The notes beneath the pieces are model-generated. The model saw only the letters and a program-made list of their open reading frames with translations, had not been told where the DNA came from and made no database searches. 64,000 nucleotides of DNA from Yuukianura sp. NJ FZ-2021 (lineage: Eukaryota): contig CM102284.1 of assembly GCA_046563655.1 (NCBI GenBank), positions 7,378,001 through 7,442,000 on the forward strand, written 5' to 3'. The translations under genes were made by a program, and so were the position numbers. Positions 1 through 64,000 of the stretch are shown in pieces. The number at the start of each line of letters is the position of its first letter. Position 1 is the stretch's first letter.

Positions 1-2391
1 TATATGTTCAAGAATCGTGAGATTTTAGCATTTTTTGAACAGTATAACAGAAATAGCATTTTCCTTTTTCTCAATGTCTTTTTTTAAAAAGACCAAAAAA
101 ATCTCCACTTCTCTTCTGTTGTCTTTGACTTTTCTAATTTTGAAAAGTGGAATGTTAATTTCACCGGGGAGAAAATTACTCGGGTTCGGAGTTTTTTAAA
201 GAAAAATGATAAAAGCGAAACTAATTTAAATATTTTATGGTTGGGAAATAGTTATTTGAAATAGTTTTGCAAGTATTATGGGCACAAAAACGACAAAATT
301 TATTGTTGAGTTCTTTTCTAAAGGAGATGATTTCATTGTAATTTTAGTTTTTCGAAATTTTATTTTCCTACTTGCTACTTTCCTGTTGTCTCTTTTTTCT
401 TTTTTTACAAGAAAACAACGCGGGTGAAAGTGTCCCAAATCTGTTCCACTTTTACTACAGTAGTAGCAGTAAAAACTTTTTTTTGCACTCTTTTTGTGTC
501 TTGCAGTCCAGAAAATCTTGACTTTAGAAAACTTTTCTTTGAAAAATACTTTTTCTTTTTTACTTTTTTTTTGCTTGTAAGTAGTAAGTATAGTAACTGC
601 TGCATCCAGGATGTGGGACTTAAAAAAACGGAGTAAAAAAATTTGTGTATTTCTTTTTACAAATCCCACGTTTTCAAAAAGTTGAATTAAAAAAGTATTT
701 GCAAGAAAGAGAACTTTACTCTAAATTGTTTTGCATGTGGAGATAGTTACTCCCACTTGCTTTTCACAAGAACAGAGCTTTACAAAAGCTTTTGGGTTAA
801 AAATACACGCAAGGTGTGCCAAAAATACACGGCTATGTATTCGTGTATCAATAGAATTTTTAGCAAATCATTTCGGCACTTTTTACAGCGCTACAACAAC
901 TTAAAAGAAACGGAAACGAAAAAACTGGGCTCAAGGTTTGGCGGGCAGAAGCGAAAACTGCTCTGTTTTTTGTTGTAAATCACTTTTTTAGAAACACGAC
1001 GAAGTGATTTTATGACTTGCACTGTCTTAGGTCTGGAAATGCATCATTTCATTCATGTTTTAAGCAAAAAGCTTTGTTCTACTAAAACATGATCTTACTG
1101 TTGTTTTTAGAACAAAGTGGAATAAGACTATTTTCCGGTTGAAGTGAGTAGAGTGAGTTAAAAGTTCAAAGGTCAGAGTGAGTCTAATGAATGCACTTTG
1201 GAGCATAAATAATAGGATTTCCTCTGACGCTGTGTCATTATACGGAAATAATACTTTCCAATTCACTTTTTTTATTCAATTTTTCACTTACTCGCAAATT
1301 AAGTTAAAAGCTTTCAAAAAACGAAAAGAGCGACAAGTGCTTTTAAGGCGTGGGAAAATTCGTAATTGTGTGAAAAATTAGAAGTGTATTTTTCCGAAAA
1401 AAAAAACGAAATGTCAATTTATACTTAACGGTTTCTACATTTAACGAAAAAAAATGTTGTTTTTTTAACCAATTTTTGAAAAATGAGTTTCTGTACTAGG
1501 GAAAAATGGATTGTGAAGGAAGTAAAATTGATGACTTTTGAAAAATTGGAAAAATTGGAACGATTCTTTGGATTCTTTGAAAAAGTGATATTTTCGGTTT
1601 GCAGTTTGCTTTCTGTTCCTTTTGTGGTATATTTCGTTTTGTTTGAATTTTTTTTGAAACAAACATGTACATCATACAAAGATGATTTTTTTTGAATTTT
1701 GAAAAAGTTGAAATTGAGCCTTTTAAGTGGTAACCACTTTTTTGAAACGAAAGAATCCTGTTTCATTTCCTGTTTGAATGTTGAAGCTCATTCCCCTCCT
1801 CTCTCTGAAAATCGTCTTTCAAAATTTGTTCTGAACTTGTGAAAATGACTTACAAAGTCATCTCTCTGCACTACAAATTTTCCAAAGTTGTTTTTTAAGT
1901 AGCAAGTAAAAAAGATGAAGAAGATTCAGTATAATTTAACTGTTAAAGTGTTCCTCCTCGAGGCTAATTTGCTTTCAAATTAGCCCTCTTTATTTAAAAT
2001 CAGTCCCAAAAATCTAAAAATATCTGAGTACTAATAATTGTTCCCTTTGTTTTTGTTTCAGAAGTACAACGGGCCCTCCTTCCCTTGAAGTCCTTTGGAA
2101 CTACTTAATGACATGAAGAGCCTCCTAATGACCAGGCGTTAGCAAACTGTTTTGTTCTTCCAAAGAGTCCTTAGATAAGTGAAAAACTTCGTTTTTGAAG
2201 AAAAAGCTAAAGGGCTTCCGTCTCGAGGACTCATCAAGTGACACACCAGTTGACTTTTGTTCCAAGTCCGTTCTGAGAGTACCCGAACTTTGAACGAAGT
2301 CGAAGTTGGACTTTTTTGAAATCAGACACAAAGTTTCCGTGGCAAGAACCAGAGCAATTCTGGAAATTTTCCTGTTAGCCGCACTGGCTCC

Positions 2392-5300
2392 ATGGGCCGG
2401 AAAAGGAAGACCAGATGGAGACGACTTTCTATGGGTAAGACTCTCCTACTTTCTCTTCTTCCTTTCTTTGAACTTTAATGATCTTGTTCTCAACGGGATT
2501 AAAAAAGTTACACAGAAATTGGACGGAAAGTTAGTTAAAATGTAACGAGGAGGAGGAGGAAGGAAACAAGAGGAACATAATAGGTTTCCAATAACATTTC
2601 ATTTTTTGAGAGACATGAAGTAATTGTACTTTGAATTGAATTTTTTTTTCAAAGAGGAAAGAGAAATAGGGGGAAAATGAAATTATGTCTAAATTTCCAA
2701 TAATATCGATTTACGAGGTTTGTAAAAGTAGTGGATGGATGGATGGATGGAAGTTTAGCTTTTTTTTAAGAAAAAATAATTCTAAGCACACGAGGATATC
2801 AAACTTTCTGAAAGAAACCGTCACTGTATCTGCCGATTTACAAAAAAAAAAATGTGCCGAATTATGAAAAATTTTTACTCAAGTGGCACTTTCGGCGTAC
2901 CAAATGACCTGAGCGGGGCTTACGGTAAACTCTGCGGTCATTTACATTTTTAAGTTTGTATGTGAGCAATCACAATCAGTACCAAACAATCGGCGAATCG
3001 GCCATCAGCGTCAAAATGCTTAAAATAGTTGTATTTTGAATGCAAAAATTCAAGTGTGCAATTTATCAACGAATTACGCAATTTGCAATTTTTGGTGAAT
3101 ATTTCAAATTTTCAGTCACGTTTTAAAGGTTTAGCAATTCATTGACGTAATTTCAAATTTTTCAACTTTTGTATTTCAAATTTTCCGTATTCGCTCACTC
3201 TGAGTTGGACAGAGATTGATAGATGTGAATGTAGGAAACTAGTTTTCTCCTAATTTGTTTTTAATTTTAACGAGGAGAAAGTAGTTTTTGCTCGAAATTT
3301 TAAACTTTTGTGTCCAAATCGATCTTTTTAGGCTGCGGCGCTAGTTTTTTGGTACAAGGTTCGTAGTTGTATAGAAGCTGATGAAACAATTAGGTAAGTT
3401 TTGTGAGGTGTTGGATAATATCTTTAGGCTGTTCCCAGCATGTAATCACTCATTCTTTTCTGGATGTCAAGACAAGGAAGACAGGGAGAGACGGGAACCT
3501 TTTGTTTAGCTCCTGATTTATTAATAATTCCAGCTCCCCTTCACAACGTTTCTACTCAAACTGACTCGTTCCGCCAAAATACAAAAACTGCTAAAAGTGC
3601 TAGACGCTAGAAGTTCTATTTTGAACAAAACGCTAAGCAGTACGCAGGTTTTGTTGTGCTTGTTCTATCCCTAGCAAGTACAGTAGAATCCAAATATTGA
3701 CTCTAGATTTCCTGATTAGGGTTCTTAATGGACGGACTGTTATTTCTAAATGTCTATTATGTCGCTCTGTCTTCCGAACGTTCCAGGTTCTAAAGTTGAA
3801 AAGAAACCGAGAAAATGTAGAAAGCCTCCCAGCCTTTTCATTTCCTTTTTGTTCTCTTCTAGAATCTTAGACAACAAACAGTTCTTTTCATTCACTTCTC
3901 TTAAACTTAAAGGAGAAAAGTAGAACTAGACCAAATTGAAAATGAAGCAGAAGGAAATGCTTTCAGCACTAACTAAAAACTTTCTCCTTCTTTTTGTTTC
4001 ATTGTCGATCCTGTTTTTTGTTAAGGGTTAGTTGTGGAAAGCACCAATTTTAAAAAGAAAGTTTCCAATCAATAGGGAAAAGGGAAAGTTTTTTTTTTTT
4101 CAAAAATGGGAGGAGAAAGGTACGAAATTTTGTTTATTTATTTATAGTAAGCATTAACGCATGTCATCCTTCGTTTCTTGGACTTAACTTGTCACTTTTG
4201 GGTGAACGTGTGATAAGCCATGTGTTGTAAGTAAAGTGGCTTTCGAAAGTTTAGGTGTCAGATTCTGTGGACAGGTTCTGGGCGGAGAAAAGCGGGAAAG
4301 TGTCATGTTTGAAGAAAGTAAATAATTAGTATTGACTTTACACGCTATGAGATCATAAAGCTTGATAAGGCTTCTCAAAGTTACTAAATTTACGTTCAAA
4401 GAGATTCGAAATTTTGAAAGTTTTGAAAGCTCGGGTGAAAATTCAACATAGAATTTGAGTATTGAGTTGAATCTGAATCAAACAATTTTTTCTTTAAACT
4501 TTCTAAGGTTAAAAGTTCAATAATAGATTCACAATTTATAAACCGCAGTAAAAGCCTCATGTTAAACTGAGTTTTTAACTTTTTCGTTTAGAGTTACGAA
4601 TTTCTTATAAAATTATTTATGGCGTTAAAGTTTACATTTTGCAACTCCTTACTTTTGTATTCAAATTGATAAAAAAAAACATTTTTCATTTTTTGAACAC
4701 GAGAAAGGAATGGTTGAGTGTGTGTTTTTGAAATTTTTTGATGTCTTATAAAGCAGTGGAGTTGTCGTGTTAAATTATGAATGTTAGGATTTGGATTAAT
4801 AAAGTATGAGGGGGTGAGGGAAAACGGAGCATTAATTACAGAAACAACTGGAATTGGACTTGATTTATTCCGGAGTCTAACGCACTAGAAACAATTGCTC
4901 AATAGTGACAAAAAATGGTGGTTGTTTCGTTAGCGTGTTGTAGCGTACTTGACAATTTTCGTAGTTGTTCAAGGCCTAAGTTTTGTCTAGCGTCTGTTCA
5001 AGTACCGTTAAACTCCCTACTGCTCTCTCCATACTATGTAGTTGTAGTTTTGTAGAAGTTGGCTTGAATTTTGAAGTGGGCAATTTAACCCATTTATTAC
5101 TATCACAAGCATAAACTATTGCCAAAATCTAATTCCAAAGTCCTTCAAATTCTAATTCAAATATTTGAAAAGACTTGGACAAATTGTAGCTTTGAGTCTT
5201 CAAACTCAAACTCAGTCATCCAGACACTTTTTTCTAATCATTAATGCAGTTTGGAAAGTGATGAAACTACGTAAAGTTTACTAAAGTTTGCTCAACTCAA

Positions 5301-8300
5301 TTGATAAAACGAACTGTACCAAATTGTTGTCAACATCAATGTTGCAGAGGCTCTTCAAATCCAAAAATGAACAAGGTTTATAACCCTTTGTACACAAAAA
5401 TGAAAGTTTCGTGAAAAAATGGTTTCGAAAGTTAGTAAGTTTCGAAAGCTAGACGTCTAGAATTTTGAGCAACCTATGCTCTACCTAAGTTATTTGTCGG
5501 AGTTGTTGATTTTCCTTATCGTAAGTGTACAGTTAAGTTTGTAGAGGCTAGTAAAGTAGGAGTCGATAGTTCTTGCTTTTTCAGAGGTCACTTGGTGCAT
5601 AAGTTCTGTTTTTAGGCTTTCCTCGTCTTTTTCGTTTTTTAGGCTTTCTTGTTGTCGATCAATTTGAAATGTCAATATGGGTTTCCCTTCCTTGTCGGTT
5701 TTTCTAATTTATTCCCTTGGGGATTTTACGAACGAGACGTCGTCGTCGTCACCTGAAACGGCACATTTTTAATGATGCTATCGACATAACCATGGTAACG
5801 GCAAATGAGCCTACAATTCACAACAGTTCTACGGGTCTTGTAGAACGAAATGATGGCGACATGGACGCGCGGGAAAAATGTTTCGTTTGAATTGATTTTG
5901 TGATTTTGAAAGATAACGCTGGAGCTGAAAATGTTTTTGAAACATGATCAAAGTCCAAAAAGGAAATTGTAACGCTGCGCTGGTCAAAGGGGAAATCGTC
6001 TAAAAGTCAGTTTAATTATCTCCTTCGTGTCTTGATTTATCTGAAAGTTGAGAGTTAGCCGATGAAGAGTTCATTCATGAGAAACCATTGGGTCGTTAGG
6101 TTTTTAGAAACTGGAGAGGTCAGAGGTCATCTTATGCGACTTCCTAATGGGATTTTGGTAGAGTAAAAAATTATGTTAAGAGGACTGAGGAGCCATGCTG
6201 AGCCTTCTTCCTGTGCTGCCAGTGACACCATAGGGTTCCAATTTCTAAGTGATGAAGAAGCCATTATGAGGGGGATTGATTCTGGTTTTTAAGCAATCTC
6301 TTATGGATTTAGTCTTTCGGAAGATTTTGAATCTGAGGATGTTGCAATTCTGAGTTTTTTATGTTATGGAGGAAGGAGATGATGGAGGGAAGATAAACTT
6401 ACTAACCTCGTCTCCATTTTCAATTCAATGTCAAGATTTAGTTTTTACAATTGCTGTTAGGTTTCAAATCCTTTTGGAGCAGGGGAGGATATGGTTTTGG
6501 TATGGGGAAAGAATTGCCGCCGCGTGAGAGATGCGTATCAATGGAAATTGGAGGCTGTGGAAAGTTTGGTTTTTGGAAATTCTCGTTTATCCTTCAACGG
6601 CAATTTCAACAACGACAAAATGTGATTGGATTTTGAAATGTCGTTTAAAGGATATTTGGAACGTGAAGTTCAAAAGGTCACAAAGTGTGACTCACAGTTT
6701 GGTGGAAAACCAAAAAGTTTTGAGTTTCAGAATTTTAACAATTTCGAAAAATAGTCTCAACCTGCCAATGCCGGGTGAAAGTTTAAATTTAATCGCAATT
6801 ACGTAAAGTTAATCATAATCAAGGTTAATAAAACTTTCCCATTTCGAAAAATGTTTTACTTTTATCGGTTTTTGGTATTAATTAGGGTTTGAGCAAATTC
6901 AAAGAAACATCTTCTGGATGACACGTACCTAGTAGCTAAAGTACAAGTCAAATTAGCTTAAAAACTTACTTTTTAAGAAATGATGTTCAAATTTTGCTTC
7001 TGAATTTTGAAAGAACAAAACGCAGCGCCGTGTTCATGATCTTTTGTTTTCCCAGGGGATTTCTTTAGTGCTCTTCCAATTCCCATTGAATTTTTGTGTT
7101 CAAACAAGAACCACTCATGTGCCGTCGCTTTTGTTTTTTATTCGAAATGAAATTCTCATAAAATCGTTTCATTTTTTATTCCGAATCTTTTAAATGCGGA
7201 ATAAGGTCAAAACTTGGTTTTTCTTACTTTTTTTTTCTTGATAAGTAAAATAAGATTTTAGTGATTGGCATTAACATTTTGAATGTTGAATTGTGACAGG
7301 AGGCGGTTCGTGGTTAGCTTTTAGTTTTAGTCCCTTTGCGTGTTGTTCCCTTGCTACTTTTCATGCTAAAGTGAAAGTCCATTGCGTAATGAGGCTTTTT
7401 GTTTCTGCATGGATCAGGTTCTGGACAGGGGAGGAGAGATGTATAAAGAATTGGAGTTATTGGACATTGATCAATTGGAATATTTTTTTTATTCTGGGAG
7501 AATCGAGTGATATGTAAGAGAAGGAGAAAGTTAAGGCGTAGTACATACAGCATTGGACTACAACTAGAGTGAAAAAATAGTATTGATTTCTAGTACGCTT
7601 GCTCTCTGTGGAATGTTGGTGGAAGTTGTGGAGGTTTTGCTGGAGAAAGTAGGATGACTTCTGGAAAGAGAAAGCAGGAGAAAAGGAGACTCTGGGGAAT
7701 TGGGGATTTATGGACAGGGGAAAGGTTAGTGGAATCCGATTATTCTCACAAAGGGATGGACGATGAGGGAAATGAATAGGAAAAAAATGAAATTTTATCC
7801 AGAAACGAAATTTCGAAAAAGAGCAATTAGCGGTAACTTCGTTTTTTGGATAAAGGGGAAACCGGAAGTGAAAGTTATTCAATTTGAAACTGATAATTGT
7901 TTTTTCTATCTTGCTTCGGCAATTTCCTTTGAATTTTTAATTTTTGTTAGTTTTTTTTTGGGAATTTTAGAAAAAGAAAAGGTGGAATATGAAATTATGA
8001 ATTCGATTGTGGGCGTTTACTAGAAGTTTTGCGGTATTTTAACTTTTGTGAAAAACATGAGAGATTGTGAAAGGTTTCTGTTGTGGTGGTGGTTTTTTTA
8101 TGTTTTCGGTTTGAGTTTTTGATATTTTTGTGAACTTTTCAAAAATGCTTCCCATGAGATTTGTTTGTGTGCGTCTTAGAATTTTTTCGGAGGTTACATA
8201 AGCTTATTGACTTTGAGGTGATTTATTATTAAGAATCGAAAGTTTCCGTGTCTAGCAGACAAGAAAAAAAGCGAAGTGTCAGAAACAGTTTTCGAAAATT

Positions 8301-11300
8301 CTATTATTCCATTAGTATCCCAAAACGTAGTAATGGTTTTAAGGAGGGAAGGGTTTTACATTTTCGGCTTTGTCTGAAGAATTTTTTATTTTTATCATGC
8401 TAAAGCGAAGGCAAGCAGCATGCAACTTAACATTTTCTCCCAATTCGGTGCAAAGGCGGAGGAAAAAAACCGGGTTGTCGGTTGTTCTCTCTCCGCCGGA
8501 AAAGTAAATGATAAATGAATGATAATGAGAATTTTTTCGGAATCCCATTATGCCTTCCTCCCATCATCACCACTTCACAATTTCAAAGTTCACGAAGATG
8601 CGGAGCAAAGATTTCATGAAAAAAAAAGTCTAAGCGTCTAGCATTTCTAGAAGTGTCTAGAAATTGTTAGTCGAAAAAACTCTGAGCGGAAGGAAGATGA
8701 TTTCGGCTTGAGTTGTAATCTGCTTGATGACTTTTTGTGGTTGAGCAGAATGCGAAAGGAAGCGCGGGTTATATGAAAATTCCTTCATCTTCTGTCGGTT
8801 GACTTGAGGAAGACATTGTCTTTCTGTGCTCTTTAGGTTTGTTTTTGTCCAATTGTTTCTTAGGTAAGAACTTAAGGATAAGGCGGGAGGAGCAGGATTT
8901 TGAAAATCTAATTTTAGACAAATTTGGGTGGCTTTAGAACCCGGGCATTCTAGCCCCCCTCCCGCCTTTATTAGTTAAGGGCTCTGCAGTTTTCACTGGT
9001 CCCTGTCTCAAATAAATCACGGAAGTCTATTTCGAGGAATGCAATTTTAGCACAGGGGGAAGTGTGCAGGAACCTTAACGCGACGACACAGGAAGTATGT
9101 CTCATTAATCCATTTGCACTTTAGAGAATCAAACAGATGACTTTCAAACAAAAGGCCAATTCAAAAATTGTTTCAACAAATTTAGTTGTGATCTTGAGTT
9201 TTTTTTTTCGATCTGTTTTTAATTTCGGATGGCAAAATTCCATTATTATAGAATTACTTCGTGTTTTTTAATTTCTAAGTAATTTCAATTTCACAAAATT
9301 AAGCTTAGGTTAAGATTCTAAGCGTTTCTGGGTAATATTTTTGCAGTATGTAAATTAGTTGGTTTTCATTTTTATGGAAAATTTCGCGTGTGAATTGAAT
9401 AATTAATGTAATTTTTTCCGTTTCTTGTGAAATATTGTTTGGATTTCGCGCCGCTTACTCAATTTTAGTCTGAATCATAGTTTAACTTTCAAATTCAATT
9501 TGAAAGTTCGGAAGAAATGGTGAATCGAATTCAAAATTCATGAACAAATCCAATTCAAATTAATTTCAATTTCAAGACTTCAAATTATTTCATTTTTTTT
9601 TAAATTATAAGTTGTATTTACACTCTTCCGCAGCAGTTGGCCTAATTTTGAATTTTATGATTCAGAAAATCTAAAATTTTAATTCTGGTCACAATTTAGT
9701 TTGAATGTTCAGCTTATGCCACATGTGCATTTCGTAATCAAAATTTTTACGTGTACGGTTGAGTTACTTCCAAAATTGAAAAAAATATGTTAGGTCGTGT
9801 TATCCTAACCATTTTCTAAAATTGGTAAAAACGCACGTAACGGATCCAATCAATCAGTTTTAGAGACCAAAAGTGAAAGTATAAGTGACATCGCATGATA
9901 ACAGTTTTTGGAAGAGGGTAGGTTAACCTTATTTCTTATGAAAAGTTTCAATTACTTTGTGGTCCGATGAGACCTTTAGCGGCGAATTGGGACCAATAGA
10001 CATGAAACAGTAATGAAATCACAAGACTATCCTATTTTTCTTTACTGAAAACGTATGGAGTTCTCCAGAACAGCGTAATATTGGTCATCCTTGGCAATTA
10101 TCCATTGGATTTGGATTAGGATTAGACAAAGACATTGAAGTACTTTAGGTTATTAGAAGAGCGTGTAGCGTGTAGTTCCTGCGTTGCGTTCTTCCTTGTC
10201 ATTGGTAAGGCCAAATGTCGCAATTGTTCTTTGTCTAATCCCTTCCAGAAGGCTCTTCTGTCACTGGAGATTAGTAAGGTCGCCATTCCCAGTAGCACTG
10301 GAAGCTCCAAAAGACCAAACCGATCTCAACTTACTACAAAATATTGGCTATGTTGGTCCCAAACCTCATTTTTTCAATTCCACATGGCACGGATTAAATT
10401 GATTCATTTTTGGAAAGCATCTGTGGATAACAATGAAATTTGGAATTATTATTATAACTCATACGGTATATTTGGCGGGTTGAAGTAAGCCAAGGTCGAG
10501 TAGGTTGTACCCATGAATGAGCGTTTCAGCGTTGCGCTGTTGTGTTTTTGTCAGGGGGTGGGTACAAGTAGTTAAGGGGGCGTACTTCAAGCGAACAGTT
10601 TGCCAAAAGTGGTGGAAATTAAATGGTGGGAACGTCCGTGGAGTTGATTGTTTACGTCAATAACATTGACGAAAAGTGAAACGTCTGTTTTTGGCAAACA
10701 TTTCTGCAGGGGGAGGAGGGATTGGGAAAATTTTAGCCCAAATTGCTAAAAAGTGGCGAAATTGCTTTGGATTTTGGATAACAATCTTAATTTTTTGCTA
10801 ATTGTTTGTGTTTTTTGGGTTGTTTTGCAGGAGGGAATTCTGGAAACGAAGAGGAGGAAGCCGAAAGAGAAAGTGAAAGTTTGGGGTTCTCGAAAATGAA
10901 TCCGCCGTCGATTCGTGTTCGTAGTGGCTCTCAGCCGGCCATTGTCAATTCGTTCTCTTCCTCGTCAGGTCCCTTTGAACACTCACCCAGTTCACTTCCG
11001 GCCATGAACGGCGGAGGGAGTGGAAAGTACAGTAGTGGTGGGGGTGGTGGGGCAAGTGCTGGTCATTCACCCCCTGACCACAAGTCTCCGAGTGACGACA
11101 GTGGCAACCATGCCCCGAATCCCAAAGTCAATGGCTACTCTCACTCTTCTTCCCAAAATCATCACCAACATCACGATAGCTCCAGTCACAATGGGCATCG
11201 TGGCGACCATCATGGCAGTGGAGGTCATGGAGGTCACTATGGCTACAACAACGGTGGCTACAAGGAGTCCCGTGGAGACGGAGGTGGTGGCTACCACTCG

Positions 11301-14300
11301 AACGGAGGTTCTGGTTACTACCCTTCGAGCAACTACTACCATCACCGGAATGGATACAACTCTGGTGGTGGGTCGTGGCGGGGGAACGAAGGTGGTGGTG
11401 GCTACCGTGGTCGCGGAAGTGGAGACTACCATGGTACATCACGTTTTGGTGGACGGTTCCGGAAACCAAGATCTTACGCTTCAAACTACTATTACAATAA
11501 TGGCCCGTCGAGTTCCGGAGGAGGTGGTGACGAAGGGAACACCAATAGGCCTTCATACAATCAAGGTAACTGACTTTCTTTTTTTATCCTGTACATCATT
11601 CGACACATTTTCGGTTCTACACAAGTGGACCGGACACGTCAAAGATTGAAGTGACATAGTATTGTTCCGGGCCGTTAAGAAATGTTTTCGGAAATGCTCG
11701 ATAACGATTCGGTTCCTCTAGTTGAAACTCCGTTTTCGATGCATTTTCTAGTTTTCAAACAGATTTCGGCTCCTGTTAGTTGAACGGGATTTGCCGAAAG
11801 TTTTATGAAATTTTTCCTACATTTTCGAAAAAACGGTTGCGAAACTTTGCTCGATCATTTCATTTAATAATTTTCAATTTACGTTTTTTAGACTTAAAAA
11901 ACTATATTTAGGTTCACGTTCAATTGAACTGTTCTTGTGGCGGGAAGTTTCAAATTAAGAAAATGAGAAAATGGAAGTCCATTTATTGCGGATGTGAATG
12001 GAACTGTGTGAATTTCATTTGAAACTTTTATAACTTTCCAGGAAATGGTTTAAACTTTTTCCAAAATTGATTTTAAATTGAACATAATGGAAAAATCATT
12101 TTTAAACAGTTCTCAAGGAACAGGAAACTCAACTTTTACAAATTGATGTAAAACCTCCCGTCATTTCTTGTATTTCAAAAGGTCGAAGGTCACATGAACC
12201 CACCTCAGTAAAGTACACAGTTTCCAGTCCTTGTTCTACTTTTGAAACTCAATTAGAGAGTTCAAAAGGCGCTTTTAAGTCTGTAAAATAACAGTTTAAT
12301 TTAGCATAAGAAAAGAGGAAGGACGAATTGAAAAGTATGAACTTATTAGATGCTCAAACAGTGTGAAAATATTTAAATTGTAAGAAAACAAAGCAGCGAC
12401 GAGCTGGAAGCGAAAGTAGAAGTTTGACGTTTGACTGGTTCCTGCTGGCGTGTAAAATTTTCACACCTTACAGAATCCAACAAAAAGTGGGGTGTTTTAG
12501 GTCTTATTGGATTCGTGTTTCTTTAAGTGTTGAAATGAGGAGCTACAAATTGTAAAGTGGGATGTAAAACAATATGAAATTTTGACATGGCAGGAAATGT
12601 TTTTGAAGTAGAAGAAAAGTTTTTTGAAAAGTTGCATTCTTGGGGTTTGCGTTAAAGTTGGTTCGACTGATTTTCAACTGAGGTCACGTTCTCGTTCCGT
12701 TTTTAACAAAAGAAAATTGACGTGTCAAAAAGAAATGGAGGGTATTCGGCAGACGCTGGCGAATGTTTGGCAAAAATTTAGACCGCGTAAACGTAGAACA
12801 TTAAATGGTCGAATTTTTATGCGAATTTCTATAGGGAAAGAAATACTTGGAAATGAAAAAACGAGTAACCTCAAACCTAAAAATCGGCAAAACTACTAAT
12901 AACTTTTTGGACCATAATTTGATTTTGTTGTCATCAAAAGTTATTAATTTCACGATTAAATCTAACTTTAATTACAAAACTGAGCAATATTCCTCAGAGT
13001 ATAATTGGACGAAACAAATTTTGGATTTTTATGGAGGGGTTTTTTATGTCAAAAAAATTATTTCTAAGGTTTAATTGCCCAAAAAATGAGAATTTGATTC
13101 TATCAAACTTTACTAAAATTAGGGTTTGCCCTTTTGCAGTGAAAACCATTCGACTTTTGCGGAAAAACTACAGTTTTGTTAAACTCATTGATACCAATTA
13201 GAACCTTGAAATAATGACGATGTTTTCATTTTTTGTTGTTGTAGAAGAGTATACGAAGATTACTACGCCGCGTCAAGACGTTTTATTCAAGAAAGGCTAC
13301 TTGTCACAACGAAAAACCGTCACTCAAGCATCTTCAGTAGACAGTACGTCGAGCCCTACGACGCCTTCCAATGGCACTCCTGACACCCATTCTACTAATG
13401 GGCTCAATTCCGGTAAGAATTGCAAAATTCTTCTAAAAACTCTATTCAAAAACTGCTCCTGTGCAGGAGTAGCGTTTTGCAACTTGAAGTACCCCCTTAA
13501 TGTCCCCTTCCCCATAAGTACAGGATGCTCTGGGTATTTGATGGGTTGTGGGTAGCAGTGAGTTGGTTGGAAAGTGTTTCTAATGAATTATTGTCATGCA
13601 AGACTCTTGGTTGGAAAACGTTAGGAGATGACAGGTTTCTCGTCTCCAGTCACCCAAGTGACATTTATGTTCTGACACTAATTTCTAAAAGTATTCTTCC
13701 TACCACCTTATTAGTTTTAGTATTGTTCACATGCAAACGGCTTTTCACACGCAAACCAATTCTGATAGCTTAGTAAGTCCTGGATTCGTAATTTTTTGAA
13801 AATTGCCGGCTGAAATTGAAACGCGGGAGAAAGTTGGTGAAAGTTTTTTGCGAACGTAGGAAACAAACTCGCCGATTCCGGAAATTAGTAGTGTGAAAAC
13901 GCAATTCGGCAAAAACGGGATAGTTTTATGGAAACAGAAGTTCGAAAATGATTTTTGATATGGAGTTGGCGGGAAAAATTGAGTTTATTTTTGCTGCTTA
14001 TTTGATAACTCAAAACTGGAGCATTTGAAATCCCAGGTTTTCAAAATTTTGATTATAATTTTTCAAAGTTTAGAATGTTAGCCCGTTGTAGCCATCCTGG
14101 TAACATTTGCCATTGTTGTAGCTATCTTCGCTCCTGCTGATTTGGCTGTATCCAAAGCGGCTTTCACCGCCTCTCCAATTTTAGCATCAATTTTTTCGGC
14201 CTACAAAATTAATTTTTTTGGAACAAGAAATAACGAAATTTTTAATTTGTTGTTTCTTTTTTTAAATGTTACCTCTACTTGAATATCGACGACTGCAGCA

Positions 14301-17300
14301 AGGAGTACCATTCCCACCAGAAACATGTGAAGGAACTTCATTATCTCAAGCCTTGCTGCTTTTTAATTTTTGAAAACTTGGAAGTTGAAGAATGAGTTGA
14401 GGGTTTTCCAAATTACTGTTATTTATAAACCTCCGCTTCCTTTCTTGTTCAAATAGTAATTAATTTGAAAATAATAGAGAAACACTCCTCACATCCGTAT
14501 TAGTGTCGTGACACATGAAAGTTTTTGAAGAGTTTTTTCAGAAATTGAACAATTCAAACATGCCTATTCAAAAAATTGAAAAAAAGAAAAAGAAAAAAGA
14601 TAGGATGTTACTAATTTGCGTGATTTGCATCGTTTTTGACAAAAGAAAAAGTCAAATTAATCAATCAAATTGACATGTTCGTCCCTTGTGACCTTGTGTT
14701 AGAGTGAATAGGATTTCCGGACGTAGGTCAGGTCATGTGATTGAATTGAAATTTGAAATGCCTGAGTTAAAAGTGACAAAATTTACACTTACATGAGTTC
14801 AAGGTAAGCAAAGTTTTCTAGACTTTTTTTTGATGTTTCGGAAACGATTTCGAAAAAACGTAATGGAGCTTAACGAAGCATCTGAACGTTGATGGAACAC
14901 ATCGTTTGTACAGTGCGTTCCTGTCATAAATTAGTTGAACATCTTGTACTAAAAGACCCGCGTCATTTATTCTCCTTTAGTTTTCCCCACCATTCATTTC
15001 AGGAAAAGCGTTTTTTCCAGTGTAAGCGTCTAAAGTGTCACAAAATTTGAGCACTTTGAGCTCAAATCTCCAGTGACTCCTTCCCATTCATTTCAATTAT
15101 GCTTTCCTCCGTAAGGTTTCCTTTATTAAGACTAATAATTTCAACCTACCCAGCACAAAATCCTCATTCCAAATTAGTGAAAGTTGAAATGAAAAGTTAC
15201 TGTTAGGTAGGTTTTGCTAGAAAGTTTGAAATAAAGCTTCTCTGTGCTATCTGAGCCTCGTAAAATGAAATTTTGTAAGTCTTGGAAGGATCATGTTCTA
15301 AAAACCTTAAAATTTAGCGTACAACGTGAGAAATGAGAAAGTGGTTCGATAATGAATATGGAAAGGTTTCTGTTCTCTGTTGTGGTGGTCTACATTTCAA
15401 TTTCCAACTAAACTTGTTAGTATGAAATTGTCGAGTTTAGTTTACCAACTGTTGAAGTTTAGAATTAGCAATTGAAATGAACTTAAAACTGAACGGAGAT
15501 GTGTGTGTTTGTGTGTGCTTTGTGTGTTAGAAAGACGGTGCGCATTATTCACCTTTTCGGTAGCTTTGCACGAAGTACCTCTCTTCTGGTTGCAGTAAAT
15601 TTTAAGTGCTGATTGTACCCACCAACTTTAAAATGGTTGCTATTCTTTTCCTGTTTACTTTAGTGGTTATTGTTTAGTTGTAAAAATGATTTTGGACAGT
15701 GGGTACAAGGAGGTGACTTTTGGTTTACTTCAACCGTATGCTCCTTTGATCTTTTCTAAAATGTTTGGCTCATCATAAATTCAATAGGCAATGTGATTCC
15801 CATATGCATTAAGGCTAGAGTTGAAGGTTTTTGAAGATGTCGACTATGGCAAAAGCCAAGACAATGGAAAAGTTCAATTTCTCAAAAAACCCACGCTCCA
15901 GAAACAGAAATGGACTCCACAGATAATAGAGAACTGTCTAGAAGTCAATTTATTCATTAGAAAATAGGGGAAGCTTCTTGCTGCTCTTGTTCAAAATTTT
16001 TAGAAAAAGTTTGGAATGCGGCGTACCACGGAGTAGGTCTAGAAAGAATTTAGATTTTAGAAAAAGTGCCAAGCTTAAGACCCCGAGCTCGCTCTTTTCT
16101 GCCCCTGATGAATGGCAAACATTGTGAATTGTGATGTTGGTACAATTTATTTCAAAAAATAGATTAAAGAAAGAATTTTTAAAAAGCGAAATTTTTTAAA
16201 GCAAATGTTACATTTGCCTTGTTCCGAATTTTCAAGTTCTTATTTTTGACATTAAATAATTATGAGCGTTCTCCTCCTCCGACTTGCGTTACACAATTTA
16301 TTTTTGTGAAGACAAAAGGAAAATGAACAGGGGAGACACAGTTTTGTAACTGTCAGTTTTTTTTTCCAGTAGTAGTGCTTCCAAGATGTGTAAAATTAAC
16401 CACCCAAGAATATTTTGAAAACCTGGCAGCTTTGCTAAGGATTAGTTTTTTAAAACACGACAACTCATTTTTTAAAACAAAGAAAGTGAAAATTAGAATT
16501 TTGAAAAAAAGTTAAGCCGAGTCTTGTCTGTTTAATCTCTGCGGCGCAATTTCTGGAATTGGTCTGCAAAGTGGTGAAAGTTGTAAATCTGAAGAGTAAC
16601 TCGAAGGATTTATGGCTAATTGAGTCTAATGGGAATTTAGCTTTAAGAAGAGAGCGAGAAAGTGAAGAAAGTAATTTAGAAAGTGAAATTTTCTATTTTA
16701 AACTTGAAAGAGTCTTTTTTGAAAGAATTTTAAGTAATTTCTTTTGTGTTTTTAGATTACTCTGAGGGCTATGAGAATGGTGAGACTGAGTGTGGACTAC
16801 TTCCTTATGATGACACGGTCTACTATGGACTACCTCCAGAAACTGCTGTCTTCACTGACCCAAATACTGGACAAGTTTACTATGGTAAGAACTTTTTTTT
16901 TGGAAATTTACTTTCTCTGTTTGAACAAAAGTTAAATTGAATTTTAAGATTTCGGAAATCCGTGGGATTCAAATTGAAAACTTTTAGTCACTCTTAACTT
17001 TTCCTTCGAATTGCAGCCCACACCAATCATCTCAAAACTTTTGCTCCTCTCGAAAAAGCTAAACCTTTCACAAAATTCGATATCAAACATTGACTTTCAC
17101 CAGAGAAATGTACAAAGTGTGTCAAAAGTACGGCATTTGTTCGAAACTGCGAGTTGAGGAACATTACTTACGTCTTAACACAAATGTTAAAAAAATTCGA
17201 AACAGTTCATATTTTTGGAGGATGTTTTTTGAAGCAGAGCGACAGTTTGTAAAACCTAATGTGTTGTGTTGTGCAAACATCCTGTACGCGTGAAAATGAC

Positions 17301-20300
17301 TTTGAAATGTTCCACCACATTAGAATTGGAAAAGAATAGTTTTTAGTTTTAGTTTTTTGAAGACACGTAATTAGGAGTTCAGAAATGCATTAAGGAGGAA
17401 CTATAGCTCATCACTCCATCATCACTTCTTCACTTCTTTTCTTTGTGGTCCAAGTCTTCTTTGAAATGCGTCTTCATTAACATAGCATATCTTCATTCTT
17501 TCCACTTCTTCTTCCTAAAGTAATTGCATTTTCCAGTACTATTTTCAAAAACGAAGTGACAAAGAATCTAGGAATCTATTGTGTTTCTAAAGTTAGAGAC
17601 TCGTATAGCACTGCAAAGACTTCTTTTTCCATCGTTTCTGTAATAACCTCTAAGAGCCAACTTGTGCTTTGCATTTACTGGGGACCTTGTAGTACATTAT
17701 AATAAAATAGGAAGAATAGGGCATTTCGAGAGAAATAATTTTCGGGGAATTGGAGGCCAAGTCAAAGTGAAAGCACGAGGCAAGGAGAAAGTAGCGTGGG
17801 TGGAGCCTTGAGCAAGTTCTCAATTTGTGGGGGAAAATACTAATGGAAAAAGGATTGTAAGAATAGGAATATGGGTTTAGGCTAAATACTTGAAGGCAAA
17901 TGAAATACTTGGTCACAAGAACATGAAAGTATTCTTGTTTGGATATTTTTTGGCGGGAGAAAGCAAAAGGATAAAAGAGCAACATTGGACTTTGGACTGT
18001 ATGTTTCTTTTTTTGGCGGAGAAAGTCGATATCAATTGAAGATTGATTGGACCTCATTAGGGAAAGTTCTCTTTAAACCTTTCAGAGACGACGGATATGT
18101 GACTTTTAGGCTACGCTGAACTTAAGCCTAATGCTTTGGGGAAATGGTGAATAAAAGGAAGTGGGCGAAGTAACTTTCTTTTGACGTTTTTCTTTTTTTC
18201 TCTTTTTTTTGTGGGAAGAGAAAGCGGCGGCCGGTTTAATCGAATGGTTGAAGTAAGGCAGAACGAGAAGAGTCGATTGTACCATGAAAATAAGTTTTTT
18301 CTGGTTGAAGTAGAGAGACGTGACACTTGGCAAGTGAAGGCTTGAAATAAATCATTTACGAATTGACGTTAGGAACGTGTGTGTGGTTAAAACAAAAAGT
18401 CGAGTTCCGGTTGACTTCAACCGGTCAACTTTCTCTTTGCTGCTTTCATTTTTGCTACCTCGGGAGTGGTAGCATTACATTATAGGTAAATCGAATGTTA
18501 GGTAGCGCCGCTCCTATTTTCCTTTTTATTGATGTCAACAAACATGAAATGAATGCGTAGATCGATTTTGAACTTTCCCTGGTAGTATGTGTGATTCAGA
18601 TAACTAGAGTTGAGTTTAGGCCTGTAATTTTGGTTTGTTACGGGAAATGACAACGGTGGTTTAGTTTTTCTCTGAGAGAAAAAGTAGTTTTCTTTTAAAA
18701 GAGAATTGTGACTAATGCTTTTTGTTGGTTTTTAAAGGTCAATCGAATGGGGAGTACTTTGATGCGTACCCTTTGAGTCCCGTGATGATGACTGGTGGCT
18801 ACCCGGCGCCAGTGTACTACCATCTCCCTTATCCAGGAATGGACTGGAACGGACTTCCAACACCTATCTACCCCATTGTGCCTCTCGGTCCACCACCGCT
18901 TGATGATCACCACTCAACAGTTCAGGTAACAACATAATTCAGACCGAAATTGTAAAAGAAAATGCAGAACTTTATTAAGATGGAGAGATTTTCGAAGTTT
19001 GAAAACTTTGAAATGACTAAGGTGTGAAACAGAGAAACGAGTGGAACAAGATACAAATTAGGTGAAAAGTTTTCATTGTTATAACGTATTCAAGGTTCAT
19101 TTTTGAAAATCTTTTGTTTGTTTAGAGCTTTATTAGAACGGCTCAACAAAGAAGCACTTTCCCCTCCTTATCCCTTTGTTTTGTGAAACTTTGTAAGGGA
19201 CTTGGAGAGCGGAGGGCTTACCTAATTGAAGGGCTCTCGAGTTTCATCCGATAATTTTACATTTAAGGGCTCCAAGAATTTGGGAGCTTTGAAAAGCTTT
19301 GGAATAAGGGAAAGTTTTGGTGAAAAGAGAAAGTGATGAGCTTTTGTTTGGCTCCTGGAGGCTTTTCAAAAGGAAGAAGTCAGTTGCTAGCTAAAAGAAG
19401 GAAGTAGGGGAACTCTTGCCAATTTTTACCTGGACTTTTCTAGTTTCTAAACATTCTAAGCTATAGTTGCTCGATGGTCTAAAGTAGTGAAGGAACGAAG
19501 GCAGCTAAGAGTGTATTTCGGATGCTGGTCGTCAGCTTCCTCTTGATGTAAAACCTAAAAGTCCTTGGACGAAAAAGTTGAAAACGCGTGACTCGAGCCA
19601 AAGTCAATGGGGAAGCTTGGTTTCTCCTCGAGTCTTTTCAAGTTCTTTTTGGCAAGCGTTCCGCATTCAAATAATGATTGTGTCGCTTCCGTATGGCTAG
19701 AAAAGCAGCGGAGCTAAAAGAGCAGAGGTGGAAATTTAGAAGATTGTCTATAAAAAGGAGGTGGAGACTTTAAAAGTTAATGGTAATGGCCATGTTCACG
19801 GCTAATTCAAAAAATCTCAGGCACACAATCCACTTTTCGAGACACAAAGTTGTTCAATAGTTGCACCCTTGAAAGTATTAAGTCGACGAAGCTGAAAAGT
19901 TATTGGCTCGGCGTGGGCTGCGAATTTATGAAACTTTTGGAATCCAGGACAAATGTGACGGAAAAAACCGACCTTGCTACATTTTTTTTCGTTTCTGCAA
20001 AAACCGAATTTATGGTGCACAACTAAATCGGTGTTGCAATTGCAATTACGGTTCGATAGGATTAATATGCTTTTTTTTTGTTGTTGTTACAGAATGGTGA
20101 AACACAAAAAGGTGACGGGAGTACTACGAGTAGCGTAAAAAGCGGTAGCGAAAGTTCAGTTGACCCTACTGTGGTAACGGGCAAGGCCGGGGGACGAAAA
20201 GGCGACGGTGTTACATCCACCACTCCCCTGACTAATGGGAACCATAAAAATTCCAAGACGAACAAGAAAAATGCTGGCGAAGGTGGAGCACTTTCGGATT

Positions 20301-23300
20301 CCAGCAGCAGTACTTCCTCCCGAGAGGGCTCTACTTCTACTTTGTCCTCAGCAGCTTCCACCCCTCTGTCTCCCCCCGGGGGTAACGGAGGTCAACTGGT
20401 CATGACCTCTCTGGCCATGTCAATGTCAAGTATGAGTATCGAAGGGCACCACCAACAGGCCCAGCAACTACAACCCCTTCATCCTGCAGGAGGTCTACCA
20501 CCACCTATTCCCGTGTCCCACTTTTTGGCGGCTCACACGGTCCCACCACCTCCGCAGACCCACCACCATCACCATCCTCATCATCATCCTCAACAGATTC
20601 TCTACCATCCGCATCCAGCAACATTTGTCTACGCTCCACCGATTTACAATGGTAAGTCATAAAATTTGTCACAATTTCAGCAGCTTATATTAAGTTGTCA
20701 ACTTTCCCTCGTATTTTCTTTGTTTTTTTCATTTTCAAAATAATTTAAAATTTTGCATTTACTATTCACAAAACGAATCGCTGGAGTCGTTTTAAATTAG
20801 GCCAGCCGTCCAACGTTTTTCATTTCTCCAAAAAATAATGCTTCTGACAGAAACAGTAGAGACGCTAATAATTCCGCTTCTAACTTCGGAAAATTTTTGG
20901 CACTGAACAAACTTTAAAATACGAAATTTCCGAGTGTTGAGTAGTTTATTTTTCAATTGTTGTTTAACTTGTGCTTTAGATATATTTTGCTTGGTTAATG
21001 CACAACTAAACGCTTCTTTTTTCAACGCATGTTTTGCTTTCTCCGTTTTCTCCTCGCTTGAAGTCATGAGTTTACCGTTGTTCAAGTATTACGATTGCTG
21101 ATTTAACTATAATTTTACTAATGGTAGTTTTGATTTTTTCGAAATTTTTTTTAATTACTTTTAAATTTTGGGCAATTTAGCACGATCCTTCATAAAATTA
21201 AGTGAATCTGAGAGAATTAGGTTGATTTTCCACTCTACCTCCTTTTGATTGATTGAGAATTTGAAATTGGCGAAGTAAGTCTTACTTTTGCGTCATTAGC
21301 GCCCGCATGAGGTGCCTGTTAAGAGATGCATTTGAGAGATTGTTCGTGCCAATGCATTCTATTTTGGGAGGCTCTTTGAGGTTCTTCTGCTTCCCAAAAG
21401 TTCCATTAAAACGAAAGAAGTTTCAAAAGAGAGAGCAGAGATCCTAATCCAAAAGCCAGGAAAAGACCAATGTTCAAGATGTTCTGTTAAGAAACAGAGA
21501 TGAAAAAAAGCATTTGTTTAAGTTCCAGCTGCTCAACTAGCATCTTCCTATAGTTTTTTAGAACAAAGTTAAAGAGATTATAGGAGGCAAAAAGAGTTCA
21601 TGCTCAGATCATCAGTGGGACTCTCAGGATCTCTGGTTCTTGAAAAGCCTCATTTACTGCGCAGAGAAGAAGTGAAAGTTAATCATTTGGAAATTGTCTC
21701 CTTAAAACGATTTTTTGTTAGAAGGTTAAAAATACCGAAAGTTAAATTATAGAAGCACGAGTGCATCATTATCCAGCAGCCTACTTTTTGTCTGTATGTG
21801 ATTTTGACTAAAAAGAATTTTGAATTGATTTCTTATTTCTTGTTTTTGAAAGTGGAAAGTTTTGATTTATGTAATCAAAATTTTGTGAAGATTTTGAATT
21901 GGAATGTCAAACCAAAACTCGACTTTGATTTTTTTTAATTTTAAATGAACGTTAGAGTTTTTTGTGTAAAAGAAACTAACCTAACCTTGTCCCTACTTTT
22001 TTTTTGTAGTTAGAAGCTCGGGTGCATTTTGTGGTGTTTTGTTTTTGTAGAATTTGGATTTCTAAAAAGCTTTTTCTTTGTGATTTTTGGAACTAAACGA
22101 CTAGACTTTTTATTTTAATTTTTGATTTTTTTAAATTTTTTCCAAATCCTTGTCCTTGTAGTTTAGCCTAGTTTTGTAAAATACTTGGAAAAGTCAGAAC
22201 AATTTGGAACTTGTGCTGTTGTTATTAGGTGTTGTGCTCCCGATTGCACCCGTTGCTTCTTCTGCCGAGTCTCAGTGCTCTCCAAGTAGTCGAAAAAAAC
22301 GTAAATTGCGTCGGAGAAAGAAAGATGATGGACAGGTTAGTTTCTTTTCTTTTCATTTTTGTTTTGTTTTTGTTTTGTTAAATTTTTATCTTCAAAACAA
22401 TTTTGAATTTTTGTTGTTATTTTTATGATCAAGGAAAAATGCATGAGATTTTTAAGGTTATTAAGCCAAATTCCTATGGGACTATTCTTGGAGCAACTTC
22501 TTTCTCTACGAGCATTTTTTCTATTTTTTCTGCTGTACACCCTACGCTTTCGGAATATTCTTTTGCTGATGTACACTTATTTTGGCTAAATATATTAAAA
22601 TAGCTATGAAAATATTAAAATATAAAATAAAATATTAAGTCTCAATAACTAAAAGAGAAACGCTTTCATACGGAGGAGGATTTCTGAGGATGAGAACTTC
22701 AGAGCAACATTAGGATTTTTATAAGATAAAATAAATTTTATAACGTCAAGATTGTTCTGAAACAATTGTGCAGAATATGCTGAACTTGGACTGTGAAAAG
22801 TGAAAACTTATTAAACTAAAAGTGATTTTTTTTTTCGAATTTCCAGTTGACAGATGAAAGTTCAGCAGAAGAGGACGACGACGGGATTGGTCCTTCAGAT
22901 GAACTCAACGATCCACCTCCAGAAGAACTAATTTCTACTACGAATTCTACTGTAACAAATTTACCTCCAATTACTTCTACTATCACTTCAACTTCATCTT
23001 CTTCTACTCCATCTTCCTCTGGCAGTTCACCTTCCAAATCCTCCAGCTCATCTCAAAATGCTACCAAAAAGGATTTGATTGTCAATGACGAAAACTGTCC
23101 TCAACTTCCAGAAAACGCTAACAAAGACGCCCTTCTTGCTAAACCCATCTCTCAAAACCCGTCTGCACCCAGCAATTGTTCCGAAATTGGTCCAGAACTA
23201 ATCCCAGCTCATCCTCCCGCTGAAGAAACTTTATTAGCTAATAAAATTGTTCAATCGACTCAGATTCCTGTTGCAAAGGACCCAGAAACTGTAAAACCTG

Positions 23301-24622
23301 AACCTGAGGGCTCACATTCGCAAAGCCAAGCGGATCCACAGGGAGAGGCAGAGACTACTAACGCTAATCCAGAAGAAACGAGCTCCGGTGGCCCCTCTTG
23401 TGCTGAACAAACTTCATCTTCATGCAAGAAGAAACCAGCAGTCCTTGGTTTGGATTTAATTACTGCGAAGGAGGAAGGATTAGAAGCAGATGAAGTCTCC
23501 CTGTCCCTTGAACCCAGTTCTCCAGATTCATTCAACACCACCCAGTCTCTCGCAGGGTCAGAGATCCCTTCAGTCTCAATCTCAGAAACAGACTTTATGA
23601 ATAGAACGACTTCGGTCGATGAAGTCGAAGAGGATTTACCACCAGAAGATTTCGGCAGTACTGACCTTGGGTCACCACTCAAAAAGCTCAAAAAGTCATC
23701 ACCACAGTCAAAGTCATTGGAGTCAGAAGAAGGTCAAGTGGAGAGACGCCACACTTTTGAAACCGAACAGTTACTGGAGAGTCATGACTCTCCGAATTTG
23801 ACAAGGCCCCAGGAGGATCTTGACCCGTTGACACCGCAATCAGACGCTGTTCCGATTCCAGCGCTGCTTCAGTCGTTTGACAGCAGTCCACCAGTTACAC
23901 CGAAAGAAACAGAACGATCGCCTAGTCTTGAAGCAATTTTTGAGAGGATATTGGAACCGTCAGTACTTCCTGGGCTCAAGGTCGAGACTCAGGAGACCCT
24001 TGACCCTGAACCTTTGGAACCGACGGAAGTCCTAGCTGAAGAACTCTGTGAAATTGGGGATGCGATTGCAATAGAAGCGGAATTCTGTCAGAGTCGGCCG
24101 TCAATTGCAACAACAGTTCCGCAGTCTCCAGCATCCGATGACGTTGAAAGTATTTCAATTCAAGTACCCAGTTTGACCTTCGTAGATGAAATTCCAGTAC
24201 CAACTGTAACCTTTACGGATGAACTTGAAGAACCGGTTGTGACTTGCGTAGATGAAATACAACTGCCGAGTGTGACCTACGAAGACGAAGTTGAAGAACA
24301 AAGTGTGACCTATGTTGATGCCTCAGAACGAGGTCAAAGTTGTTCCTCTCCACTTGACCGACCTCAATCCATTACCCTTGCTGTAGCAGAGTGGCTCAAA
24401 GTTCGTGGACCGGATGCTCTGACACCCGTCACTCAACTACAAGAACTTTTCCAGGAACTTGAACAAGTTGGGGACAACGACTCCGAAGAAGTTGACAGTG
24501 AAGAGGATGACGACGACTCCCTGTCACTTACAACAGAAGATTTGACAAAGTTAGACAGTTCAAGTGGACAACCCAAAACTACCCCGAGTCCCGCCGCCGC
24601 TTCAAACTGCTGTATCCAATGA
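2392..24622 (+). CDS. Uncharacterised ~1234-aa low-complexity protein: basic N-terminus, G/Y/R-rich region, acidic S/P-rich tail, C-terminal CaaX CCIQ
   Basis: Phase-consistent GT-AG exon chain: 2392-2434, 10831-11565, 13245-13412, 16756-16884, 18738-18925, 20093-20651, 22229-22335, 22847-24622 (3705 nt). ATG 2392 is the first in-frame ATG after TGA 2317, giving MGRKRKTRWRRLSMGGNSG. A 5' UTR acceptor lies at 2060-2061, and a tandem TAGAAG acceptor at 13242-13247. Confidence 0.82.
14078..14341 (-). CDS. Nested antisense small secreted peptide, 63 aa: signal peptide plus Ala/Lys-rich helical mature peptide ending in Gly
   Basis: Exon 14341-14273 gives MKFLHMFLVGMVLLAAVVDIQVE and exon 14200-14078 gives AEKIDAKIGEAVKAALDTAKSAGAKIATTMANVTRMATTG*, joined by a 72-nt phase-0 GT-AG intron. 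TATAAAT 14427-14421, Inr-like TCATTC 14395-14390 and AATAAA 13989-13984 all lie on the minus strand. Confidence 0.85.
14390..14427 (-). promoter_or_regulatory. TATA box plus arthropod initiator of the nested peptide gene
   Basis: TATAAAT lies about 30 nt upstream of TCATTC (TCAKTY consensus), which is about 50 nt upstream of the ATG. Confidence 0.65.
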
Positions 24623-25136
24623 CATGGAAACCTCTGCTTCGTCATTGCCCGTGACCTCTGACCCTGCTGACCCCACCGCCCTAGAGACGTGTGATCCTCA
24701 AAAATTTACTAAATACTATCAATTGGGAGTTGAATCCAAATTTGAACTTGGTTCAGAAGAGGACTTCAAGGATCCCGAAAATGACGTGATTATACAATGT
24801 GATGAAGACGAAGACCTCGGTACCTTTGACCCTGCATCCAGGAAAAGACTGTCACAAGACGATGACGTTCCCATTGACATGCCAAGGTCAAAGGTCACAA
24901 AAGGAGGAGCTCATTGTTACCTGAACCCCTTCTCCCTGGCCCAGGAGCTTGTGGGGGCAGGGGTCAAGGACGAAGGAATCCCTGAATCCTGGGACGTTGA
25001 CACAGAGCCGCTGCCTGACTACGTTTCCCCACCCCCAGACGACTTCCCCCCAAAATTCAGCCATCTTACACCCAAGATCCAGGTCATTCGGACTCAACTG
25101 GAACCTACTACAGGAAGATGTTGTGCGATTCAATAA
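24555..25136 (+). CDS. Overlapping +1-frame ORF in the same terminal exon, ending in a second CaaX (GRCCAIQ); 170 aa from ATG 24624, or a C-terminal extension by frameshift
   Basis: The frame is open from 24555 (after TAG 24552-24554) to TAA 25136 and overlaps the upstream ORF by 68 nt. GC content and acidic/Pro composition match the upstream coding sequence and drop abruptly after 25136. The ATG lies 1 nt after the upstream stop (TGA-C-ATG). Confidence 0.72.
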   Translation, partial: TVQVDNPKLPRVPPPLQTAVSNDMETSASSLPVTSDPADPTALETCDPQKFTKYYQLGVESKFELGSEEDFKDPENDVIIQCDEDEDLGTFDPASRKRLSQDDDVPIDMPRSKVTKGGAHCYLNPFSLAQELVGAGVKDEGIPESWDVDTEPLPDYVSPPPDDFPPKFSHLTPKIQVIRTQLEPTTGRCCAIQ

Positions 25137-27390
25137 ATTCGTAAAAAGTAATTTAATTAGGCAAAATCACTAGTAATTAAGAAAAATACGAGTTAACCCT
25201 CCGGCTTTGTCTCAATCTTCAATTTGAAGTGTAAAGGTTTTTGGCATCTCTTGTTTTTTAATTTCATCATTTGTTATACCTTAAAACCTTTTAACAAAAA
25301 GTTTAAATCGAGACTTGTCAATTTTCTCTTCAAAATTTGATTTTCTATCCAGATTGCCAAAAATCAAAAAAATTGAATTTTGAAAATAAAAAATATTATA
25401 AAAAGCAGGAGATAACTTCTGTTTTGCGGGAGGCAGGCAGGCATAGGCGGGTCTTGTAAATAACGATTTAATTAACTGTTAAATTAAAGTTAGTATAATA
25501 TTAAGTACCTTAAAAATCTAGTAATGTAAAAACTCTAAAGGGATCTTCCTTAGTTAATTGCTCGTTTCTTGAATTTGATCTAGGAGTCTATTCTTGTGCT
25601 TGGGATTTCGGTTGGGTTAATCAACTAAGGTTAGCCTAAATTAAGGAGTTAAGGATTCAATGTTAATTGATTTCCTACTATTTACTTGTAATTAGTTAGT
25701 TAATTGAGGTTAAAGTTAACTGCATTTCATCAGAATGGTTGAGTCTGTCTAGTCTCTCAAGAGAATTCAAAAAGCCAAACAAGGGCTCAGAGGACTCTTC
25801 TCTTCTTCATGGTTGATGGTTAAAAGTTAAAAGTTAAGAATTTAAAAATCTTCTTGAATTAACACTTGTAAAAAACTGTAAAATGTTAAAAACTTAATCA
25901 ACAGTTAGTTAACATTAAGTCACTTCCAAAATTAATCCAAAGTTTTACACCTTACTGCAATTAACAGAGTGTACTACTACAAAAACTTAAATTAATTCGT
26001 TAATCACTTGACTATTGCAAAAGTTTTCTTACTTAATCTCATAATTTTGTGTCAATTTGCTCACATCCGAGAACTAACTTTAATTAGCTATGAATTCGAA
26101 TGAACTTTTAATCGAAACATTTAACTCACTGTGTTCTTCACCTTAATCTCAATCTCAATTAAGTTAAATGTTGTTCTAATCGTAGTTAGCTGTAAGAAAT
26201 ACTACACATTTTTAATGATTGATGTTGTTTAGCCTAAGACCCACTTGAAAAGTTTAGTTTGCCTTTCCTATTCAAACTATTGTATTAATTTGCTCACTAG
26301 CTTTCACTCTTACTTTAATTAATTAGTTTTAGTTGTTAATTATTAGTTAAATTGAGGTCATGAGGTCAGTTGGAAAGCTAACAAAAGAGTGCTAAAATGA
26401 CTCAGGGGAAGCTGGAGTAGAAATCAAAGAACCTTGAACTGTTTTGTTGTGATGTACGTGGAAGAAAAGTTGGAAAGGTCAGAGGTCAAATTTTTGGCAA
26501 TATGCACAGCTTAAACGTTAAATCACAGTACCTACACCTTCAGAGTGCAGAGAATGCGTTGTTGATTTAATTAAAACTAATTAATTAACGTTACTGAACT
26601 GAACGTTACGTAAACTGAACTCTGATGGGAATTGTTAAATACGTGCTATGGAGAAAATCGGAGAAAGCAGACGGATAAGGTTGAAGACGTTAAGGTGGAT
26701 TTGTTAGGTTATACATACGTTAACTTTAAACACCTTCCTTTAGTTATTTTGTGCCTTCGATTGACTATCAGTAATTAACGTTGACTTAATTATTGAACCA
26801 TTTAACTAATTGTAAATTCATTGGCCATCGCTGTCAACTTCAGGAATCGGCTTATGAAACAAAAGCACACATCACAAGGTCAAAATAATTTTAGATTAAA
26901 CTAAATACTTGCCCTGTTGACGTATTTAAAGTTAAATATAGTTATTGTAATTTGATTAATTATAAGTAAAAGTTTTGTTTGTTTTCTCCATAAGAGAGGT
27001 TACTGAAAACCATTGATGGATTCTTCACTTGGAACAGTTTAAAATTAACTTTACAATTAAATGCTCTCACTTTAAAGTGGTTACAACCGTTAATTAAAGT
27101 AGAGTTAATTAAAGTGTGCATGAACACTATAACTAATTGGAATTCACAGAAATCTATTTAAATCTACCAGGTGAATGATTGAAGTTAGGGGAAAACTATA
27201 ATTTAAAATGAAAACATCAAAATATATTACCTTGTAATTGGTTAGCATAAAACGTTATACTGAATTAAAATATTATTGAAAAGGATTAAATCAATCTCTA
27301 CAAGTTTAATTTAATTTCAATTATTAAAAGCATTACACAATTACACAGTACTTATGGAAAATAATAAAAGAGAAAGTCTCCAAATAAAAT
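25137..27390 (+). other. Probable long AT-rich 3' UTR of the large gene
   Basis: No ORF of 60 aa or more for 2.2 kb, very AT-rich with dense TTAA/TAAT words, and AATAAA at about 27363 and 27383. Confidence 0.45.
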
Positions 27391-27628
27391 TTTTGATGCA
27401 TTGGAATTGATTTTAGTTAATTAACACATTTATTAAAATAAAAACGAAATTTTGATGTTGGAGCATTTGCCAAAATTTTTGAACTAAAATGGCGAGGGAT
27501 GATGTTGCATAAAGTTTGGCAGCCTGTGGAATAAAAATTAATCGAAGGGAAGTTGAAATTTTTTATTAATTTTATGATTCGGGGAATTGAAAAGTGACAG
27601 GAGTGAATTTTGACAATTTGAGATAGGG

Positions 27629-29115
27629 GATTATACGAAGCAAAAAGGGCTTCCCCTTCTTTGGCTTTTTCGCTTTTTTGTATGGGGAAGGCCGCTAGCG
27701 GAAAAAGAAAGTTGAGAAAGGTGAGGAACCTTTTTGGGTCGCCTAATCTCCGCATAGCTCCGGACACTTTTCAGAAGAGTCCCAATCCTCACAATGGAGA
27801 ATCTCTTTCCAAAAATTCATCAAATTCAAAAACTTAAAAAATTCATATCTCAGGAATGGAATGCGCTATCAAACTAATCTCTTCACACCTAAATTGAGAA
27901 TGATTTCTAGAATATTTTAAGCAAAAAAAAACGAATAAAAATTTTGATTAATTTTTGGAAACATCCCTTCGTCAAAATTTTGACGTTGCAGGATGCACTG
28001 TTTGCAGAATTTTTGCAGTACGTTATGCAAAAAAGTGTTTTGCAACTTGAGTCGAGCGATGGAGTCGCAGAAGTCGTTGCAAGATTCAAATTTTTTAAAT
28101 TTTCTAAAACGGGAACAAACGATGAACGGTGCTTGTGCTTTGCAAGTTTCTAAAATATTTTAAATAGGAGAAAGTCTGAGAAAGCAGCAAAGACATAAAG
28201 TGTAAACGTTTTTTTATTTCGAAATTGCAAAACATTTTGAAGGTAAGATTGTGTGCAAATTTTTATGCGAAACTAAGTGTAAGGATATTTGCAAAGGAGA
28301 TGCGGGCGAAGTACTATCGATGGACTTGATTCGTAGAAAGTACTAGCTGTGGAAATGAGCGTGAGCTCCAACTTCAATTTTTTGAAGAGTCTTTTACATG
28401 GGAGGCCTTCGGGAGAGCAGAAAAGTAGATCGGAGATTATACGAGGCGAAGAGGCGAGATAGGTCTTTTGCTCTTGTGTGCTTTTTTGTATGGGGAGGCC
28501 GCCAGCGGAAAAAAAGTTGAGGAAGGAGAGGAGCCTTTCTGTTTCGCCTAATCTCCGCATAGCTCTGGTCAGTTTTTCGAGGAGTCTTTAACTATACAAT
28601 GAAAATTTATTTCTAAAATTTCAAAAACTTTCAAAATTCATATCTCAGGAACGGAATGCAATAAATTGCTAATTCCTTCGCGAAAAAGTTCAGAATGATC
28701 GAAAGAATGTTTCTAGTCCAAAAAAAAGCCGAAAAATATTTTTCAAAATTTTGTAAAATTTTGAAGGCAAGTTATATGGAAAATTGTTGTTGCAAATTAT
28801 GTGTAAAATAGTTGTAAATGCCGAATTGTTCTTTTGAGTGACAGAAATCGCTGCAAAGTTGAAATTTTCACATTTTTAATGAAGCAAATCGGAACATTTT
28901 TTATTCGTTTCATTAGACGCCAGTTGAAATTTAAAATAATTCAACCATGTTATTTTAGGTAGAGAAATCATGCAAGAAAAATTCTTTTTTTCATGTGGCG
29001 TGAAGGTTAGCAAAAATGTAGAATTGAATGTTCAGAATCTAAAATTTCAAATTCATATCTCACGGACGGAATGCAACAAATTGCTAATTCCTTCGCGAAG
29101 AAATTCAGAATCATC
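27629..29115. repeat. Degenerate direct repeats of a non-autonomous element: two ~330-bp copies plus a partial third
   Basis: Copies at about 27629-27960 and 28435-28760 share GATTATACGA...CTTTTTTGTATGGGGA(A)GGCCGC...TCGCCTAATCTCCGCATAGCTC...AAATTCATATCTCAGGAA(T/C)GGAATGC. The last block recurs at about 29040-29115. Confidence 0.7.
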
Positions 29116-29416
29116 CAAAGAGATTTCCATTGTTTTAGCGGGTTTATTCAATTAAAACCAAAGTTAATTGATCTTGTTCAAGTTAACTAAACACTTGACG
29201 ATGCTTCGTGCACTTCAAAATAAAAAATACGAAATAACATTTACCTTAAATTACTCTTTTTCTAGTTCTAATCAGTTAAATACTTTGACGCTTATAAAAG
29301 TAACTCCAGTTCCAACTTTTTTCCAAGTTTAAAGTGTTAATGACGGACGAAACGCAGACTGCGCTAAACTAAAAATAAAAATATGTGCCCTGAATAATGC
29401 AATTTCTGGACTAGAT

Positions 29417-32400
29417 TCATGGGGAAATGGACAAGGCAGACGGTAGTAGTTTGGAATTTTGAGGTGTGGCATTTTCGAAGGATCCCGAGCTTTCCCCACC
29501 TTCAGCTGAATCCGGGTGGAGTGGATTCATCAATTTCTGAAATTAGAAATAAATTCTAAAACATCTTGCGAGTAATTTTGAAGTTTTGAAAACTTTTCGA
29601 CCAAAGCACTAACCTTCCCCATAACGGCAATTGGGAGAGTGTTGATTGCACGAGCAACACGATTTTCAATCAAGTAAAACATGTACTCATCAATGAGAAG
29701 CCTGAGGAGGTGAAATGATCCGAAACTTGCAGCGCTCCGAAGCGTCAAATCGCGAATGACAAGCGAACTAAATTCAGGAAATGTTAATGTTTAACGTCAG
29801 AACAAAACAAAGCTACTACTTTTTTTTTAATTGATAAACTTGCCTGTAAAACGACCATTTGAGAAGAAAATATCTGGCGACAGACGTGTACTTTGGTGTG
29901 TTCTCGTGTGGACGCAAAATTCGATCGACAACAGATTCCAACCATGTTGCCCACTCTTCCAACGACTGATGCTGAGCCAGCGCACCTTTGAAATCCGATT
30001 CCAAATCTGGCACAATGTCCAAGTTGCAGTCGCAAACCCATGCAGCCTGAAAAAAAAACATTTATTTTTCTATTTCCCTTCCCCGCCGTTCAGCACGAAT
30101 AATGCAATAATTCCTTAATAACACCTACCTGTTCCTCAACACACGAAAAATCGACACGATTTAGATCATTTAGCATCTGGTTGATTTGTGTTTCGTTTTC
30201 AAGAACAGCTCTTGCAGCTTGTGCAACATGATTCAGTGATGTGTATCGACGAAGCGTTTGTCCGAAGGCTTTTAGTGCTGTAAGCTTCACTACGATTAGT
30301 TCCTCTGGAAAACCAGTCATCGCTGCTGCCAGAAATCCTTCTACAACTTTTGCAAAGTTTCTAATAGTTTGTGTCATTACACCTGTTCAAAATTTAAAAA
30401 AAACACCGTTACAAACACAAACTTACTCTGAAATTACTCTGCAATTAACAATTCATAATTCAATTTACCAGGAATGTGTCTAAGTACATCAGGCAGGAGA
30501 ATATTGGACATATGTTGATACAGTTGAAAATCAGTTTGACGGACATACTCTTGAATTGGACGTAATGCACACAAAGCGTGAAGTTTCGGTCTAAAAGAAT
30601 TGAAAAAGTAATCGTTAATGTATGTTTCGAGCAGCAAAGCCTTCAAGTCATTGAGTTTAAAAACTTACTTTGGTAGGATGGATTCGTATTGTTGTTGCTG
30701 CTCCAAAACATATCCAGTTGATCCCTCGGCACGAAAAAAGACACGCCAGCGACGCTGGAAATCTGATAATTGGAAGTTAACTGTATCTTCCAACAGTTGC
30801 TGGATAGAACGAAATCACACAAAATATTAGTTTTAACAACATTACAAATTAAGTTATGTAACTCGGTTGTGCAAACTTACACTGCAAAGTTCTCGATACA
30901 AAGACAGGAATACAATCAAATCATCGGGAGTCAAATCTTCAGGAAGGGGAATTTGAAGATCCAAATCTGGTAAACTGTTCATTACATGCGCTGATTCTCC
31001 CAAGTAATGCTGAAAATAAATCAACAATATTCGTGACATTTTCACCGAGAGATTAAGATTTAGCTTGCAAAATTGATCAGTTAGTTACCTGGATTGCGGA
31101 AGCCTCTAGCGAAGTGATGCCATTTAGTAGTTCTGAGTGCTCCCATTTGGATAACTTGGCTTTCTTTGCCGCCGAATGACTATTTCCGCTAGGTGAAATT
31201 GCGACTCCGCGTGGTGGACTTGGATGATAAATTCCATTTCCGTTTCCACGAGTACTCATAAGCTCATCAATCGTCTTCTCATCGACCAAATTGAGAGGAG
31301 ATTCAGGTTTGAGACGGATTCCGTAGTAGTGGTACTTTGAATTTCCTCTTGTTCCGAGTCTTCTAGTGCGTAGTCCCAAAAATACTGAACGAATCAACTT
31401 TCCAAAGGAGGCAGCATTGACAGGATCCAGTTGATGATCTTTACAGTGCTTGATATAGTGATAATACATTGTAGACCTTGGCAGACTCACGCCATCCGCC
31501 CGCTCAAAATTGTCAAGTAACCATTGGACCTGCGTAACAAAACAGAATCAATTAGATAATTCACTCCCGTTCATTTTCCTTGGCCAGACTACAAAATTCA
31601 CGAAAAAAAAAACAACTATCAACTGCAATCACAGATTATAAGGTGAACAAACTGAGCTAAATAAACAAAACTATTTCACATTAATTTAAGAAATAAAAGG
31701 TAAATTGTTAAGGATTTTACAGTGATTGGGCAGGATTTGAGCGTAGCCAGGAGATCATTAGAGGGGAACGCTGTTCTTGACACTTTCTCTGCAATTTTGT
31801 TCATACAGATCATGATGACTAGATCTTCCAGCGGGTTTTCTCCTTGACCAAGCGTGTCATCTTCCAATCCCATGTTCAAGTAATTTGCTTCCTCATTTTC
31901 TTCATCCAACCAAATTGATGTATTTTCTACTCCACCTGCAGTTGTCAGTATCGTGTCAGAGGTATTGGCAGCTTCCGTCACTGACGTTTCCGGCTGAAGT
32001 GTCGTGAACGAATCATCTCCTCCCTTTGCCAGTGCGACGTGAAGATGAAAAATAAAAAGGCAAAAGCAACAAATTAGCAAGGAGAGAAGAATAAGGCCAC
32101 CAAAGGCAGAAGCATTGCCAAATAAAACAAGGACAAAGTGGGATAAATTGACCAATTAGCTAAGCGTGAACCGGTAAACCAAATGAAAAGAGACAGTAGT
32201 GCCGCAGTTGCTAAGTACGACATTTACTTACTGTCGCAGGGGAAACTCGAGTAGCATGATTTGCATTAGCTGTCAAGCTGTCCACGTTAGCATTAGTTGA
32301 GGAATCATTAGAGTCATTGTTTGTAGCTGAAGCTACCAAGTAGGTGATGCCACCCTCCTTTCGATAGTTACAAATCAAAGCGGTTAAATTATTTAACAAA

Positions 32401-34086
32401 TTGTCTTAAATTACGTCCTAAATCACGTTAAATCATAACTTTCAAATCTATGCTTCGAGCAGCGATGGAGTAAAGACAAGAGGTGTCGGATACCATCTTA
32501 CAATCTTACATGGTACGGTAAATCCGCGGTTAGCTTAACGCGCAACTAATTTTAACTGAAAACGAAAGCCTGTCGTCACTCACCTGGGCGTACGTAATTC
32601 CAGCATGAGGAGTTGAAGTATAAAATTGTGCGGAGCCAGTAGTTCCATATATCGTAGAGTCACCAACAGTGTACACAGGGTATGGCCTGGAATAAAGGAA
32701 ACAAAATAGTTAGCGGTGAGCAGTGATGCTGGTTTAGATTAATTTCAAAAACTAACACTACAAGCAGTTTCAATGAAGAAAAGATGAACAATCACAAACA
32801 GGAAATCGAAATCAATCAATTGAAAGAAGTTGAACTTGAAACAGATCTCCCAAATGATTGTTTCTCACCACCAACCAGTTAAAACTCTGGAAAATGAACG
32901 ATAGTTCGTAAGATCATAAGACAAAATCAAAAGGTAAAGAGGAGACAAGACGTTGTGGAAATAGAAAAAGCAGCTTCCTTAAATTGTACGTGTCATTGGG
33001 ATTGATCGTTACATGTTTTCTCCATTAACTGCTGCTGCAGTTGTAGTAGTAAACAAAGCCTGGTCCGAAGACCCGTCGACATAAGTTACGTACGTAGGAG
33101 CGGCGTCTTCCGAAATTGCTCCGTCAACTTCCGGTGTATCAACTGAAATAGACAAACAAAAATCATGAAGTAGTTGGTCTTAGTGAATCGATAGCATAAA
33201 ACTTAAATCCAGAAGCAAGAAAGCAAAATCAACCAAGATTTGACCTTAAGTTAAGGTCGAATCACTACCTTAAAACCCCAAAATATAACGGATAACTACG
33301 GATTGTTTAAGGTCTACAAACTAAATAAAACGTTTTAGAGTATGGCTAATACTAGAGAATACTAGCTACTAGCAGGAAAGCTTGTCTAAGAATCCATCAG
33401 TCACGGCACTCTGAGTCAGGACTTACCGTTGACTGCATTGACAGTTGTCAGTGAAGCATAAGATGGAGTAGTTGTACAAATAGTTGTCTCGGCTAAATAT
33501 TTAACACCACAAACAGTCAAAACATTACTGAGCATGTACATGATCAGCGCTTTTCACACTTTGTGCACTGGAATGGATAGTCTCTTGTTAAAATTATAGC
33601 AGCGACCCGAATTGTGTAATAAACGTTACCCCAAACCCCATGACCCAAGCTCGCTACTTTAGTACTTAACGATTATAAGGAACAAGTAAGAACTTAAAAT
33701 ATACTTGCCATTGATTGTGACATAGCTCGGAGATGGACACTTGACGACATTTACTGGAGCTTCGGCACCATTTTCAGAAATAGGAGTGTCTGGCTTATTC
33801 CGGTGGTTGTGGTCACTGCCTCCACTCTATAAACACAAATTACAATACAAACATAAGCACACTTTGAATATATCGAGGTGTAATGTAGATCTTCCAGACA
33901 AACTTACATCGGGAGAGTTGGATGATGAGCCGGGACCGGGTATTCCATTCTCCTGTAAGGTGCTAAGATTGACCTGTGATGAAATTACAACACTTATTAC
34001 CAATTCCACCAAATGTTCATACTCAATGTTTTTAACCAATTCATATATATTTTCATTACCTTCCGTTGTTTTTCCTTTGACGACAT
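29417..34086 (-). CDS. Rfx: RFX family transcription factor (RFX1/2/3-type; DNA-binding, B, C and dimerisation domains), ~729 aa
   Basis: Hallmark motifs SPAT-VQWLLDNFERADGVSLPRST...VNAASFGKLIRSVFLGLRTRRLGTRGNSKYHYYGIR, TLRRYTSLNHVAQAARAVL and KWSFYSSLVIRDLTLRSAASFGSFHL. Exons: 34086-34060, 33973-33908, 33826-33709, 33492-33427, 33142-33013, 32686-32584, 32357-32232, (alternative 32023-31721), 31529-31089, 31009-30881, 30799-30669, 30590-30469, 30382-30129, 30046-29844, 29767-29614, 29536-29417. The start exon is less certain. Confidence 0.95.
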
Positions 34087-34412
34087 GTCCAACACCTTGT
34101 GTACCTGATGAATGATCAAACAAATCAATATCAGCGGTAAGGGGTGTTTCTTCCGACGACGTTTCCACGGCTTACTTACACAGGAACTTGACGTTGATTT
34201 TACAAAGGTCACACTTCACCAGCAGACATAAGAGCGAGTTTGCCAAATCGACGGTGACAATGACAACGAGAATGAAGAGTCAGCCACGATAAACAGCATT
34301 GGTATTTAGCAATATACGGATCAGCTGACAGACAGTAATGAAAACGTAGTTTGGTTGAAAAGTAAAAGATTGTTTTCCAAACAAAGTCAATAAGTCGATT
34401 ACCGTCTGTTCT

Positions 34413-34426
34413 GTTGTCATGGGAAC
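34413..34426. promoter_or_regulatory. RFX X-box in the Rfx 5' region
   Basis: GTTGTCATGGGAAC matches GTHNYY-AT-RRNAAC and lies about 330 bp upstream of the Rfx ATG. Confidence 0.55.
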
Positions 34427-35113
34427 TTAAATCAACTGATCAAGACACAAGGTCACAACTTCCTAATAAAAAAGAAAACTTAAACACAAGGTAAATAAAA
34501 AATGTTTTAAAAACACGACTCTCGCAATTGATCGTGAGCTCCCGATGATATCACTATCATTCTCCATTCAGTCTCAACGACAGAAGTATTTAAACGATGC
34601 AAAAAAAATTATAGAAGATTACGAGAATAGCAATAAAATGAATTATGAAAAAAGGCAGTGGCAAAATTGGAAAAAAATGATAAGAAAAGTGAGTCATTGA
34701 TTTTGAATATCCCCTCCTTCATCTCAAAATCAGTTTTGCCCATCTGTGAACAAAAAATATTTGAAATATATTACAATAATATTACTATATTTTATAACAT
34801 ATTATGTTAATATTATATAAAATTATATAAGTTGATTTTACTTACTGTGTTTTTTAAAACATTCAAACACTCTAGCTCTAGCCTTACTAATTTTTATAAT
34901 CCATGGATAACTGTAAATCTCACAGTTGGGCAACTTTGTACTTTGGTATTTTTATGTTTAGCAATTTTTGAGGTTTGCTTATCAGATAATCAGCTGTTTG
35001 AATAACTTGATGTTTATCTAATGACCCGTTAGTTTCGCACAACAATAAACTAAAATAGTGACATTCCGATTAATAATCTAATCAGTTACAATTAAAACCT
35101 GGAATTTGTTTAA

Positions 35114-36952
35114 ATGGAGAAACAAATGGACCCGAAATCACTGCTTACAATAAAAGGTAAAACTGATAATTGAAAATAGAGAAAGTCGAAGTTTGAATGT
35201 TTGAATTGTTTATGTTACAGTCCTCCGCCTTCTAAAGCCGACCCTTGTTGGACCTTTGGCATTAGCCTGTGACCCGCATGACCTGGCAGGAGACTTATGG
35301 GACAAGGAACTCTGCGGCGATGTTACATCTGTTCCAGGGATTGGGGCCTTGTCACTTGGGAACTTTTTAAGGCTACCACAAGGATTTGGGTACTAAACAA
35401 AAACGATTACGTCGAGCTACACCTTATTTGTACAATGTGGGTTGCTCTTGTCTTACGTCCTTTTTCTTCACAGGAATATGTACCTTGGAGAACTGTTTTC
35501 GAGCTACGTCGTCGTACAGAACGAAAGTCCGGTGTTGGTGACTGAAGTGTCTTGTAAGGTGAGGCTGAGCTTGTCGCTGGAAATACTAAGGAATGGCAAT
35601 GGCATACTAATTTTTGGTTTTCTAACGTTGTTACAGGTTGAACTTCAGACACAAACGCAGAAGTTTGTTTTAGCCAATAAAAAGGCACTGGATGACATGA
35701 AGCAGGGTGCAACTGTTGACATTGTAATGCATCATGAAATCAAAGAAATGGGGAAACACATGTAAGAACTTGCGAATTCACTTAGGTAGTCCGCCACTAC
35801 TTTACCTGCATCTTAATTTTAATTTTAGGCTTATCGTCACATTGCAGTATACAGTTCCTGCTGTTTCGCCAAGCGAACCGATTATCTTAGAACGGTACTT
35901 TAAATTCCAAGTCAAGAAGCCACTGGACGTCAAGACTAAACTGTACAATGCAGAGGTATTGATCATTTTTTCCTACAATTGTTATTCCGCCCTTAGTTTG
36001 AAATACATTTGGTTTATAATTCTAGTCTGACGAAGTGTTTTTAGAAGCCCAAGTACAGAACATCACCTCAGCTCCAATTTGTTTAGAGAAAGTGGAGTTC
36101 GAACCATCAGCTTCATTCAACTGTAAGTACTAGAGTGGGAAGATGAAAGCTGTTTTAATTGTTAATTGACGTTACTCGTGTAATATTTCTCCCGACAAAT
36201 TATCTAGGTGTCAAGATCAGCGATGCTTTACTGAATCTTGATGATCTGCCAAACTTGAGATTCCCGGCTCAGCAGAATTCAAAATGGCCCAACAAAATGC
36301 TAGACCAAGACGACTCTTTCCAGTTTCTGTACCGCCTAACCCCGAAATCGGATGTATCTCGATCCGCCGTAAGCATAGGCAAGCTGGACATCACTTGGAG
36401 AACAGCTCTCGGTGACCGTGGACGACTGCAGACGTCCCAGCTTCAACGCCAAGTAAACAATTCACAATCAACAACAAAAAGTTCAATGTTCACCCAAAGT
36501 TCAATTGTTTTGACTCTTTCATTACTTTTACTAGCCACCGATTTTAAATGACCTCAAGCTCATCGTCACACAAATTCCCGACGCTTGTCCAGTCGACACA
36601 CCTTCCGAACTTACTATCAAACTCTCCAACACCACAATGTAAAGTTATTACTAAAAAGTTCAGAAACATCTTTAAACAGGCCTTTGAAAAATTGTTTTCT
36701 GTTGAACTTTTCAGCGATCGAAGAATGGATCTACAGATTGAACTGGAAGATTCTGTCGACAATTACTGTTGGTTGGGAACGACTAAATACAAATTAGGCC
36801 TCTTAACTGGAACTTCTCATGCAGAGATTAAGTTATGCCTGTTTCCAATTCGAACTGGTCTCATTACAGTTTCTGGAATACGAATTACAGATGCAACTAA
36901 AGGTGAAAAGTTTCTATTCAATGACATTGTACAACTGGTAGTCAAAGGATAG
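35114..36952 (+). CDS. TRAPPC13: Trafficking protein particle complex subunit 13
   Basis: Motifs [63 protein letters not shown] and [25 protein letters not shown]. Exons: 35114-35156, 35221-35389, 35474-35558, 35637-35761, 35829-35955, 36026-36122, 36208-36452, 36535-36638, 36715-36952. Confidence 0.93.
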
Positions 36953-38756
36953 AAATTTCGTTCAATAACCCAACCTTCTAATGTTAAAAAGCACAAAAAC
37001 TTTATTTGAAGTTAGCAGGGAGATTAAAGTTTTAAGTAAAATCTAAAGCTACACTCCAATTTCAAATTAAAACATGCTGCACAAAGCTACTGTTCAGCCA
37101 AATTTTCTAAAAACGAAAAAAGAAACACACTAAAAAGTAAAGTTTTTTTTTAAGTAAAAGTTCAACTTAAATGCTCAAATAGTCTAAATTTTACGTGTAA
37201 TTCGTAGCTGCTTAGTAGCTAAACAATTTTTTAAAACAAAATTATGAGAGTGAGAAATCTGGATACTGCCGAGCATGCCAAGATCGAAAAAAAAGTGTAA
37301 TAAGATGATACTTGTGAGTTGTCACAAATTTTGGTTTTGTGTTTCAAAATTTTACAAAATTCTGCAACTTGATTTCTCTTTCCACGGATTACTTTTGGCA
37401 GAATGAAATCCACTGAAGAGTGAATCATCTCGTTGTCTCTCCAAAATATATTTCTGGAAATTAAAAATAAACACATGCAAGTTACGTAACAAAAATTCAC
37501 GCATTTTCAAATTCCTCGAGATTTTTCAAAAAAAAAATGCACAAACCCGAGCAAACTTTTTAGCATTATTTCTAATGTGCAAATCTCTCTCTGGTTTATT
37601 CAAGTGTAAACAGGTTTGGTGCTATTTACATTAGTAATTTTTAATCTCAAAGTCCCGAAGCACTCCAACCCAGGTCATAAGGTTACATAAATTTTAGGAC
37701 AACGTTAATTAATTAACAATCCCAATTTTAACACCCACCAAAACAAAAAAGGAACAAAAATTGTGAATTTTAGGCAAACAAAAGGAAAGCATGTAAGCTT
37801 CGCGTTAATAATTTAAAAAGTGTGACCTACCAAAACAGAAAGCTTGCAAAAAAATAAAATAAATTAAACCAAAAAACATGAGATTTCCAACAAAATGAGT
37901 AATGGAAGGATGAATTGATAATTGGACGATGACTTTTAAACTTCAGATTGTCCAACTACAACAATTTGCAAGGTCCAGGAAGTCCAGAGCTCCGAAAAGT
38001 ATTTTTGCCAGGGAATCCAGGATAGAGTGGATCATCTATTTGGTAGTCCAATGTAAATCGCTGATTTTTTAGTTGGTTAAGGAATCGGGTAAGAACATAA
38101 GAGAAAAAAAAATTAAAATAAAAAACAATCCCCAAGGTATAGGAAAACTTAAAAATTTTACAAAGCAAGGCCAAGGGGTTTCAGCATTTTCATTCCAGCA
38201 TCATGCATTCAATCTCAGCATTTTCAATTTTTTAGTACAATTTGAAAAAAAGTGCAAGCAGAAGCGATTTGAAGCAACAACTACGACGAAATTGACTGAA
38301 ATTGTATAAAGTCAAACTCCATTTAATAAACGACGATGACAAGAAATGAAGTTCCATTTTTGCTTTTCGTTTTTCATTAAATTTGGAAGTTAAATGATTT
38401 TTGGCTTTCGTAATTTCTTAGCCGTTGAAGAACAATAATCGTTGAAGAAACGTATAACTTACTTCACATTTAAGCACACTACAACTTACAACTTGTGCAG
38501 CGACTAAAATCAGACGAGAAAAGATTAACAATTAAACTGATTACTTAAATTACAAAGAACCGTGAGTGAGGACGCGCACATTGCTTAAATTGTGTGACAC
38601 AAATTGGAGTGGAGTGTTTGAAAAAGATGAATTTTGAAGACAGACGGAAGCAGCAAGAGAGCGTGTGAACGGAGACAAACAATTTTTAGAAAATTTTGCA
38701 TCCATGAACAGCATTGCTGAAGTTCTCTCGACGCTGCTTGAACTGCGAAACGCTTT

Positions 38757-39164
38757 TTAGATGACGCTGCAACTGCTCTTCTCCCTGAACGGATTTGCTT
38801 TTTGTGAACTGAAGCCGACGTACAAGTAGTCTTCGGCTTCATGGTCTGCAATGTACTTCTAAAATAACAACAAATTAACCCACAACCGTGTTAAAGCCCC
38901 ACACATTCATCCGAAACAAAAGCAGAGGATTGTGACAAGTCTTTTCTGGAGGTTATTCAGCAGTTATCCCCAGCAATCTAAGCACTAATTAGCTAAAAAA
39001 CGATTAAAAGCAGTTTAGTACAATATTTGGCGAATCCTACAAAGCTAAGCCTGATTTTCACTGACCTTGATTTCTTCAACGGCTTGAGAAACGTTGATGC
39101 GTCTGATCGCTGCTTCACGTCGAAGTTGCTCAACGATGAGCCGCTGTTGCTGGAGACTGGACAT
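38757..39164 (-). CDS. Ggamma1: Heterotrimeric G-protein gamma subunit (Ggamma1-type), 66 aa, CaaX CSVI
   Basis: Exon 39164-39066 gives MSSLQQQRLIVEQLRREAAIRRINVSQAVEEIK and exon 38858-38757 gives KYIADHEAEDYLYVGFSSQKANPFREKSSCSVI*. The NPF motif and CaaX are present. The ATG directly follows a splice acceptor, so 5' UTR exon(s) lie upstream. Not in the ORF track. Confidence 0.93.
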
Positions 39165-41160
39165 CTGAAACACAAGAAAAAAGCAATATAAATCCTCAGT
39201 TATTAACACAATGATCAGTAATTTACCTTGTCAGTACAATTTACACTAATCGTTATCCTAAATTAACGTAAAACTTAGCTCGATTACTTACAAGACCTGC
39301 GAATTCAGGCATACTTAAAGCGGTATTGAAAAAGAGTTCACGTAGACTTGGAAGTGACTGGGGCTGAGGCTGTTGTTGGTAGGGAACTCTTTCGTAGAAA
39401 TGAAATGGTTCTAAACTCATTATGGCCGTGAGTGGTGTATGTAATTACACAGGTAAGTGCTGATTAACGATATCACAATGGAATTGATATGCTAGCTCCT
39501 CAAAAGCGATAAAATTGAAATTGTTTAAACCATAAACTCAAAATTTAGGTCGTGTCGGTATTCAGAGTCACAGTCAGAACAAGACTGTCAGTCAGCACAG
39601 TTCCTGGAACAAATTCTCCTTTTGTTTAAGCGATTAATGCACACGCGTTAAACTATGGATATTTAAAGAACGCTTAAACAAGTGAGGATATGAAAAGGGG
39701 GTAGAAGATGAACAAATTGAACTGAGGACCAACTTAAATTGCTGAATCCTGTTTAAAGTTTAACTTCCGAATTTGATCTCCCTGTTTCCAGCAAAGTCAC
39801 ATGAATTATTGCTGAACTGACAAACGCGAATGAGCGATTCGTCACAACAAACTCAAAACATGCGAGGCTGATTCATTGTCACATACTGAAACTGATCTCG
39901 TTGTTTAGGGTGGCAACGTTATATCAATGCGGGCATTATTTAGGTTTCGTATATGCTACGTGAACATCATTCTTCAAAAGATCAGCATAACAAAAGCTTT
40001 AATACTTGGACCTGGACGAAGATGAAACCTCTATGTACAGCTAAAGCGTTAAAAAGGACGTGTCTATCATCAACTTCGTGTTCAACGCTGTTTACTTAAC
40101 TCTAAACTGAGGAAATTGATACAGCGCTAGAATTAGGAAATTACTAATTATGCGGTTGCTCCCTTTCTGTTAAGTGACCTCAAAAATTTAGCAGAATAAG
40201 GCTGGCTTTGCATGGTTTTTAGTCGACTAGCAGCTACCATCTAGACATAAACAATCAATCGACATAGCTCTTGATTCGTGTTGACGATAATGGTAAGCTA
40301 AGGGTAAATCCACCAACCCATAACTGAAAACAAAAACCGCAACTAGAATTAGTGGACGAAACAAAATGTAATTTGGACTCATCAAATCGACGATATCATA
40401 ATCATAAAACAGATGAAGTGGTTGTTGTTTAGCTTACAACGGTACTGGACCTGCAGATTACACTAAAAGCTTATCTAGAAATCTACTAGTAGTTACTAAA
40501 GTAGTTATGTAATTTGTTTTGTTTACGTTTTATCGTACCGTCAACCGTTGGCCCTCAGCTGACTAGTGATGAATGAAGTCTTGAAGTGGGTTATGCGAGG
40601 TCACCTGAACGATTGCTTTTCCTGTCTTCAGAAGATCCTGAGTTGATTACTCGTCACCTCCAACGACGTGTTAATTGATTCAGTTGTAATTAATTCAGCA
40701 ATCAACGATGTAAAAAGATAGACAAACGAATGATAACGAAATGGTGGGTTACTTTCACTTTCCTCCTTTCACTTCCTTTTCTTTTGGGCGTGGTGAAAAA
40801 CCTCCTATTTTTGTGAAGCGGCAAATTCAAATTTATGTTCCGCATGCTTCGCAAGTGTTTTAAAAAGTTTTAGCGTCTTTTTTGCAAAATTGCATTGCGA
40901 TATTTTGCAATGTTATTTATAGTTTTAAAGCTAGCTGTATTCAATTTAGCATTGGAATGCAACTTTTTTTCTGAAAAATGAATTCTCGAAGATGTTTTTG
41001 TTTAATTTTGAAAAATGAACAATTTCAGTGCTTCAATTTTCACGTCGTCTAAATAAATCCTGCTCGTTGACATAAACTTTTAGATTTAAGGTAGAGAAGA
41101 AAAAGTTTAATTTTTAGCTGGCGTCTAAGCTGCAATAAAAAAAATTCAATTTTCATTGTT

Positions 41161-41188
41161 CTTTTCTCAACCTGCCTTTGGCAGGTGA
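41161..41188. repeat. Short hairpin-containing dispersed repeat; second copy at 50477-50504
   Basis: CTTTTCTCAACCTGCCTTTGGCAGGTGA versus CTTTTCTCAACCTGCCTAGGGCAGGTGA. The ACCTGCC/GGCAGGT stem is conserved and the loop differs. Both copies are followed by A-tracts. Confidence 0.6.
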
Positions 41189-41482
41189 CTGTGACCTCAA
41201 ATTTTATTGTTCAGCAATAAAGAAGTTCTACTAACTTAAAAAAAAAAAAAAAAAAAAAAATTTCATTGTCATTTTTAAAAATTCCAACTTTATAACAATT
41301 TTCGAAATTCTTAAAATTTTGTAACTTACTTTCTTTAAATGTGAATATTTGTTCTACGACAACGTTTCAGAAGTTTGTGCTTCGTTGCTGCAATAACACA
41401 CCCAAAACAATCATTGCAGTGGGTACGAATCCTTCTGTTCTCTGTTCAGAAACACAAAGAATATCAAAAATAAATTTTGAAA

Positions 41483-42337
41483 ATGAAATCTTTACGCACG
41501 CCTTGCTTCTTTTTACTGCTCGTGACCTTTGACAGGGTGGAGTTGTTTTCAGAAGACCGAAGTGGAGTTTTTGTGGACTCACTTTTTGATGAACTACGAT
41601 TTGAAGCACGCCAGAGGGAATCGGTTCAGAATCACTCCGACATTGTCGTAGGATTTGGTCATGTGGATGACATGGCAGAGGCCATGACAAAGAGCCCCAA
41701 CTTGTCACCACTCCTGGAACCCTCTGATGTCAAAGTTCATCATAAAAAGAAACCTCCAGTGCTCGGGAGTCTGTGTGACCATGAAGAGTACAACAAAATA
41801 TTCATCCCCTACTACCGAGTTCCTTACCTCAACTACGAAGAACGACTCTACAAACACAAAAGCATCGAAACTGAACTTGGCCAAGGAGTGGATACTGCGT
41901 CCAACGAATTAGCTTGGAGTCTGTGCCAATTCGGGGGAATCATGATGGAATGCGGGGAGAACCGGAAGTGCCGATGTTTGTTTCAGAACCCGCCATATCG
42001 GTTAGGTCAAACTTTTAACACAAAGTCTTCTAAAACAGCATGACCTTAGTTCTTATTTTCAAGGTATGTCAAAGGTCACTTGAAAGGATCCAAGGAATGG
42101 ACATGTCTGGGCACTTCGGGGTCAATGTGCTCAAATGACCCCAGAACACGGCTGGATTGCCAAAAGAAATTTAATTGTACGCAGGGCTACTGCGGCGGAC
42201 CACGATTGGCGGCACAGGAAATGGCAAGAGCAATGAACCGAGCTGACTCAATTCAGGATCCGCTTTTCTCAAATTTTCTTAATTTCTGCTCCATGGTTAA
42301 AATTTTGTTCAATTTGATTCAATTGTTCAAATTTTGA
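41483..42337 (+). CDS. Uncharacterised Cys-rich secreted or surface protein, possibly GPI-anchored
   Basis: Exons 41483-42000 and 42064-42337 are joined by a phase-2 intron. It has a hydrophobic N-terminus, Cys clusters (CQFGGIMMECGENRKCRC; CLGTSGSMC...DCQKKFNCTQGYCG) and a hydrophobic C-terminus. Confidence 0.7.
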
Positions 42338-42661
42338 AGTTCAAAATTTGAACAGCCCGAAACTAAAAACTGTTCTTTTGCTTCCTGTTTTTAGTGTTTC
42401 TGAATAAGCCTAATTTTAGGAAGTGACTAAAATTGAGCCTTTGTTGACTAATTGTACAATTTACTATGCAAAAACCCGAAAAACGGTGTACTTATGTATT
42501 TAGTCACGGTGACTTAACATAAATCATCTTAGGTTTACATAAAACATAATCTTACATAATGTTAATGCTAATTGTGCTTATACTGCTCGAAGTTTAGCTT
42601 ACTTTAAAAATTGAATCAATGTTTCAGTTTGGATTTGAAAGTCAAATTAGACAGAACTACA

Positions 42662-43377
42662 ATGTTGAGCAGGATATTTTCAGTTACAGTTATACTTACT
42701 TTGGCGCTTCAAGGTCAAAGGTCAAATGGTAGCAAAGTACTAGATGGCAGTAGTTCAATAGATGCCATGCGCAGTATAATCCAAAGAAGTGTAAATTCTA
42801 CTGCGTCAAACCATTTAGCTGTCGTGGATCGTCAAGGGAGCGGTGGAGGTACTGGAACTGGTGGGACCCTTGGACCATTTAGACCTGCTGCAACTGTCGG
42901 AATCATTTTAATTCTGGTAACATTTTTAGAAAATGTGAAATTGAAAATGTTTCAAATTTGGAAATTGAAAATTGAACGTTTTAGATCAAAGGAGCTGTGA
43001 TAACGCTTCTAAGTTCGCTGAACATGGTGGCCATTCCAGCGCTAATAACGACGTTGTTTTTCATGGGTGTGGCTGGTTTGGCAGCCTTTGTCTTTTGTCT
43101 TGCGGCTGACTGCCAAGGGAATTTAGGCGAACTTTTTGGTGGGACAAGGCGTCCTGGAGGAAGCCAAGGTTATGGAATTGACAACAGGTACGAAACCAGA
43201 ATTTTCAAAATTTTGAAAAAAAGATTTCACTAACTAAGAAGAATTTTTAAAATTAGAGACACAATCAGCGTTCTTAACCATGTTCGTCCAATTGAAAGCG
43301 TTCACGAAGGATATCAAGTATACGGAGTACCATATCATGCCAGGTTCAGAAAACTTTCGAAATCCACGCAAAGCTGA
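42662..43377 (+). CDS. Family A member A1: signal peptide, long hydrophobic segment, C-x3-DC motif
   Basis: Exons 42662-42916, 42985-43187, 43257-43377. It shares the RQG linker, the IKG exon-2 start, FCLAADCQG and intron phases 0 and 2 with its paralogues. Confidence 0.8.
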
Positions 43378-43466
43378 ATCTTTCCAAATTTTTTTATTTT
43401 TAAAAAGATTTTAGAATAAAAAATAAATGAAAATGCTAAATGAAATATAAAAATACATGTTCTTGA

Positions 43467-44199
43467 TTATGAAAACATTTTCGTTTCTGTTCTTCGTCGA
43501 GCTCTGGCTGGAAGTAGTTCTATAATCGTGTTAACTAGAATTGCAAAAACCGATTTGTCGCAGGTAGAATACCGGGTAGCACATTGTCCATTGTCTTCAA
43601 GTCCAACGACAATTGCTTCTTCAAAGTCCGGCTCCACGTTTACAAAGTTTTTACTAAAGGAAAAAAAATTCAAATTTCGATATTTCAATTTTTGAACGCA
43701 ATAATTCACGCAATTGAACTTGATTTAATCACAAATTAACACTCTACAAATCTTACCTAAAGAAATTGTAGGCTTTGGTAACTTTTGGACCGAGATGACC
43801 AAGGGCTCCATGTGCATAGCATGAAATGAAAAGTTGACAAGATCGGTCACTGACCTCGCGTGGGAGGAGCCAGAAGGGGTCACGTCCAAAGTCAGCAATT
43901 TGACCTATTGACCTGGACAGAGTCGGTTCAGTGGCAGGTTGACCCCCCATGACATACTGTCGAGATGGAACGCCAAAGAAGTAGCCAAACGGAGAAGTGA
44001 TGACGCTGAAAAACAGAATCAGCGCTAAACCAATACTGAGAGACACTGAAGTGACGCCAGCGATGGGTCGGATGAAGATATTGGCAATGTCGTAGGGAAC
44101 TGCCATTTGCATGCCCATGTTCAGCGGTTGAACGTACTGGGATTTGGAGGTCACTGAGGTCACCAAAGCCAGAAACAAGAAACATCGCAAGGCTGACAT
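43467..44199 (-). CDS. Family B member B1: signal peptide, TM segment, Cys-containing C-terminal domain
   Basis: Exons 44199-43757 and 43653-43467; motifs SCQLFISCYAHG and GLEDNGQCATRYSTC. Confidence 0.82.
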
Positions 44200-44514
44200 T
44201 TTTTGAAACTTTTTCGAAAATTTCAAAAATTTGAGATGTAAGGTCACGCGCCCCGTTTTACTGACTGAACTAAAGTTAGGTTTTGACTTTTGGCTAAACG
44301 CGAAAACACGGAACATTTTCTTAATTGAAGGTCATTGTTCTCTCGTATTTTTAGAAAATTAATTTCAAATTAACGACTTTTCATAAATTGAAAACTTGAA
44401 AAACTTGAACCTGTACCTTCAAACACCAAAGCTTTCAATTGGTTTTCAACTCAATTAACCCTCATGCTCGTCCGAACTTTTTCCAAATTTCAAAAAATTC
44501 CAAAATCGGCAAAT

Positions 44515-44690
44515 CTGAAACCCTGTTTCGGTGTATCACAGCCGTTCTGATTATATTGACCTTGGTAGAGGTCAACTGCCAAGTTCGTAGGTTGGTTAGA
44601 AACACTGAAGCCCAGAACATCTATTTTATTTTGTTCCATCCCTTATGATAATTTCCAAAACTCTAAGGGCTTCTCTAGAGCTTACAACCC
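44515..44690 (+). pseudogene. Truncated, frameshifted 5' fragment of a family B3-like gene
   Basis: LFRCITAVLIILTLVEVNCQVRR aligns with the B3 N-terminus (46263). The ATG is lost, the frame breaks near 44625, and homology ends just before the MITE. Confidence 0.8.
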
Positions 44691-44704
44691 AGAACACTCA
44701 AGAC

Positions 44705-45095
44705 TAGTGCTTCATGTTCGAACTTTAGAGTTCGAACCTTCGAACTCGAACCTGGCTGTTTTCCTAGGTTCGAAGTTCGAACCTCAGGTAAAAGAGTTCG
44801 AACTTACACGTCAATATTGGCAAATATTCAACGATGCATGGATTTCAACAAAAACCGAGACATATTGCCACAGAAAGTAGTTTTTGTTCACTTTAAACCT
44901 ATTGTTTTAAGTTAGTTTTTGAAAAAGAATTCAATTAAAGGGGGAAATGCACTTCGGATGTGAATTTCGGAATTTATCACCCTCGCCATTTTTTCACCGC
45001 TCCTTGCTTTTCGCATGTAAAAAAAGGTTCGAAAGTTCGAACTTCCTATGCGGAAAGTTCGAACTCTTCATTTCGGGCCCGAACTTGAAGCACTA
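44705..45095. mobile_element. hAT-type MITE, 391 bp
   Basis: TIRs TAGTGCTTCATGTTCG / CGAACTTGAAGCACTA; perfect 8-bp TSD CTCAAGAC (44697-44704 and 45096-45103); clustered subterminal TTCGAA(C) repeats at both ends; no transposase ORF. Confidence 0.9.
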
Positions 45096-45228
45096 CTCAA
45101 GACTCATGTTAATTTCTTCGGCGTTTCTGTGTTAAACAATAAAACAAAACAAAAAACGAGACAATTCGTTTAATTTTCTTCAAAACATTAAAACAGCAAA
45201 GTAAATTGAAATAATTATTGCTGATTGG

Positions 45229-45947
45229 TTATGTAAACATCGTCGTTTCTGTTCTTCGTCGAGCTCTGGCGGGAAGTAATTGGATAATCGTGTTAACTAA
45301 GATTGAAAAAACCGATTTGTCGCAGCTGGAATACCGGGTAGCACATTGCCCATTGTCTTCAAATCCAACTACAATTGCTTCTGCAAAGTCCGGTTCCACG
45401 TTTACAAAATTTTTACTAAAAAACAGAAAACAGGGATTTAATTTAGAAATATGAGATTTTTAGCATAAGTTGAATACTTTATTCTGACAAGATTTTGATT
45501 TTACCTAAAGAAATTGTAGACTTTTGTAGCTTTTGGGTCAAGATGACCAAGGGCTCCATGTGCATAGCATAAAATGAAAAGTTGACAAGATCTGTCACTG
45601 ACCTCGCGTGGGAGGAGCCAGAAGGGGTCACGTTCAAAGTCTGGAATTTGACCTATTGACCTGGACAGGGTCGGTTCAGTGGCTGGTTGACCCCCCATGA
45701 CATACTGTCGAGATGGAACGCCAAAGAAGTAGCCAAACGGAGAAGTGATGACGCTGAAAAACAGGATCAGCGCTAAACCAATACTGAGAGACACTGAAAT
45801 GACGCCAGCGATTGGTCGCTTGAAGATGTTGGCAATGTTGGCCGGAACTCCCATTGTCATGCCCGTGTTCACTGGTTGAATGTACCGGGATTTGCAGGTT
45901 ACTGAGGTCGCCAAAGCCAAAAACCAAAAACATCGTAATACCAACAT
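45229..45947 (-). CDS. Family B member B2, a recent duplicate of B1
   Basis: Exons 45947-45505 and 45415-45229 have the same lengths as in B1, with long identical peptide blocks. Confidence 0.82.
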
Positions 45948-46262
45948 TTTTCGAAAAATTTTTGAAACTTTTTTGGAAATGTGAAAAAATTGAAATGTAA
46001 AGTCACTCCCCGTTTTACTGACTGATCCAAGGTAGGGGTGTGTGACTTTTGGCTAAACTCGAAAAAAAACGGAACTTTCATTGTTCTGTCGTATTTTTAG
46101 AAAATTAATTTCAAATTAACGACTTTTCAAAAATTCAAAAGTTCAAAAACTGAAAACTGCAACTTCAAACAGAACTTTCCATTTTCTCTCACTCATTTGA
46201 CCATCGTGCTATCAACTTTTCCAAAATTTCAAAAAAAAAATTCAAAATTGGTGAACTTAAAA

Positions 46263-47021
46263 ATGTTGTTTCGTTGTATCACAGCAGTTTTGATTGCATT
46301 GACCTTCACCGAGGTCAACTGCCAAGTTCGTCGAAACACTGAGCCCCTTAACATCGGTTTTGTTTTTTCCCTGCCCTATGACATTTCCAACACTTTAAGG
46401 GCCCCCCTAGGGGGTCCCTTGTCCTTGATCCTCGGAGCTGGACTAGCCTTGATCATGTTCTTTGGCATGCTGGCTACTCCCCTACACTACATTTTTGGAA
46501 TCCTGCCAAGACGTTATCATATCCACGACGCTACTAAAAATTTTACACTCGATTCGGACTTTTTCAGCCGCAGGTCATTTGATTCCCCACAAACTTGGAT
46601 TGACCCGGACCAGGTCAAAGGTCAAAATTTCAGTAAAAATGTACAAGCCGATTACCCCAACTTTGTTGAAAGTGCTTTCATGATGATTCCGGTTGAACAA
46701 AGACAGTGTCGACTACTCATGATTTGTCATGCGCATGGATTCTTGCCTTGGCTTCCATCAGAGCTGCTCCAACTCTACAAATACTTTGGGTAAATTATTT
46801 TAAAAAAAAAATCAAAACTTTGAAAAAATGTGTAAAATTTGTCATTTTTTGTTCCATATAGGAGCAAAGTTGGCAAAATTGACGCATTGGAGAAAGAAGC
46901 AGCAATAATTGGACTAGAAGATCAAGGTCAATGTTCCAAAGTCTTTTCCCAATGTCCGCTTGACATCACGACAATAGGAAAACTTACTTTTAATTACATT
47001 GTTAAACAACTGATTAATTAA
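46263..47021 (+). CDS. Family B member B3, diverged and head-to-head with B2
   Basis: Exons 46263-46789 and 46862-47021; motifs QCRLLMICHAHG and GLEDQGQCSKVFSQC; same phase-2 intron position as B1 and B2. Confidence 0.82.
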
Positions 47022-48017
47022 TTTTTCCAAAACTAATTAACAAACAAAAGAAAGTTTTTAGAACAAAGGAAGTGTGGATAACCCAGCTTGAAACAAATGT
47101 AGAACGGAACTAAAAATTGCCGATTGTTTTGAAAACAAAGAAATAAAATCAGAGTCAAAATAATCCTGATTGGTTGAGTTCCTAATTCTGAAGGTGTGAA
47201 TGTATGAAGTGCATGCTTTGGCCATCAAGTGGCTAATTAACTATGGAGATTTGTTCCTGTTTTGGGTTAGGGTGCGGCGGTAACGTTCAGTGAAAACTAA
47301 TTTCAAAAAAGCGGAACTAAAAAAATCGAAACTCAAAACACCTCAAAGAATAAAAGAAATAAGAAACTTTTTCCTAATTTCTTCATTTTCAGGCAAAGAT
47401 TAAAGAAGGCGCGATTTCTCTTCTTTGACTTCTGCTTTCAACTTTTCAATAGTGAAAGCACGGCGGGTCAAAAAGTGAAAATTTTTACAACGGCAAAAAT
47501 TACTACAGCAGATTTTCTCCGAAGTACAAAAACGACTACTTTATTCTGAAAAGACTAAAAAATTCAACTCAACAAGAAGTCTTTCTATTGTTAGTCTTTG
47601 ATTGATGACACTGACACTTGAGTGGGTCAAATTCTTCACAGTAGTTGGTAGTCCTACTGCCCAAGTTGATTGACCTTTGGTCACATTTCGGGCTCTCCCA
47701 GTATGACTCAAAAATGTATTTGAAGTTAACATGACAAAGGAATTAGTAATTCAAGGAGTGTGTAAGCATTAATAAGGTCAAAGGGATGTTGTTACTATTT
47801 TTGGTACTCAGAGGAGTAAGAATATTTGTTACGATGACTCGTGTGCTTTCAGGACATGAAAGTGCCCTAGCCTTAACATGCACCTAAATCAACACTTGAG
47901 AGATTTATAAATAGCCCTTGTCCCTCCAGACCGATCTCTCACAAGATCAGAAATCGTCAAACGATTTGCGATTTTTACGACTCGTGTCATCTTCGCCTGT
48001 CTTAAGTCCCTCAAATC

Positions 48018-49091
48018 ATGATTTTTCCAAGAGTGCTTCTGATTGGTTGTCCCCTGGTTGTTTTGATTGGACTGTCAGTTGGGGGGAAAGTTGAAAGTGA
48101 AAGTGTTAAGAATGAAACTGACTTGAGCAGTGCCAGTGTCAAGAGGAAAGTTACCTCTGACCTCACTCGTCCCAAGACTATAGCAGAGTGGGTCAATGGA
48201 CTAGACGCGAGCACACTTAACTTTTTACCAAATGTGAATCCAGGCGGGGGAAACACTCCACCAAATCCAAACAATCCTGGAATAAATTCCGGGATTTTTC
48301 AAAATTTGTTTGGAAATAGTAATATTGGACTTCCTGGAACAGTCGGAACTGTGGCCGGCTCAGCAGTTTTGGTGAGTAAGGGAGCTCTCTTGGTCAAGTC
48401 ATTGTTGAAGGATGTGAAAAGAGGGATTGTTGTGGTAAGTGTGAGGTTAGGCTGCCAGTAAGTTTTCAAAAGGTCAAAGGTCAAGGTCACATCCAAAAAT
48501 CATAAAATTTCTTCCCTGTTTACTCTTCTAAGTCTTTTGGGCAGCTCGATTTCCTCACACTTACTTCGGCTATGTCTTTTATTGAAAGCATATAATTGCA
48601 AAAATTTTAGAAAATCACGAAAATTTCAAAAATATTTAATGTAAAATTGGAGCTAAAAATTTCCGAAATTTTGCAATTTTTTTTCAGATCAAGGGTGGTT
48701 TCCTGACGTTTTTGACAGCACTTAAGTCAATCGTGGTTCCAGCGGTGCTCACAATATTGTTAATCGTTTTTCTGGTGGCTGGAGCAGCATTTTTCACTTG
48801 CAGCGTTGTCGATTGCCAATCGACGCTTGGAGTTCTGTCCAGAGAAAGCGATTCCGGTTCAGCGATTGGTCGTCCTGGAACTTCTTTACTACTTGATGAC
48901 AGGTACATTTAATACGTATTTACATATTCTGAAGTAATACATAAGCATATTATCTTACAAGAACAAAATTTAGCATCAATTTTTCCAATTCCAGAACTTC
49001 TGTTGACTACTACGACCGGTTTCGTCCAGTATTCCAAGCAGTAGATGAAGGCCACCAGAAATATGGGTCAAAAGGGCAGGGTCAAAGTTAA
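48018..49091 (+). CDS. Family A member A2
   Basis: Exons 48018-48371, 48688-48902, 48995-49091; IKGG...FFTCSVVDCQS; TATAAATA 47906-47913. Confidence 0.8.
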
Positions 49092-49598
49092 GGTCAAAAG
49101 GTTAAAACCAAAACACAGTTTTTGTTAGGCTTTGTTGGTCACTGCAAACCTCTTGTTACATTGTATCACAAAAGAAGTACTATTTTGTATTTAACTCCAC
49201 TAATAAAAGTTTTGTAAACAAAATAAAGTTAAACGCCAGTCAAAATTAAAAACTTTCCATGCCTGGTTTTCAAGGTTTTAAATTAGTTCTGGAAAGTTGG
49301 TTTGCGCAGTTTTATTGTTTTATTTTAAAGTTTTTAATCCTTTTTAGGCAGGATTTCAATTCTCTCGCATCCGGAAATGAATGTTTCAAAAAAATTCAAT
49401 TTTTTGAAAGTTGACATAGTCGAGTAGTAAAAAATGCTGTTTCAGAGTCTATTCAACTCTTTAGTCACGGTGATTTTACTTCAGCACCAAACCCACAAAA
49501 TCCGTTGATTAATAATTGGACACTTATGTAATTAGATTGTTTATAAAGGAATCAGCATCTTATTCAACCCTGCGCAGTTTCATTTTAAAGCTTAAAAG

Positions 49599-50402
49599 AT
49601 GCTGTCATGGCTGTTCTTTGTATCACTTTTGTCTCTTGTTGTTGCTAGCTCACTCAAAGGTCAAAGGTCAAGTCGTGAAGAAGTTTCTGGTACCTTGACG
49701 TCTGAATTGACCAATTGGATTTCAGATGCTGTTCAGAATGCTGCTCAGCAGGAAGTCAGCATCGCTGGGTCAAAGGTCACTGCGCTTGCGGAAGTTGAAA
49801 CAAGACAAACAGGAACCGGCGGTGGTGCTGGAAATAACGTTTTCAGTTGGCAAGGATTTGTATCCACTATTGGAATTACGTACACTGCAATAGCAACTGT
49901 AAGTAAAAAAAATTTAGAATTTGATTTTGAAATTTTGAAAAATAAATTTTGAATTTGTTGAATTTTTGAAGATCAAAGCTGGATTCTTGAAGCTGCTTAC
50001 ACTTTCCAAAGCTGTTGTGATTCCGACGATGCTGTTTATGTTCCTGCTTGCGGCTCTTGCTGGTGGAGCAGCATTTTTCATTTGTGCAGCCACGGATTGT
50101 TATGCTCTGCTGAATAGCGTTGGTGGGGCACGTCCAACTGGAAAAATTGGATCTGAAGGTGGGACTTCGGTGGGATCCTACAACAGTGGAGGGTACTTAT
50201 AAAATATTTGGGAAAACCAGGAGCAAAATAGTTCATTAACCAAAATTTTACAATTTTGAAACTCAATTTTAGGAACATTTTCCAAGACTTTCTCTCCGTT
50301 TTCCAAGGAATTGAAGATGGACGTCAAAAATATGAAACATTCTTGGGTCAAAGGTCACACGCCCGTGCACACGTCCGCACAACAATCAAGCCTCAAATTT
50401 AG
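49599..50402 (+). CDS. Family A member A3
   Basis: Exons 49599-49898, 49972-50192, 50273-50402; TRQTG, IKAG...FFICAATDCYA, FQGIEDGRQKY. Confidence 0.8.
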
Positions 50403-50699
50403 CCTCCAATATTTTAAAATTATGAATTAATTAACAAATGAATTATTCATTCTATAATCTAGCATAACTCCAATTCCTTTTCTCAACCTGCCTAGGGCAG
50501 GTGATTGTTACAAAAAAAAAGTTAAATAAAAATAATATGATATAAACAAATTCACCAAATAAATTGACAACTGAGATGGAACTAGAAGCTGTAAAAAGTG
50601 CATGAATAAATCTCATTTATATTCACAGTTTTAGGCATGGTCGAAATTCCGTATTTTTTCAAAATGTTTGAGCTCTTTGACCTTTTGAAAATCGACCAA

Positions 50700-50712
50700 A
50701 GGTCATTGACCT
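50700..50712. promoter_or_regulatory. Perfect IR1 palindrome AGGTCA-T-TGACCT (EcR/USP-type element); also at 52908-52920 and 56053-56065
   Basis: Exact match to the idealised PAL1 ecdysone response element. The first two copies lie about 290-300 bp upstream of the TATA boxes of A4 (50993) and A5 (53213). Confidence 0.55.
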
Positions 50713-51076
50713 TAAACTTTTAGCGAATAGGTTGGGGTATGTATGGTACGATAAAAGAAAAAGACATCACTAGCCGGAAAATGTGTTGATTGTTACCGTT
50801 TTAATTCTTTTTAGCAAAGAAAAAATGAAATTACATCTCCATTGACTCAAAATTAGCTTTTTCATTTGTTTAATTTATCAGGAAGTGACAATGATTTTAG
50901 GCTGCTATGAATAGTGCCATTTATGGCTTTCGTCACGCCGTCTTACGCTAACTAAATCATGGACCAATTATGCAACAGTTAGGTCTAATCCCTATAAATA
51001 CACCGACGAACGACGATCAACCAAGTTCCGATTTTCAGTTGAATTTTTGCACAAGCTTGAAACATAAAACTGAAAA

Positions 51077-51844
51077 ATGTACATAGTTTGTTCCTTGACA
51101 ATTCTATTTCTTGGAATTTCTGCCAGTTCACTTCAAGTTCAAAGGTCAAGTGGCCCCTTGGGGTCAACTTACAGCTCAACCAATCAGAACTCGACTTCCA
51201 AAGGTGACCTTGGCCTTGACCTTGAACAAATGTCAAAAATAATTCAGGAGAAAGTCAATGCGACAGCGTATAGCCTCGTTCCAGCGGCAGTCATTACAAG
51301 ACAGGGTACAGGAACCACGACACCAGGAACTTTAAGCGGATTGGCTACAACGATCGGTGTCGTTGGAACTGCACTCGTTCTGGTAAGAATTTTGGAATTA
51401 CATTTGAACTTTTTAGAAATTGTTTGTTCTAAATTTTAAAACAGATCAAGGGAGGGATGACATTCTTGCTCAGTGTGGTGAAGATGTTTCTAGTTCCTGC
51501 AATTGTGTCGGTATTTTTCCTGGCAATTGTCGTAGGGGGAGCTGTGTTTTTCTTGTGTGCCATAACTGACTGTCAAGGTCGTCTGGGGTCAACTCTTGGT
51601 GGGACATCTACAAAAGATGATGGTGGGGCAGGAGAAGGTGGGGCAACAATGATTGATAACAGGTGATTCATTTTTGTAGACACATCTTGAAGTTTCTGGA
51701 TTACAGTCAAAATTTTGACTTTCACTTGAACTACAATTTCTGATTTTTAGAAATACGGTCACCATCCTTCAAGAATTGATGGCTGTAATTGAAGGAATTG
51801 ACCGTGGCTACAGAAACTTTGAAGATAATGTCAAAGGTCATTGA
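51077..51844 (+). CDS. Family A member A4
   Basis: Exons 51077-51382, 51445-51662, 51751-51844; TATAAATA 50993-51000; TRQG, IKGG...FLCAITDCQG, IEGIDRGY. Confidence 0.82.
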
Positions 51845-51979
51845 CTCCTGCATTAAAAATACTTTTAGACCCACGATATTTTTTAAAACTGTTTGTTCAA
51901 TGTTAAATTAAACGTTAGAAAGAAACAAGTTACTCAAGAACTGAAAATTCATTATTTAGAGTAAACTATATTCAGCTCA

Positions 51980-52349
51980 TCGAGTTTGTATTCGCTGTTA
52001 ACATTTTAGGAACGCAGTTCTGAGGTTGAACGTGTTTTGCTCACTGTTTGGGTTAGCTTAAAACCCTTAACCGGTTAAGGAGAAAGGAAAAGGAGTCTCA
52101 CCAATGGGGTGATGACGAAAAACTATGAGGGCAAAGTTGGACCAAAAATTATAAATTTTGTCGAGTTTGCATTCGCTGTTAACATTTTAGGAACGCAGTT
52201 CTGAGGTTGAACGTGTTTTGCTCATTGTTTGGGTTAGCTTAAAACCCTTAACCGGTTAAGGGGAAAGGAAGAGGAGTCTGACAAATGGGGTGATGACGAA
52301 AAACTATGAGGGCAAAGTTGGACCAAAAATTATAAATTTTGTCGAGTTT
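51980..52349. repeat. Tandem direct repeat, two 181-bp units, at a duplication junction
   Basis: Units start with TCGAGTTTG at 51980 and 52161, and the start of a third lies at 52342. The copies are near-identical. Confidence 0.9.
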
Positions 52350-52380
52350 TTGTCGAGGCAAAGTTTTGATTGGATTTGAT

Positions 52381-52639
52381 GGTGGGACTTCGGTGGGATC
52401 AGACAACAGCGGAGGGTACTTATAAAATATTGGGGTTGGGGAGAAGGAGAAACATGAGCAAAAAAAAATTCATTAGTCAAAATTTTGCAATTTTGAAATT
52501 CAATTTTAGGAACATTTTGGAAGACTTTCTCTCCGTTTTCCAGGGAATTGAAGACGGGCGTCAGAAATATGAAACATTTTTGGGTCAAAGGTTACGCATC
52601 CCTGCATACGTGCATACAACAATCGAGTCTCACAATTAG
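52381..52639 (+). pseudogene. Orphan 3' fragment of A3 (end of exon 2 plus exon 3)
   Basis: GGTGGGACTTCGGTGGGATC...NILEDFLSVFQGIEDGRQKYETFLGQR matches 50158-50402; no upstream exons are present. Confidence 0.8.
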
Positions 52640-53290
52640 GTTTTTCAATGTTTTAGAATTGTGAATTAATTAACACCAAATACAGATACTAAAAAACCAA
52701 ATAATTACGAAAATAAAATACTTAAAAAAAAACGCTAAATAAAAATTGCAAGAAAGTTACTCAAAAAACCGAATTTTGAAGTAGGAGTAGGAATTGTACG
52801 GAGATCGAAACTAAAAGTAATCCAGTTTAAATCCAAACTTGCAGAGAGGGTCAAAATCCATATTCTTAAAATATTTTGAGCCTTTGACCTTTTCGAAAAA
52901 CGGCCATAGGTCATTGACCTTGAGCTTTTAGCGAGCAGGTTGTTGTTTGTAGCAGTATCAAAGAAAAAAGACATTTCGAGTCGGAAAATGTGATGATTGT
53001 TACCGTTTTAATTCTTTTTAGCAAAGCAAGAATGGAATTACATCTCCATTGATTCAAAATTAGTTTTTCATTTGTATAGTTTATCAGGAAGTGACAATGA
53101 TTTTAGACTCAACTTGACAATTGCTATGAATAGTGCCATTTATGGCCTTAGTCACGTCGTCTTCCCCTAACTAAATCATGGACCAATTATGTAACAGTTA
53201 GGTCTTAATCCCTATAAATACACCGACAATCAACCAAGTTCCGATTTTCAGTTGAGTTTTTTCAGAAGCTTGAAACAGAAAAACCGAAAA

Positions 53291-54664
53291 ATGTACAAAG
53301 TTTGTTCCTTGACAATTCTATTTCTTGGAATTTCTGCCAGTTCACTTCAAGTTCAAAGGTCAGCTATTCCTGACCCCTTGGGGTCAACTTCCAGCTCAAC
53401 CAATCAGAACTCGACTTCCAAAGGTGACCTTGGCCTTGACCAAATGTCAATGATGATTCACGAAAAGGTCAATGCGACGGCGAATAGCCTCGATCCTTGT
53501 TAGATAGTCGACGACAAATCCAACTGAAAGGTCAGATCCTCTACCCGAAGAAAAGTCCCTTTCGATTTCCGTTCCCACGCCTAGAACTAACGATGTATCT
53601 CTGATCTGAAAATGACCACTAACTCGTTCTCGTTGATCAATGAATGCAGAGTACTCAACTCCCAATTAGCCAATTGATTACTTTTAATGAAAACTTAATT
53701 TTAAATCCAATTTACACAATTGCCAATTCTTAACTTAGGGAGAGAGTCTTACTCTGTCAACGGTTGAAATCTTCCTTTTTACTTATTCTTTTTCTTACGC
53801 GTCTTATTCAATATAAAGAAAGGACAGAAAAAGAAGAGACGCTACAAAAGGCCCAAGGCCAGACGCTATCAGGGCTCCCAATCTTCACCCACAACTTACA
53901 GAAAAACTATACTTATCGGAAAGATGAAAATTATAGCCAACACACTATATACCATAACCATTAAGTCCCCCGAGTTTCATCAAAATCTGAGCTTTCGTTT
54001 TGGCGGGAAACACACTTAAAACTTATTAAAAAATCTATAAAACAGAATAACCTTAACTATTTAACAATCCTGCTCCCGTCATCACTCGACAGAATACAGG
54101 AATGACATGGCCAGGGACTTTGGATGGATTGGCCACAACGATTGGTGTCATTGGAACCGCACTCGTTCTGGTAAGAAATGAATTCTAGAAACAAACTTTG
54201 AACTTTTTAAAAATTGGTTGTTCTAAATGAAACAGATCAAGGGAGGAATGGCTTTTGTGCTCAGTGTGGTCAAGTTGTTTCTAATTCCTGCAATCGCATC
54301 AGTATTCCTCCTGGCGATTGTTGTAGGTGGAGCTGTGTTTTTCTTTTGTGCCATAACTGACTGTCAAGGTCGTCTGGGGTCAACTATTGGTGGGGCATCT
54401 GATGGACCTTGGGCTGACTCAAAAGATGCTGGTGGGGCAATATCGGTTGATAACAGGTCAGTATTCTTTATTTTTACACATATATTGAATTTTCTGAATT
54501 AGGCAAAATTTTGAATTTCATTTGAACTATAATTTTCGGTTTTCAGGAATACTGTCAACATCCTGCAAGAATTGATGGCGGTAATTGAAGGAATTGAGCG
54601 CGGATTCCGAAACTTTGAAGGCGATGTCAAAGGTCATCGATCACTGGATTCAAAATACTTTTAA
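53291..54664 (+). pseudogene. Family A member A5 (A4 duplicate), exon 1 interrupted by a solo LTR
   Basis: MYKVCSLTILFLGISASSLQVQR...NSLDP is followed by the insertion, which brings a stop at 53503. Removing the insert and one TSD copy restores APVITRQNTG...ALVL. Exons 2 and 3 and their splice sites are intact. Confidence 0.82.
53498..54066. mobile_element. Solo LTR, 569 bp, with TGTT...AACA ends and a 5-bp TSD (BEL/Pao-like ends; superfamily uncertain)
   Basis: Termini TGTTAGATAG / CTATTTAACA (9 of 10 inverted match); TSD ATCCT at 53493-53497 and 54067-54071; absent from paralogue A4. Confidence 0.88.
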
Positions 54665-55305
54665 ATACACGATATTTTTTTTAAAACGCGTTTTAAAGTA
54701 ATTATTACAATTCTGTTCAATGTTAAGTTAAACGTTAGAAAGATACATGACATCTCAGTAGCTTAAAATTCATTGTAGAGCGACTAGTTTCGAAAGTTTT
54801 TGAAAAAACGGAATTGAAATTTTACTCTGATGAGAGAAATTTTTGAGAATTCCACTTAAGTAGGCACTTTAAGTCAATTAACGGTGGGATTAATTACAAC
54901 TTTAATTACTTTTGCTCTGGGTCAAGTTCTGTTTGAATCGTTATCCGGAAGGTCACACTTCATAAAGTCCGTAATGAGGTCATTGTCACTTGTGCTTGTG
55001 AAAACCATTAACATATAAATAGAAATATGGATTCTGGCTCGTAAATTTTGGATTTTTAATTTTAATTTTTGATTTATGGCACCCTATTCTGGGTTCTCGC
55101 TTTTCGCTTTATTAACTAAGCTCCCAAATTTTAAGACTTGCTGCTCGTCTTCACTCCAAATTTTGAATTTGAAGCAGCGACCACCCTTGTTCCGTATAAA
55201 AACTTCGACCACTTCAAATTTGAAATTCAGTTCCAAACTTTTATAAAAGAACAAGGTGAACGGTCCCTTTTTTTAATTTTAAGTTTTTTTTTAAATTTTG
55301 GAATC

Positions 55306-55954
55306 ATGTTTTTGCGGTTGGTGAAAGTTGTGCTTACTCTAGTTTTTGTTTTGTTTAAAAATTTTGATTTGGCATGCGGAAGAGAGGATTCGGCTCGATT
55401 TGGATTTCCAATTCTCTCTACTACGTTAGTCTCAAATAAAACAATGCATCCCAGCGATATGGCTGGACAGGTTAGTGTAAAATTTTGAAACTCGAAAGAA
55501 TCAAAATCAAAATTTGAAAAACTTTTGATTTTTTAAGCTGATGAGCCTTCCAGTGATCAAACTTGGGATGCTGTCTTCCGTATTGACATTTTTGTCACCA
55601 GTACTTCAAGGGCTGCTGACGACTTCTCTAATTCTGTTTGCGTTGGCTGCAACTGCAGCGATTGTTTGTCAATCGCTGGACTGCCATGCTGCTTTAGGGC
55701 TTGGACATCACGGAAACCATTTCAATGGTTTTGGTCAGGGTCCTGGAAACGGATTTCCTAGAAGACGCTTGTAGGATGCTTATTTTATTATATTATATGT
55801 ATTATTATTATTTTAAGTATTATTATTATATTAAGTATTTTTATTATTATTAATTTTTATTCTGTTTAGGGATGTGGGAAGACAGCATTGGCGAAACTTT
55901 CAACACCGGACAATCCCTCGTTTAGAAGAAAGTTTGGAGAAAGTTGGAAATTAA
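55306..55954 (+). CDS. Family A-like member A6, diverged
   Basis: Exons 55306-55470, 55538-55770, 55870-55954; signal peptide, IKLG...hydrophobic...VCQSLDCHA; intron phases 0 and 2 as in A1-A5. Confidence 0.7.
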
Positions 55955-56096
55955 GCGAAAACGGGCAGTTGAAACAAAAAATATAAATTAACTGGCAGTA
56001 TTTATTTTTAATAGCACATTATTTTTTTAATGAATATAGACAGTTTGTCCTTAGGTCATTGACCTTTGACCTCATTAGTCGTTTTCATTTGAAACT

Positions 56097-57316
56097 TTAG
56101 ATGTAGATGTTAAGTTTGTTGAGTGTTTTGCAAAAGTCATCAAAGTTGACAACACCGTCTCCGTCCAAATCGCTTTGTTTGATCATGTCCTGTGAAAAAG
56201 TTGAACTATTTCAGTAAAAATCTTGACCTTTGACCTTTTCATAACATTTGACCTTTACGCTTTTAAATTAGAGGTCACCTCAGCTTCTTCTCGCTCCAAA
56301 TTCACTCCAAGTAGTTTAGCCGCCATGTTGACCTCTTTGACCCCGAGAGCTTTACGTTTTTTGAAATCCATTGACTCAAAGCCCCGCCGGAGCCCTTGAA
56401 CATCATCTCTCTCCTCGACTTTGTTTTTAATCAGGGACAGAAACTCCTTGAAGCTCACTTTACCTAAAGATTTTCAAAAAATATAAATTTGAACAAAATT
56501 TCACTCAAAATTTTGAACAAGAACACGAACTTGTGTTATTACCTTTCTTGTGTTTCGAAACAGCGGCAATCGCTGTTGACACTTCGGCTTCAGTCGGTTC
56601 AATTCCCATTGCACGGAACACCATCTAAGAAACAAACGTCACTAAACAGTTAGTTTAAAAAGTTGACCTTTGACCTCCCTCTATAGAGGTCAAATGTCAT
56701 CTTCCTCCAGAAAATACAAAGTTCTTACCGTAACTCCCTTGTGTCCAATGAATCCTCTGTTTTTGTGGTCGATGAGGTCAAAAACAGTGAATAGCTGCCC
56801 CACTTCAGCTCGGTTCAAAATGCATTTCGGAATTTTGAGGTCAAAATCTTTCCGATGTTGGCGTGCCTGCTCGATCGGACTCAATTCGACATATTTCTCT
56901 GCTCCCTCGTCCGTCGTCAGTGCAAACGGAAACAGCTCCGAAAAAACGTCTCCGATGTCCTCTTCTTCTTCATCTTCATCTTCTTCCTCATCTTCTTCTT
57001 CCTCTTCCTCATCTTCATCTTCTTCTTCATCTTCAATTTCTTCCTCTTCTTCAGTTTCTTCTTCTTCTTCAAATTCTTCCTCTTCTTCTTCAGATTCTTC
57101 TTCTTCCTCTTCCACTGCTACCGGCGGCGCTAAAACTTCAATGACCTCCGGCTCAACCTTTGCTACTGCCTTCTTCTTGCCCTTCTTGACCTTTGACTTT
57201 GATTTCTTAACTTTCGTCTTTCCCTTTGCCTTCTTCTTGGCCTTTGGCTGGAAATTGTTTCGTTAGGCTAACATGTTATGTATGGTTTTTAGTATTTTCA
57301 CTTTGATACTTACCAT
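56097..57316 (-). CDS. Divergent centrin/caltractin-like EF-hand protein (~293 aa) with a Lys-rich then poly-Glu N-terminal extension
   Basis: Exons 57316-57314 (ATG only), 57247-56729, 56624-56543, 56463-56279, 56189-56097. Centrin-like segments: FDLID, FRAMGIEP, GKVSFKEFL, AKLLGVNL. Canonical EF4 loop DLDGDGVVNFDDF. Confidence 0.85.
56960..57112 (-). repeat. Coding GAA/GAG/GAT trinucleotide tract (poly-Glu/Asp)
   Basis: About 50 nearly continuous acidic codons in the centrin-like gene. Confidence 0.85.
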
Positions 57317-57523
57317 TTTGAACGTCGAGCAACGATATACGGCTGAAAATGTCCAAAAATCGGCTTCCGGATTCGCAAAAGAGAAAGGTTGACCTTGACC
57401 TGATGAAATTCGTGGCTCAACGAACAGGGATGTATGAGGGAACACATGGAACTGTACTTTTACTGGAATTTTCTAATTATTTATTTATTATTTTTATTTA
57501 CATAATAATTATTATTAACATAC

Positions 57524-57537
57524 GTTGCTGTGGCAAC
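57524..57537. promoter_or_regulatory. RFX X-box upstream of the centrin-like gene
   Basis: GTTGCC-AC-AGCAAC on the minus strand matches GTNRCC-N0-3-RGYAAC and lies about 210 bp upstream of the ATG. Confidence 0.65.
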
Positions 57538-57974
57538 AGACGCCGCCGTTACACAACATGCACGAGATGCCTTTACAAAACTGTGAATTTACTCTGAATA
57601 TTGTGTGTGTACGGCGAAATTAATTTTTAAACGGAAAAGAAGTCCAGCAACCGGCAAACGAAGTTTTTTATTTTGATAATTTATTTTTTGAAAAGTTATA
57701 AAATAAAGCCATTCTTATAGTAAATTTAGCTTCACAAGCACATCTTTTTGGCGCCAAGTTTTAGTTTTGGAAGAACGTTTAGTTCTGGTATGAGTTTCTC
57801 AGAAGACGCTTCTTCGTTCAGCTTGGAGTGACTGGACCAACCTGAAAACATTTCGAAAAATGAAGTTTCAAAATTCAAAATTTGGAAATTTCGAAGATTT
57901 CAGTGTTTGAAAATGTACTGGATTGCAAAAACTTTTTCCACCCGTCTGCTGTTTGGTTTTCTCAATTTGGATTT

Positions 57975-59471
57975 TCACGATCTACGCATCCTTTGCCGTT
58001 CTTTACTGTTTCTTGAGCGCAGCGGACTGCTCAAAACGCTGCTGTTGGAATCGCTGTTGCTGAGCAACGATTCAAGAAATGTGAGCAACTTCGGATCGTT
58101 CAAGGCTCTTTGCAGTTCTCTTTTGGCAGTGACTACTTCTGTAGGTGGATTGTTAAGGTAGAGACCCACCACTGCTCCAACAGCCACCACTGCTGCAGCC
58201 ACCACAATAATTCCCCAAGCCAACAGTTTATAATTCGTATAAAAAATTGATACTCTGTCCATTATCGTTTTCTCTGGAATTGCAATTTCACTTTCAACTG
58301 AAGATGAAGAAGCACCAAGGTCATAGTGTTCTTCAAACTGATGAGAGTCCGGGGAACTCGACCCCCCGGGGTAATCGAAACCACTGGAAGCAGGAGCACT
58401 GGGCCTGCGCGGGAGATTTGGTTTTTGAATACCGTAGTAACTATTGAGTTTATTTGGCCAGTAACTGACATGTTTTTGATTAACATAACTTTCACTTCCA
58501 CTTGGTCCATTTCCACTACTGTGACCTTGAGGTGACCACTGGACAGGCGGTCGCCTTGGTAACGTCACTGGGCGTCCAACGGACAGTGGTGGGGCATTGC
58601 CTCGGTGGAAGTTCAAATTTGGCGGGTCGACAACTGTAAAGGAATTTGGTGGCGCTGATTCTTGAGCCACCGAATCATTCCAGTCTTCAAATTTTTGAAA
58701 AAAGCTCGACTCCAGTCGTTTCCCGCTGCCGGCTTTTCCTGTTTCGTTTTTAGCGTCGTAAGACGCTTCAAAAAGGGGCTCAAAGTCGAGAGCTGACCTG
58801 CCTTCGACATTGGACGAGTTGATTTTCTGGTGACTTTGGATTGTTGAATTGCTTAGTCGGAGAACTGACAAGGGATGGACGGTGGACGTCGTCATGGACG
58901 GAAGGACGTTGGACATGGACGGAAGGACGTTGGACGGATTTGGCGGAAATCGTGGACTCCATGATGACTGGATTGATTTGGGCGTCGTGACTGCTCCGAG
59001 CCCCATACTTAAAATGTTAATGGCCGTTTTAAAGTAGTTATTAATATTGAGATTCTGAGGTTGACCTTGGTTGACCTTTGGGCGTTTGACAGGATGACCT
59101 TTGACCTTGGGCGGACTTTTTTCCGTTTTTTCATGGTTTCCGTTTTTCTTTTGTTGAGCAAGGGCCATGGCCACGACGGCGGGCGTCGTTCTGTTGTGAT
59201 GAAATATTTTGCTGTTTGTGACGATGGGCGTTTGCTGAAGTTGGGCTGACACGGTCCATGGACAGCGTGACAAATGGTCAACTGCTAGGATGTAACAGAG
59301 AGTCAGTAACGCAACGGTAAGGATTTTGAATAGGAAACTTCTTGGCTGATGCAGTTTTTTGGTATGTTTTTCGAAATTTTGAAATTTCGGTTCCAAATTT
59401 TGTAAAAGAAGAAAAGCCGTTGGGGTTTCGGCTGGCGACGACGTCGCTCTGCGCTTCAGTCTTTGTCTCAT
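57975..59471 (-). CDS. Uncharacterised ~500-aa membrane protein: N-terminal hydrophobic segment, S/P/N-rich region, C-terminal TM
   Basis: Long open frame with first ATG at 59471; hydrophobic FLFKILTVALLTLCYILAV and LLAWGIIVVAAAVVAVGAVVGLYL. An acceptor at about 57842 suggests one further small 3' exon. Confidence 0.75.
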   Translation of the reverse strand: MRQRLKRRATSSPAETPTAFLLLQNLEPKFQNFEKHTKKLHQPRSFLFKILTVALLTLCYILAVDHLSRCPWTVSAQLQQTPIVTNSKIFHHNRTTPAVVAMALAQQKKNGNHEKTEKSPPKVKGHPVKRPKVNQGQPQNLNINNYFKTAINILSMGLGAVTTPKSIQSSWSPRFPPNPSNVLPSMSNVLPSMTTSTVHPLSVLRLSNSTIQSHQKINSSNVEGRSALDFEPLFEASYDAKNETGKAGSGKRLESSFFQKFEDWNDSVAQESAPPNSFTVVDPPNLNFHRGNAPPLSVGRPVTLPRRPPVQWSPQGHSSGNGPSGSESYVNQKHVSYWPNKLNSYYGIQKPNLPRRPSAPASSGFDYPGGSSSPDSHQFEEHYDLGASSSSVESEIAIPEKTIMDRVSIFYTNYKLLAWGIIVVAAAVVAVGAVVGLYLNNPPTEVVTAKRELQRALNDPKLLTFLESLLSNSDSNSSVLSSPLRSRNSKERQRMRRS

Positions 59472-62400
59472 TTTGATTTCAGCTGTACTCCGCCAATCAA
59501 TCACGAATGCTTAGATAGCATTTCCTTCACACCTAGAATTCAACACAATCAAGACATAAAGTAAACAGCAAAACAGTCGACACCAAAAAAGTCAACAGCA
59601 AAAGCGAGAGAGAGTTTAACACATTAACTGAAAAATCAACAAATTCTCATAATTTAATTTGGTCAAAATGTGATTTGACGTTGAAGTGAAGCAAATTTTT
59701 GAGTTTCGCACGCCACGAATTCACGGACAAAACTTTTGACCATTTTTTGCGCATGTGCAATGCCTAAAACTAATTATTCGTCTCAATTTGCACTTGAAGC
59801 ACTTAAAGAATTATGAATGACTTATGTGTCTGAAGATGAGAATAAATGGAATGTTGGTTAGTAGGTTAAATACCTCCACTGAGCTTCTCATTCAGATTAC
59901 ACAGTGACTAAAAGTGTATGCTCTACGCATACGTTATGTTTTTACACACCTTTTACTCAGATGACAGATTACAGGAATTCTTAATACAAATAATAGATTT
60001 TCGCATTACTGCAAAAAAAAATGGACCAAAAATTGGAAAAATTTCACAGGAAATCGAAATCCCAGATTCCATTCATTTTCTCAAGTAAAACCGATGTACT
60101 ATGCTATGATGCATATTTTACGAACGAATTCGAAACTGAGTTCTACGTTTCGTAACATTTAAAAATTTTTTTTTCAATTTTCATTTGGATTGTAACGAGA
60201 GCTTGTAAGTAGAGATGAACTTTTTAAAATTTGTATTGTTTCGAACGTTCCAAATTTGGATCAACAAATATTTCAAAAGTGATCAGATTTGCAAAAAAAA
60301 AAAGAACAACAGAACAAAACAAATGGGAATCCAACTGTGAAGAACCGAATCTTCACGGATACGTAAAATTGCACGTTCATGGTTTCTAAGTACAGAGGTT
60401 TTGTATTCTCTGTTTGCAAAAATTTCAAATAAGCTAAGAATTCTAATGGACTTGAAATTAATAGTGTACAATTTAAGGTGTAATTGTCAAAAAATATACC
60501 AAAATGATACACTCAAGTCACCAAAAATTATAACGCTTTTCATAATCCCAATTTTCTTCGTCACCAGTGCCATTTTGAACAAGAATTTTCTAGGTAAAGT
60601 GAAAGTTTAACAGAAATTCTTCACCTTTCCTTTCTAAACTGTAGGTTAATCTCATTAAAATTTTGAGTCATTGTTGTGACTGTTTAGCAATGAAAATGAA
60701 GTTTTGGATTTGATTCAACTTTTAAGTTTATGCGAAGCTCAAAGGCTCATCTTCTTTTTCATGGCATAGTAAAAAGACTACTGTCAGTCAAACCCACTTG
60801 ACCAGTGACACGCTAAAACGTAAAGTAAGAACCTGATTTTCCTCTTGGAAAACAAGCTTTCTCTGTCGAAATTTAATTTTTTGAAAGAGCCAGCCAGGTA
60901 GACATACTTTCGATATTCATTGACATTGATACTCAACTTGAAGATACTTGGAAGCATCTTCAACTGTTTTTGGTACAGTAGTTGAACAAGTGACAATTTC
61001 CGAGTACTGTATGAGGGGACAATGTCATCACAAGGTGACATTTGTGTGGACAGGGTCTACTTAACTCACAACGAAAAAAAATTTTTAATGAAACGACTTT
61101 TCTTACTTTCAAATCCTAGAAATCTTCTTGTTACTTGTTTACTTAATTAACTCGTTAGTTTCAATTGTTTTGGGCCGCTAAGTACCTATTTTACTTTCAA
61201 AAAAGTTTGGCCTAGAAAAACAAAAAATTGTATAGTAGTTTTTCCAAATTTCAGTTTTAAAAATACCATTTCAAAATTCAAATTTAGTTGGTTTCCCTAA
61301 CCCTAACCATGGTTTTTTCTAATTTTTGTCCATACCGTAGCCAATCATAATTTTTTGTGGTTCGATAATATTTTCAAGAACTTTTACCTGTGAAATGTCC
61401 TTATCCAAATTTCAAAATTTTGAAACAGATGTCCCCTCATATTGCACAAAAAAAAAGTTTTCGCTAATTTTTTGAAGAAGTATAAATTAGGCCATCTTCA
61501 GAGAAGAACAAAACTGCTTTTGGCAAAATAAAAATTGGGTCGAGAGGAAAACTTAATACAGGAGAGAAATAGAAACAACTTGTGTTGATCTGCACTGGTT
61601 GTTACTGCAAGCGTGTAGCCATTTGGCGTAAGAACTTATTTAGTAAGGAAGTGATGCCCTTGGCATTGCAAAAAACTGACAATGGGAAGAACAATTGCTG
61701 TAAGTGGAGCCTCTGTGTCTGACCGACTCAACAACTTAAGTTACACTGACTTCATTACTCCCAATTGCACATTTCTCAGACTCCAACAAAGGAGGAAGTG
61801 GAAGGGAAAAGTAAATTGGCAAAAGTGAAGCTCCTCTTCTGATTTGTAAATCTGGAATTTCATAAAACACTGAAAATCACAACCAAAGATTCAAAAAAAA
61901 TGATGTAAACAAACGTTATGCAACTTTAAATAAAATTTACAAGATAAAATTGGATGCACAGTCTAGTTTGAAATTTTGAACTGGAATCATCACTGTGTTT
62001 TTTCATAATTTTGGATTTGTCAAATTGAAATCACATCTTCAGCGCCGTTGCCGTTTGTTTAGAAAAGTTACCACTAGGGAACATTTAGAGCAAAAAAAGT
62101 TCGGTTCGGTGAGCGTTGAAGTCTGGCAAAGATTTCAAATTGCAATTTTTTTTTTACTGTTTTTCAATGTTTTAAAAAATTTGTTGATTTTTTTAAATTC
62201 TTACTCTACGTCTAAAGTTCAGTATTGACTAATTGAATTTGATTTTTTTTTGATGAGCTACTTGCACACCCTGAATCTGAATTGGCAAATTCCTTTGCCT
62301 CATCATCATCTCACTGGCGTATTTAAGTTCAGGATTAGAAAATTGGGAAAAATTAGGAGAGCATGGGCAAGGTTCAGCCAAGAGTGAAATTGAAATTGAA

Positions 62401-63328
62401 TTCTGCTCTACTTTTACAACCGCAAATCATAAAACATTCCATTCAACACAATTTAAATTAACTTCAAACCAATTTTGAAGGAAAAACGTAGAGTAATTTT
62501 AGACTTAGAAATCGTATCACCTAACGATTCAAAACATTTAGCAAAAGCTTAAATGTTTTGAAAAAGAAAGTTTTCAAGATTTATCAAACTGGTTTGATTT
62601 GCCTACATTTGTAAATTGCGACAATGGAAAGCACAAAAACGAAAACTGGTTTTTAACAAAATTGAGTAAAAACTGGTCCTTACCAAAAGTTGTGCTACCA
62701 AAAGTGTAAAATCTGGAATCAAATTGTGTGAAATAAATGTTAAATGAAACAAGTTTCAATCTCGACTGAATGAAAAGGAAATTGACCCACCTTGTCCCAC
62801 CCCCAAGGGGAAACTAAACAGAAGTTTAGCGACCCACACTTAACGTAACAATGACAAAATTAGAGAAACTGTAGAGTTAATTGTTCAAGTTAATTAACTT
62901 TAACTTTGGGAAATTAATCCTAAATGACTTAATTTCCCACGCTTTCGGAAATGTCATAACTTTTTAGTTTTCTCAAACTCTCTAAAAGGTGAGAAAATAT
63001 TTATTGAAAGTCTGCTAACTAATCGGGAAAACGACATTTTTAACACTAAAATTCATACAACTTCGATTTGAGTTTAAAAAAGTTCAAAATACTAAGGCTA
63101 ACAATCTAAATAGTAGTTGAATAGATTGTTTACGGAAATGCTGTTTCAAAAACTTCTCCTGTTTAGAAAAGATTTCGGAAACTTGAATTTGAAAATTATT
63201 ATACTTAATTTTAACACTTTAGTACTCCGTAAACAGGTTTACAACAAGAAAGTTCCTTTGCGTTTTAGTTTCACATGAAGTTTCTAGCTTTCTTTTTTAG
63301 AAAACAGTTTTTCAACGCGTTAGGTGCC

Positions 63329-64000
63329 CTACGAGTACTTGTACTTGTTAGCGATTTCTGGAAAATCTGTTTTAAATGACAAAACGAAAATGTATAAACT
63401 GTAGGTAAAAATGTACAGGAGTTCCATATAGAGAAGCAGAGCAAATGGCAGGGACAGATCGGACAGCGAAACGACATTGAAAATCCACGGAAAAAGTACG
63501 AGCCGAAATATGATGCAGGTCACTGAAAACAGAAACAACCAGTTAGGTTCAAATGTTGATGAAAACTGTCAAAATTCAAAACTTCTAGTTTCAGTTTTAC
63601 CTAAGTTTGCAACTCCAAGTGAATTTTTCAACTTCCGTTCCTCTTCATATCCGTAGAAGTTTACAACAATTCTGGAGTGCAGAAACATGTTGTGGAATTC
63701 AGTCATTAGGCCTAGAAGAGTATACAGAGAAATTGAAAATTCAGTCATGATTTTGAAAATTGACCAACAGTTGTTCTAAAAGTTAGAACAGCGTTAGTTG
63801 GGTACTTGTGCTTACCTGTAATTGCTATTGAGGTAAATCGTCCTGTCAAGACGCATGGTCCAAGAATTGAGAGAACTAGGACATGATGTACAACGTACTG
63901 TGAAATGCTAGTTTCATGTCTGTGAGCAATTTCATCCCAAAGATCATAAACAAAGTAACCTAAAAAGTTTAAAACAAATAGAACGTGCAATTAAGATGAA
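63329..64000 (-). CDS. TLC (TRAM/LAG1/CLN8) domain membrane protein, 3' part
   Basis: Exons >64000-63816, 63711-63601, 63522-63329; motifs GYFVYDL, VVHHVLV, LMTEFHNMFLHSR and IIFRLV. Confidence 0.85.

Follow-up and report, generated by a model that had tools for sequence, protein, structure and literature searches.

A single coding exon split long ago into two reading frames, each ending in a CaaX box, and conserved in this form in Yuukianura sp. and two further species

The terminal exon of a gene in Yuukianura sp. NJ FZ-2021 is split into two successive reading frames, both of which are coding and both of which end in a CaaX box, and this arrangement is conserved in two further species. The locus lies in a window of 64,000 nucleotides which was analysed as a whole (GenBank assembly GCA_046563655.1, contig CM102284.1, positions 7,378,001–7,442,000; coordinates below are those of the window and all features are on the forward strand). 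The split is an old, conserved fission of a single coding exon, because the two further species share the layout while named springtails have one fused ORF. Our best explanation is that the second reading frame (ORF2) initiates separately, by stop-restart or from a transcript of its own, and we give this a rough probability of 0.45.

The frame-A part of the terminal exon (22847–24622, stop included) runs from LTDESS to AAASNCCIQ within a stop-to-stop ORF of 22826–24622. It closes with CaaX box A, CCIQ (TGC TGT ATC CAA, 24608–24619), which comes directly after a conserved (A/S)(A/P)SN motif and is followed by the stop codon TGA (24620–24622). The +1 frame is open from 24555 to 25136 (193 codons), is bounded upstream by frame-B stops at 24543–24545 and 24552–24554, and ends ...TTGRCCAIQ-TAA; any +1 shift would fall in the stretch upstream of its first ATG which overlaps the end of frame A (24555–24623). 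This ATG (24624–24626, context GAC ATG G) is placed 1 nt past the TGA, with TGA-C-ATG spanning 24620–24626, and an out-of-frame AUG lies ahead of it at 24619. Read from its ATG, ORF2 would begin (M)ETSASSLPVTSDPADPTALETCDPQK and has 170 codons plus TAA (24624–25136). Its homologous counterpart in the fused springtail proteins is their C-terminal domain, and the CCAIQ at its own C-terminus (25119–25133) consists of a second Cys and CaaX box B (CAIQ, 25122–25133). Both ends have a Cys fourth from the C-terminus, then three residues and a stop (CCIQ-TGA and CAIQ-TAA). A poly(A) signal, AATAAA (25132–25137), overlaps the ORF2 stop and is the sole AATAAA or ATTAAA in 24400–25384, and GC remains at 0.41–0.57 through ORF2, dropping to 0.25–0.30 only past 25136. 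As no poly(A) signal was found between the UGA and 25132 and the composition is unbroken, the mRNA should run through ORF2. The features on which the initial annotation was built, namely both ORF ends, TGA-C-ATG, the motif CCC_AAA_ACT (24572–24580, read as frame-A codons CCC AAA ACT) and the complementary CAATGAC (24617–24623) and GTCATTG (24641–24647), are all present as it described them, and the stem formed by the last two appears in the predicted fold of 24560–24660.

Our six-exon model of the host gene places exon 1 at 10896–11565, from the ATG (MNPPSIRVRSGS...) to the donor AAG|GTAACT, followed by exon 2 bearing EEYTKITTPRQDVLFKKGYL (13245–13412), exon 3 (SNGEYFDAYPLSP...; 18738–18925) which has a match in the N-terminal region of P0010, a protein of Folsomia candida, a Ser/Pro/His-rich exon 4 (20093–20651), and exon 5 with the basic stretch SRKKRKLRRRKKDDGQ (22229–22335). 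The model is in frame over 3468 nt (1155 codons) with zero internal stops, and gives a frame-A product of 1155 aa as a minimum in place of the ~1234 aa first proposed. The protein is predicted to be mostly disordered, and AlphaFold2 modelling of ORF2 (8 sequences) produced two short helices with a mean pLDDT of 51 and a pTM of 0.16, a model of insufficient quality for searching by fold. No Pfam family was found for ORF A, ORF2, the upstream exons, P0005 or P0010; the sole hit, a weak Daz-repeat match in exon 3, scored under the Pfam cut-off (20.4 versus 27 bits). A search of the ESM Atlas using the C-terminal part of P0010 as the query gave no usable match, and among the titles and abstracts covered by a literature search, neither this gene nor any double-CaaX split gene is described.

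The frame break is not an artefact of assembly. The junction is crossed without a gap by contigs of four DNA runs from two studies, three of these runs being one sample (X1 record 1, 22800–24916; X2 record 11, 23921–24696; X3 record 20, 23911–25198; and X5 records 28–30, 24318–24730), and the indel table of the DNA-run contigs has no entry between 23789 and 25241. A 1-nt assembly error fusing the ORFs, raised as a concern when the locus was first annotated, is ruled out by these gap-free contigs. Within the frame-A exon part, indels in other samples amount to 3 nt in total.

An exhaustive homologue search returned six matches to ORF2. A search restricted to near lengths gave only P0001 and P0002, and one among longer proteins scored none of 763 candidates, which was a miss of sensitivity as the exhaustive search found long relatives. 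Frame-A orthologues are P0007, frame A of L001, P0003, P0005, P0006, P0008 and P0010. In springtail orthologues (ORF calls P0003 and P0006, and annotated proteins P0005 from Orchesella dallaii and P0010 from F. candida) both parts form one ORF, reading ...NPW(V/A)APSN-KSGS... on to CDPQKF...CCSIQ, while all three species with a short ORF2 have the split layout, in which a CaaX box and TGA are followed by a +1-frame ATG and an ORF2 with a CCxxX end. The junction reads NCCIQ-TGA-C-ATG in the window and NCAIQ-TGA-GCGAGAG-ATG in L001 (TGA at 626–628, with the ATG 7 nt past it). For the third species, the tail of P0007 (NVSAAPSNCSIQ*) and the head of P0002 (MFPLPPPIVQFS) can share one DNA only with a +1 shift (this joint fit being one of 52 offset and shift combinations tried); both are found on one 5008-base contig, and we infer the junction, a TGA with the ATG 4 nt on, from the overlapping peptides. 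In the three species frame A closes with CCIQ (window), CAIQ (L001) and CSIQ (P0007), and ORF2 with CCAIQ, CCLLQ and CCIIT; CCSIQ or CCVIQ is found at the C-terminus of the fused orthologues. The final residue is Q at both window ends and at eight of nine further ends, the exception being the T of P0002. The initial annotation held that two CaaX ends were unlikely to occur by chance, and the recurrence of the pattern in two other deeply diverged species bears this out; the frame break and both CaaX ends, whose conservation it had proposed to test, are kept in the three species, and the slip site and stem are not.

The two frames are both under selection. Synonymous sites are saturated between the window and L001 (pS 0.61–0.83), and despite this ORF2 is open across 170–204 codons in three species. 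Over the 170 codons of ORF2, comparison with L001 gives pN 0.30 and pS 0.61, with dN/dS at ~0.3, and the two Cys of the CC end, together with other motifs, are invariant in all eight aligned sequences. Nine SNPs are listed in ORF2, of which seven are synonymous in frame B versus none in frame A (one would make a stop if read in frame A), and the binomial probability of this is ~8e-4, assuming 23% synonymous sites as taken from the window–L001 comparison. The frame-A terminal exon part has 24 listed SNPs, of which 9 are synonymous when read in that frame. ORF2 is coding, and since selection maintains the two ORFs along with their CaaX ends, both products should be made, in agreement with the earlier claim that both frames are probably translated.

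Endings of the CCxxX type are also found in PRL phosphatases (CCIQ) and Ykt6 (CCAIM), and Cys or Ser at the a1 position is accepted in known CaaX substrates. At this position CAIQ fits the aliphatic rule, CCIQ has Cys and CSIQ has Ser. PDE6A is farnesylated, and the X residues of farnesyltransferase type are S, M, A and Q, according to passages of PMC11254824; our ends resemble the farnesyltransferase targets treated there in having a Cys four from the end and X = Q. There is no sequence relationship between this protein and the PRL, Ykt6 or PDE6A families. The neighbouring Cys of the CCxxX ends could be the site of a second lipid.

We propose that the terminal exon was ancestrally undivided, encoding a single long and largely disordered protein with a CCSIQ end, and that in the lineage of the window this exon became split into two ORFs. 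ORF A would now stop just past the conserved APSN motif, having gained its own farnesylation-type CaaX box (CCIQ), and ORF2 (170 aa, +1 frame) would retain the ancestral C-terminal motifs and CCaaX end and be made independently, with translation starting at the conserved AUG 1–7 nt past the UGA. The outcome would be two separately prenylated, membrane-targeted proteins replacing one; prenylation, like the route by which ORF2 is translated, is our inference. The likeliest route, which we put forward tentatively, is termination-reinitiation, in which the ribosome ends ORF A and then restarts on a dicistronic mRNA; otherwise ORF2 may come from a shorter transcript starting inside the exon, which seems to us rather unlikely.

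Separate initiation of ORF2 is favoured by the conserved ATG adjoining the stop. In all three species the candidate restart AUG lies within ~20 nt of the stop codon (at 1 and 7 nt, and at 4 nt by the peptide reconstruction), and of the two alternatives offered by the initial annotation it is stop-restart that fits better, with the ATG following the TGA so closely in three of three species, while its frameshift site is not supported. The residues around the ORF2 Met vary among species (ND-M-ET, SERE-M-QV and SEV-M-SQ) and the distance from the Met to the conserved DSxPxSL block differs by ~17 codons, so that the Met tracks the stop and not the domain; since synonymous sites are saturated, retention of the ATG next to the stop is also not mere inertia. 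In both the window and L001 the -3 position relative to the ATG is a purine, as it would be in the third species given that the preceding codon is Val (GTN). Between stop and ATG the three species have 1, 4 or 7 nt, each of which preserves the +1 relation (3n+1). A frameshift or a splice would require this constancy but pure reinitiation would not (~1 in 9 by chance), which counts against the latter. Also against restart are the out-of-frame AUG that comes first in the window (24619) and the lack, in the 150 nt ahead of the window ATG, of the TURBS core UGGGA, a motif complementary to 18S rRNA; L001 has one copy at 511, 125 nt upstream of its ATG. Folds upstream of the stop have z-scores of +0.70 in the window and +1.63 in L001, and no RNA structure shared at the junction was found, the window folds (z +0.09 to +1.05) being no better than shuffles. 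That restart is used in a cellular animal mRNA after an ORF of >1100 codons, and has been kept since before synonymous saturation among three hexapod species, is possible though somewhat doubtful.

A +1 frameshift on the CAA or CAG codon that directly precedes the UGA, as in antizyme, is an unlikely alternative, by which some ribosomes would read GAC or GAG and produce a ~1326-aa form of ancestral type ending in CCAIQ, while the remainder would stop and yield the shorter product with the CCIQ end. Three of three species have ORF2 in the +1 frame though the stop–ATG stretch varies (1, 4 and 7 nt), the stop is UGA in all three with a preceding CAA or CAG, and a +1 shift at the UGA would rebuild the ancestral fusion. 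In antizyme, shifting is known to be stimulated by a stop codon on the 3' side of the shift site (as set out in passages of PMC1874602), and in L001 a hairpin beginning at the UGA has a predicted stability of -40.5 kcal/mol (z -3.8, with none of 200 shuffles as stable). However, that hairpin (from the fold of 626–726) lies mostly within a lineage-specific stretch which is absent from the window and not alignable, and folding of 24620–24720 in the window predicts no 3' structure (z +0.09). Conservation of CAR-UGA adds little, as a CaaX box with X = Q followed by a stop already demands it, and a P-site CAA or CAG is unable to re-pair in the +1 frame. Such a shift also leaves the conserved AUG after the stop without a role, antizyme ORF2 being reached only via ORF1. 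A further point against it is that antizyme is, to our knowledge, the only well-established +1 case among animal cellular genes. The version of the initial annotation, a +1 slip of tRNA-Lys on CCC_AAA_ACT aided by the stem CAATGAC/GTCATTG, we consider highly improbable. Motif and stem exist in the window, where frame B is open from 24555, but L001 lacks the motif (the homologous stretch is GGG CAC CTC AAG AGT AGT TCC CCT), as does the third species to judge by its frame-A peptide, which reads SGQRENVSAAPSN. The stem proposed over the stop also proved no more stable than shuffled sequence (24560–24660, z +0.70; equalled or bettered by 152 of 200 shuffles), and L001 shows nothing equivalent at that location.

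Splicing is the commonest cause of a frame change inside a eukaryotic gene, and could join the frames through a weak frame-A donor (e.g. A|GTGGAC, 24563/24564) and the acceptor CCCTAG|AG (24684/24686), or by joining an upstream exon directly to that acceptor, either route giving an isoform with the ORF2 C-terminus. The donor 24563|24564 and acceptor 24684|24685 are in phase, as is an analogous L001 pair (581|582 and 693|694), acceptors at 24685 and 24687 match the phases of upstream exon ends, and a C-rich tract lies ahead of the candidate acceptor AG. Nevertheless, we regard both routes as quite improbable. All five real donors of the gene have G at -1 and GT(A/T)A, whereas the candidates are CAA|GTGGAC and CGA|GTGGGC; the 20 nt before the AG contain 10–15 T in the five real acceptors and 3 in the candidate; the window has zero AG between 24589 and 24682; and at the position corresponding to this acceptor L001 lacks an AG (GCATTGACTTGT). 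The would-be intron has exon-like GC, it holds in frame B a block common to the three species (ETSASSL, DSAPSSL or DSNPMSL, then P.P.A.L), and the only SNP listed within it (24641) is a synonymous change when read in frame B. With such weak donors, a T-poor acceptor and no conserved splice signals, the earlier view that no convincing intron bridges the frames holds. It is barely credible that ORF2 is a relic which is no longer translated, left behind in the 3' UTR after a frameshift mutation truncated the gene. Frame A carries its own CaaX box, so the truncated protein could suffice alone, but a relic is contradicted by an ORF2 still open for 170–204 codons in three species at synonymous saturation, by dN/dS of ~0.3 and 7/9 synonymous SNPs, and by the invariance of the CC and other motifs in 8/8 sequences.

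Separate initiation at ORF2 can be set against several known systems. Among nuclear genes of arthropods, Drosophila stoned is dicistronic. Dicistronic arthropod genes, and the conserved bicistronic loci of green algae presented in the abstracts of PMC11892635 and PMC7896298, likewise have two conserved ORFs, here probably on one transcript, but the algal loci are described in those abstracts as using leaky scanning past a short first ORF, which cannot work behind >1100 codons, and our ORFs differ in deriving from a single exon that underwent fission and in lying 1–7 nt apart. Restart after a long ORF needs the stop and start within ~20 nt and is known in viruses and the insect retrotransposon SART1; after an ORF of >1100 codons reinitiation is rare and not established for cellular animal mRNAs, so far as the relevant passages of PMC10275272 go. 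Calicivirus VP2, influenza B BM2 (TURBS) and SART1 (UAAUG) similarly have a long ORF and then an AUG within a few nucleotides, and in these accounts termination-reinitiation produces two proteins from one mRNA at a set ratio, as we propose here. The present case differs from those described in being a cellular animal gene with a stop and start which do not overlap and with two ORFs that are halves of one ancestral protein; and, unlike TURBS systems, the window is without the UGGGA motif and no shared structure was found. Antizyme (UCC-UGA), as outlined in passages of PMC1874602, also has an ORF1 ending in UGA, an overlapping +1 ORF2 and a layout conserved in distant species, but its ORF2 is without a start of its own and is reached only through ORF1, while here there is an ATG 1–7 nt past the stop in three of three species. 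In addition, the last codon here is CAA or CAG, which is not a known shifty codon, our folds (modelled without pseudoknots) revealed no conserved 3' pseudoknot or 5' element, and it is ORF1 that is long and ORF2 that is short.

Very few cases are found of conserved and selected non-standard decoding in animal nuclear genes. This locus offers the ancestral fused state in named springtails and the derived split state in three species, with a lipid-anchor signal on each half as a functional read-out and a junction of just 1–7 nt. If ORF2 is reached by a +1 shift at the UGA, antizyme would be joined by another type of +1 recoding in animal cellular genes, and if there are two transcripts, it would be a gene fission whose new C-terminus acquired its own CaaX box. 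If stop-restart is true, long-ORF reinitiation would be used and selected in a cellular gene, making two proteins, each farnesylated on its own, in proportions that translation would set, as a cellular counterpart of viral stop-restart.

The window is eukaryotic and AT-rich (GC 0.37, without N), and the two frames and two CaaX ends that the initial annotation had placed at one exon are present as claimed. The stop-to-stop ORF at 22826–24622 (+), referred to here as frame A, ends in ...AAASNCCIQ with a TGA at 24620–24622, and the +1 frame is open over 24555–25136 (+) and ends in ...TTGRCCAIQ-TAA; the ATG of this second ORF (ORF2) is at 24624–24626 (+), the junction reading TGA-C-ATG. We modelled the frame-A gene as six forward-strand exons (10896–11565, 13245–13412, 18738–18925, 20093–20651, 22229–22335 and 22847–24622) with five GT-AG introns, and the reading frame is kept throughout to a product of 1155 aa ending in CCIQ, rather than the ~1234 aa given before, a figure which may cover exons beyond the six. 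The sole AATAAA/ATTAAA within 24400–25384 sits at 25132, where it overlaps the ORF2 stop. An 11-codon ORF at 24619–24654 runs across the start of ORF2; its out-of-frame ATG shares bases with the frame-A stop (ATGA) and would be relevant to any translation of ORF2 from a transcript starting upstream of it. The PY-rich exon 3 region (18716–18934 (+), GYPAPVYYHLPYP) gives a weak Daz-repeat match under the Pfam cut-off (E 0.00055, 20.4 vs 27 bits).

Elsewhere in the window, three neighbouring ORFs at 43753–44331 (-), 45501–46052 (-) and 46101–46793 (+) encode small proteins that resemble one another, with a hydrophobic stretch in common and a CxxxxxCYAHG-like motif at the C-terminus, and look like a local tandem gene family. 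The ORF at 31077–31547 (-) includes a stretch which we take to resemble an RFX-type DNA-binding domain (…YYHYIKHC…AASFGKLIRSVF…KYHYYGIRLK…). A low-complexity stretch at 56667–57266 reads as a long run of Ser on the + strand and as a Glu/Lys-rich run on the - strand, where the ORF is a candidate coding exon for an acidic protein.

We compared the window with assembled contigs, not raw reads; they come from two studies and four DNA runs, of which three are one sample. Contigs from all four cross the junction without a gap (X1 record 1, 22800–24916; X2 record 11, 23921–24696; X3 record 20, 23911–25198; X5 records 28–30, 24318–24730), and no indel is recorded between 23789 and 25241 in the table from this comparison; those that fall within the frame-A exon each amount to 3 nt (23039; 23783–23788). 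Differences from the window at several positions show that the runs do not merely duplicate the assembly, and the gap-free contigs rule out an assembly artefact such as an indel error as the cause of the frame break. In the second study, one low-depth X5 contig jumps back by 352 (25078 to 24727); its organism may have a tandem duplication there, or the assembly path may have looped. Within ORF2, at 24887–25032, a number of short alternative contigs occur in X1 and X2 and the summed depth is doubled, which suggests two haplotypes; the differences listed there (24959 and 24989) are synonymous in frame B, the frame of ORF2.

Both frames are coding. The 40 differences listed, out of 53 between contigs and window, comprise 24 in 22847–24619, nine in 24624–25133 and seven after 25136. 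Seven of the nine listed in ORF2 are synonymous in frame B (binomial probability ~8e-4 for at least 7/9, by our own arithmetic assuming ~23% synonymous sites), and read in frame A none is synonymous and one would create a stop. In the frame-A exon, 9/24 are synonymous in frame A vs 4/24 in frame B, a weaker constraint than that of ORF2, as expected of a low-complexity region. GC is maintained at 0.41–0.57 across ORF2 and falls to 0.25–0.30 only past 25136. Against L001, a metagenome contig from a second species, ORF2 (170 codons) has pS 0.61, pN 0.30, dS 1.28, dN 0.38 and a ratio of 0.30, and the frame-A tail (133 codons) has pS 0.83 (saturated) and pN 0.27; the split is therefore old and maintained by selection, and no recent lesion.

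An exhaustive HMMER search with ORF2 matched six proteins, the closest being two short stand-alone ORFs, P0001 (204 aa) and P0002 (203 aa). In P0003 (1093 aa), P0005 (1299 aa, from Orchesella dallaii) and P0006 (675 aa) the match lies at the extreme C-terminus. These three and another long one, P0010 (1613 aa, from the P0004 cluster and named as a hypothetical protein of Folsomia candida), carry the frame-A exon motifs EPSSPDSLNTxQSxAGSE, MNRTxSxDEVEEDLP and RPxSITxAVxEWLK upstream and end in ICCSIQ or CCVIQ. P0003 is probably one continuous ORF in genomic DNA, because its start resembles read-through of an intron end (…LSIFQ/LTDEN). From these relatives, the window probably belongs to a springtail or something closely related.

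In L001, the contig of P0001, frame A ends in ...SSSPSNCAIQ-TGA (stop at 626–628), and an ATG at 636, seven nucleotides past the TGA, opens a +1 ORF ending in GGRCCLLQ. A frame-A exon search found P0007 (463 aa, ending in ...SAAPSNCSIQ) from the third species; its source contig, like that of P0002, has 5008 bases. We scripted 52 tail-length and shift combinations, and one DNA can encode both the P0007 tail (NVSAAPSNCSIQ*) and the P0002 head (MFPLPPPIVQFS) in exactly one, with a +1 shift; the P0007 stop must be TGA because the next P0002 residue is E, and the second M of P0002 is 4 nt past it. The layout is common to all three short-ORF2 species (a CaaX box with X = Q, TGA, a +1-frame ATG after 1, 4 or 7 nt, and an ORF2 ending in CCxxX), and the frame break and both CaaX ends are thus conserved. 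In the tail alignment the new CaaX box comes immediately past the motif (A/S)(A/P)SN, where the fused orthologues read on (...NPW(V/A)APSN-KSGS...).

No part of the protein matched a Pfam family, the Atlas search gave no match, and most of ORF2 is disordered in the AlphaFold2 prediction (pLDDT 51). The short conserved ORF2 motifs are CDPQKFxKYYQxGV, EE(I/L/V)GT(F/Y)DP, YxNPxSLAxELV, SWDVDxEPLPxY, TPxxxVIR and the CC end, with the two C-terminal Cys invariant in 8/8 aligned sequences. Prenylation of these CaaX ends would be predicted, X = Q being described as typical of farnesyltransferase targets in passages of PMC11254824.

The CaaX box, UGA and nearby AUG are conserved at the junction in three species, and an ORF2 start of its own is favoured because the AUG keeps close to the stop although the spacing to the conserved domain varies by ~17 codons and the flanking residues differ; by our own estimate, the probability of an ATG no more than three codons from the stop is ~0.05 per species (Met at ~1.5% of codons). 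ORF2 would then be translated by separate initiation at the AUG adjoining the frame-A UGA, to which we give a probability of about 0.45. Stop-restart is the likelier of the two forms this might take, though rather unlikely taken singly, and a transcript of its own is improbable. Restart after a long ORF is described in parts of PMC10275272 for viral cases, with stop and start within about 20 nt, and for the insect retrotransposon SART1. Counting against simple restart, we found no UGGGA motif in the window, and folding against shuffles found no RNA structure near the stop common to the window and L001. L001 itself has a very stable hairpin at 626–726 (-40.5 kcal/mol, z -3.8, 0/200 shuffles equally stable) which starts at the TGA and encloses the ORF2 ATG, and its core (about 648–700) is within a ~51-nt stretch missing from the window. 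Also against simple restart, every spacer leaves ORF2 in the +1 frame, for which chance would give about 1 in 9.

Exactly such spacing would be needed for an antizyme-like +1 shift at the UGA, going by the relevant part of PMC1874602, but the antizyme ORF2 has no start of its own, unlike ORF2 here. The last codon, CAA or CAG, is not known to be shifty, and we regard this kind of shift as unlikely. The slip site CCC AAA ACT and the complementary 7-nt pair of the initial annotation both occur in the window, but the site is absent at the homologous place in L001 (GGG CAC CTC AAG AGT AGT TCC CCT) and the third species (SGQRENVSAAPSN), and the stem over the stop does not exceed chance expectation (z +0.70 for 24560–24660, +1.05 for 24600–24700 and +0.09 for 24620–24720); a shift at this site is highly improbable. 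What stands of that interpretation is translation of both frames with selection on both CaaX ends, and not the specific frameshift signal. Splicing of frame A to ORF2 is poorly supported by the sequence and improbable: no AG occurs in the window between 24589 and 24682, the sole candidate acceptors (24684 and 24686) follow 3 T in 20 nt vs 10–15 T at the five real acceptors of the gene, L001 has no AG at the homologous position, and the candidate donors (CAA/GTGGAC in the window, CGA/GTGGGC in L001) have neither the -1 G nor the GT(A/T)A seen at each of the five real donors. The would-be intron also holds, in frame B, a three-species block (ETSASSL / DSAPSSL / DSNPMSL, then P.P.A.L.TCDPQKF). 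That ORF2 is an untranslated relic is scarcely credible, and other explanations take the remaining odds.

The original observation is confirmed and strengthened by the comparison between species. Titles and abstracts in the literature gave no earlier description of the gene or of the double-CaaX split arrangement, and the locus, which belongs to an unannotated gene family, would be a variant either of dicistronic/stop-restart expression or of antizyme-like recoding.
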